Source: a virus
Taxonomy: Duplodnaviria; Heunggongvirae; Uroviricota; Caudoviricetes
Direction: 5' to 3' (one strand)
Length of the DNA: 37,747 bases
IMG/VR virus record: IMGVR_UViG_3300025012_000032
Position numbers and translations under genes: made by a program. Below, piece by piece: positions 1 through 37,747 of the stretch. How positions within the stretch are numbered: the first letter of the stretch is position 1; every line of letters begins with the position of its first letter. The notes under the pieces were generated by a model. The model was not told the DNA's origin. It searched no databases and saw nothing but the letters and a program-made list of their open reading frames with translations.

Positions 1-1
1 T

Positions 2-127
2 ATTTATGAATTAAAAAATTATGATTGGGAAACAAATTTAGCAAACATAAGATTCCATAATACAAGTACACCAGATGGAGAAAGAGATTTATTTAAAACT
101 ATCAGTGGTAAACCTGTAATGAATTAA
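2..127 (+). CDS. 3' end of a hypothetical protein (partial)
   Basis: Open frame from the window edge: IYELKNYDWETNLANIRFHNTSTPDGERDLFKTISGKPVMN*. Confidence 0.55.
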   Translation: MYELKNYDWETNLANIRFHNTSTPDGERDLFKTISGKPVMN

Positions 128-175
128 GTAGTTAAAACTTAGCATTTATGGGAATGAAAGAAAGGACGATTAGAG

Positions 176-433
176 ATGAGTAATTTTATGACATCAGAAG
201 GTTTTATTGTAGGAATTGACTGCAAGGTAAAAGAATTATCAGAAAAAATTGAAGAAATTTTACTTATATGTGAAAAAAGATTAAAAGATTTGGGATGCAA
301 AGATAAAGAGGATTTAATTTTCCCTTCTAATATTTATTATAGAAATGATGAATTATATGCTACTTGTGATATTTGGATTAAAAAATATTGGGATGAATTA
401 AATTATATGGATGAAATTGATAATGTTAAGTAA
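176..433 (+). CDS. Hypothetical phage protein
   Basis: 85 aa ORF, AAAGGA RBS upstream. Confidence 0.7.
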   Translation: MSNFMTSEGFIVGIDCKVKELSEKIEEILLICEKRLKDLGCKDKEDLIFPSNIYYRNDELYATCDIWIKKYWDELNYMDEIDNVK

Positions 434-596
434 ATATGATTTTGAATTATTAAGTAAAAATCAACCACATAGATGTAATGATTATACTATTTATTTTAGT
501 TTGTCTCGTGGGTGGGAACTATACAATATTCTAAATGATTGTGTGATGAGAAATATTAGTTATTGTCCATTCTGTGGTGAAAAGTTGGATAAATAA
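411..596 (+). CDS. Small zinc-ribbon protein (C-terminal CPFCG); true start possibly ATG 423
   Basis: ISYCPFCGEKL C-terminus typical of phage microproteins. Confidence 0.65.
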   Translation: MKLIMLSKYDFELLSKNQPHRCNDYTIYFSLSRGWELYNILNDCVMRNISYCPFCGEKLDK

Positions 597-617
597 GACT
601 AGAAAGGATGGTCAATA

Positions 618-809
618 ATGGATAACCAAATTTACAATACTGGCGATATAGAAAGAGATATTTTTCGTATGGCAGGAAGATTAGCAGGGTCACTATATAG
701 TGTAAGATTAAAAGATGAAGCAATGGAGTTTACAAACAAAGTAATAGAACATCAAGACGATTGTAAAATGATACTTAAATTATGTATTCGAAAGGAAGAT
801 AAAACATGA
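618..809 (+). CDS. Hypothetical phage protein
   Basis: 63 aa ORF with AAAGGA RBS. Confidence 0.65.
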   Translation: MDNQIYNTGDIERDIFRMAGRLAGSLYSVRLKDEAMEFTNKVIEHQDDCKMILKLCIRKEDKT

Positions 810-1075
810 AATTAAATTTAACAATCGTAGGAAAATCAATACAAGATATTAGAAATGCTATGGAGGCATTTATGGAAGATTTTAAAGACAATAGATTAGA
901 TAGCAATTGCAATTGGCCTCTTAATGATGGAAATGAAACTAAAATTGATTATGATTTTACAGACGGAATGGATGTTTTTAATAAAAATATGGAAGGCGAA
1001 GAAAATGTTTATCCGTATCAAGGTGAACAATGGTGGGAAGAATTAAGAAAAGAAGTTATACAAGGAAGGAGTTAG
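806..1075 (+). CDS. Hypothetical phage protein
   Basis: 89 aa ORF, ATGA overlap with previous gene. Confidence 0.7.
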   Translation: MKLNLTIVGKSIQDIRNAMEAFMEDFKDNRLDSNCNWPLNDGNETKIDYDFTDGMDVFNKNMEGEENVYPYQGEQWWEELRKEVIQGRS

Positions 1076-1079
1076 AATT

Positions 1080-1406
1080 ATGTTAAAAGATACTACATTA
1101 ATGCTCAAAGTATTAATAGTCACAAGTATATTAATGTTTTTTAGCTTATTCATTGCACCACCAAAAATTATTGGAACTTTTCTATTGTTGTGGGTTGTAA
1201 ATGTGTTTTGGATTGTAAAGTTATTATTTAATTCTTCTGGATTAGGTATTGAAGATTTTGGTGATAGTATTTGTGCTAAGATTGATGAAGCAAGTGCTAA
1301 TAAGAACTATTTCATGAAAGGAGTGTATTACATTACTATTCCAATGGTGGTAATAGGGATGATCATGGTCGGATTAATAATATTAGCATTCTTTACTATT
1401 TTGTAA
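1080..1406 (+). CDS. Small membrane protein (about 3 TM)
   Basis: Three hydrophobic stretches; GGAGG RBS. Confidence 0.7.
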   Translation: MLKDTTLMLKVLIVTSILMFFSLFIAPPKIIGTFLLLWVVNVFWIVKLLFNSSGLGIEDFGDSICAKIDEASANKNYFMKGVYYITIPMVVIGMIMVGLIILAFFTIL

Positions 1407-1453
1407 TCCTTCGAATCTGTGCCTTTAATTGAAAAAGAAAGGAAGTTTTAATT

Positions 1454-1846
1454 ATGTTTTTAGGTATCTTGGCGTTTATATTTATTATGGTAATTTCAAT
1501 ACTTATTACTGGTAGTGGTTTTATTTGGGTAGATTACAGAACTCATATAAGTATGGTAAAAAGTAGCACCAAAGAATATGGTAAAACAAATTATAATATA
1601 TTCCTTCAAGAATTCAATAAATGTAAATGGGATGTTAAAAGATATAAAGGTAGTCTATTTGATAAATCTACTAATTCTGAAATACATGCTAGTATTATTC
1701 AATTTAATGGTATTGGAATGATTATGCAAAATCAGATTGAATATTTAAAAATGAGATTCCATTTATATCAATATCTTAAAGAAATTAATAAAGAGGAAGA
1801 AATAAGAGTCAAACATATTTGGAAAGAGGAAGTTAATAAATCTTAG
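1454..1846 (+). CDS. Hypothetical protein with N-terminal TM helix
   Basis: Hydrophobic N-terminus; AAAGGA RBS. Confidence 0.7.
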   Translation: MFLGILAFIFIMVISILITGSGFIWVDYRTHISMVKSSTKEYGKTNYNIFLQEFNKCKWDVKRYKGSLFDKSTNSEIHASIIQFNGIGMIMQNQIEYLKMRFHLYQYLKEINKEEEIRVKHIWKEEVNKS

Positions 1847-1860
1847 GAGGAAATAACTAA

Positions 1861-2049
1861 ATGAAAATAACTACAACTTTAGAAGTATCAAAACAAGAAA
1901 AAGATTTAATACAATCTGCCCTAACTGTATACGTCAATCATCTTACCAAAACACTCTCAGAAAGCACAGAATGCACTTCTAAGACGTTTATCACCACAAC
2001 CCTAACAAATACAAATCGTCTATTATCAGAGATGGAATTAAGTTTATAA
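1861..2049 (+). CDS. Hypothetical protein, paralog 1 of a tandem duplicate
   Basis: MKITTTLEVSKQEK...TTLTNTNRLLSEMELSL; highly similar to 2250..2438. Confidence 0.75.
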   Translation: MKITTTLEVSKQEKDLIQSALTVYVNHLTKTLSESTECTSKTFITTTLTNTNRLLSEMELSL

Positions 2050-2062
2050 AGGAGCAAAGTAA

Positions 2063-2221
2063 ATGACCGAAACAGAATTATTAATCCAAGAAACTATCAT
2101 CTATCTGCTTGAAATTAAAAAAGATTATGCAAAAAGTGTTTCAATGGATGACATTGGTAAATTAAGGGCTTTAACCAATGCGGTAGAATTATTACATCAA
2201 TATTTAGGACTAATCAATTAA
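2063..2221 (+). CDS. Hypothetical 52-aa protein (not in ORF track)
   Basis: AAAGGAG RBS; MTETELLIQETIIYLLEIKKDYAK...QYLGLIN*. Confidence 0.6.
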   Translation: MTETELLIQETIIYLLEIKKDYAKSVSMDDIGKLRALTNAVELLHQYLGLIN

Positions 2222-2249
2222 TTAAATAAAGAAAGTAGGAGTTAAGCAA

Positions 2250-2438
2250 ATGAAAATCACTCAGACATTAGAAGTATCAAAGCAAGAGAAAAACATCATC
2301 TATAATGCATTAGAATCCTATATTGAACATCTAACTAAAATACTATCAGACAGTCCAGAAGGTGGTTGTAAGACGTTAATTAACACTACCCTAACAAACA
2401 CCAATCGTCTATTATCTGAGATGGAATTAAGCATGTAA
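2250..2438 (+). CDS. Hypothetical protein, paralog 2 of a tandem duplicate
   Basis: MKITQTLEVSKQEK...TTLTNTNRLLSEMELSM. Confidence 0.75.
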   Translation: MKITQTLEVSKQEKNIIYNALESYIEHLTKILSDSPEGGCKTLINTTLTNTNRLLSEMELSM

Positions 2439-2461
2439 TAAGTAGAAAGAAGGAATTATAA

Positions 2462-2671
2462 ATGATTGAAGAATATAGTCTTAGTGGCATATGTTTTATG
2501 GCAGATCAATTAATTACTCTTAAAGATGCTTTAAAGCAAAATGAAAATCTATACTATTTTGATATATTGGATTTGAATACGTTGGGATACGTAAAAAGAT
2601 ATGATATTATAAGAGAAGATGAGTTTATTCCAATGACATTTAGAGGAAAATATTTGAAAGAGGTTGATTAA
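2462..2671 (+). CDS. Hypothetical phage protein
   Basis: 69 aa ORF with RBS. Confidence 0.6.
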   Translation: MIEEYSLSGICFMADQLITLKDALKQNENLYYFDILDLNTLGYVKRYDIIREDEFIPMTFRGKYLKEVD

Positions 2672-2878
2672 ATGCAGGATGATGCTAATCCAAAATGTAA
2701 AATATGTCATGGAGAAGGTCAAATTTATAAATATTTTGCTAACCATAAATATAAATTTGTTTTGTTTGAATGGTTATACTGTAATCAATGTTTTCCTGAA
2801 AGTCGTGGGCATTGGCCTATAAGTGATAATGTAATAGAGATAGATGGAAATGAGTTTGACAGACTTCAAAAAGAATAA
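2672..2878 (+). CDS. Small Cys-rich zinc-finger protein
   Basis: CKICHGEG...CNQC. Confidence 0.65.
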   Translation: MQDDANPKCKICHGEGQIYKYFANHKYKFVLFEWLYCNQCFPESRGHWPISDNVIEIDGNEFDRLQKE

Positions 2879-2944
2879 GGATATTCTGATGATACAGGAA
2901 GCTCACTAGGTTAAGTTTAATTTTTAAAGGAAAGGAGAACAATA

Positions 2945-3109
2945 ATGTTTTGGAACAATAAAACCAATAAAGATGAATATATCTTAGAACTTCAAAATGC
3001 ATTAAGACAAAGTGTAGATAATTCTTTCAGAATTTTAAGAAATGAATCAATAAGAAATTTTGATGAGTTTATATCTTATGTAGAACATTTGTTAGACAGA
3101 AAGATTTAA
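2945..3109 (+). CDS. Hypothetical 54-aa protein (not in ORF track)
   Basis: AAAGGAG RBS; MFWNNKTNKDEYILELQNAL...LDRKI*. Confidence 0.55.
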   Translation: MFWNNKTNKDEYILELQNALRQSVDNSFRILRNESIRNFDEFISYVEHLLDRKI

Positions 3110-3149
3110 AATTCGACATTTAACGGATAAAAAGGAGGAAATAATTAAT

Positions 3150-3329
3150 ATGTATTGTTTAATTTGCGAACCATTGGTGAAATTGATTAAAACAGATTTT
3201 ACGGAAAAATATAATGAAAAAGATGATTTATATACACGAGAATATTATTGCCCTAATTGTAATACCTTGCATGAATGTATATCTCAATCTGGTGACATGG
3301 TTCAAGAAAATTTAAATATAATAGAATAA
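3150..3329 (+). CDS. Small zinc-ribbon protein (not in ORF track)
   Basis: AAGGAGG RBS; MYCLIC...YYCPNCNTLHEC. Confidence 0.65.
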   Translation: MYCLICEPLVKLIKTDFTEKYNEKDDLYTREYYCPNCNTLHECISQSGDMVQENLNIIE

Positions 3330-3391
3330 TCCTAGAAAATCTTTATTTGAATTGACGGAAAATAAAATAATAAATTAAAGGAGAAAAGATT

Positions 3392-3934
3392 ATGAACAAA
3401 AATGGTTTAAATTTCATTAGTTTCAGGTCAGAATTAATAGAATTGTTGAATAAATATAAGTATGAACTTTCTGGAACAGGTTTTGATGATGGATCTATGA
3501 GAGTAGAAGATGTAATAGGTAAAAAAGTTTATCTATTAAGAGATTCCTATTCACATTATGAAGCATTAGATGATGATTGGAATACTCTACCTACTGATTA
3601 CATTGTAAATATGTTTCAAGAAGAGCATATGATTCCATTTCATAATGGTAAAATTGGAGTTTTTACAAATAATCGAGATAAAGCATTTACATTTTTTAAA
3701 GATTTATATAATCAAAACAAAGAAAATATTGAGAGATTTAGACAAAGTAGAGATCAAATAGATTTGTTACTTAAGGATAAAACTTATTACACTTGGATTA
3801 AACCAATTGATTCGTCCAGAGGCCATAAATGTTACAAAGCATTTATAGATAAAAATATAACATTAAATGAATTGAATTATGTTATTGTCCCAATATGTGC
3901 GTATTGTACGAGGGAAAATATTACAATTATTTAA
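3392..3934 (+). CDS. Hypothetical phage protein
   Basis: 180 aa ORF with AAGGAG RBS; no family recognised. Confidence 0.75.
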   Translation: MNKNGLNFISFRSELIELLNKYKYELSGTGFDDGSMRVEDVIGKKVYLLRDSYSHYEALDDDWNTLPTDYIVNMFQEEHMIPFHNGKIGVFTNNRDKAFTFFKDLYNQNKENIERFRQSRDQIDLLLKDKTYYTWIKPIDSSRGHKCYKAFIDKNITLNELNYVIVPICAYCTRENITII

Positions 3935-3970
3935 GATAAGTTTGTCAGTTTAATTGGTTGTTGATATATT

Positions 3971-4031
<61 letters not shown>

Positions 4032-4058
4032 TAGTAGTGAGAGGAGGTGAGAAAATAA

Positions 4059-4238
4059 ATGAAATATATTAAATCTTGCCCATTTTGTGGAGGCATAGGA
4101 GAATTTCAAGATGAAGGCGAATGGGGTTCTATGTGGGTGGAATGTAAATCATGTGAAGCACAGGGGTCATGGGTAGACAAACATAATGGTAAAACTGAAG
4201 ATGATGCTATTGATTTGTGGAATAATAGAGTTAAATAG
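4059..4238 (+). CDS. Lar-family restriction alleviation protein (59 aa, not in ORF track)
   Basis: MKYIKSCPFCGG...VECKSCEAQG...EDDAIDLWNNRVK: CPFCG, CxxC and AIxxWNxR pattern; GAGGAGG RBS. Confidence 0.8.
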   Translation: MKYIKSCPFCGGIGEFQDEGEWGSMWVECKSCEAQGSWVDKHNGKTEDDAIDLWNNRVK

Positions 4239-4262
4239 AATTGGGAGGACGAGTGATTTAAT

Positions 4263-4448
4263 ATGGATAAATATATAGCCATATGTGATACAGGGAGTGC
4301 TTTGCAACGCTGTATAAAACTAAAAGCAAATAATGTAGATGAAGCGAAAAGTAAATTTTGTAATTATCTTGAAACAAAAGGAGTGACGAATATACAAGAC
4401 AAGAAATTATATTTTATACCATTGGCATATGTAAAAACATTAGATTAA
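4263..4448 (+). CDS. Hypothetical phage protein
   Basis: 61 aa ORF with GGAGG RBS. Confidence 0.6.
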   Translation: MDKYIAICDTGSALQRCIKLKANNVDEAKSKFCNYLETKGVTNIQDKKLYFIPLAYVKTLD

Positions 4449-4463
4449 AGGAGTCTAGACAAT

Positions 4464-4685
4464 ATGACAGCAACAAAAATGAAACCATATTGGATTACAT
4501 CTCCATGTACAGAATTTTATGAATGTGATCAAGATGACTTATCAACATTAAATTACATAGAGTACGATGAGGAATCTAGATTGAAAGAATTAGATTCACT
4601 TATATTGAATTGGCCTGAGAGAAATTTAATGCCATTGAGTAAACATAAAATGAGGATTATTAAGGGACTTGGAAGAAAGAAATAA
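4464..4685 (+). CDS. Hypothetical phage protein
   Basis: 73 aa ORF with AAAGGAG RBS. Confidence 0.6.
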   Translation: MTATKMKPYWITSPCTEFYECDQDDLSTLNYIEYDEESRLKELDSLILNWPERNLMPLSKHKMRIIKGLGRKK

Positions 4686-4767
4686 TATACATAATTAAGG
4701 TTGATTTGAGGTATATATGAGAGGATGTGGTGATATACATGATTGTAAAATATTTTTTTATTTATTA

Positions 4768-4797
4768 TTTGACTTGAGTTGTCAAAAGTAGTATACT
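4768..4797 (+). promoter_or_regulatory. Sigma-A promoter TTGACT-N17-TATACT with overlapping palindrome TTTGAC-N7-GTCAAA (candidate operator)
   Basis: -35 at 4769-4774, -10 at 4792-4797; inverted repeat 4768-4773/4781-4786. Confidence 0.7.
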
Positions 4798-4830
4798 TAT
4801 TAAGTAGGGTTATTTAGAGATAGAAAGGAA

Positions 4831-5034
4831 GTGAAAAATAATATGAAATTAGATTATGAACTAACTGATAGGCAATATTATTCAATTCTAAGGAAAATAA
4901 AAAATATTAAACTGAAAGAAATATCTGAAGTATTGGGGTGTACATTTGCGTTGATATCTTTATGGGAAACTGGCAAAGGGAACATGAATGAAGATTTTGT
5001 AAAAGTGTATAAGGAAATAATTGACAACAAGTAA
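4831..5034 (+). CDS. XRE/Cro-family helix-turn-helix regulator
   Basis: LRKIKNIKLKEISEVLGCTFALISLWETGK pattern. Confidence 0.85.
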   Translation: MKNNMKLDYELTDRQYYSILRKIKNIKLKEISEVLGCTFALISLWETGKGNMNEDFVKVYKEIIDNK

Positions 5035-5097
5035 ATTGGCATAACTACAATTACATAAATTAGTAGAGTAAAATAAAAATAAATAAAATAATAAAGG

Positions 5098-6060
5098 ATG
5101 GTAATGTATAATATGAGTAACGAATTAATGATTTTCGAAGGTCAAGAGATTGAGATTTTAACCAAGGAAGATGTAAATTTTGAGTTTAAGGGTACTGCAT
5201 TGTTTAATGGAAATCAGATTTCTAAGATGCTTGGATATTCAGAAAAGAGTAAGCCGATAACTAAACATGTAAGGGACAATCAAAAATATCTAGTCAAAAG
5301 TTCAGATGTGCTTGATCGGCACTTCCGAAAATTAAATAATGCAGGAGAAACATTTATAACTGAGCATGGAGTTATGAAATTGACAATTAACAGTGATATG
5401 GATGATGCTAATGCGTTTGAAGATATTGTATGGGACATCGTAACTCAAATTCAGCAAACAGGTAAATTCGATGCAACAGAGAACAATATCATGTTAATAG
5501 AAGATGAAACAGAAAGGAATATGACTCTCACAGTACATAATTTTAAACAGGCATTAATGATTAATCCAAATGATATGATTGCACAATTTGCTTATAATTC
5601 AAAAGTAACAGCCTTAGATTCATATAAACAATCAATGCAATTAAAATTAGTAGAAGGGAAAATAGAGGAATTATCCAATACAATAAATACTGTTCAAAAG
5701 GATAATGAATTAATCAAGGGGCAACAAATGTTTATATGTGACCGAACCAGCTTCTCACAGAAAATGACGCTACTCTCGAACAAATATTTTGGTAGAAACA
5801 TGTCAAAAGCGTATAATGCATTGTTTGGTAAAATGAAATTGCTAGGAAGTTTTGATGTTTATGCCAGAAGGAAGAATGAATGGGATAAGATTAATATTAA
5901 TAGAATTGAGCAAGGTAAAGATATTTATAAAGAAAGTACATTGAAAGGAAAAGTAAATTATTTGGATATTATTGATAAAAATGAGAAGTGGGGACTTTGC
6001 TCTGAGGCATATAAAGTAATTGAAACAGAGATGTATAATGGTGCTTTACATATGGCTTAA
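5098..6060 (+). CDS. BRO-N domain protein (phage antirepressor-like)
   Basis: FEGQEIEI...FNGNQISKMLGYS...FITEHGVMKLTINS...FEDIVWDIVTQIQQTG matches the BRO-N pattern. Confidence 0.8.
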   Translation: MVMYNMSNELMIFEGQEIEILTKEDVNFEFKGTALFNGNQISKMLGYSEKSKPITKHVRDNQKYLVKSSDVLDRHFRKLNNAGETFITEHGVMKLTINSDMDDANAFEDIVWDIVTQIQQTGKFDATENNIMLIEDETERNMTLTVHNFKQALMINPNDMIAQFAYNSKVTALDSYKQSMQLKLVEGKIEELSNTINTVQKDNELIKGQQMFICDRTSFSQKMTLLSNKYFGRNMSKAYNALFGKMKLLGSFDVYARRKNEWDKININRIEQGKDIYKESTLKGKVNYLDIIDKNEKWGLCSEAYKVIETEMYNGALHMA

Positions 6061-6100
6061 GGTTTAGTTATGATTAGGATATTGGATTTATAAAATAATT

Positions 6101-6145
6101 TATTTGTATTTATTTGTATTTATTTGTATTTATTTGTATTTATTT
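6101..6145. repeat. Tandem 10-bp repeat (TATTTGTATT)x4 plus partial copy
   Basis: Four perfect copies at 6101-6140. Confidence 0.9.
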
Positions 6146-6162
6146 AGTATGTGTGGTATACT
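6134..6162 (+). promoter_or_regulatory. Sigma-A-like promoter TTGTAT-N17-TATACT; the -35 lies in the last tandem repeat unit
   Basis: Hexamer spacing read directly from sequence. Confidence 0.55.
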
Positions 6163-6201
6163 TAGGTGTAAGATATTTATAGGTGAAGGGAGTTAAAAAA
6201 T

Positions 6202-6603
6202 ATGAATGAACTAAGAGGAATATTAATTACATACAAAAATGAAATAGCAAAAATAAAGTTTGACCGTGATCATAAAGATTTCTTTCAACATATTAAAAAT
6301 CACACAGGTGGAACTATGTTTGATATTGGTGATGTTGCTCCTGAGTTAAATAAAGCATATGGAAGATTGTGTTTTGCTGTAGATGATAATGGTATGAGGA
6401 ATCTAGGACTCAGTGCAAGGAATAATGTAGGGAGTTATATTTATGCTCATAAAGGACATATAGTAGGTAACATTATAGTATTCAGAGAAGATTTTTCTAA
6501 AGAAGGGGACTTGGATTTTGTTGATATGTCAGAGGATGAGCAAGACAGATTATATCATGATTTTAGAACTGCATTTAAAATGAAGGAGATAAAGGCAAAA
6601 TAA
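6202..6603 (+). CDS. DUF3846-like protein
   Basis: IKNHTGG..FDI...FAVDDNG.....IVGNIIVFR resembles DUF3846. Confidence 0.55.
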   Translation: MNELRGILITYKNEIAKIKFDRDHKDFFQHIKNHTGGTMFDIGDVAPELNKAYGRLCFAVDDNGMRNLGLSARNNVGSYIYAHKGHIVGNIIVFREDFSKEGDLDFVDMSEDEQDRLYHDFRTAFKMKEIKAK

Positions 6604-6693
6604 TTAATATAATATTGTTTTTGAGTGGATTTACATAGGCAAAAATAATTAATTTAACCTTAAACAAATAAACAAACAAAGGAGCTTTCAACA

Positions 6694-6897
6694 ATGTCAA
6701 CAGTTAATTATGATACCAACAAACCATACATATTTCTATATAATCTAACCCAAGCAGAATTCTATTTTAGCAAAGGCATAACGCCACTAAAGGTAGGTAA
6801 GGGAACTAAGGGTGATACTTTTGTACAATTCCTTAATTCAAATGCAGTACAGGACGCTTTTGATGAATGGTGCAATCGTTGGAGACCTATGGTTTAA
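6694..6897 (+). CDS. Small conserved phage protein preceding the replication gene (DUF5659-like, tentative)
   Basis: IFLYNLTQAEFYFSKG...FVQF...AFDEW; AAAGGAG RBS. Confidence 0.5.
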   Translation: MSTVNYDTNKPYIFLYNLTQAEFYFSKGITPLKVGKGTKGDTFVQFLNSNAVQDAFDEWCNRWRPMV

Positions 6898-6972
6898 CAA
6901 TTAAGATTTTTGCAATTACGATCTGAATTTCTACCTGATGTGATAAAAGAGAGGAATAGTGACCAATAATAA

Positions 6973-8496
6973 ATGATAATAAATCCAGAGAAAGAAGCAA
7001 TTGTTAAGGCAATTAATGATTTGTATATATTAAACAGATGGCAATATCTTATATTAAATAATGAGGGTAAGTATAGTACAAAGATACATTATAAATATCC
7101 AATTGAAGGAGTGAAGAATAGTAAAGTTTTATCAGATTGGATGGTTTATCATCATATCAATGGCAAACATACTTTAGGTGTCTTTTCTGGAAAACCAAAT
7201 GGCGTAGAGTCAACTAAATTTATAACTTTTGATGTAGATATAAGAGATAAACAATTAGCAGAACATACAGTATATAAAATAGTTCATATCCTTCAAGATA
7301 TCGGTATTGAGGATGATTATTATCATATTAGTTTATCGGGCAACAAGGGATATCATATTGATATGTTCTTTGATGCCCCAATAGAAAATAGTTTGCTCAA
7401 ACAATTTTATCAATACGTTTTGGCAGAATCAGACTTATTAGAGATTGATTACGGAGAAGTTGAATTTAGACCTACACTAACGCAAGGAGTTAAAATACCT
7501 TTAGGTTTAAATTTTAAAAATTCAAATACATTAACTAATCAGTGTTTCTTTTGTGAATATGGAAAAAGTCTGAAACCAATTATAGATCCTCTATACATAA
7601 CTAAAATAAAAAAGATGGATAATATTTTATTCAGGCTCATACTAGATAAAATATTAGACATTGAAGAGGAAGACATTGGAAACAAAAACATATCCAATTA
7701 CACAGAGACTAAAAAGTCTCACAAATCTTTGCCAATCTATAAACAAAATGTTGATAAAGATATTACTATTGAAGCAATTGAAGACCTAATAGGAAAAGGG
7801 TTAACTAGAACTGGTATGAGATGGAATTCCCTCAAAAAGATAGCTAAATACTATAAGTACCTCGAAGCCTCAAATGATAATTGTAAAGAGTGGATTACCG
7901 AATGGATGAAACAACAGGATAAAAAATTCTATACAACAAAATGGGAACAAGTTATAAAAGATATAAATAGTATTGTGGATTATACATATAGTCATAATTG
8001 TTCTTTGGTTGTTGAAAATAAAAATGTACAAATTACATATTCTGAAGTTAAAGAAGTTTTAAAAGCAAAGAGTAAAAATGAGAAATTGGTTCTGTATTCA
8101 ATGCTCATACATAGTAAGAGATATGCTAAAAAGTCGGGTGTGTTTTATTTTCCTTTTAGTTTAATGGAACAAGCCACAAATTTAACCAGTAAAACAATTA
8201 GGAAAATAATTAATTGGTTAGAAGAGAATAAGTTTATTGAGGTGGTTTCTAGGAATACAAAAATAGAACACAAATTCATGAAAGAGTCTAATAAATATAA
8301 GATTACTCTAAATGTAGTAGATGATATAAATAATATAAGTGATAAGGTATTTGATTATAATGAAGGAGATAATTATATAGAATCATTTAATAATTGTATT
8401 ATAAATATATTAGAATATGATAAAGAAACAAAACAATTATTAAGTAAAAGACATTACTATGAATTAATGGATTATAAGAGTAGTATTAAAACTTAA
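6973..8496 (+). CDS. Archaeo-eukaryotic primase (AEP/TOTE-like) domain replication protein with C-terminal winged-helix region
   Basis: ITFDVD (motif I), SLSGNKGYHIDMFF (motif II), VKIPLG; C-terminal LTSKTIRKIINWLEENKFIEV wHTH-like. Confidence 0.75.
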   Translation: MIINPEKEAIVKAINDLYILNRWQYLILNNEGKYSTKIHYKYPIEGVKNSKVLSDWMVYHHINGKHTLGVFSGKPNGVESTKFITFDVDIRDKQLAEHTVYKIVHILQDIGIEDDYYHISLSGNKGYHIDMFFDAPIENSLLKQFYQYVLAESDLLEIDYGEVEFRPTLTQGVKIPLGLNFKNSNTLTNQCFFCEYGKSLKPIIDPLYITKIKKMDNILFRLILDKILDIEEEDIGNKNISNYTETKKSHKSLPIYKQNVDKDITIEAIEDLIGKGLTRTGMRWNSLKKIAKYYKYLEASNDNCKEWITEWMKQQDKKFYTTKWEQVIKDINSIVDYTYSHNCSLVVENKNVQITYSEVKEVLKAKSKNEKLVLYSMLIHSKRYAKKSGVFYFPFSLMEQATNLTSKTIRKIINWLEENKFIEVVSRNTKIEHKFMKESNKYKITLNVVDDINNISDKVFDYNEGDNYIESFNNCIINILEYDKETKQLLSKRHYYELMDYKSSIKT

Positions 8497-8595
8497 CTCT
8501 AATCACTATACTAACACTTATAATGGTAATGGATTAAGGGACACCTTCGGGGTTACGAAGAGAACGAGGAACCCAACGAGAGTATATAAATAATA

Positions 8596-8644
8596 TATTA
8601 TAGGGAGTTTCGGGAAAACCAAAATTTGGGAATTCCCTATAATA
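8596..8644. other. Inverted repeat/hairpin downstream of the primase gene
   Basis: TATTATAGGGA (8596-8606) pairs with TCCCTATAATA (8634-8644); stem extendable with G-T pairs. Confidence 0.65.
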
Positions 8645-8949
8645 AGGAGATGATAAATAAAATGACTAATCCAGAAACAAAAGAATACAATAAATTATCT
8701 ATCACTCAAAAAGAAGAATTACAATCATGGATCAAAGGAAGATTCACACATCGCAAAACTATAAACACCAATCATACATCATATGGGTATAAACACGTTT
8801 TTGAAAATGATCGGCATGGATTTTATATTTCCAATGAACAATTCAAAGGTGCTATGTTAGAGGCAGGATATTATCCAAGAGATAAATCATCTAAAAATTG
8901 GAGTTTTTATGTTAAGTTTTTCGCCTTAGCAAATGATGATTATTGTTAA
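8626..8949 (+). CDS. YozE SAM-like domain protein; true start probably a downstream ATG after the AAGGAG at 8644
   Basis: TSYGYKHVFE...YISNEQFKGAMLEAGY motif. Confidence 0.6.
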   Translation: MGIPYNKEMINKMTNPETKEYNKLSITQKEELQSWIKGRFTHRKTINTNHTSYGYKHVFENDRHGFYISNEQFKGAMLEAGYYPRDKSSKNWSFYVKFFALANDDYC

Positions 8950-8993
8950 TACTGAGGAGCAATTAGAAGCATTAAAAAAGGAGGAAATATTAA

Positions 8994-9182
8994 ATGACAG
9001 ACATAAACAAAATCTATCAATCTAAAGGATATAAAAATCGTAAAGAATTTATTGAAAGTTTAGTTGAAGATGTTGATGTTCCTTTGAAAAATGCATTGGA
9101 TATATTAGATAATAAATATTTTGATAAATTGGTTTGGTTATTGAGCCATGAGATTGATGAGAAAGTAGGGGATGATAAATAA
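8994..9182 (+). CDS. Hypothetical phage protein
   Basis: 62 aa; AGGAGG RBS. Confidence 0.65.
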   Translation: MTDINKIYQSKGYKNRKEFIESLVEDVDVPLKNALDILDNKYFDKLVWLLSHEIDEKVGDDK

Positions 9183-9661
9183 TGAGTAAAAATATATCAG
9201 CATTTACAAGAAAACAAAATATTAAAAATGCAATTGATAAAATAATTACTAAAACATTTGGTGTAATATTGTATCCATTAAGATTTGTTTATAAGAAATA
9301 TGATGGATCTGATTTGCAATCTAGGCGAAATGTTAAGAAAGCATATAAAAAATTAAAGAATAATATTTATAGTTCATTACTATATGATGAACACATTTAT
9401 ATAACTGATTTCTTCGTAGGTCAAGAAGATGGTGGTTCAAATATAATCTCAATAAATGAAGAAGCTCATATTATACATTATTACACAAAAAAATCTTATA
9501 AAGTTATTTTTGATGAAATAGAAGATATTTTAAGGGCAGATGAGAGTCTAATAGTTGAGAGTGTTTTAATTAAAGATGTGTTTAAGTATGGTTATTTTAA
9601 GGAAGATGGTAGAGTTATTAAGGTTATGATTGTTGATAAGGAGGAGATAAACAATGATTAA
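9182..9661 (+). CDS. Hypothetical phage protein
   Basis: 159 aa, coupled to neighbouring genes. Confidence 0.7.
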   Translation: MSKNISAFTRKQNIKNAIDKIITKTFGVILYPLRFVYKKYDGSDLQSRRNVKKAYKKLKNNIYSSLLYDEHIYITDFFVGQEDGGSNIISINEEAHIIHYYTKKSYKVIFDEIEDILRADESLIVESVLIKDVFKYGYFKEDGRVIKVMIVDKEEINND

Positions 9662-10070
9662 TGAATTTAAAGGTAAATACTATTTCTTATCTAATTTCTA
9701 CAATGCTCCAATAATGTATGAAGGTTTACTTTATCAAAATAATGAATCTGCATTTCAGTCTGCAAAAGTTACCGATATAGAAAAGAGAAAACAATTCTGT
9801 TCAAAAGATCCTTCAACTGCTAAAAAGAAAGGGAGAAATGTGACTTTAAGGCATGATTGGGAAAAGATTAAAGATCAAGTTATGGAGGATTGTGTTAGAG
9901 ATAAATTTACAAGGAATGAGGATTTAAAGCAAAGATTGTTAGATACTGGTGATAAAGAATTAGTTGAAGGAAATGTGTGGAACGATGTATATTGGGGCGT
10001 ATGTCGAGGTAGAGGTAAGAATATGTTAGGTAAGATTCTTATGAAGGTTAGAAAGGAATTAAGAGAATAA
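9654..10070 (+). CDS. NADAR (YbiA-like) family hydrolase
   Basis: FLSNFY...ESAFQSAK...AKKKGR.V.LRHDWEKIK...KFTRN..LKQRLLDTG..LVEGN.W.D..WG....GKNMLGKILMKVR. Confidence 0.92.
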   Translation: MINEFKGKYYFLSNFYNAPIMYEGLLYQNNESAFQSAKVTDIEKRKQFCSKDPSTAKKKGRNVTLRHDWEKIKDQVMEDCVRDKFTRNEDLKQRLLDTGDKELVEGNVWNDVYWGVCRGRGKNMLGKILMKVRKELRE

Positions 10071-10121
10071 ACCAAAATAAAATGTATGTTTTAAAGTATA
10101 TTAAGGAGGTGAAATATAATT

Positions 10122-10358
10122 ATGGGAAAGGGAATTAGTTGGAAAGATATTGAAGCGGAATTACTAAAGGGTGAAGAATTCAGAAAAGAATATGAGTTAT
10201 TGAAAGAAGGTGAGAATATGGATTGTGAATATAGAATTAATGGATTTTGTGATATATTTGATATTGAGTGTGATAATCCTCAAGAGAATAATCCTGATAA
10301 CTACAATATTGAAGAAGGATTTCCTTGTATATGTGGACATTTTCAGCCTAAAGTCTAA
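10122..10358 (+). CDS. Hypothetical protein, possibly two fused fragments
   Basis: Helical acidic N-terminus followed by Cys-rich MDCEY...CICGHF half. Confidence 0.55.
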   Translation: MGKGISWKDIEAELLKGEEFRKEYELLKEGENMDCEYRINGFCDIFDIECDNPQENNPDNYNIEEGFPCICGHFQPKV

Positions 10359-10384
10359 ATAAAATAAAAAGGAGAGATAAACTT

Positions 10385-10747
10385 ATGAGTGAAACAGTTC
10401 ATTATAAAGGGACATTGACTGAGGTTTATAGATTAGAAAATGAGACATTAGAGGAACAATGTAAAAGAGTGTCATGGGTTGAAGAATTTAATGATGATTA
10501 TTATGATTCGTTTCAAGAGATGTTATTAGATCAAAGTTATGAAAGATATATTGTACACAATGATATTCTTTATTCTGTGACAAGACAAGAACTAAACACA
10601 GAAGATAGTTTATTTAATATGAGCAAAAACGAAGATGGTGATTTCGATTTTGAAGTTAGATATTATAATGGGGGATGTGGGTTTGATGAAGCTATTGAAC
10701 GCGCTTTTGAAAGAAAAGCAATGTTGAAAGATATTTTTGGAAATTAA
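10385..10747 (+). CDS. Hypothetical phage protein
   Basis: MSETVHYKG...YYNGGCGFDEAI, a pattern common in phages; AAGGAG RBS. Confidence 0.75.
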   Translation: MSETVHYKGTLTEVYRLENETLEEQCKRVSWVEEFNDDYYDSFQEMLLDQSYERYIVHNDILYSVTRQELNTEDSLFNMSKNEDGDFDFEVRYYNGGCGFDEAIERAFERKAMLKDIFGN

Positions 10748-10770
10748 ATTATGAAAGGAAGAAAACATAA

Positions 10771-11412
10771 ATGATTAAACTATATTACAACTATTTTAAA
10801 TACATCTTAGAACATAAAAAGAACATCTTTAAGACCTGTTGGAAAAGAAAACTATATCTCCACGCTATCACTCATGATCTAAGTAAATTTAGTCCACAAG
10901 AATTTATTCCATATGCAGAATGGTTTTATGGATATCATGGAATAAACCTCGAAAAAGATTATAATCATGAACAATTGAATAATGGTATGTCATGTGTAAG
11001 TAATAATTATTTAGAATGTAAAAGAAATTTTGACAAGGCATGGGAGCATCATTATAAAAATAATCCTCATCATTGGGACTACTGGTTAGATGAGAAGGGC
11101 ATTCCGCAAAGAATAGATAGTATATATCTTAATCAAATGATAGCAGATTGGGAAGCGATGTCTTTAAAGTTTGGTGGTTCTACTCAAGAGTATTATTTAA
11201 ATAATTACAATAAGATTAAATTGGAGAGGGATACAAGAATAAAATTGGAGATGATGTTAGGTTTAAATGATAGTTTGGCACATAATTATGGTCATACATT
11301 AGAAGAGTTTGTTAATATGTGGGATGAAAGCGAGTATAATATGGTTTTTAGATTTGTTAAGGATAGGTATGGGGTTGATAGTTATGAATTGTTGAAAGGA
11401 GAAGTAAAATGA
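10771..11412 (+). CDS. DUF5662-family HD-like protein
   Basis: HK...HDLSKF...AWEHHYKNNPHHWDYW...MIADW. Confidence 0.75.
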   Translation: MIKLYYNYFKYILEHKKNIFKTCWKRKLYLHAITHDLSKFSPQEFIPYAEWFYGYHGINLEKDYNHEQLNNGMSCVSNNYLECKRNFDKAWEHHYKNNPHHWDYWLDEKGIPQRIDSIYLNQMIADWEAMSLKFGGSTQEYYLNNYNKIKLERDTRIKLEMMLGLNDSLAHNYGHTLEEFVNMWDESEYNMVFRFVKDRYGVDSYELLKGEVK

Positions 11413-11779
11413 GAAATATTGAATTCCGTGGTAAATGTATAGATGATGGTGAATGGGCGTATGGAGATTATTATTCAACTGATGAAATGCCACAAAGAGG
11501 AGAAATTGACATTATATTAAGTGTGGATTAAACGAAGAATATAGAGTTGTCCCTGAAACAGTTGGTCAATATATTGGAATTAAAGACAAAAATAATATAG
11601 AGATATATGAAAATGATTTAATTAAACTCGATGCAGTTATATTTCAGGTAAAATGGAGTAAATTACTTGCTGGTTTTGTTGGTAAATTTAATAATGAACA
11701 TGAATTATTTGCATGTTATCAGAACTTGTATAAAATCGTTGGCAATATTCACGACAATCCAGAGATGTTAGAAGTGTAG
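11409..11779 (+). pseudogene. yopX: YopX-family protein with a 1-nt frameshift near 11510
   Basis: MRNIEFRGKCIDDGEWAYGDY in one frame; HYIKCG...VPETVGQYIGIKDKNNIEIYENDL...IVGNIHDNPEMLEV* in another; total length 371 nt = 3n-1. Confidence 0.8.
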
Positions 11780-11826
11780 TTTCAATTCAAAGACAAATTC
11801 TATTTGGATGAAAGGATGGTAAAAAT

Positions 11827-12009
11827 ATGATTTATGTCGATATTGATAGTTTCCAAACAGGTCAATGTGAAGAGTGTGGTTGCCGAACTTATAGAGTAGT
11901 TTATGTTGCAAGTTATTCATTTTATTTATGTAATGCATGTGCAAAAAAGTTATACAATGCTTTAATTTGTGATAGTGAACTTCTAAGCCAAATTTTAAGA
12001 TTAAGATAA
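11827..12009 (+). CDS. Small zinc-finger protein
   Basis: CEECGC...LCNAC. Confidence 0.65.
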   Translation: MIYVDIDSFQTGQCEECGCRTYRVVYVASYSFYLCNACAKKLYNALICDSELLSQILRLR

Positions 12010-12075
12010 GCCGATCAAATCCAGAATTTAAATGCTAATTAATAAATACAAAATAATAAATGGAGGAATACAATA

Positions 12076-13257
12076 TTGAACAATGATTTTAATAAAGACT
12101 TGCCAATCCCCTCTTACCATGCGATGATTGAGCATGACAGCAAGGAGGAGTTCGGTCTGAAGATTGGAATAATAGATGCAGATTTATTAAGTAATAATAG
12201 TCATAGGTTTCCTAATTTAGCATTAATGAAAATTAGTGCATATCATAAATATAGAAGGTCTGATAAAGTTACTTTGCTAATGAACTATAATGATATAGAA
12301 AAATACGACATGGTTTACATTTCTAAAGTGTTTGATTATACAGACATCCCAATTGATATAATGAAATATGATAATCTATATTATGGAGGGACAGGATTTT
12401 ATTATGAACTTATGCCTGATCTCCCAGACTTTATGGAACATATGAAACCGGATTATATCTTATATCATAGTTGGATAGGTGATATGATGAGAAAAGGAGC
12501 AAAAAGAAAAGAATTTGAGTATTATCTAGACTACTCAATTGGATTTATGACTAGAGGTTGTTTTCGTAAGTGTGAGTTCTGTGTGAATAAGAAATACGAC
12601 AAGGTTCAATTACACTCCCCAATTAAAGAATTTTTAGATGAAGATAAACTATACATATGTTTATTGGATGATAACTTATTTGGTTATCCAAAATGGAAAA
12701 ATATTATAGAAGAGTTAGTTACCACTAAGAAATCGTTCCAATTCAAACAAGGATTAGATTTAAGGTTAATGACTGATGATAAAGCAAAAACAATGTCAGA
12801 AGTTAAATACAAAGGTGATTACATATTTGCATTTGATGATATTATGGATAGAGACTTGATAGAAGAAAAATTGACATTGTGGAGAAAATACAATACAAAA
12901 ACAACAAAACTTTATGTTTTAGTCGCCTATGGTAGTCAGGGTATTGGTGATATATATTCTATGTTTGAGAGAATAAAAATACTTATGAAGTATCAATGTT
13001 TACCATACATAATGAGGTATAAGGATTATAAAGATAGTGAATTTTATGGTACATATGTTAATGTAGCTAGATGGTGTAACCAACCATCACAATTTAAGAA
13101 AAGAAGTTACAGAGAGTGGTGTCAAGCCAATGTGGATGTTAATGGAGAGAACTGTTCTGCTAATAGATATATGAAGGATTTAGAATCAAAGTATCCAGAT
13201 GTTGCTGAGATGTATTATGATCTTAAATTTACTGATTTTGGAAATCTAGTAAAATAG
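12076..13257 (+). CDS. Radical SAM protein (phage family with N-terminal KIGIIDAD..FPNLALMK domain)
   Basis: GCFRKCEFC CxxxCxxC motif; LLDDN; QGLDLR. Confidence 0.85.
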   Translation: MNNDFNKDLPIPSYHAMIEHDSKEEFGLKIGIIDADLLSNNSHRFPNLALMKISAYHKYRRSDKVTLLMNYNDIEKYDMVYISKVFDYTDIPIDIMKYDNLYYGGTGFYYELMPDLPDFMEHMKPDYILYHSWIGDMMRKGAKRKEFEYYLDYSIGFMTRGCFRKCEFCVNKKYDKVQLHSPIKEFLDEDKLYICLLDDNLFGYPKWKNIIEELVTTKKSFQFKQGLDLRLMTDDKAKTMSEVKYKGDYIFAFDDIMDRDLIEEKLTLWRKYNTKTTKLYVLVAYGSQGIGDIYSMFERIKILMKYQCLPYIMRYKDYKDSEFYGTYVNVARWCNQPSQFKKRSYREWCQANVDVNGENCSANRYMKDLESKYPDVAEMYYDLKFTDFGNLVK

Positions 13258-13355
13258 ATTTCCAAAATATACCATAAAATTCATATTTCATGCTAAGTAC
13301 GAGTTTGAAAAATGGAGCATGAGCGAGTAAATGGAAGTATGAAGGAGGTGATAAT

Positions 13356-13631
13356 ATGGAATTAAAATTACCTGTAAGATTTTTAGATCATTTGCCTGAA
13401 TTAAGTGAATATAATTCAAATTATTATAGAATTCCATTTGAGGTTAATGATTGTTCCATTTTGTATGGGGAAAGTGACGATGATAATACTACATTATGGG
13501 AGTTAGGTAGTTTTGTTAATGGAGAATTTGTGCGTAATTGCTATCTTGGTGAATCTTATACTTATATTAGTTGGCAAAAAGAAGAATACATTAATCTTTT
13601 AGACGCTAATAAAGATATGATATGGACATAA
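13356..13631 (+). CDS. Hypothetical phage protein
   Basis: 91 aa; GGAGGTG RBS. Confidence 0.7.
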   Translation: MELKLPVRFLDHLPELSEYNSNYYRIPFEVNDCSILYGESDDDNTTLWELGSFVNGEFVRNCYLGESYTYISWQKEEYINLLDANKDMIWT

Positions 13632-13673
13632 ATAAGGTAAATTAATTGGTGGAAGAGGGGTAGTCGTCGTTAA

Positions 13674-13865
13674 ATGAGTAAGTTTAATTTTGAATCACCT
13701 AAACAATTAGTTGGATTTCTATTTAGCATTATTAGAAGCGGAGAAACATTGACTATAGAGGAAGAAAATGAAATTTTAAGAACCTATTTAGATTTTGAAA
13801 TAAAAGAAATTGAATTAAAAAATTCCATTAAAGAAATATATAATAAATATATAAGGGAAGCATGA
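13674..13865 (+). CDS. Hypothetical phage protein
   Basis: 63 aa ORF. Confidence 0.55.
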   Translation: MSKFNFESPKQLVGFLFSIIRSGETLTIEEENEILRTYLDFEIKEIELKNSIKEIYNKYIREA

Positions 13866-14021
13866 GGGAAGTGTTTTTATGAATAGAATATGTGAAATTT
13901 GTGAAAAAGAAATCGAAAAGGGAACAGGAGAAGAATTTCTAGATGAGACATGTAGTTATATATTTTGGTTGTGTGATGTTTGTTTTTCAAAAGAGATAAA
14001 TAAAATAAATGGAGGATTAGA

Positions 14022-14267
14022 ATGAGCGATTATAAATATATTGGTATTACTTTTAATTATCTTAACTTTGATTTTAATCATGGAATAAATAGCACTCAGA
14101 TTTGTGATAAGTGTGCTAAAGAAAATCATTTAGGCGAATTAGGTTATGGCTACATTTTAGATTTAAATGAGAACCAAGGAGGGATTTGTGCAGTCGATGG
14201 TTGCCATAATAAAGCAGACCATACTATCGAATTTTATGTTGATGAAGATAAAACAAGTGATAATTAA
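14022..14267 (+). CDS. Small Cys/His-containing protein
   Basis: CDKC...CAVDGCHNKADH. Confidence 0.65.
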   Translation: MSDYKYIGITFNYLNFDFNHGINSTQICDKCAKENHLGELGYGYILDLNENQGGICAVDGCHNKADHTIEFYVDEDKTSDN

Positions 14268-14286
14268 ATTGTAAGGAGGTTATCTT

Positions 14287-14481
14287 ATGAATTTTTTATA
14301 TAAATGTCCGAATTGTAGTAAAAATTCACTAGCTGAAGACTGGAATAAATCAAATAAGATGAAAATTGCCATGAATGATTCACGTCCAGTACCAGAGGCA
14401 TTAAAAATAATTGGAATTTATCTTGATTGTCCAAAATGTAGTGAGGAAATTTATTGTAAAGATATAATTACTATTAAATAA
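14287..14481 (+). CDS. Small zinc-ribbon protein
   Basis: CPNC...CPKC. Confidence 0.65.
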   Translation: MNFLYKCPNCSKNSLAEDWNKSNKMKIAMNDSRPVPEALKIIGIYLDCPKCSEEIYCKDIITIK

Positions 14482-14506
14482 AAATATAGAAAGTAGGAAT
14501 AAAATA

Positions 14507-15499
14507 TTGGAAAAGCTAAAAGTATTTGAAGGTTTTGCAGGATTGGGTGCGGTTAGTAAAGCAATGGAGAGATTAAATATATGCCATGAACTGGTTGGAT
14601 TTTCTGAAATAGATAAATATGCAATTAAGTCATTTGGTTTAATACATAATGTAAATGAAGAATTAAATAATGGTGATGTCTGTCTGATAGATGAGACAAA
14701 ACTTCCAGATTTTGATTTGTACACGTTCGGCAGCCCTTGTCAAGATTTTAGTGTGGCTGGCAAACAAAAAGGGGCAACGTGGACTTGCAAAGATTGTAAT
14801 TATGAATATAATCCACTAGATGTTCATTATAGTAAACGAGATTCTTGCCCTATTTGTAATAAGCATAATATAAATAAAACGAGATCGAGTTTAGTTGTTG
14901 AAGCACTAAGGATTATTAGACATAAGAAACCAAAGTATTTGCTTATGGAAAATGTTAAAGGTCTTATAGGTAAACAATTCAAACCTAGTTTTGATAAGAT
15001 AATAACTGAATTACAAGAGTATGGATATAATATATATTGGGATGTATTAAATGCAAAAGATTATGGAATTCCTCAAAATAGAGAACGAGTGATCGTCATT
15101 AGTATAAGGAAAGATATTGATAATAATTCATTTAAATTCCCTGAAGGATTTGATAATGGAATTAGATTAAGAGACCTATTAGAATATGAAGTTGATGAAA
15201 AATATTATATAAGTCAAGATAAGACTGAAAAATTACTTGAACAATTAAAAGATAAAGAATTCTCTAATACTATAAGAGCAGGAGGAAGAGGTTCTTTAGA
15301 TAGACATCAGTGGGATATGGTTTGTGTAAATACAAAAATGCAAGATTTACAAACTAGAGAAGATGGTTTATCTTGTACATTGACTGCTTCGATGTATAAA
15401 GAACCTTTAAAAGTAGTAGAAGTAAGACCATGTATAACTCCTGTGATTGCATGGGAAATTAAAGAGTGTTACGAGAAGTCAGGTTGGCCTTGGAGTTAA
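14507..15499 (+). CDS. dcm: DNA (cytosine-5) methyltransferase, C-terminally truncated (no motifs IX/X), with a Zn-ribbon insert
   Basis: FEGFAGLGA (I), GSPCQDFS (IV), ENVKG (VI), PQNRERV (VIII); ends VRPCITPVIAWEIKECYEKSGWPWS with no LTPRE or GNS motif. Confidence 0.85.
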   Translation: MEKLKVFEGFAGLGAVSKAMERLNICHELVGFSEIDKYAIKSFGLIHNVNEELNNGDVCLIDETKLPDFDLYTFGSPCQDFSVAGKQKGATWTCKDCNYEYNPLDVHYSKRDSCPICNKHNINKTRSSLVVEALRIIRHKKPKYLLMENVKGLIGKQFKPSFDKIITELQEYGYNIYWDVLNAKDYGIPQNRERVIVISIRKDIDNNSFKFPEGFDNGIRLRDLLEYEVDEKYYISQDKTEKLLEQLKDKEFSNTIRAGGRGSLDRHQWDMVCVNTKMQDLQTREDGLSCTLTASMYKEPLKVVEVRPCITPVIAWEIKECYEKSGWPWS

Positions 15500-15544
15500 C
15501 TTAAAACAAAAGTTTTAATTGAATTAGGAGGAGAGAAAATAAAA

Positions 15545-16093
15545 ATGAATTATATTATTTTCGATTTAGAGGCAACATGTAAAGAAAATGACCAAACATT
15601 TGAAAATGAAATTATTGAGATTGGAGCAGTAAAGGTAAACAATAAACTAGAAACTATTGACGAATTTAGTGCTTTTCTTAAACCTATTATCAATCCTATT
15701 CTCACACCATTTTGTACACAACTTACAACAATTAAACAATCTAATGTAGATAATGCAAAACATCCTAAACAAGTCATTCAAGATTTTATTAATTGGTGCG
15801 GTATGAACAATTATCTTACATCTTCTTATCTATTATGTTCTTGGGGATTTTATGATAAGAAACAATTTAAACACGATTGTAATTATCATAGAATGAATAC
15901 TAGATGGTTAAATAATCACATAAGTCTTAAACATCAATTTGCAGAAATTAAAAAGATTAGACCTTGTGGTATGGGTAAAGCATTGAGTATGTTAAAATTA
16001 CCATTGGAAGGCACACATCATAGAGGCATTGATGATGCTAAGAATATTTCAAAAATATTTAAAGCTTGTTTTGATCAGTGGGACTTGTCATAA
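15545..16093 (+). CDS. DEDDh 3'-5' exonuclease (ERI-1/KapD-like)
   Basis: IIFDLEATC...EIIEIGAV...WGFYD...HHRGIDDAKNI. Confidence 0.9.
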   Translation: MNYIIFDLEATCKENDQTFENEIIEIGAVKVNNKLETIDEFSAFLKPIINPILTPFCTQLTTIKQSNVDNAKHPKQVIQDFINWCGMNNYLTSSYLLCSWGFYDKKQFKHDCNYHRMNTRWLNNHISLKHQFAEIKKIRPCGMGKALSMLKLPLEGTHHRGIDDAKNISKIFKACFDQWDLS

Positions 16094-16344
16094 AAGTAGA
16101 GTTTCAAACTAACATTGAGGAGGAATTAATTATGGAAATGAATAAGAAACTAGTTCAACTGGGAGATTTAGTTAATGTATATGGTGATATTAACTGTGTA
16201 GTTGTTAAGGTGAAGGGTGATAAACCTTATAGAACTATTAATATTAAGACATTTGAAGAAGTTTATGCTTATGAAGATATGGAAACTTTAAGGGCTAATT
16301 GCCCTCCGCTGAATCGAGAAGAGATCACTTTAACACTACGTTAA
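16078..16344 (+). CDS. Hypothetical phage protein (true start likely the ATG near 16132, after GAGGAGG)
   Basis: RBS position; KOW/SH3-like beta composition. Confidence 0.55.
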   Translation: MGLVIKVEFQTNIEEELIMEMNKKLVQLGDLVNVYGDINCVVVKVKGDKPYRTINIKTFEEVYAYEDMETLRANCPPLNREEITLTLR

Positions 16345-16377
16345 ATTAGATATTTCAAATGAAAGGAGAGAATTAAA

Positions 16378-16647
16378 ATGAAAATAATCCCTTATTCTTT
16401 TTCTAAACGAGGAGAACTTGTTGTTTATCCACAAATTAACAGGGTAGTGTGGCGTTGTTATTCTGATCAAGTTGATATGAGACTTGTAATTATTACAAAA
16501 GTAACAGATGAAGGATGTTATTATAATTGGACTTGGCAAGAAATTTTTGATGATGGTACTCTGAGTCGTGAAGAAACTGGTGGAAGTCATTTCTATGAAT
16601 ATTATGGTAATTATACTGTTGAAAGAAGTGTTAAGTTAATACCATAA
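16378..16647 (+). CDS. Hypothetical phage protein
   Basis: 89 aa; AAAGGAG RBS. Confidence 0.7.
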   Translation: MKIIPYSFSKRGELVVYPQINRVVWRCYSDQVDMRLVIITKVTDEGCYYNWTWQEIFDDGTLSREETGGSHFYEYYGNYTVERSVKLIP

Positions 16648-16927
16648 ATCAACCATTTGGTTTGATAATTTGGAATTTACTACTAGAAAAACCAAACAAT
16701 TACATGTATAATTAGGCATGAGAGGTGTAAATCATGCAAGATATTATCAATACTATTAAGACTTCAAATAATCCTAATGAAGTAAAGCAAATACTAAAAC
16801 CATTAAAAACCAAAGAAGTGATTAAGATTGCAAAATGTTTAGGTATTTGTATTAGAGGAAATGAGAACAAAACTGAAATAATTAATAATATTATTTTAGA
16901 AATTATGAAATAGAAAGGACATGGTGA

Positions 16928-17125
16928 ATGTTAATGCAGATAGAAGTAGAAATAATCCACACAAATGAGTTTAAAAATTCAGAATATGTTTGGGCAGTAA
17001 TTATTTGTGAAACCGATGACTGGTTAGATACTTTTATTACTTATCAATTAGCAGAGAAGTTTTGTGAAGAGAATGGATATATTATTAAGGGGTATGGGAA
17101 AAGAACTGTTCCTAATGGGTTTTGA
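16928..17125 (+). CDS. Hypothetical phage protein
   Basis: 65 aa ORF. Confidence 0.6.
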   Translation: MLMQIEVEIIHTNEFKNSEYVWAVIICETDDWLDTFITYQLAEKFCEENGYIIKGYGKRTVPNGF

Positions 17126-17216
17126 AGTAAGAAATAAAATTTTGTAACGTAATTGACTTATGGGTTGTTGATATGGTAGAATAGGGTAAGAAGAAATTGA
17201 GAGGTGGAAGATAAAA

Positions 17217-17447
17217 ATGGCATCAATAAATGAGAGAATACATGCTTTATCTGAAGTAGAAATTAAGCAAGCATTTGATGATGTAATGGAATACAATAAG
17301 CAAGGGTCTATGGGTGAAACATTTGTTAGAAAAATTAGAGATGATTTTGCTAATGAAATAGGTGTTGATTCTTGGGATCTTAATTGTATGTTTACTTGTA
17401 GTTATATTATGGAAGAGATAGTTAAGAGACATTACGGAGTATCGTAA
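17217..17447 (+). CDS. Hypothetical phage protein
   Basis: 76 aa ORF. Confidence 0.65.
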   Translation: MASINERIHALSEVEIKQAFDDVMEYNKQGSMGETFVRKIRDDFANEIGVDSWDLNCMFTCSYIMEEIVKRHYGVS

Positions 17448-17506
17448 ATTAGATACTCCTTCCCTAATGAAATGAATTTAGGAGATATTATTTTAAGATT
17501 GAAAGG

Positions 17507-17872
17507 ATGATTAAAATGAAAGTTTTAGCATTAGAACGTATTGGAGAAGATTCGTATGGCAATGGAAAATACACTCTCGAATATCAAGAAAATAATACAG
17601 AGAGTGAAAACAATTACATTGAAAATCAAGTAGACGGTTATCCTGTTTATTTTGATTATAAAGGATTTACATTTGATGATCCAATTATTACGGAAGCTTT
17701 AACTAATTACTTTGATAAGCAATTTTATAGTAATGATATTATTTCTTTTGAAGAACTTAAGGAAATGTTTGATTCTCATATGGAATTAAGAGGTACTAAT
17801 ACAATTACTAAAATTAAGCGTATTTGTATTGAATACGCAATTCAAAAACTAAAGGAAATTGAGTTTGAATAA
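17507..17872 (+). CDS. Hypothetical phage protein
   Basis: 121 aa ORF. Confidence 0.7.
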   Translation: MIKMKVLALERIGEDSYGNGKYTLEYQENNTESENNYIENQVDGYPVYFDYKGFTFDDPIITEALTNYFDKQFYSNDIISFEELKEMFDSHMELRGTNTITKIKRICIEYAIQKLKEIEFE

Positions 17873-17881
17873 AAATTCTTA

Positions 17882-17916
17882 ACCATGAAACCCTTATATA
17901 TCAAGGGTTTCATGGT
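17882..17916. other. Perfect 14-bp inverted repeat with a 7-nt loop
   Basis: ACCATGAAACCCTT-atatatc-AAGGGTTTCATGGT. Confidence 0.9.
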
Positions 17917-18067
17917 ACATGATATCCTAAGAAAGACGTAATTTATGCTAGTTGGTATTTGAAAAACGGAGGAGATAGAAAAATGAAATGGTCAAATTAA
18001 TCTCAGATAAAATAGGATATGACTTTATTTATTGTAGTGCGATATTAGAGGTCGTTGAAAGGCAGGA

Positions 18068-18307
18068 ATGTTGCCACCCAGAAATCCTTATGCCACTTTT
18101 GAACAGCAAGTAGAACATGGAACATTACACGTTTGGGAAGATGAAAATTCAGATCAGGTTGAATGCCTAGATTGCGGTCATAAAGACAATAAGTGTAATT
18201 TTCAATCTCATATAGTAATTAAAAATACTGATTCTCAAGAATATATTGACCAACTATTAAAAACATTACGATGCCCAAAGTGTTTAAATTTAATCAAAAG
18301 AATCTAA
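18068..18307 (+). CDS. Zinc-ribbon protein
   Basis: CLDCGH...CPKC. Confidence 0.55.
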   Translation: MLPPRNPYATFEQQVEHGTLHVWEDENSDQVECLDCGHKDNKCNFQSHIVIKNTDSQEYIDQLLKTLRCPKCLNLIKRI

Positions 18308-18351
18308 TATCACAGCAAACGTGAATTTCGAAGTATTTAGAAAGGAATTGT

Positions 18352-18537
18352 ATGATGGAAGAATTGACACAAGAAGAAAAAGAATTGATTATAGATTTTA
18401 TATCATGTGCTTATGGAGAAGGATATTCTGGTGGTGGGGAGTCATATACTAAAAAGATTGATATTGAAGAAGGAATTCGGAGCATTGGTAGAAAACTAGG
18501 GTTCTCAAATAAAGTGATTAATCATATTTTTGAGTAA
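18352..18537 (+). CDS. Hypothetical phage protein
   Basis: 61 aa; AAAGGA RBS. Confidence 0.6.
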   Translation: MMEELTQEEKELIIDFISCAYGEGYSGGGESYTKKIDIEEGIRSIGRKLGFSNKVINHIFE

Positions 18538-18739
18538 TAATCCTAGTAAAATTAAGGTTTATGGTAAATCAAAGGAGGAAATTAAAATGATTCGTAACGG
18601 ATTTATCAACGATGATACTTATAAATGTAGTGATTGTGAGGAAGAATTTCAAGTCTTTAGCAAAAGTGGATCAACAACAAACTTTTGTCCATCATGTGCC
18701 AGTAGAGATATTGAACCTATTGACGAGGAGGATGAATAA
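18530..18739 (+). CDS. Small zinc-ribbon protein
   Basis: CSDC...FCPSCAS. Confidence 0.6.
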   Translation: MSNNPSKIKVYGKSKEEIKMIRNGFINDDTYKCSDCEEEFQVFSKSGSTTNFCPSCASRDIEPIDEEDE

Positions 18740-18771
18740 TTCTCATAAGTTTTATTCATTGAATTGAAAAA

Positions 18772-18835
18772 ATAAACCTAATATAGTAATTGTAATTCAT
18801 TTCACAGTATGTTAATATAATTATATTAGGTTTAT
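18772..18835. promoter_or_regulatory. 14-bp perfect inverted repeats bracketing the uvsE upstream region
   Basis: ATAAACCTAATATA (18772-18785) and TATATTAGGTTTAT (18822-18835), 36-bp spacer containing TTGTAA and TATAAT-like hexamers. Confidence 0.6.
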
Positions 18836-18857
18836 ATCCCAAAGGAGGAATTACATA

Positions 18858-19736
18858 ATGATTAGACACGTAGGATTCGCTTGCATGAGTAAAAAATGCA
18901 ATACAAAATATCAAACATTTCGATTAGCTTCATTTAGTGAATACAGATTAAAACAAACCATTGCTCACAATCTCAATGAAACTGAGCGTACAATTCAACA
19001 TTGTATTTTAGAAGGAATTAAATTATTTAGACTAAGTTCTGATCTAGTTCCATTTGCCACGCATAAAATTATGAAAGATATTGATTATATGTCTTGGATG
19101 CAATCTGATTTAAAAAGAATTGGCAATATAGCAAAAAATAATAATATGCTATTATCAATGCATCCATCTCAAATGTGTTGTATAAACAGTCCAAAGTTGG
19201 ATGTTGTAAATAATTCTATTAAAGATTTAATGTATCATTATGATATTCTCAATGCTATGGGCCTTGATGATTTTAATATTATTATTCATGTTGGTGGAGT
19301 TTATGGGAATAAAAGTGAAGCAATGAAAAGATTTATTGATGTGTTTAATAATTTGCCTTTAAATTTGAGAAATCATATCTTGCTAGAGAACGATGACAAA
19401 AGTTATACCATTAGTGATATAATGGAAATACACAAGAATACTGGTGTGAGAATTGTGTTTGATTTTCACCATCATGTAATTAATAATAATGGTACTGAAT
19501 TGAATTTAGAAGCGATATTTGCCACTTGTGGGGTTGGTAATGTGCCTAAGATTCATCTTAGTTCACCTAAGAATATTAAGGAGTTCAGGAGTCATTCTGA
19601 CACGATTGATTTTAATTATTGTAGTGATTTCTTTGAGAAGTATAAGGGTTTAGAATTTGATGCAATGATTGAGGCTAAGGATAAGGATTTGGCTGTAGGA
19701 AAGTTTGTTGAGGATTATAGGAGGGAAATTTGTTGA
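18858..19736 (+). CDS. uvsE: UV DNA damage endonuclease (UvsE/UvdE)
   Basis: GFAC...FRLSSDLVPFATH...SMHP...IHVGG...LENDD...FDFHHH...KIHLSSP...HSD...MIEAKDKD. Confidence 0.93.
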   Translation: MIRHVGFACMSKKCNTKYQTFRLASFSEYRLKQTIAHNLNETERTIQHCILEGIKLFRLSSDLVPFATHKIMKDIDYMSWMQSDLKRIGNIAKNNNMLLSMHPSQMCCINSPKLDVVNNSIKDLMYHYDILNAMGLDDFNIIIHVGGVYGNKSEAMKRFIDVFNNLPLNLRNHILLENDDKSYTISDIMEIHKNTGVRIVFDFHHHVINNNGTELNLEAIFATCGVGNVPKIHLSSPKNIKEFRSHSDTIDFNYCSDFFEKYKGLEFDAMIEAKDKDLAVGKFVEDYRREIC

Positions 19737-19953
19737 GCAAAGGAGAGAAATTATGATTATTAGTTTTGAAAAAATAGTTGAAAGATTTATATCTGCACAA
19801 GGAATAAGAGCAGTTGTTGTATCTAAATATATTGATGGAAATGAGTGCTTGATATCTTTACGAGGAGGATTTTCAACATCTATAAAAGTGGTTGAAGATA
19901 ATTTGTATAAAGACGATGTATTATATTGCAAAGTAGAAGATTTGTTTAGTTAA
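19705..19953 (+). CDS. Hypothetical phage protein (true start likely the ATG near 19753)
   Basis: AAGGAG RBS at about 19740. Confidence 0.55.
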   Translation: MLRIIGGKFVEQRREIMIISFEKIVERFISAQGIRAVVVSKYIDGNECLISLRGGFSTSIKVVEDNLYKDDVLYCKVEDLFS

Positions 19954-19965
19954 GGAGGACGTAAA

Positions 19966-20193
19966 ATGTATAAATATATTAATGAACCGAAAACTGAATC
20001 TGAACAAGAGGTTATGTGGAAAACAGCAGAAATATTAAGAAGGTTTATGTCTTTGGGAGATTCAGAACAACTAGAAAAGAAATTTATATTATATAGAGAT
20101 GAACATTATGTTAACAATGAAGGATTTGAACCTTGGTATGTTTGGTTTATGAAACAAATTGATGTTAATGTAACGATTAAAATTAAAAAGTAA
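19966..20193 (+). CDS. Hypothetical phage protein
   Basis: 75 aa; AAGGAGG RBS. Confidence 0.7.
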   Translation: MYKYINEPKTESEQEVMWKTAEILRRFMSLGDSEQLEKKFILYRDEHYVNNEGFEPWYVWFMKQIDVNVTIKIKK

Positions 20194-20234
20194 CCCCAGA
20201 AAAGCGTGTTTAATGGGATTTTTAAAAAAAGGAA

Positions 20235-20468
20235 GTGAATTTTATGTTAAAGTTTAAAATTGGAGACGAAGTAACTGTTGGTAAAATTGAGTATAAATTT
20301 GACGAATCTGAAGGAGAAGGAAGATTCATTGGTGCTGTTGGAAAAATTATTGAAGCAGTAGAAGGTGTCTCTCCTTATCAAATATGGTTCTATAACAAAG
20401 AGATTCAGAAAGTTAATGAAGAAATGGGTAGTAGATTGTTTGAGGAATCTGAATTATTTTTCCTGTAA
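20235..20468 (+). CDS. Small KOW/SH3-like protein
   Basis: KFKIGDEVTV...G.VGKIIE...PYQIWF...FEESEL pattern. Confidence 0.6.
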   Translation: MNFMLKFKIGDEVTVGKIEYKFDESEGEGRFIGAVGKIIEAVEGVSPYQIWFYNKEIQKVNEEMGSRLFEESELFFL

Positions 20469-20662
20469 AATTGGAAAACCATTTAAAAAGTAATTTTAAT
20501 TATTAGGAGGAATTATAATGAAAAAGACAAAGATTATTGAATACCAATACAATGAAGAAGATATTAAAATCATTAGAAACAAATTAATTGATATCGAATA
20601 TATGATTGATAATAAAAATTCTGAAGCAGAAATTATAAAAGATAGGATCAGAGAATTAATGG

Positions 20663-20851
20663 ATGAATATTTTGATTTATAAAGGAGCGATTATCATGAT
20701 TTGTAAATACTGTGGAGAAACTATGGAATTTGATTCAAGTGAAGGTATTGGTTACAATGAGATTCACCATTATAATTGTATTATATGTGAATCAAGTGTT
20801 ATTGTTCATGAGAATGGCGAAGAAGATACTTGGGAACATAGTGGAAAGTAA
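20663..20851 (+). CDS. Small zinc-ribbon protein (true start likely MICKYC, near 20697)
   Basis: CKYCG...CIICES. Confidence 0.6.
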   Translation: MNILIYKGAIIMICKYCGETMEFDSSEGIGYNEIHHYNCIICESSVIVHENGEEDTWEHSGK

Positions 20852-20863
20852 ACCTAGAAAACG

Positions 20864-21346
20864 ATGATTTGCTTGGAAGGAGTAGTTATGAGAAGAGAAG
20901 TTGATAATTTTGACTATGGTTGGATGAATGATCAATCAACATTCTATCTTAATGTATTTTTTGTAAATGGGATGTGGATAAAAGTAAATAATGATTATTT
21001 ATGTTTTAATATTGAATTAGATAAAGAAACTTTAACTTATATCATTAAGCATTCTATAAAATTGAGTTACCCTTGGTGTGGAACGTCAACTAGACTTGAA
21101 TGTGGGAAATATAAAACATACAAAGACGAATCAAAGAAAAGCAGAGAAATTGCAGTTAAGAAATTAATTCTCGATTGGTTTGTTGGCATGTATGGTTCTG
21201 ATGATTTACTTAAAAGACATTTTGGTGATGATTATATCTTAATTAAAGATAAGCTTGATACAGAATATACACAGGTGTGGGGTGAATATTTTAAAATCAC
21301 TCAAGACGCAATGAGAAAATTTGCAGAAGATTTTTGTTTGACTTAA
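20864..21346 (+). CDS. Hypothetical phage protein
   Basis: 160 aa ORF. Confidence 0.7.
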   Translation: MICLEGVVMRREVDNFDYGWMNDQSTFYLNVFFVNGMWIKVNNDYLCFNIELDKETLTYIIKHSIKLSYPWCGTSTRLECGKYKTYKDESKKSREIAVKKLILDWFVGMYGSDDLLKRHFGDDYILIKDKLDTEYTQVWGEYFKITQDAMRKFAEDFCLT

Positions 21347-21384
21347 GATTAAACTAAGATTTGAAGTGATTAGGAGGAGATTTT

Positions 21385-21666
21385 ATGAAACCATTTATTG
21401 AGTTCAAGGAAGAGTATTTTAATAATGTAGATAATAGTTATACGTTTGCAATATTTAGCAAAGAAACGGATAGGTTTTTACAATATTATCAAATTGTAAA
21501 AGATCATGCAAATAATAAGTATCGTATATTTGTAATCCCATTGTCTTTTATAAAGCCAGAAGTATTTGATTCTCAAATAGAAGCTGAAGAATGGATAAAA
21601 CAAAAAGATATTATTGTTTCTAAAAAAGTATTTCTATCATATAGTTTAGAAAAAATTGAAGAGTAG
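21385..21666 (+). CDS. Hypothetical phage protein
   Basis: 93 aa; AGGAGGAG RBS. Confidence 0.7.
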   Translation: MKPFIEFKEEYFNNVDNSYTFAIFSKETDRFLQYYQIVKDHANNKYRIFVIPLSFIKPEVFDSQIEAEEWIKQKDIIVSKKVFLSYSLEKIEE

Positions 21667-21880
21667 GTGGATTGATAAAAATGAAAAGTTATAAAATAAC
21701 AATTAATATATCAGAAGTCGGAGGAGTGTATAGCGCAAAAAATATGGAAGATGCTGAACAAATTGCACAGGAAGAATGTAATGATATATATGCACGACTT
21801 AGAGGTCGTTGTAAAGTTGAGGTAGAAAATATTGAATAAATAAACGATAATTAATTGAGTCTTTAAAACTTTGATTTTAA

Positions 21881-22756
21881 TTGAATAAAGGAGTGATAAT
21901 TTTGAAATTGAAATGTAATTGTTGCGATGGAATTTATAATTCTCTTGATATTCATTTTACAAGTGCTTGTGATAATAATTGTTCACATTGTGTTGATAGA
22001 TGTTTTAATGGTTTAAATATTTCTAAACCAGATGTTGAAGCAATCGTTAATACAATTGTAAACAACCAAGAAGGGGTAGATGACGTATTATTTCTTGGAG
22101 GCGAACCATGTTTATATCTTGATGAATTAGTAGATTGTGTAACACAAATTAAACAGAAAACTTCATTAAAAGTATTTGTTACCACATCTGTTCCTAAAGT
22201 ATGTAAAACAGAATATGATAAGTTTTTAAGATTATTAGATTTGCTTGATGGAATAAATTTATCTGTTCAACATTATAAAGAAGATATTGCAGATAAAATA
22301 AGAAATACGATTTCTACATATGATAGGCAAGAATTTTATTCCTTGTTACCTCAAAAGGACAAAATACGAATAAATTTGAATATAGTAAAACCATATTTAT
22401 ATACTAAAGAAGATATAAGTGCATGTTTAAGACATTATGATTCTATGGGATTTAATTCTATAAAATTATCTGAAATACAACATGGGAAAGATGTATTTGT
22501 TTCTTTTGAAAAAGTATTTAGTATTAATTTAGGATCACCATATTCAGATGGATGTCAAACATATTTAAATATGAATAATATATTAGAAGGATTTAAGACT
22601 CCAGTTCTATTAAAAAGATCATGTTTCATGTGCGAAGATACTTTAAAAGTTTCTATTCATGATGGTATTAAAGTGGTTAGAAATTTGTTTAGGTTTGTCG
22701 AAAATAAGTATGGTGTAGTTTATGAAAATGGGTTATTAACGAAAGGATGGATATAA
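21881..22756 (+). CDS. Radical SAM protein A (extra Cys at both termini)
   Basis: CDNNCSHC (CxxxCxxC), FLGGEP, N-terminal CNCC, C-terminal CQT...SCFMC. Confidence 0.88.
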   Translation: MNKGVIILKLKCNCCDGIYNSLDIHFTSACDNNCSHCVDRCFNGLNISKPDVEAIVNTIVNNQEGVDDVLFLGGEPCLYLDELVDCVTQIKQKTSLKVFVTTSVPKVCKTEYDKFLRLLDLLDGINLSVQHYKEDIADKIRNTISTYDRQEFYSLLPQKDKIRINLNIVKPYLYTKEDISACLRHYDSMGFNSIKLSEIQHGKDVFVSFEKVFSINLGSPYSDGCQTYLNMNNILEGFKTPVLLKRSCFMCEDTLKVSIHDGIKVVRNLFRFVENKYGVVYENGLLTKGWI

Positions 22757-22757
22757 T

Positions 22758-22853
22758 ATGTATACAAAATTATTAAAAGTGGTAGTTAAATTACAAAGAA
22801 GACTGGCTGGACATTGTGGAGGTAGTTCTGGTGGTAGTGGGCATTGCTCATAA
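22758..22853 (+). CDS. 31-aa putative RiPP precursor MYTKLLKVVVKLQRRLAGHCGGSSGGSGHCS (not in ORF track)
   Basis: AAAGGA at 22742-22747, ATG at 22758, TAA at 22851-22853; lies between two radical SAM genes. Confidence 0.7.
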   Translation: MYTKLLKVVVKLQRRLAGHCGGSSGGSGHCS

Positions 22854-22902
22854 AATACTCAATTCATTTAGTAATAAAATAAAAAAATAAAGGAGAGATA
22901 AT

Positions 22903-24147
22903 ATGAAATTAGAAAATATAGGATTCTATACATTGAGTGACAATAGATGTAAAAGAACAAGTGTTGATTCTCAACTCATGAGATGTGAGCTAATATTGAC
23001 AGATGCTTGTAATTTTAAATGTCCATACTGTAGAGGTCTTAGGCCAGATTTAAAAGGTACAATGACACTAGAAAGAGCTAAATACATAATTGATTTATGG
23101 ACTAAAGATAATCTGAAAAATATTAGACTGTCTGGTGGAGAACCTACTGTTTGGAAAGACATTGTAGAATTAGTCAAATATATTAAATTCAAAGGCGTAG
23201 AACGTATTGCTATCTCTACTAATGGATATGCAGAAATAGATTTATATGAAAAACTAATCAAAGCAGGAGCAAATGATTTTTCAATATCCTTAGATGCTTG
23301 TTGTAGTGCTTTTGGTGATGCAATGGCAGGAGGAATTAATGGAGCGTGGGATAAGGTTATTTCTAATATTAAAGAAATATCTAAACTTACATATGTCACA
23401 GTTGGAGTTGTAGTTACTGAAGAAACTGTAAGTGATTTGAAAAACACAATTGAATTTGCTTCAAGTTTAGGTGTTGCAGATATTAGAATTATCTCTTCGG
23501 CACAATATAATCAATTGCTTGATGTTGCGAAAACAGTATCAAAAGATGTTTATGAAAAATATCCTATTCTTAAATATCGTATTGAAAATTTGAACAATCA
23601 AAGAAACGTCAGAGGATTACAAGAAACTGATTCACATAGATGTGGATTGGTTTTGGATGATATGGCAATTGCAGGAGATTATCATTTCCCATGTATCATT
23701 TATATGCGCGAGGGTGGAAATCCCGTAGGTAAAGTTGGAGAAAATATGAGACAAGAAAGATTAAAATGGATGAAAAATCATGATACTCATAAAGATCCTA
23801 TTTGTAAAAATAATTGTCTTGATGTTTGTATTGATTATAATAATAAATACAACAAATATAATATCGAGAAAACTAGATTGTGTAAAATTGATAGTTCTAA
23901 TTTTGATTGGTTGAAGTGGTCTGCTGGTAGTATTCATGATTTTGGAATTCCTTGTAGGTTTGATACTTTGACTCAAAACAATAGTAAGAAATTATTAGAG
24001 CAATATGCTATAGGATGGGCATATGGAGAAAGTATTGTTTGTAAACCAAAAGAAAAACATGTTGCAGTTATGTTCGAGAAAGATGATAATCAGTTTTGGT
24101 TTCATGTAAGAAATAGTGAATTTATGGAGATATTTTGTAATCAGTAA
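22903..24147 (+). CDS. Radical SAM protein B (MoaA/SPASM-twitch-like Cys cluster plus an extra C-terminal domain)
   Basis: CNFKCPYC, LSGGEPT, ISTNG, SISLD; C-terminal CGLVLDD...FPCIIY...CKNNCLDVC. Confidence 0.9.
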   Translation: MKLENIGFYTLSDNRCKRTSVDSQLMRCELILTDACNFKCPYCRGLRPDLKGTMTLERAKYIIDLWTKDNLKNIRLSGGEPTVWKDIVELVKYIKFKGVERIAISTNGYAEIDLYEKLIKAGANDFSISLDACCSAFGDAMAGGINGAWDKVISNIKEISKLTYVTVGVVVTEETVSDLKNTIEFASSLGVADIRIISSAQYNQLLDVAKTVSKDVYEKYPILKYRIENLNNQRNVRGLQETDSHRCGLVLDDMAIAGDYHFPCIIYMREGGNPVGKVGENMRQERLKWMKNHDTHKDPICKNNCLDVCIDYNNKYNKYNIEKTRLCKIDSSNFDWLKWSAGSIHDFGIPCRFDTLTQNNSKKLLEQYAIGWAYGESIVCKPKEKHVAVMFEKDDNQFWFHVRNSEFMEIFCNQ

Positions 24148-24182
24148 TACTAGGAAATAATCGTTTCAAAGGAAGTGTAAAA

Positions 24183-24485
24183 ATGTTAACTATGGAAGAA
24201 AGACTCAAAAAGATAGCAGACCATTTTGATAATATGACTGATGAAGAGTTTGAAGAGAAATGTGGGTATCTATTTATTGATAAAGATAGCGAAGATAACC
24301 CCTGGCATCCATCAAAACAAAATAGTTTTTATCTTTGTTGGTATTGTGGCAAAGATGGCAATGCTCATTTATGTACAGATGGAATGGGTAGAGGATTTTG
24401 TCCAGAATGTAGAGATAGAGCAGAGAAGGAATTTTTAGATTGGGAAAATCCTAAACTGAGGGAGAGTTGGCAAGATGAAGAATAA
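24183..24485 (+). CDS. Zinc-finger hypothetical protein
   Basis: CWYCG...FCPEC. Confidence 0.65.
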   Translation: MLTMEERLKKIADHFDNMTDEEFEEKCGYLFIDKDSEDNPWHPSKQNSFYLCWYCGKDGNAHLCTDGMGRGFCPECRDRAEKEFLDWENPKLRESWQDEE

Positions 24486-24669
24486 AAATGATATTTGTAA
24501 TAGGTTAGTCGAATTACAATTAGAATGTATAAAAGTTAGTAAATCAATTTATGAATCCAGAGGTAATCCAAACTTATATTCAAATATGGAAAATGAAAAG
24601 GGGTATTTAGAATTCATAAAAGGTCAAATATCAACTTTACATTGGGTATTAGAAGGAGATACTGTATGA
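24475..24669 (+). CDS. Hypothetical phage protein
   Basis: 64 aa; ends TLHWVL. Confidence 0.65.
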   Translation: MKNKNDICNRLVELQLECIKVSKSIYESRGNPNLYSNMENEKGYLEFIKGQISTLHWVLEGDTV

Positions 24670-24910
24670 GAGATGGAGCCCCTGTAGTCATAGAGGTTGT
24701 TTAAATCACATTTCGCATCCTTGTGAGGGTTGTGGTAGGATTAGAGGGAGTTATGTTTTAGAATTAGCAATAGAAACATATAAGTATGGATTTGATGTTA
24801 TATATGATGGTGATAAGCAGAAAATAATGTTTGGTACTAAATGTAATCATTGTGGTAAATATTTTGAAAATGAAAATATATCATTATATTGTAGGAAGTG
24901 TTCGACATGA
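24666..24910 (+). pseudogene. Cys/His-rich phage protein with a 1-nt frameshift near 24678
   Basis: MRDG in one frame, then PCSHRGCLNHISHPCEGCGRIRG...CNHCG...CRKCST* in another; 245 nt = 3n-1. Confidence 0.6.
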
Positions 24911-25338
24911 AACAATATAAATTTAGAGCATGGGATAAGGAATATAATATTATGTCCGAAGTATACACCTTTTACATTGACGCAGATCAAGTTAAACTAA
25001 GAAGAAATGTTGGAGAAAACCATCGAACGGAACGTTATCTTCAGTTTATTGAAAATGTATAAATGATGCAATTTACAGGATTTAAAGAACGCACAGACAA
25101 CCCATCAGACAATAAAGAAATCTACGAAGGTGATATTGTTAGGGTTTGGGGTGGCACTTCACACTATGGATGTTGGGAATTTGATCAAATAATAATTATT
25201 AAGGATATGATTAACGATTGTTTTTATATAGGAGAAAGTGAATATGTTAAAATTATAGGGAATGTGTGGGAGAATCCAGATTTGGTTAAAAGAGAAGAAA
25301 ATAAAAAGGTAACATTAAACAAATCAGTTTTATGGTAG
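24907..25338 (+). pseudogene. yopX: YopX-family protein with an in-frame TAA at 25060-25062
   Basis: MKQYKFRAWDKE...ENV*MMQFTG...EIYEGDIV...IIGNVWENPDL in one continuous frame. Confidence 0.8.
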
Positions 25339-25378
25339 CCCAGAAAACAAATAATCTATGTAGTTAGGAGGAATTGAA

Positions 25379-25573
25379 GTGATAAATAGAACTGTAATTA
25401 ATAAAGGAATTAATGGTTCACTTGTAAGAGATGTAGAAATCCAACATCTTATTAAGCATAATTATGTTATTACAAACAGTGGATTTGTATGTATTACCAA
25501 TGAATTATGGGGCAAATTAATGAGTTCACAAGAAAATCAAGGGATTATAAAATCATTAAGAGAAAGCAAATAG
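25379..25573 (+). CDS. Hypothetical phage protein
   Basis: 64 aa; AGGAGG RBS. Confidence 0.6.
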   Translation: MINRTVINKGINGSLVRDVEIQHLIKHNYVITNSGFVCITNELWGKLMSSQENQGIIKSLRESK

Positions 25574-25609
25574 AATATTGTTTTTATCTTATGGAAGGAG
25601 GAAATAATT

Positions 25610-25972
25610 ATGTTCAGAAATTATAATCGAACAAAAGAAGAAGAGCATAAATTTAATTTATCATTTATTACATTAATAGTTGGAATAATTAATATATCTT
25701 TAATGTTTCTTGTTCTGCAAGGTGCTTATTCATTACATAGCCCCATTGAATTTGTTAGTGGATGTATTTTTCTATCAATTGGTTGGTATTGCTATATTGG
25801 TTATAAATTTGTAAAATCATTAGATAGAAAGGAAATTTATCATAGCAAAATTAATGATTATGATGAAGACAATATAATTGACGATGAGGTAAGGGAAGTA
25901 TTACTTCAATATCAAAAGGATAAAAGAGATGGGAAATTAGAGACATTTCCTTTGAGTGATTTAAGACAATAG
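25610..25972 (+). CDS. Two-TM membrane protein
   Basis: Two hydrophobic helices and an acidic tail. Confidence 0.7.
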   Translation: MFRNYNRTKEEEHKFNLSFITLIVGIINISLMFLVLQGAYSLHSPIEFVSGCIFLSIGWYCYIGYKFVKSLDRKEIYHSKINDYDEDNIIDDEVREVLLQYQKDKRDGKLETFPLSDLRQ

Positions 25973-25985
25973 GAGATGAAATAAT

Positions 25986-26324
25986 TTGCAAACACAAGGA
26001 TGTAAAATATCTAGTGAAGGAAAATTAAGTCTTTTGACGGGATGGTTTAAACAACGAAAAGAAGGTTATCATTGTTATTTTACTGATGAAAATAGTTATA
26101 GAGTAGAAGGATTTAAGATAAACAGATCATTTAGAAAAAGCAAAGAGCAAATTATTAAGGAATATGAAGAGTTGAAATTCAAAAGAAATGTAACATCTGT
26201 GATAATCGAAGAATTGTTAAAAACTGATGAGTTAAAAGATTATTTTGAAGCAAAAGAAAAATTAAGTTCGTTGAATGCTAAAATGGATAGATTAATGAGA
26301 GAAAGATTTGAAATCTCAAAATAA
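25986..26324 (+). CDS. Hypothetical phage protein
   Basis: 112 aa ORF (TTG start). Confidence 0.6.
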   Translation: MQTQGCKISSEGKLSLLTGWFKQRKEGYHCYFTDENSYRVEGFKINRSFRKSKEQIIKEYEELKFKRNVTSVIIEELLKTDELKDYFEAKEKLSSLNAKMDRLMRERFEISK

Positions 26325-26396
26325 CCCAACCTTGTAACCCTACTGTAGCAATGATTTTAAAACCAGTATTTCCCATAAAAATAAAATTTTATAGGT

Positions 26397-26621
26397 TTGG
26401 AAAGGAGAATAATTTTGGAATGTCCATATTGTGGTTATGAATTAAAATGCACAGATTACTATGGTAAGCGTCAAGTAGCAGAACATTATTGGTCGTACCC
26501 TCAGTCTTGGATAGAGAAAGAAGGAGATATTTTCAAATGTGATAATGAAGAATGCGAAATGTATCAAGAAAGTTTTTATACTGATTCAAGAGATGAATTA
26601 CATGAAGGTTATCCATGTTGA
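26397..26621 (+). CDS. Small zinc-ribbon protein
   Basis: CPYCG...CDNEEC...LHEGYPC. Confidence 0.65.
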   Translation: MERRIILECPYCGYELKCTDYYGKRQVAEHYWSYPQSWIEKEGDIFKCDNEECEMYQESFYTDSRDELHEGYPC

Positions 26622-27218
26622 TTTAATCAGATAAATGAGTTATTTAAAATGCTTTAAGAAAGAGGTAAAATTAAATGCTTAAAGGCCAAACAGGAACATT
26701 TATCTTACAAGCAGAAGATGGAGTGGTAAGATTATGTCATGATGCAGTTACTTGTAGTTATACTATTGGAATTAGAACTAATAAAGACTTTCAATGGAAA
26801 GATATAAGTGAAGAATTATATGAATTAATGATTAAAGAATTAGAAATTTAAGAAGGAAACAGATGGTAAAAGAACACATTCGAAGGATAAAGGAGACGTG
26901 TATTTAATGATTATTGTCGGAACGTGGCAAGAAATAGAAAGATTAAAGGATATGATTAAGTGTCCACACGAAGGAAAAGAATGTCCAAAGAGTAATATTT
27001 CATGTTGGGATTGTTTTGATGCAGAATATGATGTCAATCTTGATATTAAAGAATTGAAATAGATTCAGGTGAGAAACTTTAAAGGAAAGGAGGGAATACT
27101 TAATGAAATATCAAGAGTGCGTCCAATGCAAATGTAATACATGTGAAGATGAATATTGTAAGAACGAATCATGTAATGAAGGTTGCAGAGACAATAAATT
27201 TAACCCTGTTTTGATTGA

Positions 27219-27521
27219 TTGTCATGGATATTGTACGTTAGATTCACTTATAAAGGAGGAAATTTAATGAAGAAAACATATTGTGATGCATGTGAAAAAG
27301 AAGTAAAGCATAATTATCCTTTTACTTGTTTAGTACATATATTAGATGATGGTAAATATAGTGGTGGAGGATATGTAACCACTGACGAGGTTAATGGCAA
27401 GTGGTTGAGTGTATCAGGAAAAGAAGAATCAAAAGACCTGTGTTTAGAATGCTATAATAGAATTTATAGTTCTGCATGGGAAGAGTTTATAAAGATTAAA
27501 GAGGAGAATAAATTATTATGA
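27219..27521 (+). CDS. Zinc-finger protein (true start likely MKKTYCDAC after AAGGAGG)
   Basis: CDAC...LCLEC. Confidence 0.65.
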   Translation: MSWILYVRFTYKGGNLMKKTYCDACEKEVKHNYPFTCLVHILDDGKYSGGGYVTTDEVNGKWLSVSGKEESKDLCLECYNRIYSSAWEEFIKIKEENKLL

Positions 27522-27730
27522 TAAACAACATCACATGCCCTTATTATAAAAGCAAAGACACAAATATCAAAGAAATAATTTGGGTGTCTTTTAATCAAGA
27601 AAATGAAGGACTTGTAAAGATTATGCAATATTGTCAAACTTGTAAAAGTGAATATCCTGTATTGACTGAATTTAAATATGAAGTTATTAGTCAGGATTAT
27701 CAAGATAAGGAATTGATATTTAGAGATTAG
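27518..27730 (+). CDS. Small Cys-containing protein
   Basis: CPYY...CQTC. Confidence 0.6.
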   Translation: MINNITCPYYKSKDTNIKEIIWVSFNQENEGLVKIMQYCQTCKSEYPVLTEFKYEVISQDYQDKELIFRD

Positions 27731-27742
27731 GAGTGATTATTT

Positions 27743-28090
27743 ATGGATGACGAATTAGTTCAGTATTTTATCATTAATTCAGAATTAAACATGAGTGCAG
27801 GGAAGGTTTCAGCTCAAGTTGGACACGTTGCGACAATAATTACATATCATAGTGTTTCATTTAAAAAAGATATGTATTTAACTTGGTTGAGATGGTATCA
27901 AAAAGATCAGAAGAAAATAATTCTAAGAGGAAAGTAAAAGGATTTAGAGAAATTAATTGATGCAGGATTCTATTATATTAGAGATAATGGATGTAATGAA
28001 GTGAAACCAAATTCCCTTACATGTGTAGGACTTGAACCTATGCTTAAAAGTGAAGCACAGAAATATGTAAAGAGATTACAATTGTATTAG
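27743..28090 (+). pseudogene. pth2: Peptidyl-tRNA hydrolase type 2 (Pth2) with an in-frame TAA at 27935-27937
   Basis: QYFIIN.EL.MSAGKVSAQVGH...QKKIILRGK*KDL...IRDNGCNEVKPNSLTCVGLEP...KRLQLY. Confidence 0.85.
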
Positions 28091-28337
28091 ATTCCCAGAA
28101 AAGAATAGTTTTATATGGTTAGAAAGGAAATGATTGTTTGACTCAAATTAAGATTTTTAGTCGTGTTAATATTAATGATAGAATATCTGATTTAGAAGAG
28201 GATATTAATAAATGGCTTAATTGTAATGAAGATGAAGTGGAAGTGTTAGAAATTAAATGGCATTTTGAAAACACTAGGGTAGTAATGATAGTTTATAAAC
28301 TGGTTTAAACTAAGTATAAAAAAAGGAGTTAATTAAA

Positions 28338-28508
28338 ATGAGCAACATATGTCATTCTTGTGGAGAAGAACTTCCCATAGATCACGCTTGTAAAATGAGA
28401 ATTGAAGAAGATGGTAATATTTCTAGTTATCATATTTATTGTCCAGAACCCAAAAAGTGTCCTGATTGCGGTTATCATAGAAATGTATGTGAAGAATGTT
28501 GTGAATAA
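28338..28508 (+). CDS. Cys-rich microprotein (not in ORF track)
   Basis: AAAAGGAG RBS; MSNICHSCGE...CPDCG...CEECCE*. Confidence 0.6.
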   Translation: MSNICHSCGEELPIDHACKMRIEEDGNISSYHIYCPEPKKCPDCGYHRNVCEECCE

Positions 28509-28927
28509 GTTAAAACTTATAAAGGAGAGTTTAATTGTGTGTGAGAATAATAAAGAACATAAACATATTACGATTAATATTTTGCCTCAAAGTCCTGTTG
28601 CTTGGTTTTTCATAATGTGGATTGGAATATTTTTTTGCTTGTGCTTGGGGAGGTAAATAAATATTAAAGTAATAAGTTAATAATAAGGAGGAAAAATAAT
28701 GTTTAAATTAGAATTATCAAAAGTTTCAGGGATTTTAGTTGAGCAATCAAAATTATTTGAATGTGATTTAAAAACTGCGTGGGAAAAGTGGATGCATCCT
28801 GCGATTACAGAGCAATTTACATATGAAGAAGTTAGATTGTTTATAGAGGGGAATAAAAGGAAGTGTAATAGATGAGTTGTTATGCTTTTGAATGGGAATT
28901 TGGTAGATAAAATGATATGAGGAGTGT

Positions 28928-29641
28928 TTGATATTGAAATTACTAGGTGGTAGAGCAGGATACAATAGTGTAATGTTTGAATCAGAAACACATACTTCAA
29001 TAGCAATAAGAAAAGGTAATGATGTAGTAGTAGTAAACAAAAACATCAAGGATAATAAGGAGATAAAATTAGAGGAACTTATATATAAAATACCATTTGT
29101 AAGAGCGTATTGGATTATATTTAAGATTATATTTACAAAATTTGGTTTGTTATTATTGGCATTTAGTCTTATTTATTCTTATTGTTTGTACAATTTTGAA
29201 CCAAGCAGTCTACAAAACAGCAACTATCATAATTTTATTATATTGCCGATTTTAATGTTGTTGTTTAATAAATTCAGTAAAACGAAATATTATCATGGAG
29301 CAGAACATAAGGTAGTAAATGATTACGAGAAAAATGGAAAAGTAAAAATAGAAACGTCAATAAATCAAAGTTGTGTAAACGATGATTGTGGAACTAATTT
29401 ATGGGTAGGATTAATGATAATTTCTGGATTATTGGTTACATTCTTTCATTCTGGAGCAATGTTATTAGGATGGGGTATTACATATGAAGCAATGAGATCA
29501 GATAATAGGGTTGTAATGTGGATTGTTAAACCGATTTATTTTGTAGGAAGTTTATTGCAGAAATATGTTTTTACTAGTGAACCAAGTATAGAGCAATTAG
29601 AGGTTGCTGTGAGGGCATTTAAGGGGTTGGAGGAGGAATAA
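28928..29641 (+). CDS. DUF1385 (YqhQ-like) membrane protein
   Basis: GG.AG.N.V...IPFVRAY...YHGAEHKVVN...CGTN...QKYVFTSEP...LEVA. Confidence 0.85.
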   Translation: MILKLLGGRAGYNSVMFESETHTSIAIRKGNDVVVVNKNIKDNKEIKLEELIYKIPFVRAYWIIFKIIFTKFGLLLLAFSLIYSYCLYNFEPSSLQNSNYHNFIILPILMLLFNKFSKTKYYHGAEHKVVNDYEKNGKVKIETSINQSCVNDDCGTNLWVGLMIISGLLVTFFHSGAMLLGWGITYEAMRSDNRVVMWIVKPIYFVGSLLQKYVFTSEPSIEQLEVAVRAFKGLEEE

Positions 29642-29644
29642 TAA

Positions 29645-30037
29645 ATGTTAGGAAAGTATCTTAAAGACCTTGGTATAAAAGAGGATAATACTCCTCAAGG
29701 GTGGAATAAAGATGATTCAAGACAAGAACGATGGATTAAAGAAAGAGAAATATATGGTTTTGATGAAAAAGAAACTTGGTCAATGGATTTTACATTTAAG
29801 CTATGGTTGTATGAAAGATTGTCTATGTATAATGAAGTAAATGGTATTGACACATCTTTTCATAAATACGAGTTTAAAGGTGAGACAATTACGTTTCAAG
29901 AATGTATTGATAGGATGCTGGATGGGTTGAAGATTGAGTTGACTGTTGACGAATATAGAAGGACTGAAGAGCAGAAAGAAAAAGTAGAAGATATAGTAAA
30001 TATATTTGCTTTGTGTTTGCCTAGTTTGTGGTGGTAG
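29645..30037 (+). CDS. Conserved phage hypothetical protein
   Basis: YGFDEKETWSMD...FALCLPSLWW. Confidence 0.7.
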   Translation: MLGKYLKDLGIKEDNTPQGWNKDDSRQERWIKEREIYGFDEKETWSMDFTFKLWLYERLSMYNEVNGIDTSFHKYEFKGETITFQECIDRMLDGLKIELTVDEYRRTEEQKEKVEDIVNIFALCLPSLWW

Positions 30038-30160
30038 GTGATTGGAATATAAGGGATGTGACTCGGAATGTAAAAATAAATATTTAATTATATGAATAGG
30101 ACAAAATGAAATTGTCTATAATATAATCACAAGGAAATAAAAAAGGAGTGTGATTATATT

Positions 30161-30559
30161 ATGCAAAATGTAATAAATAAAGTTCAGCATGAGATTAAAA
30201 GAGGTGATATTTTTCTAGCAAATCTAGGTGAAGGAATAGGTTCTATCCAAGGTGGTTTTATGCGTCCGATGATTGTGGTAGCGAATACAATGTGCTGTAA
30301 GTATTCTAGTGTAATTCATGCGGTGCCAACGACAACAAAATCCAAAAAGTATATCCCTACGCATGTAGAAATTTCAATCAATACTGGATTAAGGATAGTT
30401 TCTATAGCTCTTTGTGAACAAGTACAACTGTTAAATCGAGCTATGTTCATAGAAAAAATCGGACATTGCGATAATTACATAATGGATAAGATTTCAAATG
30501 CATTGAGAATACAGTTTGATATTGGTGAGATTAAAAATAATGTTGCTTATGCAAATTAA
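30161..30559 (+). CDS. PemK/MazF-family protein
   Basis: IKRGDIFLANL...GSIQGG.RPMIVVAN...AVPTTT...THVEI...SIALCEQVQ. Confidence 0.88.
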   Translation: MQNVINKVQHEIKRGDIFLANLGEGIGSIQGGFMRPMIVVANTMCCKYSSVIHAVPTTTKSKKYIPTHVEISINTGLRIVSIALCEQVQLLNRAMFIEKIGHCDNYIMDKISNALRIQFDIGEIKNNVAYAN

Positions 30560-30581
30560 GAAGGAGAGATATAATTAGATA

Positions 30582-32183
30582 TTGGCTATAAGAAAAACAA
30601 CAGAACAATATAAATTAGAATTAGAAGAAGTAAATAAAATTAACAACACCAATATAAAATTAAAAGAGGGGATTGAGTATGAAGGTGCATTAACAAAAAT
30701 ATGGCATATCTGCTCTTGTGGTAAAGATTGGTTTTCTACACCTAGTAGTATAATATCTTTAAAATCCAAATCATGTGGTTTATGTTGTTCCTTTGCAGAA
30801 AAAGGAATTAATGATTTGGGAGAAGATTTTTTAGAAAAATATTGGGATTATAAAACAAATGATGAATTAGGGATTGATCCGTGGAAAATAAGTCATAGAT
30901 CAGAAAAAGATGTGTATATATTTTGTAAAAAAGTAGATTATCATGGTAGTTATAAAGTGCGATGTGCTGATTTTAGCACAGGGAGTAGGTGTGGTTATTG
31001 TCAAGGATACTATTTAGTACATCCACTAGATAGTTATGGTCAGTTTTTAATAGACTCATTTGGAATTACAGCGTTAGAATTGTATTGGGATTATGATGAA
31101 AATATAATTGATCCTTTTAAAATTACAAAGCAGTCAAATAAAAAGGTATATATAAAATGTCAAGTAAAAGAATATCATGGGAGTTATGGGGTAAGATGTG
31201 GAGATTTTGTAAAAGGGGATAGATGTGGATATTGTGGAGGTAAAAAAGTACATCCATTAGATAGTCTAGGGACATTATATCAAGAAGTATTAGGAATATG
31301 GTCTGATATAAATAAAAAGTCTCCTTATGAATATATGTCTGGAAGCGACGAAGAAGTTTGGTTTAAATGTGGTAATAAGAAGCATGAAGATTACCAAAAG
31401 AGAATATATAACGCAGTAAATTGTAATTTTAAATGTCCAACATGTTCACAAGAACAAAAAGAATCTGTTATGGCATCCACATTAAAACAAGTGTTGAGAT
31501 GGGAATACAGTCATACAGAATGGGAATTCGATGCAGGATTTAAAATACATAATAATATAAGCAGATATGATATATATGTTCCAGAATTGAACAACTTATT
31601 AATAGAATGTCAAAGTGAATACCATGATAATGACAAACGAATTAAAGTAGATCAACTTAAAAAAGAATTTGCTATTAATAATGAATATGAATATATAGCA
31701 ATAGATAAAAGAGATTTTACTATAATAGAAATATTGAGATTTTTTATACCGCATATAGATAAAATCCCAGATTATGTACAGATAGACAAAAATACTACAA
31801 GAAATTGGGATATAGAAAAAGCTCAAAAACTACTCGATAGTGGTCATACATATGCAGATATAGCTAATATATTAGAAACTTCAGTTACATCAATACGTGC
31901 CAGTGTAGGTGGCAATTGGTTAATTAAACCAAATAATTATCAAGTACAAGGTGCAAATATTGCTTGTTTATCTATGGATAATAGTTTAATAAAAACATAT
32001 AATTCTGTTACATCTGCTGCCAAGGATTTAGGAAAGGCAAATGGAACAAGTATTAGTTCTTGTTTAACCAAAAAACCTCGTTCTGATACAGGTAAAATAC
32101 GTGAGGCAGCCTTTGGATTTAAGTGGATGTATCTAGAAGATTATGAGAATATGATTAAAGATCAAAATAATAAACCTCCGTAG
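30582..32183 (+). CDS. Free-standing homing-endonuclease-like protein: zinc-ribbon (DUF4379-like) repeats, PD-(D/E)xK nuclease, NUMOD1-like tail
   Basis: Repeated C..H..Y...C.YC units; RYDIYVPELNNLLIECQSEYH; TYNSVTSAAKDLG...AFGFKW. Confidence 0.72.
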   Translation: MAIRKTTEQYKLELEEVNKINNTNIKLKEGIEYEGALTKIWHICSCGKDWFSTPSSIISLKSKSCGLCCSFAEKGINDLGEDFLEKYWDYKTNDELGIDPWKISHRSEKDVYIFCKKVDYHGSYKVRCADFSTGSRCGYCQGYYLVHPLDSYGQFLIDSFGITALELYWDYDENIIDPFKITKQSNKKVYIKCQVKEYHGSYGVRCGDFVKGDRCGYCGGKKVHPLDSLGTLYQEVLGIWSDINKKSPYEYMSGSDEEVWFKCGNKKHEDYQKRIYNAVNCNFKCPTCSQEQKESVMASTLKQVLRWEYSHTEWEFDAGFKIHNNISRYDIYVPELNNLLIECQSEYHDNDKRIKVDQLKKEFAINNEYEYIAIDKRDFTIIEILRFFIPHIDKIPDYVQIDKNTTRNWDIEKAQKLLDSGHTYADIANILETSVTSIRASVGGNWLIKPNNYQVQGANIACLSMDNSLIKTYNSVTSAAKDLGKANGTSISSCLTKKPRSDTGKIREAAFGFKWMYLEDYENMIKDQNNKPP

Positions 32184-32252
32184 AATACATAATTATTAAT
32201 AAATACATAGACTAAAAATAAATTACAATAGTAAAGGAGAGATACAAAATAA

Positions 32253-32951
32253 ATGGATTTAATTACACTAGCAACAAAAACAACATATAAATTGCTTAAA
32301 GTAGATAATATAATTGATTTGTTTGATCAAAATGATTTCAATAAAGTTAAGAAAGTAGTAAAAAAATATAGGAATATGGATATTGAGGCAACAAAATCTC
32401 AAGTACAACAATTAGCCGAAAATGGAATTAGAAATTTTTGGAGCGAAGTGTTCAAATATATAATTGTATTGTCAATTGCAAGTTATTTTAATATATTTAC
32501 CCCTACTTTCTTTGTAATGAATGCCTTCTCTGCCCTCAGAGCATTGGCTGGAGGAGTACATATGTCAACCATAGGAAAATGCTTTGCAATGATGGTTCTA
32601 TTCTTCTTATCACTAGGATATCTAATTAGCATATTACATATAAATACGTTAATATTAGTAGTAGGAATATCATTTGGATCTATGTGGAACGTATATATAG
32701 CAAAAAAATATTCACCACAAGAAAGACCAGATAAATCAGATAAAGATTGTGACCGTGGTAATATAAAGAAGTATAAGACAATAAAGTTTATTAAATTCTC
32801 ATATATAATTAGTATGATATTAATATTGTTTACTCAAAAATACATAATTGGAATTAGTATATTTGCAGGTGTTTTACTTGAGATGGTAACAATTACACCT
32901 ATGGGAACGAGAGTTTTCCAATGGATAGATGGTAAGAAGGTGATTATGTGA
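32253..32951 (+). CDS. agrB: AgrB-family autoinducing-peptide maturation protein
   Basis: LRALAGGVHMST.GKC (AgrB R..GG.H...C catalytic signature), multi-TM, YSPQ. Confidence 0.85.
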   Translation: MDLITLATKTTYKLLKVDNIIDLFDQNDFNKVKKVVKKYRNMDIEATKSQVQQLAENGIRNFWSEVFKYIIVLSIASYFNIFTPTFFVMNAFSALRALAGGVHMSTIGKCFAMMVLFFLSLGYLISILHINTLILVVGISFGSMWNVYIAKKYSPQERPDKSDKDCDRGNIKKYKTIKFIKFSYIISMILILFTQKYIIGISIFAGVLLEMVTITPMGTRVFQWIDGKKVIM

Positions 32952-33574
32952 TCGAAGTAGTAGTGTTTACGTTCATTTTTGCGTGGTTCAAGGGATATAG
33001 ATGGAAGGTATTAAATTTGTTTAAGCATTGGAGTATATATCCTATTGCATTTACTTGTTTATTGCATATCTACATTATCTATTTGATGATGCATGGAGAA
33101 TATTGGTTTATGGAATATGCCAAATACATAAAAATTGTATCTATATTATTTTATTTAGGTTTGATTTGTAAATATAAACTATTCGACATATCTATCTTTA
33201 AGAAAATTAATATTAAAGAGAACACTATATTAACCCATTTTACATCTCCTGTTTCTTTAGGTGTGTTATGTATGGGTATAGGATCTGTCTTAAATGTTAT
33301 CGCTATGAAATTTAACGATTCAAAAATGCCTGTTTTTGCAAGTGTAAGTTTCGGTACAGGATATTCAAAAATAGATATGTTTGATAAAATGTTACAATAC
33401 AAAGATTTCCATATATTTGGAAGTAATAATACTAATCTAATATTTTTGACCGATTACATAGATGTTTTTATATCTATTATGAGCATAGGAGACCTACTTA
33501 ATAGAGTTTTTGTTGTTTTGGTAATATATTACTCAATAAAAGTATGTTATCATAAATTAATAAATAATATTTAG
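32948..33574 (+). CDS. DUF5317-like membrane protein
   Basis: G..LN.IA.KFN..KMPV and TNLIFLTDYI...SIGDLL pattern; ATGTGA-type overlap with agrB. Confidence 0.65.
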   Translation: MIEVVVFTFIFAWFKGYRWKVLNLFKHWSIYPIAFTCLLHIYIIYLMMHGEYWFMEYAKYIKIVSILFYLGLICKYKLFDISIFKKINIKENTILTHFTSPVSLGVLCMGIGSVLNVIAMKFNDSKMPVFASVSFGTGYSKIDMFDKMLQYKDFHIFGSNNTNLIFLTDYIDVFISIMSIGDLLNRVFVVLVIYYSIKVCYHKLINNI

Positions 33575-33603
33575 TTGACAAGCGATGAAAGGAGGTGTAT
33601 ACT
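33575..33603 (+). promoter_or_regulatory. Sigma-A promoter TTGACA-N17-TATACT (TG adjacent)
   Basis: Near-consensus hexamers at 33575-33580 and 33598-33603. Confidence 0.75.
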
Positions 33604-33636
33604 TATCACATAGCAAAGAAAAGTTTAGAGGAGTAG

Positions 33637-34437
33637 ATGATTATGTTGGAAAATATTATTCATGGTGCATTAAGTTGTATTTGTATCACAATTCCAGAAT
33701 TTATGTTTATGATAATTGTTACATTAAAACTAATGAAAAGAAAAGAACTGTTGGATTTATATAATATAAAAAACAATACTATATCAATTTTAAAAGTAGT
33801 GATTCCTTCAGCATTTTTATTAGACATTCTAAATTATATTATCAAAACACCTCCAACCATAAATAAAACAATATCATTTATTACTTTATACATATTTTTA
33901 ATTATTGTACTAAGTACAAAAGAACATTCATATGTTGAGTATTCAAAATTGAAAGAAAAAGCCTTTAAATATTTTACAAAAAGCATATTACTTGCAATAG
34001 CAATTGAATCAATAACTTATCCAATTATTTTACAATTAACTAATAAAAATTATGAGGAAATTAAATTGAACTTCTATTTAGTTATTATATGTTCATTAGC
34101 ATCAAGGATAATAAACATTGTAATAATTTGTTATATTCTTATAAAAAAGAATGACAAATTTCAAATGGACTTAGGCGATTATATATTAAATAACAAATTT
34201 TTTATGAGATCAACGTCTGGAATAACCATAGGATTACTACTATATGAGATATATTTTGTAAAACTAATAATTTACAATAATTTATTATCTGTCATTGGTA
34301 ATATATACGAACAGTTGTTTATAGTAATAGGTTCTACCTTTTTAATTCCTGCGTTAATAACCACATTAGTTTATTCTTATATAAATTATTGTGTTATGCT
34401 TAATAGATGTGAGAAGCAGACTGTCAGAGATGACTGA
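33637..34437 (+). CDS. Multi-TM membrane protein, AgrC-sensor-like, without a kinase domain (paralog 1)
   Basis: About 6-7 hydrophobic segments, no H-box or ATPase domain; aligns by eye with 35678..36469. Confidence 0.6.
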   Translation: MIMLENIIHGALSCICITIPEFMFMIIVTLKLMKRKELLDLYNIKNNTISILKVVIPSAFLLDILNYIIKTPPTINKTISFITLYIFLIIVLSTKEHSYVEYSKLKEKAFKYFTKSILLAIAIESITYPIILQLTNKNYEEIKLNFYLVIICSLASRIINIVIICYILIKKNDKFQMDLGDYILNNKFFMRSTSGITIGLLLYEIYFVKLIIYNNLLSVIGNIYEQLFIVIGSTFLIPALITTLVYSYINYCVMLNRCEKQTVRDD

Positions 34438-34476
34438 TCTGATTTTTCAAATATATTATAAAAGGAGGTGAAAACA

Positions 34477-34584
34477 ATGAAAAAGAATATCGTAATTGGT
34501 TTTGTGGCAATCGCCGCTTTTGCAGCAGTAATGTCCTCTGCTATCATTTGGAATCAATCAGAAACCCCTAATTGTATCGCTTAG
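34477..34584 (+). CDS. agrD: AgrD-like cyclic autoinducer propeptide, 35 aa (not in ORF track)
   Basis: AAAGGAGGTG RBS; MKKNIVIGFVAIAAFAAVMSSAIIWNQSETPNCIA*: amphipathic leader, S-x-x-x-W core and Q-x-E-x-P tail as in AgrD; linked to agrB. Confidence 0.75.
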   Translation: MKKNIVIGFVAIAAFAAVMSSAIIWNQSETPNCIA

Positions 34585-34599
34585 TACATACCCAATTTT

Positions 34600-34628
34600 A
34601 AGGAGGGAGTTTTATACTCTCTCCTTTT
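34600..34628 (+). terminator. Intrinsic terminator after agrD
   Basis: AAGGAGGGAGT-tttat-ACTCTCTCCTT followed by further T residues. Confidence 0.7.
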
Positions 34629-34656
34629 GAATTATAAAATAATTTATAAATACCTA

Positions 34657-34685
34657 TTGACATACTAACATCATTGCTGTATCAT
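34657..34685 (+). promoter_or_regulatory. Sigma-A promoter TTGACA-N17-TATCAT for the HTH-MazF gene
   Basis: Hexamers at 34657-34662 and 34680-34685. Confidence 0.7.
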
Positions 34686-34740
34686 TGTAAATATAAAGTA
34701 TGTATTCAGAAAATTTATATTTACAATTTATGAAGGGTGG

Positions 34741-35568
34741 ATGATTAATATGTTTGGATTAAGAAAGAAGAGTGAATTAGTCAAATCAAATGAGGTAAAG
34801 GATTTTAAAAAACTCGCTAATTTGGTAAAGATTGCTGTCGGATGTAATACGGTTTCAGAATTTGCAGGGAGAAATGGAATACCAAATTCGGCTAAAACCA
34901 TAGCTAACATTATGCATGAAAAAATAACTACATACCCAGAACTTTGGCTTCTTAAAAAAATTGCTTTAGGTTCAGAATTTAGAGTCTCATTTAATGATTT
35001 AAGAATCGCGTGCGGTTATAATTTAAACGATACAGGAGTTGATCTAAGAAGTGTAAGTGCAATGAGAGGGTGGATCGCATTATGTGATTATGGAATTGTT
35101 GCAGGGAGTGAGCAATCGGGAGTTAGGCCGTCCCTAATAATTTCCAATAATGTCGGAAATTGTCGAGGTACTATTTTAATGGCAATCCCTTTATCTAGTA
35201 AAATAATGAAAAATACTATGCCGACCCACGTAAGAATATCTCCTCAAGAATGCGGATTAGCTCAGGAATCTGAAATTTTAGTTGAGCAAATGCGAGTGGT
35301 ATCAAAAAGTCGGTTGATGATTGATGGTTATATCCAACCAATTTGTGAATGTCCCGAAGATGTTCTTCGTAAGGTGGAAATCGCAATCATGATAGAAACT
35401 GGCATGGTTCACACAAAGGCTAAAGAATCTACTGTAGATAGATTCTTAAACAAACTTAATGAGTACGTAAACAAAGAGGAAGAGAGTCGTCTTGCTCATA
35501 TCAGAAGTGATAACTTTAATAATAACTTTAATACACCATTATCACAGCAACAAAGGGTAGCATATTAG
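34741..35568 (+). CDS. N-terminal HTH-like domain fused to a PemK/MazF domain
   Basis: C-half RGWIALCDYG...GSEQSGVRPSLIISNN.GN...AIPLSS...THV...SEILVEQMRVVSKSRL; N-half XRE-like (VSEFAGRNG...TIANI...LKKIA...LRIACGY). Confidence 0.75.
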   Translation: MINMFGLRKKSELVKSNEVKDFKKLANLVKIAVGCNTVSEFAGRNGIPNSAKTIANIMHEKITTYPELWLLKKIALGSEFRVSFNDLRIACGYNLNDTGVDLRSVSAMRGWIALCDYGIVAGSEQSGVRPSLIISNNVGNCRGTILMAIPLSSKIMKNTMPTHVRISPQECGLAQESEILVEQMRVVSKSRLMIDGYIQPICECPEDVLRKVEIAIMIETGMVHTKAKESTVDRFLNKLNEYVNKEEESRLAHIRSDNFNNNFNTPLSQQQRVAY

Positions 35569-35583
35569 AATGAAAATAAAATT

Positions 35584-35642
35584 GATGGTCATTATATAAA
35601 TTCATAAATATTTATCACACAATGATTTTATAATGACCATCT
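35584..35642. other. 13-bp perfect inverted repeat with a 33-bp spacer
   Basis: GATGGTCATTATA (35584-35596) / TATAATGACCATC (35630-35642). Confidence 0.75.
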
Positions 35643-35677
35643 CTACAATCAAAATAAAATAAAAAGGAGTAACTAAC

Positions 35678-36469
35678 ATGCAAACACTATCCCTACCCCA
35701 CATCATCCTAAACATAATATTCACATCGCTCCCAGAAGAAGGATTCGTCGCAATAATAACACTAATCTTCCTAAAACTAAATAACCTCCTAGACATTTAT
35801 ACATGGAATAGAAGTCTAAAATGGATTGCTCTAGCTGTATTACCAGTATCTATCCTTATAAACATCTTCAAATACATAATTCTTGTTCCAAAGCAAAATA
35901 TGATGATATCAACCATGATTCTAATGATACTACTTATGGAATTTATAGTCCTAAACAACAGTTTCAATATAACTATCTCCCTAATACTAAAAACAGCAAT
36001 TTACACAATCGCAGGATTTGTCATTGTAGGACTAGTAGAATTATCATATTGTCCATTTATATTATCAATAGTTGATAAACCAATATCATTCTTCAATGAC
36101 AATGTTTTCTATAATTTTCTATTAGGTATCCCTGCGAGAGTATTATATTTATGTGTAATTTCGTTTGTTGTAATGAGAAGAAATAATTCAGTTCATGTTG
36201 ATTTATTTAGAGCAGTATTTAAAAACAAATTCTTTGTATTTAGTTTTATAACAATTGTATTGGCTAGAATTTCTGCAATTGCATATGTTGTAAAACTAGT
36301 AAACAATAATCATATTCTAATTAATCTACAAATTATGGATCAATTAATCATTATGGTTGTAACAATGTCTATTCCAGTAATATTGGTTACTTGGTTTTTG
36401 ATGTTTGTTAATAATTTATTGTGTAAAGAGCAGATGAAGTTTCAGACTTATGAGAATATGATTAATTAA
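35678..36469 (+). CDS. Multi-TM membrane protein, AgrC-sensor-like, without a kinase domain (paralog 2)
   Basis: Shares PE..F..I.TL..K...LLD.Y, YII..P, DL......NKFF and QL.I with 33637..34437. Confidence 0.6.
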   Translation: MQTLSLPHIILNIIFTSLPEEGFVAIITLIFLKLNNLLDIYTWNRSLKWIALAVLPVSILINIFKYIILVPKQNMMISTMILMILLMEFIVLNNSFNITISLILKTAIYTIAGFVIVGLVELSYCPFILSIVDKPISFFNDNVFYNFLLGIPARVLYLCVISFVVMRRNNSVHVDLFRAVFKNKFFVFSFITIVLARISAIAYVVKLVNNNHILINLQIMDQLIIMVVTMSIPVILVTWFLMFVNNLLCKEQMKFQTYENMIN

Positions 36470-36507
36470 GGTGGAAAGGTGATAATCAAGTGTATAAAAT
36501 AAATTAT

Positions 36508-36596
36508 TTGACATTGTGCAATCAATAATGTTATAATAATAAATATAAAAGTAATCAAGCATCTTCTTGACGTATCGGCATATTATATATTATAAT
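36508..36596 (+). promoter_or_regulatory. Two tandem sigma-A-like promoters (TTGACA-N18-TATAAT with TGn; TTGACG-N18-TATAAT)
   Basis: 36508-36537 and 36567-36596. Confidence 0.6.
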
Positions 36597-36669
36597 AGCA
36601 TTGCGTATTATTAACCAATACATAGCAACATAACTTGTTGCTGATATGTCAAAAGGAGGAATAAATATT

Positions 36670-37747
36670 ATGAAACAAGATCGTCAAATTCTTGAGGATA
36701 TTCTTAATTTAGTCATTGAAGATTATGCTAATGACAATCAAATTCAAGAGCAGGTTGTAGGTAAATTATTAGAACGAGGTATACCGAGGGGCAGAACTAC
36801 AGGTATATTCACTAAAGCAATTCCATTGGTTTATGTTGAAGAAATTGAGTTGTGTTTATTCACAAAGTATCTCTATGGGTATACTCATCGAATAGAAATA
36901 AATCCAGATGAGTTTTTTACAGAGATTGAATTGTCTTCTTCAGAATCATATCAAAAGTTAGAAAAAGAAAAGGCTAAATATATTTTGTTACACAATGTTG
37001 ATCAAATAGGTGATAATCAATGGTTATGTACAATGGAAACATATCAGAATATCGGTGTTTATATGGGAAATGGATTATTGACTTATAACCCCAACACTCA
37101 AAGACAACTTCTTAAAAGGAGAAGTGGAAGCAGAATTGTCGAATCTATTAATATTGATAGTGAAAAGGTATTAGAAATAGCTACGTCAATGTTAGATAAT
37201 AGTTTCTGTCCAAATGCAATTATTTGGAATATTCGTAAAATAAATGGACAAAAACAAAAATATCACTATGATTCTAAAGCTAGAACATTGTTAATTGAAC
37301 CAGATAATGTGTCTACTTTGGTGGACATAATTGACGGAGCAAACAGAACTTGTGGTATGCTTAAAACAGTAGAAACTAAGCCTGAGATTAATAGAGTAAC
37401 ATCTATATATATTCATCATGTCACAGAGGAACGTGCCAATCAAATAATTCGTCAAGAAAGTTTGGCTGCTCCCATTGAAAAAGAATGGGTAAACTATAAA
37501 AACACCGCTAACCCAAATATGGAAGTAGCAAAAGCTATAAACAGTCACCAAAGCAAGAATGATATGTTTAATCGCATAGCCTTTAACGAAAAAGAATTAA
37601 AAGTTGAAAACAAATTAATGACATTTGACACTCTATCAAAAACAATTGAGTTTATTTATGATCTTAAAGAAGAACCAGCTATTAGAACAGAAGAAGTTGA
37701 GAATGATATTATTGAAATATTTAATAATGTCATTGGTCTCTATCATT
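36670..37747 (+). CDS. DGQHR/DndB-like (ParB-fold) protein, SPbeta YopQ-like; runs off the window (not in ORF track)
   Basis: AAAGGAGG RBS; MKQDRQILEDIL...FCPNAIIWNIR...LVDIIDGANRTCG, a variant of the IDGxHR motif. Confidence 0.65.
   Translation, partial: MKQDRQILEDILNLVIEDYANDNQIQEQVVGKLLERGIPRGRTTGIFTKAIPLVYVEEIELCLFTKYLYGYTHRIEINPDEFFTEIELSSSESYQKLEKEKAKYILLHNVDQIGDNQWLCTMETYQNIGVYMGNGLLTYNPNTQRQLLKRRSGSRIVESINIDSEKVLEIATSMLDNSFCPNAIIWNIRKINGQKQKYHYDSKARTLLIEPDNVSTLVDIIDGANRTCGMLKTVETKPEINRVTSIYIHHVTEERANQIIRQESLAAPIEKEWVNYKNTANPNMEVAKAINSHQSKNDMFNRIAFNEKELKVENKLMTFDTLSKTIEFIYDLKEEPAIRTEEVENDIIEIFNNVIGLYH

Follow-up and report, generated by a model that had tools for sequence, protein, structure and literature searches.

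A candidate Agr-type peptide communication module at the position of arbitrium in a large SPbeta-like phage

Besides AgrB and AgrD, canonical agr systems (agrBDCA of Staphylococcus aureus; the loci of C. perfringens and Ruminiclostridium cellulolyticum) have an AgrC kinase and an AgrA LytTR regulator, whereas the phage cassette described here has neither. We analyzed this locus in a window of 37,747 nucleotides, the whole stretch of DNA studied, from a large, SPbeta-like phage with a low-GC, Clostridia-type host. The elements that a first-pass annotation had listed between positions 32,253 and 36,469 are all present there on the + strand. Its statement that the window contains no kinase or response regulator holds for the window ORFs scanned; moreover, a canonical agrC/agrA pair was looked for in the 180-kb record of a relative (85% complete), in which HATPase_c_5, HATPase_c, LytTR and Response_reg gave no match, that is, neither a histidine kinase nor a response regulator. 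We read the locus as a phage-borne Agr-type peptide communication module that takes up arbitrium's genomic position in SPbeta-like phages with low-GC, Clostridia-type hosts, a reading to which we assign a probability of roughly 0.5.

The peptide-making genes and their conserved cassette

The proposal that the phage carries an Agr-type peptide-making pair is borne out by the identification of both agrB and agrD. AgrB (32253..32951, + strand; PF04647, E 4.7e-24), the membrane cysteine peptidase/cyclase that processes AgrD, has the expected R..GG motif and an intact His/Cys dyad, the catalytic residues common to canonical AgrB. The motif L95-R96..A99-G100-G101-x-H103..C110, with H103 and C110 at i+7 spacing, is invariant in 19 AgrBs (6 phage and 13 bacterial). 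The overlapping membrane gene had been correctly called DUF5317-like (32948..33574, + strand; PF17248, E 7e-12): its first 4 nt overlap agrB, to which it is translationally coupled, and it may encode a helper in maturing or exporting the peptide. It conserves N116, N123, MP, TGY, D153-x-H155, D172 and S-x-GD. Present in every relative read, it follows agrB in each of them but L011, in which it comes after an HNH-type gene.

The 35-aa ORF at 34477..34584 (+ strand), preceded at 7 nt by the RBS AGGAGG, is strongly supported as a genuine AgrD propeptide, since seven phage peptides, this one included, can be aligned with 21 bacterial AgrDs unambiguously and in every column. Throughout this alignment, the residue exactly five positions ahead of [HNY]Q[PS]xxP is a Ser or Cys. 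In the window, the predicted ring is S21-A-I-I-W25, closed as a lactone and followed by N-Q-S-E-T-P; Ser occupies the ring position also in three bacterial AgrDs and in 5/6 of the other phage AgrDs, L056 being the sole phage of the seven with Cys. The core is hypervariable between conserved leader and follower segments, with six different rings in the seven phage lineages (SAIIW, SMVVW, SAFLW, SFFAW, CTFVW and SMFFT). An amphipathic leader, a five-residue ring closed by Cys or Ser, a Q-P-x-x-P-type follower and hypervariability of the ring between lineages are likewise features of canonical agr. The product expected from AgrB and AgrD together is thus the five-residue cyclic lactone Ser-Ala-Ile-Ile-Trp, either bare or carrying a short tail.

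The terminator attributed to agrD is a hairpin at 34594..34633 (+ strand; -17.8 kcal/mol, z -3.55), whose stem is maintained by compensatory changes in seven phages and which a strict terminator scan missed because its T tail is short. Both promoters first proposed for the locus correspond to TTGACA-type sites with a -35 element conserved in relatives. The site ahead of the gene for the first multi-pass membrane protein (TM1) and agrD (33575..33603, + strand; TTGACA-17-TATACT, 11/12) has a -35 element, GTTGACAA, kept in the window, L001, L002 and L056 and partly in L057, and conserved in 5/6 of the aligned phage sequences.

A synteny search showed that these genes co-occur well beyond this phage: large uncultured phages of seven or more lineages keep the cassette order, on contigs of up to 277 kb. 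It runs from a short MazF gene through AgrB, DUF5317, TM1, AgrD and an HTH-MazF fusion to an optional second membrane protein (TM2, missing from L001, L056 and L057), a YopQ-like and an MrpR-like gene. The full order was seen in the window, L001, L002-L004/L006, L056 and L057/L058, while L005 and L011 were partly read or are rearranged; seven relatives (L001-L004, L011, L056 and L057) were fully read. For the 6/6 cassette genes compared with one close relative, dN/dS values of 0.09-0.31 indicate purifying selection and hence real genes. A homing-endonuclease gene (HNH/DUF4379/NUMOD1; 30582..32183, + strand) that separates the short MazF gene from agrB in the window is outside the core cassette; it is missing from L001, L056 and L057, where PemK abuts AgrB.

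A small secreted peptide beside fast-evolving polytopic membrane proteins of variable copy number might also be a bacteriocin-like antimicrobial, with the paralogous multi-pass proteins conferring immunity. We regard this explanation as very improbable: the peptide bears every AgrD hallmark and adjoins AgrB, neither a bacteriocin transporter nor a lantibiotic-type enzyme is found in the cassette, and its counterparts in bacteria are typical clostridial AgrDs, a type for which a signalling role has been shown in Ruminiclostridium (PMC8251862).

A seven-helix membrane family as candidate receptor

TM1 (33637..34437, + strand; 266 aa, start more likely at 33643) has no Pfam match and is modelled with seven long helices (AF2 pLDDT 80). 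TM2 (35678..36469, + strand) is its paralogue, as had been supposed, with 26% identity (E 7e-17), and these membrane proteins always travel with agrD. The family comprises 177 representative clusters and has listed full-length members all of about 240-326 aa, none of them of kinase length. Its invariants are a P-E pair in helix 1, further Glu, Asn and Lys residues and prolines; no conserved His, Ser or Cys and no protease-like motif were found. The phage proteins stop a few residues past the last helix.

Members of the same family occur in an unnamed bacterial agrB-7TM-agrD operon of Ruminiclostridium cellobioparum, R. hungatei, Peptococcaceae and other Clostridia MAGs. The 7TM gene immediately precedes agrD in 21/21 loci of Ruminiclostridium and other Clostridia and is itself preceded by agrB in 13 of them; no kinase was found within 6 kb of it at any of the 21. 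Phage and bacterial loci share the 7TM gene upstream of agrD and the lack of an adjacent kinase or response regulator. The nearest regulator, a divergent XRE-type DNA-binding protein at 13 or more of these loci, is separate rather than fused and has no detectable relation to the HTH of the phage fusion. Unlike the phage cassette, the bacterial operon lacks MazF genes and DUF5317, the latter not being found in four searched bacterial genomes that have the operon. In addition, the bacterial 7TM proteins have a 60-residue cytoplasmic helical tail that resembles the distal half of a DHp domain.

The first-pass annotation had described the two membrane proteins as sensor-only receptors, and the profile comparisons divide on this point. 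With hhalign, the bacterial branch of the family matched a small set of 11 HATPase_c_5 kinases with 92% probability (P 6e-7, score 57.5; a single profile-profile result), in a colinear alignment that covers the membrane domain, extends into the distal DHp helix and leaves the H-box in a gap. Control scores were 30-31 for reversed and 10-16 for column-shuffled profiles, 15 for AgrB and 16-18 for DUF5317; the probability falls to 50% with the best kinase subgroup. The phage branch alone gave only 3% against AgrC-type kinases, and Foldseek and VIA-align returned neither an AgrC-like nor any other convincing fold match. At the level of sequence profiles, the family thus looks like an AgrC sensor without H-box and ATPase, the likeness being carried by its bacterial branch, and we regard TM1 as a candidate kinase-less peptide receptor belonging to an unnamed Agr-associated family.

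The comparison of the window with the close phage L002 bears on this candidate role. AgrB, DUF5317 and the fusion are 90%, 87% and 83% identical between them, TM1 and TM2 62% and 53%, and the ring core differs (AII vs MVV). DNA identity drops to 59-74% only over the body of TM1, which thereby forms a divergence island against its flanks. This pattern is specificity-like; the raised dS of TM1 (1.26, vs 0.39 for AgrB) means that allele exchange explains it as well as ligand-driven selection does, and the predicted outer face of TM1 shows no excess variability.

The phage might instead only make the peptide, an AgrC/AgrA-type system of the host doing the sensing, in which case TM1, TM2 and DUF5317 would be accessories of maturation, export or self-protection, the MazF genes would act independently, and the phage would manipulate or join host quorum sensing, as proposed for phiCDHM1. 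In the bacterial operon the 7TM gene indeed lies within the biosynthetic genes, between agrB and agrD, and 2-8 AgrC-type (HATPase_c_5) kinases encoded elsewhere in those genomes could be the receptors, which counts against our reading. Nor do the phage TM proteins have a visible output domain, and maturation of the staphylococcal AIP requires further membrane proteases besides AgrB. Nevertheless, the family shows no conserved His, Ser or Cys and no protease-like motif, and what its profile resembles is a kinase sensor with a DHp remnant rather than a peptidase or transporter. A generic exporter would account less well than a specificity partner for the two diverged paralogues in each phage and for a TM divergence that tracks the changed ring while AgrB stays at 90% identity. 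In addition, TM1-agrD has its own conserved promoter, apart from agrB-DUF5317. We therefore consider production of the peptide for a host receptor unlikely, though deserving of real weight.

The C. difficile phage phiCDHM1 had been cited as a precedent. It stands as a phage with agrB and agrD and no response regulator, but not as a counterpart of the present cassette: its agr3 locus carries a 445-453-aa AgrC with a HATPase_c domain and its agr genes look like a recent host acquisition (PMC3901668). Unlike the window cassette, agr3 lacks DUF5317, a 7TM partner and MazF genes, and tblastn with the window AgrB found no match in phiCDHM1. With respect to canonical agr, the phage cassette differs by its seven-helix protein of about 260 aa without H-box or ATPase, its agrB-coupled DUF5317, its two MazF-type genes and its order B-DUF5317-TM-D in place of B-D-C-A.

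MazF-type genes as fixed members of the cassette

The gene described as an HTH-PemK/MazF fusion (34741..35568, + strand; start probably the ATG at 34750) matches PF02452 (PemK_toxin, E 4e-21) at residues 109-217, and its predicted fold agrees with that description. An XRE-type HTH (about 13-99) is followed by a MazF RNase domain (107-222) and a conserved C-terminal helix (229-261). By VIA-align, the predicted N-terminus reaches Z 9.0 to 2ofy, the other matches in range being all of Cro/C1-type HTH, so that it appears XRE-HTH-like. The MazF domain (TM 0.9, 32-35% identity to the B. subtilis and S. aureus proteins) has the fold of MazF/EndoA of B. subtilis and MazF of S. aureus (PDB 4MDX, 1NE8, 4MZM); the fusion differs from type II MazF toxins by the N-terminal HTH, a C-terminal helix of 50 residues and the absence of a MazE gene. 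In the window protein, G-x-R-P and P-L-S/T-S are retained as catalytic positions. Of 24 homologues, 6 have His in place of the catalytic Arg, which counts against our reading. A promoter at 34657..34685 (+ strand; TTGACA-17-TATCAT), whose -35 element TATTGACAT is invariant in seven phages, serves the fusion gene and TM2, and a perfect 14-nt inverted repeat, ATTGTAAATATAAA ... TTTATATTTACAAT (34684..34727, + strand), begins at its -10 box. The repeat is only partially conserved in relatives; it may act as an operator or form a hairpin in the 5' UTR.

A second, stand-alone MazF/PemK of 132 aa (30161..30559, + strand; PF02452, E 7.6e-20; phrog_1936, MazF-like, E 9e-23), with 30% identity to the MazF domain of the fusion, was absent from the first-pass list yet belongs to the conserved cassette, which it heads in all seven fully read relatives. 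No conserved antitoxin gene was found upstream of it.

Phages often carry MazF-like genes as morons (phrog_1936), the region is a mosaic with a homing endonuclease in it, and a terminator followed by a separate promoter precedes the fusion. The two genes could accordingly form an unrelated module (for toxicity, anti-defence or superinfection exclusion) that happens to occupy the same accessory-gene hotspot as agr and is not functionally coupled to it. Such coincidence seems improbable to us, as the order from short MazF and agrB to agrD and the fusion is kept in every lineage read, making the MazF-type genes fixed cassette members, even where flanking genes have been swapped for distant alleles (between the window and L002, YopQ is only 23% and the short MazF 40% identical). 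The divergent phage L011 has two TM-then-fusion pairs, which suggests that TM and fusion form a unit. The fusion has about 41-42 close relatives, all of the same architecture and about 260-272 aa, which lie in this cassette where contigs were read (the longest of 84-175 kb), whereas, for its N-terminal domain, a sample of 399 Clostridia genomes gave nothing but one weak XRE match.

The position of arbitrium and a model for the switch

The window ends within a YopQ/SroE-like (DndB-family) gene (36646..37747, + strand; phrog_5732, E 1.5e-50), whose L002 orthologue is 24% identical to SPbeta yopQ over 80% of its length (E 5e-16) and which is followed, in relatives, by a YopR/MrpR-type repressor gene (MrpR_N_CB + MrpR_C_cat). 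In SPbeta, the YopQ/SroE and YopR/MrpR genes encode lysogeny repressors, and the order is aimR, aimP, terminator, aimX, yopN, yopO, yopP, yopQ and yopR. The cassette thus always lies directly upstream of the YopQ/SroE-like and YopR/MrpR(SroF)-like genes, where SPbeta and phi3T have aimR-aimP-aimX. Both loci place a small secreted peptide gene before a terminator and an effector gene, and both have a link to MazF: phi3T arbitrium acts through AimX, which controls the host MazF, whose activity favours lysogeny (PMC10769878).

The two systems have no sequence relation. The arbitrium peptide is a linear hexapeptide imported by Opp and its receptor, AimR, a cytoplasmic TPR protein, whereas the phage agr product is predicted to be an AgrB-cyclised (thio)lactone with a membrane protein as candidate receptor; MazF, supplied by the host in phi3T, is here phage-encoded and in one copy fused to an HTH. 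From gene order, cassette position and the published role of MazF in phi3T, we infer that the fusion may be the output of peptide sensing. In such a circuit, the secreted peptide would report the density of infected or lysogenic cells and would be sensed at the membrane by TM1, plus TM2 where present. In the absence of a kinase, the signal would be relayed through protein-protein contact or sequestration and not through phosphotransfer, most likely to the short MazF and the XRE-HTH::MazF fusion. By cleaving RNA and/or binding DNA, these proteins would then bias the lysis-lysogeny decision, in parallel to the arbitrium-AimX-MazF control of phi3T. The module could represent a second type of communication switch in phages.

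Gene content and genomic address of the cassette

All substantial ORFs between 30161 and 37747 of the window lie on the + strand. A short, stand-alone MazF/PemK gene (30161-30559; PF02452, E 8e-20) and an HNH/NUMOD homing endonuclease gene (30582-32183) are followed by agrB (32253-32951; PF04647, E 4.7e-24) and by a DUF5317 gene (32948-33574; E 7e-12) that overlaps agrB by 4 nt and whose product scores above the gathering score of PF17248 (46 bits, cut-off 25). Next come TM1 (33637-34437), encoding a polytopic protein of 266 aa without a Pfam match; a 35-aa ORF (agrD; 34477-34584) with the ribosome-binding site AGGAGG; a fusion gene (34741-35568, 275 aa), most likely starting at the ATG at 34750, whose PemK domain takes up residues 109-217; TM2 (35678-36469, 263 aa), a paralogue of TM1 (26% identity, E 7e-17); and the 5' part of a DndB-family gene (from 36646). 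The first-pass annotation had listed agrB, a DUF5317-like gene, two membrane paralogues, an AgrD-like ORF and an HTH-PemK/MazF fusion at 32253-36469, and this observation is confirmed because domain and ORF assignments place every listed part in the window; the short MazF, absent from that list, is a member of the conserved unit. An Rfam search of 29500-37747 returned no family. Elsewhere the window carries phage-type anti-repressor, primase, methyltransferase and radical-SAM genes, three of the last in the accessory region (12076-13257 and 21881-24147; phrog_9298, phrog_1802 and phrog_13987).

TM1 has 19 homologues (51-62% identity) on metagenomic contigs of up to 277 kb, one carrier being a 180,838-bp viral genome in IMG/VR (CheckV 85% complete), hereafter the 180-kb relative; Megablast/tblastn searches with the cassette and AgrB against 50,697 GenBank phages gave no match. 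The cassette genes co-occur in eight further phage loci in which they were read (L001, L002-L004/L006, L005, L011, L056 and L057/L058), in the core order short MazF - AgrB - DUF5317 - TM1 - AgrD - fusion except in L011, which is rearranged; TM2 is found in some lineages only and the HNH gene is variably present. The cassette is a recurrent feature of this phage group and not a single oddity. Its conserved order does not merely reflect recent common descent of the whole block, since its surroundings are a mosaic: the window and its close relative L002 share 23% identity in YopQ and 40% in the short MazF, as against 90% in AgrB. The YopQ-like gene comes in two very different alleles, the window copy (36646-37747) sharing 23% identity with the L001 and L002 copies (9498-10865 in L002) and 56-57% with the L056 and L057 copies, and the relatedness of the cassette upstream is the opposite, which indicates recombination at the cassette boundary. 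The HNH and TM2 ORFs share at their 3' ends (32141-32158 and 36448-36465) an exact 18-nt direct repeat, TTATGAGAATATGATTAA, which encodes Y-E-N-M-I in both, and a 19-nt repeat of 89% identity follows downstream of each copy (at 32192 and 36607); the two repeats flank the stretch from agrB to TM2 and may be the trace of a recombination event. In L056, a gene for a receiver-like cREC_REC domain (PF20274; 14599-14783) was also seen about 6 kb downstream of the cassette; PF00072 picked up no equivalent in the 180-kb relative.

The DndB-family gene is related to SPbeta yopQ (24% identity over 80%, E 5e-16) and the gene after it belongs to the YopR/MrpR family; in every locus reaching far enough downstream, the cassette is followed by a DndB-family gene and then by a gene with MrpR_N_CB and MrpR_C_cat domains. 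The SPbeta order is aimR(yopK) - aimP(yopL) - terminator - aimX(yopM) - yopN - yopO - yopP - yopQ - yopR. Because yopQ/yopR homologues lie directly downstream, the Agr-type cassette stands at the arbitrium site of SPbeta-group Bacillus phages: like arbitrium, it immediately precedes the yopQ-yopR (sroE-sroF) repressor genes that SPbeta-like phages carry. This shared site and the likeness to arbitrium are established. None of the cassette ORFs encodes an AimR-type cytoplasmic TPR peptide receptor/antiterminator, and SPbeta AimR found no homologue in the 180-kb relative, a one-protein query that makes for a weak test. To our knowledge, arbitrium is the sole peptide system that phages use among themselves, and only phages of the Bacillus group have it.

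A promoter (at 33575; TTGACA-17-TATACT) upstream of TM1 retains its -35 element in five of six aligned phage sequences, the 35-aa ORF is followed by a hairpin (-17.8 kcal/mol, z -3.55) whose stem is preserved through compensatory changes in seven phages, and the promoter after this hairpin (at 34657) has a -35 region, TATTGACAT, that is invariant in 7/7 phages compared. A further promoter is placed at 36508. Laid out by these conserved intergenic signals, the genes look like four putative transcription units, namely (short MazF)-agrB-DUF5317, TM1-agrD, fusion(-TM2) and the yopQ-like gene onward. The spacer that separates the fusion gene from TM2 contains a 16-nt inverted repeat (35584-35641; 94% complementary, 26-nt loop), which could be a hairpin or an operator.

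The peptide-making pair and the seven-helix membrane proteins

AgrB retains the motif R..GG.H......C, with H103 and C110 invariant in 19 AgrBs (6 phage, 13 bacterial). The 35-aa product matches none of the Pfam and NCBIfam AgrD models and aligns column for column with 21 bacterial AgrDs. It carries Ser at the position of Cys in bacterial AgrDs (Ser in 3/21), followed by four ring residues and then by [HNY]-Q-[PS]-x-x-P, so that a five-residue lactone is the predicted product; for Ser-Ala-Ile-Ile-Trp without a tail, its calculated monoisotopic mass is about 570.3 Da ([M+H]+ about 571.3). Across related phages the ring positions read SAIIW, SMVVW, SAFLW, SFFAW, CTFVW and SMFFT, and the leader and follower segments around them are conserved; such exchange of Ser and Cys at the residue that closes the ring, combined with hypervariability of the ring itself, is what would be expected of autoinducing-peptide specificity groups. 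The proposal of an Agr-like peptide-making pair in a phage is therefore upheld: judged by sequence, AgrB and AgrD are a genuine pair, and the step from AgrD to a cyclic pentapeptide is strongly supported. That a peptide gene lying between membrane-protein genes might belong to a bacteriocin-immunity arrangement is very improbable. The literature searched held no mention of DUF5317. A reading of this protein as a GxGD-type aspartyl peptidase, prompted by conserved D-x-H and S-x-G-D motifs, was dropped because hhalign against 12 A24 prepilin peptidases gave a probability of 0.1%.

Applied to a structural model of TM1, the positive-inside rule suggests a seven-helix topology, N-terminus outside and C-terminus inside. 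Foldseek searches of this model against PDB, AFDB clusters and AFDB Swiss-Prot, together with a wide VIA-align search, gave as sole good match an uncharacterised protein of 288 aa (TM 0.72) and weak partial likeness (TM 0.41-0.43) to DUF2232, MreD, an ECF S-component and a "histidine kinase N-terminal 7TM" protein; no AgrC was among the Foldseek/VIA-align matches, those from Swiss-Prot were GPCR noise and those from PDB all had Z < 8. The possibility that the family is a CPBP/Abi protease was rejected on inspection, as the EExxxR, FxxxH and HxxxN motifs and any conserved His are missing.

Between the window and L002, identity is 90% for AgrB, 87% for DUF5317, 86% for AgrD and 83% for the fusion, as against 62% for TM1 and 53% for TM2. 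At the DNA level it is 84-95% over agrB, DUF5317 and the TM1 promoter; the one drop, to 59-74%, spans the TM1 body (33654-34353), and agrD is back at 86-87%, with ring residues (AII vs MVV) among its differences. Membrane protein and peptide ring vary in concert, without a matching change in the processing enzyme, as is expected of a ligand-receptor pair. The dN/dS values are 0.20 for TM1, 0.31 for TM2, 0.12 for AgrB and 0.09 for the fusion; since dS is raised in TM1 too (1.26 vs 0.39 in AgrB), exchange of old alleles and ligand-driven selection explain the TM1 island equally well. Variability does not differ between the predicted outer and inner faces of TM1 (p = 0.48). The main rival explanation holds that the membrane proteins serve in maturation or export of the peptide, which would be sensed by host kinases. 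The joint divergence of TM1 and ring, with AgrB still 90% identical, sits better with a receptor; we consider this rival rather unlikely, though the foremost of the competing explanations.

Bacterial relatives and a possible relation to AgrC-type kinases

An exhaustive profile search collected 177 representative clusters of the 7TM family, whose listed full-length members all measure about 240-326 aa, with none of kinase length; a further search over 5.8 billion proteins found only unannotated proteins, none with a Pfam domain, and no description of the family turned up in literature searches. Members of 285-326 aa, where traced to assembled genomes, are bacterial, and they have a cytoplasmic helical tail of about 60 residues, which the phage proteins are without. 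We recovered 21 bacterial loci, including those of Ruminiclostridium cellobioparum and R. hungatei (examples are L017, 6001-7103, and L020, 5318-7599). All 21 have a canonical clostridial agrD within a few tens of bases 3' of the 7TM gene, 13 have agrB directly upstream of it, at least 13 have a divergent XRE regulator of 110-141 aa just downstream of agrD, and no AgrC-type kinase lies within 6 kb of any of the 21. This Agr operon variant, agrB - 7TM with a degenerate DHp-like tail - agrD plus a divergent XRE gene, with no adjacent kinase or response regulator, is undescribed; it occurs in R. cellobioparum, R. hungatei, Peptococcaceae and many Clostridia MAGs.

Relative to agrBDCA, the phage cassette has the AgrB and AgrD hallmarks and lacks AgrC (H-box plus HATPase_c_5) and AgrA (LytTR). 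No cassette ORF contains an AgrC-type kinase domain, and the window ORFs scanned include no LytTR or Response_reg domain. The 180-kb relative, in which a canonical agrC/agrA pair was looked for, has one AgrB and two PemK genes but yielded none of the domains HATPase_c_5, HATPase_c, LytTR and Response_reg. These results agree with the first-pass claim that the window has neither kinase nor response regulator. The companion claim, that the membrane proteins are sensor-only receptors, fared less evenly. Compared by hhalign with 11 HATPase_c_5 kinases from four of the same bacterial genomes, the bacterial 7TM branch gave a probability of 92% (P 6e-7, score 57.5), in an alignment that is colinear over the membrane domain and reaches the distal DHp helix, the H-box falling in a gap; control scores were 30-31 for reversed alignments, 10-16 for column shuffles, 15 for AgrB and 16-18 for DUF5317. 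Single kinase subgroups gave weaker results (best 50%), and in the phage branch alone the signal was absent (3%). The descent of the 7TM family from an AgrC sensor that lost its kinase is moderately supported by these profiles; because the subgroup signal is weaker, the phage branch stands at 3% and the fold searches were uninformative, we keep it as a hypothesis and not a result.

The MazF proteins and a proposed model of the circuit

In the AF2 model of the fusion (pLDDT 79), five helices form the N-terminal domain and one long helix the C-terminal end; the MazF domain between them can be superposed on its B. subtilis and S. aureus counterparts (TM 0.9, 32-35% identity). In VIA-align the modelled N-terminal residues 13-99 reached Z 9.0 to the XRE regulator 2ofy (77 residues aligned, rmsd 3.2); the other structural matches in that range are all of Cro/C1 type (C.AhdI, SinR, ImmR, the 434 and P22 c2 repressors and HipB), and all Atlas feature neighbours are HTH_3/HTH_26 (0.82-0.86). 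The predicted domain thus has the five-helix HTH_3-type fold of an XRE/Cro-C1 HTH, an identity that stands at the fold level only because the domain has no Pfam match. Homology of this HTH to the bacterial divergent XRE or to SPbeta YopO was rejected (hhalign 1.4% and 0.1%; BLASTP not significant), and a search of 399 sampled Clostridia genomes for a prophage copy of the domain gave one weak match, to an unrelated XRE repressor.

Both window MazF copies have the PemK fold with catalytic Arg and Ser/Thr. The architecture of the fusion is common to all 41 close homologues, and 6 of 24 fusion homologues have His in place of the catalytic Arg (G-G-x-R-P); the same six were seen to have W-G-G instead of R-G-W at the domain start, which points to two putative functional subtypes. 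No cognate antitoxin gene lies beside either MazF: the gene directly upstream of the fusion is agrD, and those upstream of the short MazF vary between phages and encode no antitoxin-like domain. An in-cis antitoxin role might fall to the fusion's HTH domain or to its C-terminal helix, which is conserved and acidic.

In phage phi3T, host MazF is bound and inhibited by AimX and YosL, and MazF activity favours lysogeny (PMC10769878); whereas phi3T acts on host MazF, the present phage encodes MazF proteins of its own. In the divergent phage locus L011 (JGI 3300001041, 200-6552) the order is short MazF - HNH - DUF5317 - TM - AgrD(SMFFT) - fusion - AgrB - TM - fusion, and this double module, two TM-then-fusion pairs with one agrB and one agrD, suggests that TM and fusion are a repeating unit. 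It bears on the view that the MazF genes are functionally unrelated neighbours, which the mosaic nature of the region might favour and which we judge improbable, given the repeated pairing; co-folding of TM1 with the fusion, run without controls, scored 0.00 and speaks neither for nor against binding.

Our best reading, to which we give a probability of about 0.5, is that a cyclic-peptide signal made by the phage is sensed at the membrane and passed to MazF proteins, biasing the choice between lysis and lysogeny. AgrB, probably aided by DUF5317, would convert AgrD to a secreted cyclic pentapeptide that would build up with the number of infected or lysogenic cells. The later steps we infer: TM1, and TM2 where present, would bind the peptide at the membrane; in the absence of a kinase the signal would be handed by protein contact to the HTH-MazF fusion, the short MazF or both; and their RNase and DNA-binding activities would tilt expression of the neighbouring YopQ/YopR-type repressor genes, and with it the decision between lysis and lysogeny.

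Both agr genes in phages (phiCDHM1) and peptide communication between phages (arbitrium) were already known. New here are agr genes at the arbitrium address, an unnamed 7TM Agr partner family, the HTH-MazF fusion and the bacterial operon agrB-7TM-agrD with its XRE regulator. Only tentatively, and at less than even odds, would we extend this to a second, mechanistically distinct phage communication system in SPbeta-like Clostridia phages, running from a kinase-less AgrC relic through an HTH-MazF RNase to lysis or lysogeny, together with an unrecognised phosphorylation-free branch of Agr (7TM plus XRE) in Ruminiclostridium and related bacteria. If true, unrelated parts at the same address, beside the same repressor genes and with the same RNase family, would mean that phage communication evolved more than once, and MazF would be a recurring lever of the lysogeny decision. 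The 7TM family is also a concrete candidate for sensing by the "orphan" Clostridia agrBD loci that have no adjacent agrCA, a long-standing question.

Follow-up and report, generated by a model that had tools for sequence, protein, structure and literature searches.

Gene content of the locus

The window, a stretch of 37,747 nucleotides, matches a 113-kb groundwater contig (L003) at 100% identity over positions 1-12070 of that contig, from which genes past the window end were read. The source is a large, temperate-looking, uncultured groundwater phage whose host probably belongs to the Clostridia. All features found lie on the + strand of the window. We confirmed that an Agr-type cassette stands directly upstream of a YopQ-MrpR repressor pair; no paper describing such an arrangement was found in the literature. 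The initial annotation spanned 33575-37747, and agrB (32253-32951) falls outside it. The genes, from 5' to 3', are:

30161..30559, +, free-standing MazF/PemK-fold gene of 132 aa that opens the cassette on its 5' side (Pfam PemK_toxin, E 7.6e-20)
30582..32183, +, gene separating the short MazF gene from agrB; encodes an HNH/treble-clef zinc-finger endonuclease that ends in a NUMOD1 tail
32253..32951, +, AgrB-type membrane peptidase (Pfam AgrB, E 4.7e-24)
32948..33574, +, DUF5317 membrane protein (Pfam DUF5317, E 7e-12), with a 4-nt overlap with the agrB stop
33637..34437, +, seven-transmembrane (7-TM) protein TM1, member of an unclassified family, with agrD always the next gene
34477..34584, +, AgrD-type propeptide, 35 aa, with a hydrophobic leader, a predicted 5-residue lactone ring S-A-I-I-W and the tail N-Q-S-E-T-P-N-C-I-A
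34741..35568, +, MazF fusion: N-terminal five-helix domain, MazF/PemK domain (Pfam PemK_toxin, E 4.3e-21, residues 109-217) and C-terminal helix
35678..36469, +, orphan 7-TM paralogue TM2, not accompanied by a peptide gene
36670..37747 (open end), +, 5' part of a YopQ/SroE-like DndB-family gene that continues past the window, followed by an MrpR/YopR-like repressor gene

AgrB and the AgrD peptide

The AgrB proteins of 12 phage loci, and that of the Clostridioides difficile phage phiCDHM1, share without exception the motif R-x-x-(A/S)-G-G-x-H-x6-C; we take its His and Cys to be the equivalents of H77 and C84, the catalytic residues of S. aureus AgrB. The agrD gene is preceded, 7 nt upstream, by the ribosome-binding site AAAGGAGG. 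Against TIGR04223, the AgrD model (cut-off 19 bits), the window peptide stays under the family threshold: a 38-aa reading scored 13.3 bits (E 0.073) and the 35-aa reading gave no AgrD match. Its orthologues in two related loci, L009 and L011, pass the model (23.9 and 25.8 bits), and the window AgrD is collinear with them. The window tail reads Q-S-E-T-P (Q-S-x-x-P) where other AgrDs have Q-P-x-x-P. The layout fits AgrD of phiCDHM1, with the ring S-V-W-Y-I followed by N-Q-P-K-M-P, and also published clostridial rings (PMC12312760). Judged from sequence, AgrB and AgrD together should yield a five-membered lactone with the serine ring S-A-I-I-W.

7-TM proteins and DUF5317

In all phage loci, the DUF5317 gene directly precedes the 7-TM gene. 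TM1 itself has no sequence match in Pfam, NCBIfam or PDB. Its AF2 model is confident (pLDDT 95.2, pTM 0.90) and has seven helices, and structure searches with it returned no relative beyond its own family. Comparison with the AgrC N-terminus gave an hhalign probability of 4% and no fold match. The family comprises 167 representatives; the best 150 of these 167 are all at most 326 aa long and none is fused to a kinase. An alignment of 114 sequences contains no conserved His, Cys or Ser that might point to a protease; only a Pro-Glu pair is nearly invariant. An AgrD-like ORF was found downstream of the 7-TM gene in every context read, four of them bacterial. Bacterial chromosomes, too, carry the 7-TM/AgrD pair, in one case in the order AgrB-7TM-AgrD and in two others (L012 and L031) with AgrB encoded elsewhere. 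TM1 is a candidate kinase-less peptide receptor, or else a processing or export partner of the peptide.

TM2 is 26% identical to TM1 (E 7e-17). In the tree, the TM2 proteins of six phages group together (support 100/99), with an AgrD-linked TM1 as sister, and TM2 is missing in four loci (L009, L011, L020 and L023).

MazF genes and the homing endonuclease

A homologue of the short MazF gene opens the cassette in every related locus. Its product aligns to B. subtilis EndoA/MazF (4MDX, E 6e-17) and keeps Arg and Thr at the positions of EndoA R25 and T48, the catalytic residues of that enzyme. No MazE-like gene was recognized beside it, and the 130-aa ORF upstream has no Pfam match. The MazF fusion matches B. 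anthracis and B. subtilis MazF (E 7e-16), retaining Arg and carrying Ser at the T48 position; in a subset of its homologues the catalytic Arg is replaced by His. About 40 homologues are known from our searches, all of equal fused length. The AF2 model places helices at residues 22-91, the MazF domain at 108-222 and a further helix at 229-259. Language-model scores of 0.83-0.87 assign the N-terminal domain to helix-turn-helix proteins, and searches of Pfam and PDB gave no support to this assignment; a Cro/C1-type fold is possible and is taken here as a lead only. The extensions of the fusion could act as an antitoxin in cis.

The HNH gene (Pfam DUF4379, E 2.2e-16, plus NUMOD1; phrog_559 HNH endonuclease, E 7e-26) is an optional selfish insertion, present at the same position in L010, L014 and L023 and absent from L009, L011 and L015. 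The region is a hotspot whose complement of extra genes, the homing endonuclease among them, changes from locus to locus.

Predicted promoters, terminator and inverted repeat

The putative regulatory elements located in the window are:

33575..33603, +, promoter-like site TTGACA-17 nt-TATACT before the 7-TM/agrD unit (11/12 matches, a consensus match only)
34600..34629, +, hairpin 3' of agrD, a putative intrinsic terminator with a stem of 10 bp and a loop of 7 nt, then TTG
34657..34685, +, promoter-like site TTGACA-17 nt-TATCAT before the MazF fusion gene (11/12)
36508..36596, +, two tandem consensus promoters before the yopQ-like gene (12/12 with an extended TG, and 11/12)
36624..36642, +, inverted repeat, 7-nt arms separated by 5 nt, downstream of the -10 box of the yopQ-like gene and upstream of its ribosome-binding site

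The agrD hairpin was found by direct reading of the sequence and was not listed by the consensus scan; the four T's before TTG include the last two bases of the stem. The stem is kept in L009 and L011 with base changes on both arms. The -35 hexamer before the MazF fusion gene is invariant in five aligned loci, and both tandem promoters before yopQ are kept in L015, L016, L020 and L022. The inverted repeat, likewise found by direct reading, is kept in five loci, and L023 has a different inverted repeat in the same place; the element could be an operator or a hairpin in the 5'-UTR. A search for a repeated operator motif joining the cassette promoters to the repressor found none.

The YopQ-MrpR pair and the SPbeta layout

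The terminal ORF opens at 36646, has a start supported by a ribosome-binding site at 36670, and runs off the window end. It had been proposed to resemble SPbeta YopQ, and the resemblance was borne out. The part within the window matches phrog_5732 (E 1.5e-50), CST029 of phage c-st, which is annotated as a YopQ homologue (tblastn, E 2e-15), and SPbeta yopQ (tblastn, E 1e-8). The full protein, read from the contig, is 461 aa long and matches Pfam DndB above the cut-off (E 9.8e-11). With the 460-aa SPbeta YopQ it shares 24% identity over 412 aa (BLASTP, E 3e-22). The I-I-D-G-A-N-R segment, read at first sight as a variant of the DGQHR/DndB motif, aligns with V-L-D-G-Y-H-R of YopQ. We also considered a Dnd DNA phosphorothioation system; the Pfam DndB domain is present, but the motif is D-G-A-N-R and not DGQHR, and no dnd genes adjoin. 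The gene belongs to the YopQ branch and is no part of a Dnd system.

The gene that follows, just outside the window, has both MrpR Pfam domains, each scoring above its cut-off (4.4e-18 and 3.9e-6), and its product matches YopR (E 4e-15). Since the ORF is homologous to YopQ and an MrpR gene follows, two of the three refuting tests proposed in the initial annotation, the computable ones, left its reading standing.

That reading was built on a parallel with SPbeta, where the arbitrium genes were said to lie just upstream of yopM-yopR; the NC_001884 annotation indeed runs aimR, aimP and then yopM to yopR. The further claim, that AgrBD and a phage MazF occupy the arbitrium slot, holds for position: the cassette lies upstream of the repressor genes and stays there across diverged phages. 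The parallel itself is looser than proposed. No counterparts of yopM, yopN, yopO or yopP (YopP-type integrase-like) were found between the cassette and yopQ, phage c-st has MazF-YopQ-YopR without Agr genes, and the related records contain no AgrC/AgrA-type sensor. Phages Perkons and E3 do carry an integrase-like gene upstream of yopQ. Morons, and defence genes expressed from prophages, also typically sit beside repressor genes.

Conservation and exchange of the cassette

The cassette lies upstream of YopQ-MrpR in the window and in 10 other distinct phage loci, which display two gene orders and 7-TM identities down to about 25-30%. Recurrence in 10 further loci argues that the arrangement is not due to chance. 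Two pairwise comparisons show the exchange of cassettes. L015 is nearly identical to the window in the repressor genes (MrpR 96%, YopQ 85%) but only 36-62% identical in the cassette. The reverse holds for L010, where AgrB, DUF5317 and the MazF fusion are 81-90% identical to those of the window but YopQ and MrpR only 23-27%. Whole cassettes are swapped as a unit between near-identical repressor backgrounds. Within the conserved cassette of L010, the 7-TM protein is only 61% identical, versus 81-90% for its neighbours, and three of the five ring residues are different; in the tree, 7-TM clades follow the ring sequence. The 7-TM protein and the peptide therefore diversify jointly.

Search for sensor and arbitrium components

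Searches of five records of related phages, including two to which CheckV assigns 100% completeness, found no LytTR, HATPase_c_5 or HATPase_c domain, and no histidine kinase domain was found in the 46 kb read around the window. An SPbeta AimR query also returned nothing in the five records, a weak negative, as the search had no positive control. The peptide being of the AgrD type, the system is not arbitrium, as had been proposed.

Comparison with known systems

To our knowledge, no phage-to-phage peptide system other than arbitrium has a worked-out lysis-lysogeny role, and arbitrium is confined to Bacillus-group elements. As in the arbitrium loci of SPbeta and phi3T, phage genes for a secreted-peptide system directly precede homologues of YopQ and YopR/MrpR; in both cases related phages differ in the peptide and in its partner, and there is a connection to MazF (PMC10769878). 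In phi3T, host MazF promotes lysogeny (PMC10769878). MrpR is known to bind the aimR promoter (PMC10516654). The arbitrium signal derives from a linear Sec-exported hexapeptide precursor, whereas the peptide here is of the AgrB-processed cyclic AgrD type; MazF is encoded by the host there and by two phage copies here; and counterparts of yopM, yopN, yopO and yopP are absent between the cassette and yopQ here.

The canonical agrBDCA systems of Staphylococcus, Listeria and Clostridia share with the cassette the AgrB peptidase motif, the AgrD organization (leader, 5-residue ring from Cys or Ser, and tail with a conserved proline) and allelic 'specificity group' behaviour. They differ in having an AgrC kinase and an AgrA LytTR regulator, neither of which occurs in the five related phage records, and the AgrD tail here is short (10 residues), often with Cys. 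Phage phiCDHM1 (agrD, agrB, agrC) also encodes AgrB together with an AgrD that has a serine ring and the tail motif N-Q-P-x-x-P, and likewise lacks AgrA. It encodes a full AgrC kinase, which is missing here, and the present cassette adds the 7-TM, DUF5317 and MazF genes. In phiCDHM1 the agr genes follow those for lysis, on the other strand and at a distance of 6.7 kb from the gene annotated as repressor, whereas the present cassette abuts the repressor operon. Split agr loci, for instance agrD2-agrC2 in C. autoethanogenum (PMC8748961), join a peptide gene to that of its membrane partner and have AgrB elsewhere, as in bacterial L012 and L031. The partner there is a histidine kinase, whereas here it is a protein of 250-326 aa, all membrane or membrane plus a short tail.

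Phage c-st, which carries a botulinum toxin gene and whose prophage is a plasmid, has in CST027-CST030 the same order of a MazF-fold gene, one further gene, a YopQ homologue and a YopR homologue, and its MazF domain is related to ours (E 1e-12). Its region has no AgrB, AgrD or 7-TM family member, CST028 is unrelated to the 7-TM protein, and the MazF extension is C-terminal there and N-terminal here. Hence the link between MazF and the repressor genes needs no peptide system.

Possible role of the cassette

Overall, we suggest, with a probability of roughly one half, that the locus encodes a conserved phage Agr-type cyclic-peptide signalling cassette that dispenses with the usual kinase and response regulator and feeds an SPbeta-type YopQ-MrpR switch. 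By analogy, the cassette is a strong candidate for a further type of phage communication beside arbitrium; what points to lysis-lysogeny is position and analogy. The peptide would report the density of infected or lysogenic cells, and the 7-TM protein would sense it in place of AgrC. The MazF fusion, via DNA binding or RNA cleavage, might then bias the YopQ-MrpR switch towards lysogeny or hold the prophage, a role analogous to that of MazF in phi3T, through which arbitrium acts. A more detailed version, which we put forward tentatively, is a self-contained circuit in which a new family of 7-TM receptors senses the AgrD lactone and signals directly, without phosphotransfer, to the DNA-binding/MazF fusion that sets the lysis-lysogeny switch. 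Exchange of 'pherotype' cassettes would maintain private channels, the orphan paralogue beside the repressor genes would listen to other phages, and the bacterial 7-TM/AgrD pairs would represent an unrecognized branch of Agr.

The peptide could instead be aimed at the host, with a phage AIP read by a host AgrC- or VirS-type kinase, either altering host physiology or borrowing the host sensor; the roles of the 7-TM and DUF5317 proteins would in that case lie in processing, export or immunity and not in reception. This fits the lack of a kinase or LytTR regulator in the related phage records searched, and clostridial agrBD loci often signal via unlinked kinases (PMC8748961). The same idea was put forward for phiCDHM1 (PMC3901668; review PMC11945551), and AIP maturation in S. 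aureus requires a second membrane protein, MroQ (PMC12312760). But the 114 aligned 7-TM sequences have no conserved His, Cys or Ser of the kind that would suggest a protease, an orphan 7-TM paralogue without its own peptide suits a receptor better than an exporter, and strong ring diversification between close phages would break recognition by a fixed host receptor. We consider host manipulation or eavesdropping unlikely.

The two MazF RNases raise the prospect of a defence, superinfection-exclusion or addiction island, in which toxins restrained by the fusion extensions, the membrane proteins or the peptide are expressed from the prophage to abort rival phages or to stabilize a plasmid-like prophage, and adjacency to the repressor reflects co-expression in lysogens only. 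Both MazF domains keep residues aligned to the EndoA catalytic Arg and Thr/Ser, no MazE-like gene was recognized nearby, and each unit has its own strong predicted promoter. PHROGs classes the relatives as 'moron, auxiliary metabolic gene and host takeover', and this class and the MazF gene beside YopQ-YopR in the plasmid prophage c-st point the same way. We nevertheless regard such an island as quite improbable, as it leaves unexplained why AgrB, AgrD and the co-diversifying 7-TM protein always swap along with the fusion. Moreover, MazF is itself part of the lysogeny decision in phi3T, so that this explanation overlaps with the signalling cassette and does not exclude it. Finally, a mobile accessory module that landed by chance in a permissive intergenic hotspot upstream of yopQ would account for the extra genes, homing endonuclease included, that come and go there and for the recombination of cassettes independently of the repressor genes, but in 11 distinct loci, counting the window, the neighbourhood has survived internal rearrangement and deep divergence, an outcome not expected from independent landings, which makes this a very poor prospect.

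If the signalling cassette is functional, the slot upstream of yopQ would be a general signal-input port of the SPbeta-type switch, served in these phages of probable clostridial hosts by a chemically different signal, a cyclic AgrD lactone. A phage-encoded MazF would be tied to the lysis-lysogeny decision, and the orphan bacterial 7-TM/AgrD pairs would gain a testable function. Since c-st shares the MazF-YopQ-YopR core, knowing how the switch is set may help to explain the stability of such toxin prophages.

Gene order at the 3′ end of the window

The features near the 3′ end of the window follow one another in the order below.

Features of the cassette and its flanks (coordinates, strand, feature)
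30161-30559, +, short MazF
30582-32183, +, HNH/treble-clef endonuclease
32253-32951, +, AgrB (Pfam E 4.7e-24)
32948-33574, +, DUF5317 protein
33575-33603, +, promoter, consensus-like
33637-34437, +, TM1, 7-TM protein
34477-34584, +, AgrD
34600-34629, +, hairpin, putative terminator
34657-34685, +, second promoter, predicted
34741-35568, +, MazF fusion
35678-36469, +, TM2, paralogue of TM1 (26% identity, E 7e-17)
36508-36596, +, two tandem consensus promoters, predicted
36624-36642, +, inverted repeat in the yopQ leader
36670 onward, past the window end, +, yopQ-like gene (RBS 9 nt upstream; alternative start 36646)

AgrB, DUF5317, TM1 (the 7-TM protein directly before agrD), AgrD, the MazF fusion and the short MazF form the cassette; TM2 is an orphan copy without its own peptide gene. 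The initial annotation had placed an Agr-like cassette with a phage MazF-fold gene before a YopQ/DndB-like gene, and this arrangement is confirmed by the Pfam match of AgrB, by the MazF domains, which align with EndoA, and by AgrD. By itself the window AgrD scores under the AgrD model threshold; its collinear orthologues in two related phage loci (L009 and L011) pass.

Positions 25678-37747 of the window match the first part of locus L003, on a 113-kb groundwater-metagenome contig, with 100% identity, so the DNA past the window end can be read. The terminal ORF matches phrog_5732 (E 1.5e-50), and tblastn pairs it with c-st CST029 (E 2e-15), SPbeta yopQ (E 1e-8) and, in phages Perkons and E3, 'DNA sulfur modification-associated' proteins. 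Its full product on L003 has 461 aa, exceeds the cut-off for Pfam DndB (E 9.8e-11) and shares a 412-residue alignment with the 460-aa SPbeta YopQ (E 3e-22), with I-I-D-G-A-N-R of the ORF opposite V-L-D-G-Y-H-R of YopQ. The next gene encodes a 334-aa protein with both MrpR domains, which aligns with YopR (E 4e-15). The likeness to YopQ is borne out by alignment, a repressor does follow, and neither of these two computable points speaks against the earlier proposal. Lysogens are known to transcribe yopQ and yopR (bioRxiv 10.1101/2021.11.22.469490), and the SPBRE sites to which MrpR of SPbeta binds include those at the aimR and yopM promoters (PMC10516654). A repeat search for an SPBRE-like operator gave no convincing result, the repeated 11-mers in intergenic DNA being ribosome-binding sites only.

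Overall, we suggest, with a probability of about 0.5, that the cassette feeds a communication signal into the lysis-lysogeny decision or into prophage maintenance. The lactone would build up as infected or lysogenic cells accumulate and would be sensed by the 7-TM protein, and the MazF fusion would be the output acting on the YopQ-MrpR switch. In the interpretation of the initial annotation, the YopQ homology, the following repressor and the Agr cassette upstream have held; the lysis-lysogeny role is what we infer.

Five phages keep the inverted repeat of the yopQ leader. At its place L023, another related phage locus, has a different inverted repeat (L023:7430-7660), which points to co-evolution of a structure or operator with its partner. 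A further 26-nt inverted repeat (30106-30174; 81% complementary, 17-nt spacer) covers both the -10 region of a promoter-like site and the start codon of the short MazF; it might act as an operator or fold into a hairpin that blocks translation. The related loci L010, L014 and L023 share the HNH/treble-clef/NUMOD endonuclease that separates the short MazF from agrB in the window, and L009, L011 and L015 lack it, the pattern expected of a homing endonuclease insertion.

AgrB, AgrD and the sensor

AgrB cyclises and releases the core of AgrD. The window AgrB carries R-x-x-A-G-G-V-H-x6-C; in the form R-x-x-(A/S)-G-G-x-H-x6-C this motif does not vary across 12 phage loci, and it can be aligned with AgrB of phage phiCDHM1. 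It had no tblastn match in 50,697 phage records, in a search that also missed phiCDHM1 AgrB and is therefore too insensitive to show absence. In AgrD, a hydrophobic leader is followed by S-A-I-I-W and then N-Q-S-E-T-P-N-C-I-A. The rings of the phage loci are SAIIW, SMVVW, CTFVW, CLAAW, SWLML, SMFFS, SWLFS, SWAFS, SAMWT, SAFWT, SAMWS and SHSML, each followed by (H/N/Y)-Q-(P/S)-x-x-P except for Q-P-E-T-L tails in three loci. The same ring and tail layout is found in phiCDHM1 AgrD and in published clostridial AIPs, serine rings included (PMC12312760), and AgrB has been proposed to recognise the proline motif (PMC8748961). Most phage AgrD tails keep a Cys 3 or 4 residues before the C-terminus (P-x-C-I-A, P-x-C-M-K; window 34570-34584 and orthologues), a feature not seen in those bacterial AgrDs that the analysis covered.

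The canonical sensor and regulator are missing from five related records, of which two are rated complete: neither a LytTR domain nor an AgrC-type ATPase domain nor any other histidine kinase was found there. AimR was likewise not found in the related phage records, by a search that had no positive control. Manipulation of host quorum sensing is a conceivable alternative that we consider unlikely; a communication input to the phage switch is the reading we prefer.

A 7-TM protein linked to AgrD

An AgrD-type peptide gene directly follows the 7-TM gene in all related loci, and an AgrD-like ORF does so in all contexts read, bacterial chromosomes included. This linkage is the firmest new fact of the analysis. 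The 7-TM protein has no match in Pfam, NCBIfam or PDB sequences (0 hits in the PDB sequence search), nor did Pfam match any of 10 family members. An exhaustive profile search yielded 167 representatives; the best 150 of these are all ≤326 aa, and none is kinase-fused. The AF2 model, of very high confidence (pLDDT 95, pTM 0.90), shows seven transmembrane helices, and the positive-inside rule applied to the loops puts the N-terminus probably outside and the C-terminus inside.

We found no structural relatives outside the family in Swiss-Prot, PDB, AFDB clusters or VIA-align. Foldseek against Swiss-Prot and PDB returned generic 7-TM noise only (TM ~0.2), and the wide VIA-align search stayed within helical-bundle expectation (Z ≤7.5). 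The AFDB clusters gave the protein's own family and weak matches (E >0.1) to a 'histidine kinase 7TM region' protein and a GHKL protein, and hhalign against the phiCDHM1 AgrC N-terminus was not significant (probability 4%). Across 114 members near-invariance is limited to a Pro-Glu pair in helix 1, a pattern that does not suggest a protease. If the cassette is a communication input, the chance that this protein is the receptor, and not a factor for maturation or export, falls a little short of even.

Typical AgrDs directly follow the 7-TM gene on bacterial chromosomes at L012:6978-7103, L030:5997-6113 and L031:6938-7054, with CMWGF, SFYFI and SIFWV as the rings of this set. In L012, from Ruminiclostridium cellobioparum, the peptide ORF is uncalled and is followed by an Opp oligopeptide transporter; in L030 AgrB comes first, then the 7-TM gene and AgrD. 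A helical C-terminal tail of ~50 aa is an extra feature of the bacterial 7-TM proteins.

MazF genes

Both MazF proteins align with the solved Bacillus MazF/EndoA; they retain the Arg and have Thr or Ser as the second catalytic residue. No MazE-like gene was recognised near them. Several homologues of the fusion (alignment A4) have His, in G-G-I-H-P, for the residue aligned with the catalytic Arg of EndoA. The predicted structure of the fusion has two extra parts, a five-helix domain at the N-terminus and a long helix at the C-terminus. The N-terminal domain has no Pfam or PDB sequence match; language-model scores and the five-helix prediction hint at an HTH, which we treat as a lead only. In all fusion homologues of A4 the extreme C-terminus, beyond a low-complexity stretch, conserves Q-R-V-A-x-x-A.

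In phage phi3T, arbitrium works via host MazF, whose activity favours lysogeny (PMC10769878). In Clostridium phage c-st a MazF-like gene, one further gene, a YopQ-like and a YopR-like gene follow one another as they do here, and Agr genes are absent, so the linkage of MazF to the repressor is older than the peptide system or more widespread. As an explanation, a defence or addiction island based on MazF is still less likely than quorum-sensing manipulation.

Cassette swapping and co-diversification

The cassette and the repressor side diverge separately. L015 is close to the window in the repressor genes and TM2 (96% MrpR, 85% YopQ, 89% TM2) and distant in the cassette (46% AgrB, 55% DUF5317, 36% TM1, 62% MazF fusion; ring CLAAW). 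L010 has a similar cassette (90% AgrB, 87% DUF5317, 81% fusion) versus 23-27% for YopQ and MrpR. Inside this conserved cassette TM1 has 61% identity and the ring is altered at three positions, the 7-TM differences being scattered along the protein with no concentration in particular loops. In a maximum-likelihood tree the TM1 clades track ring similarity, and the orphan TM2 copies group in a single clade with good support, sister to a peptide-linked TM1.

Seven loci have a second gene order (DUF5317, 7-TM, AgrD, fusion, AgrB). In either order the cassette lies upstream of YopQ-MrpR in every related phage locus, among the close relatives and the loci reached via single proteins that made up our survey of genes preceding yopQ homologues. 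Swapping and ring diversification of this kind resemble the behaviour of agr specificity groups and arbitrium alleles, which argues that peptide, 7-TM protein, AgrB and fusion work together. Mere co-location at a hotspot is improbable.

Earlier reports, phage and host

Phage-borne agr genes were already known from phiCDHM1 (PMC3901668), and peptide control of lysogeny from arbitrium; the cassette is of the agr kind and would belong with phage peptide communication. Our literature search returned no paper on an Agr cassette beside SPbeta-type repressors, on a kinase-less 7-TM partner of AgrD, or on DUF5317 in any context.

The host probably lies among the Clostridia, judging from base composition (G+C ~28%), best phage matches to Clostridium phage c-st and Ruminiclostridium bacterial homologues. 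Window genes are strongly biased to the + strand and include further phage-like genes: Bro-N, an AEP-type primase domain (TOTE-like, 6973-8496), a C5 cytosine methylase (14507-15499), a UvdE UV-endonuclease (18858-19736) and two radical-SAM enzymes. The latter are adjacent radical-SAM/4Fe-4S proteins of 291 and 414 aa in the phage early region (21881-24147). DNA nearly identical to the window was absent from the isolate phage collection, and no RNA data set was listed as containing this DNA; IMG/VR relatives reach 227-230 kb, and two are rated complete by CheckV. A related phage contig (G005, the record of L023; positions 640-1083) bears at its extreme end a 541-aa open frame with a serine-recombinase (Resolvase) domain, reminiscent of SprA at the SPbeta prophage end, and three other related phages carry a short tyrosine-recombinase ORF of 187-193 aa.
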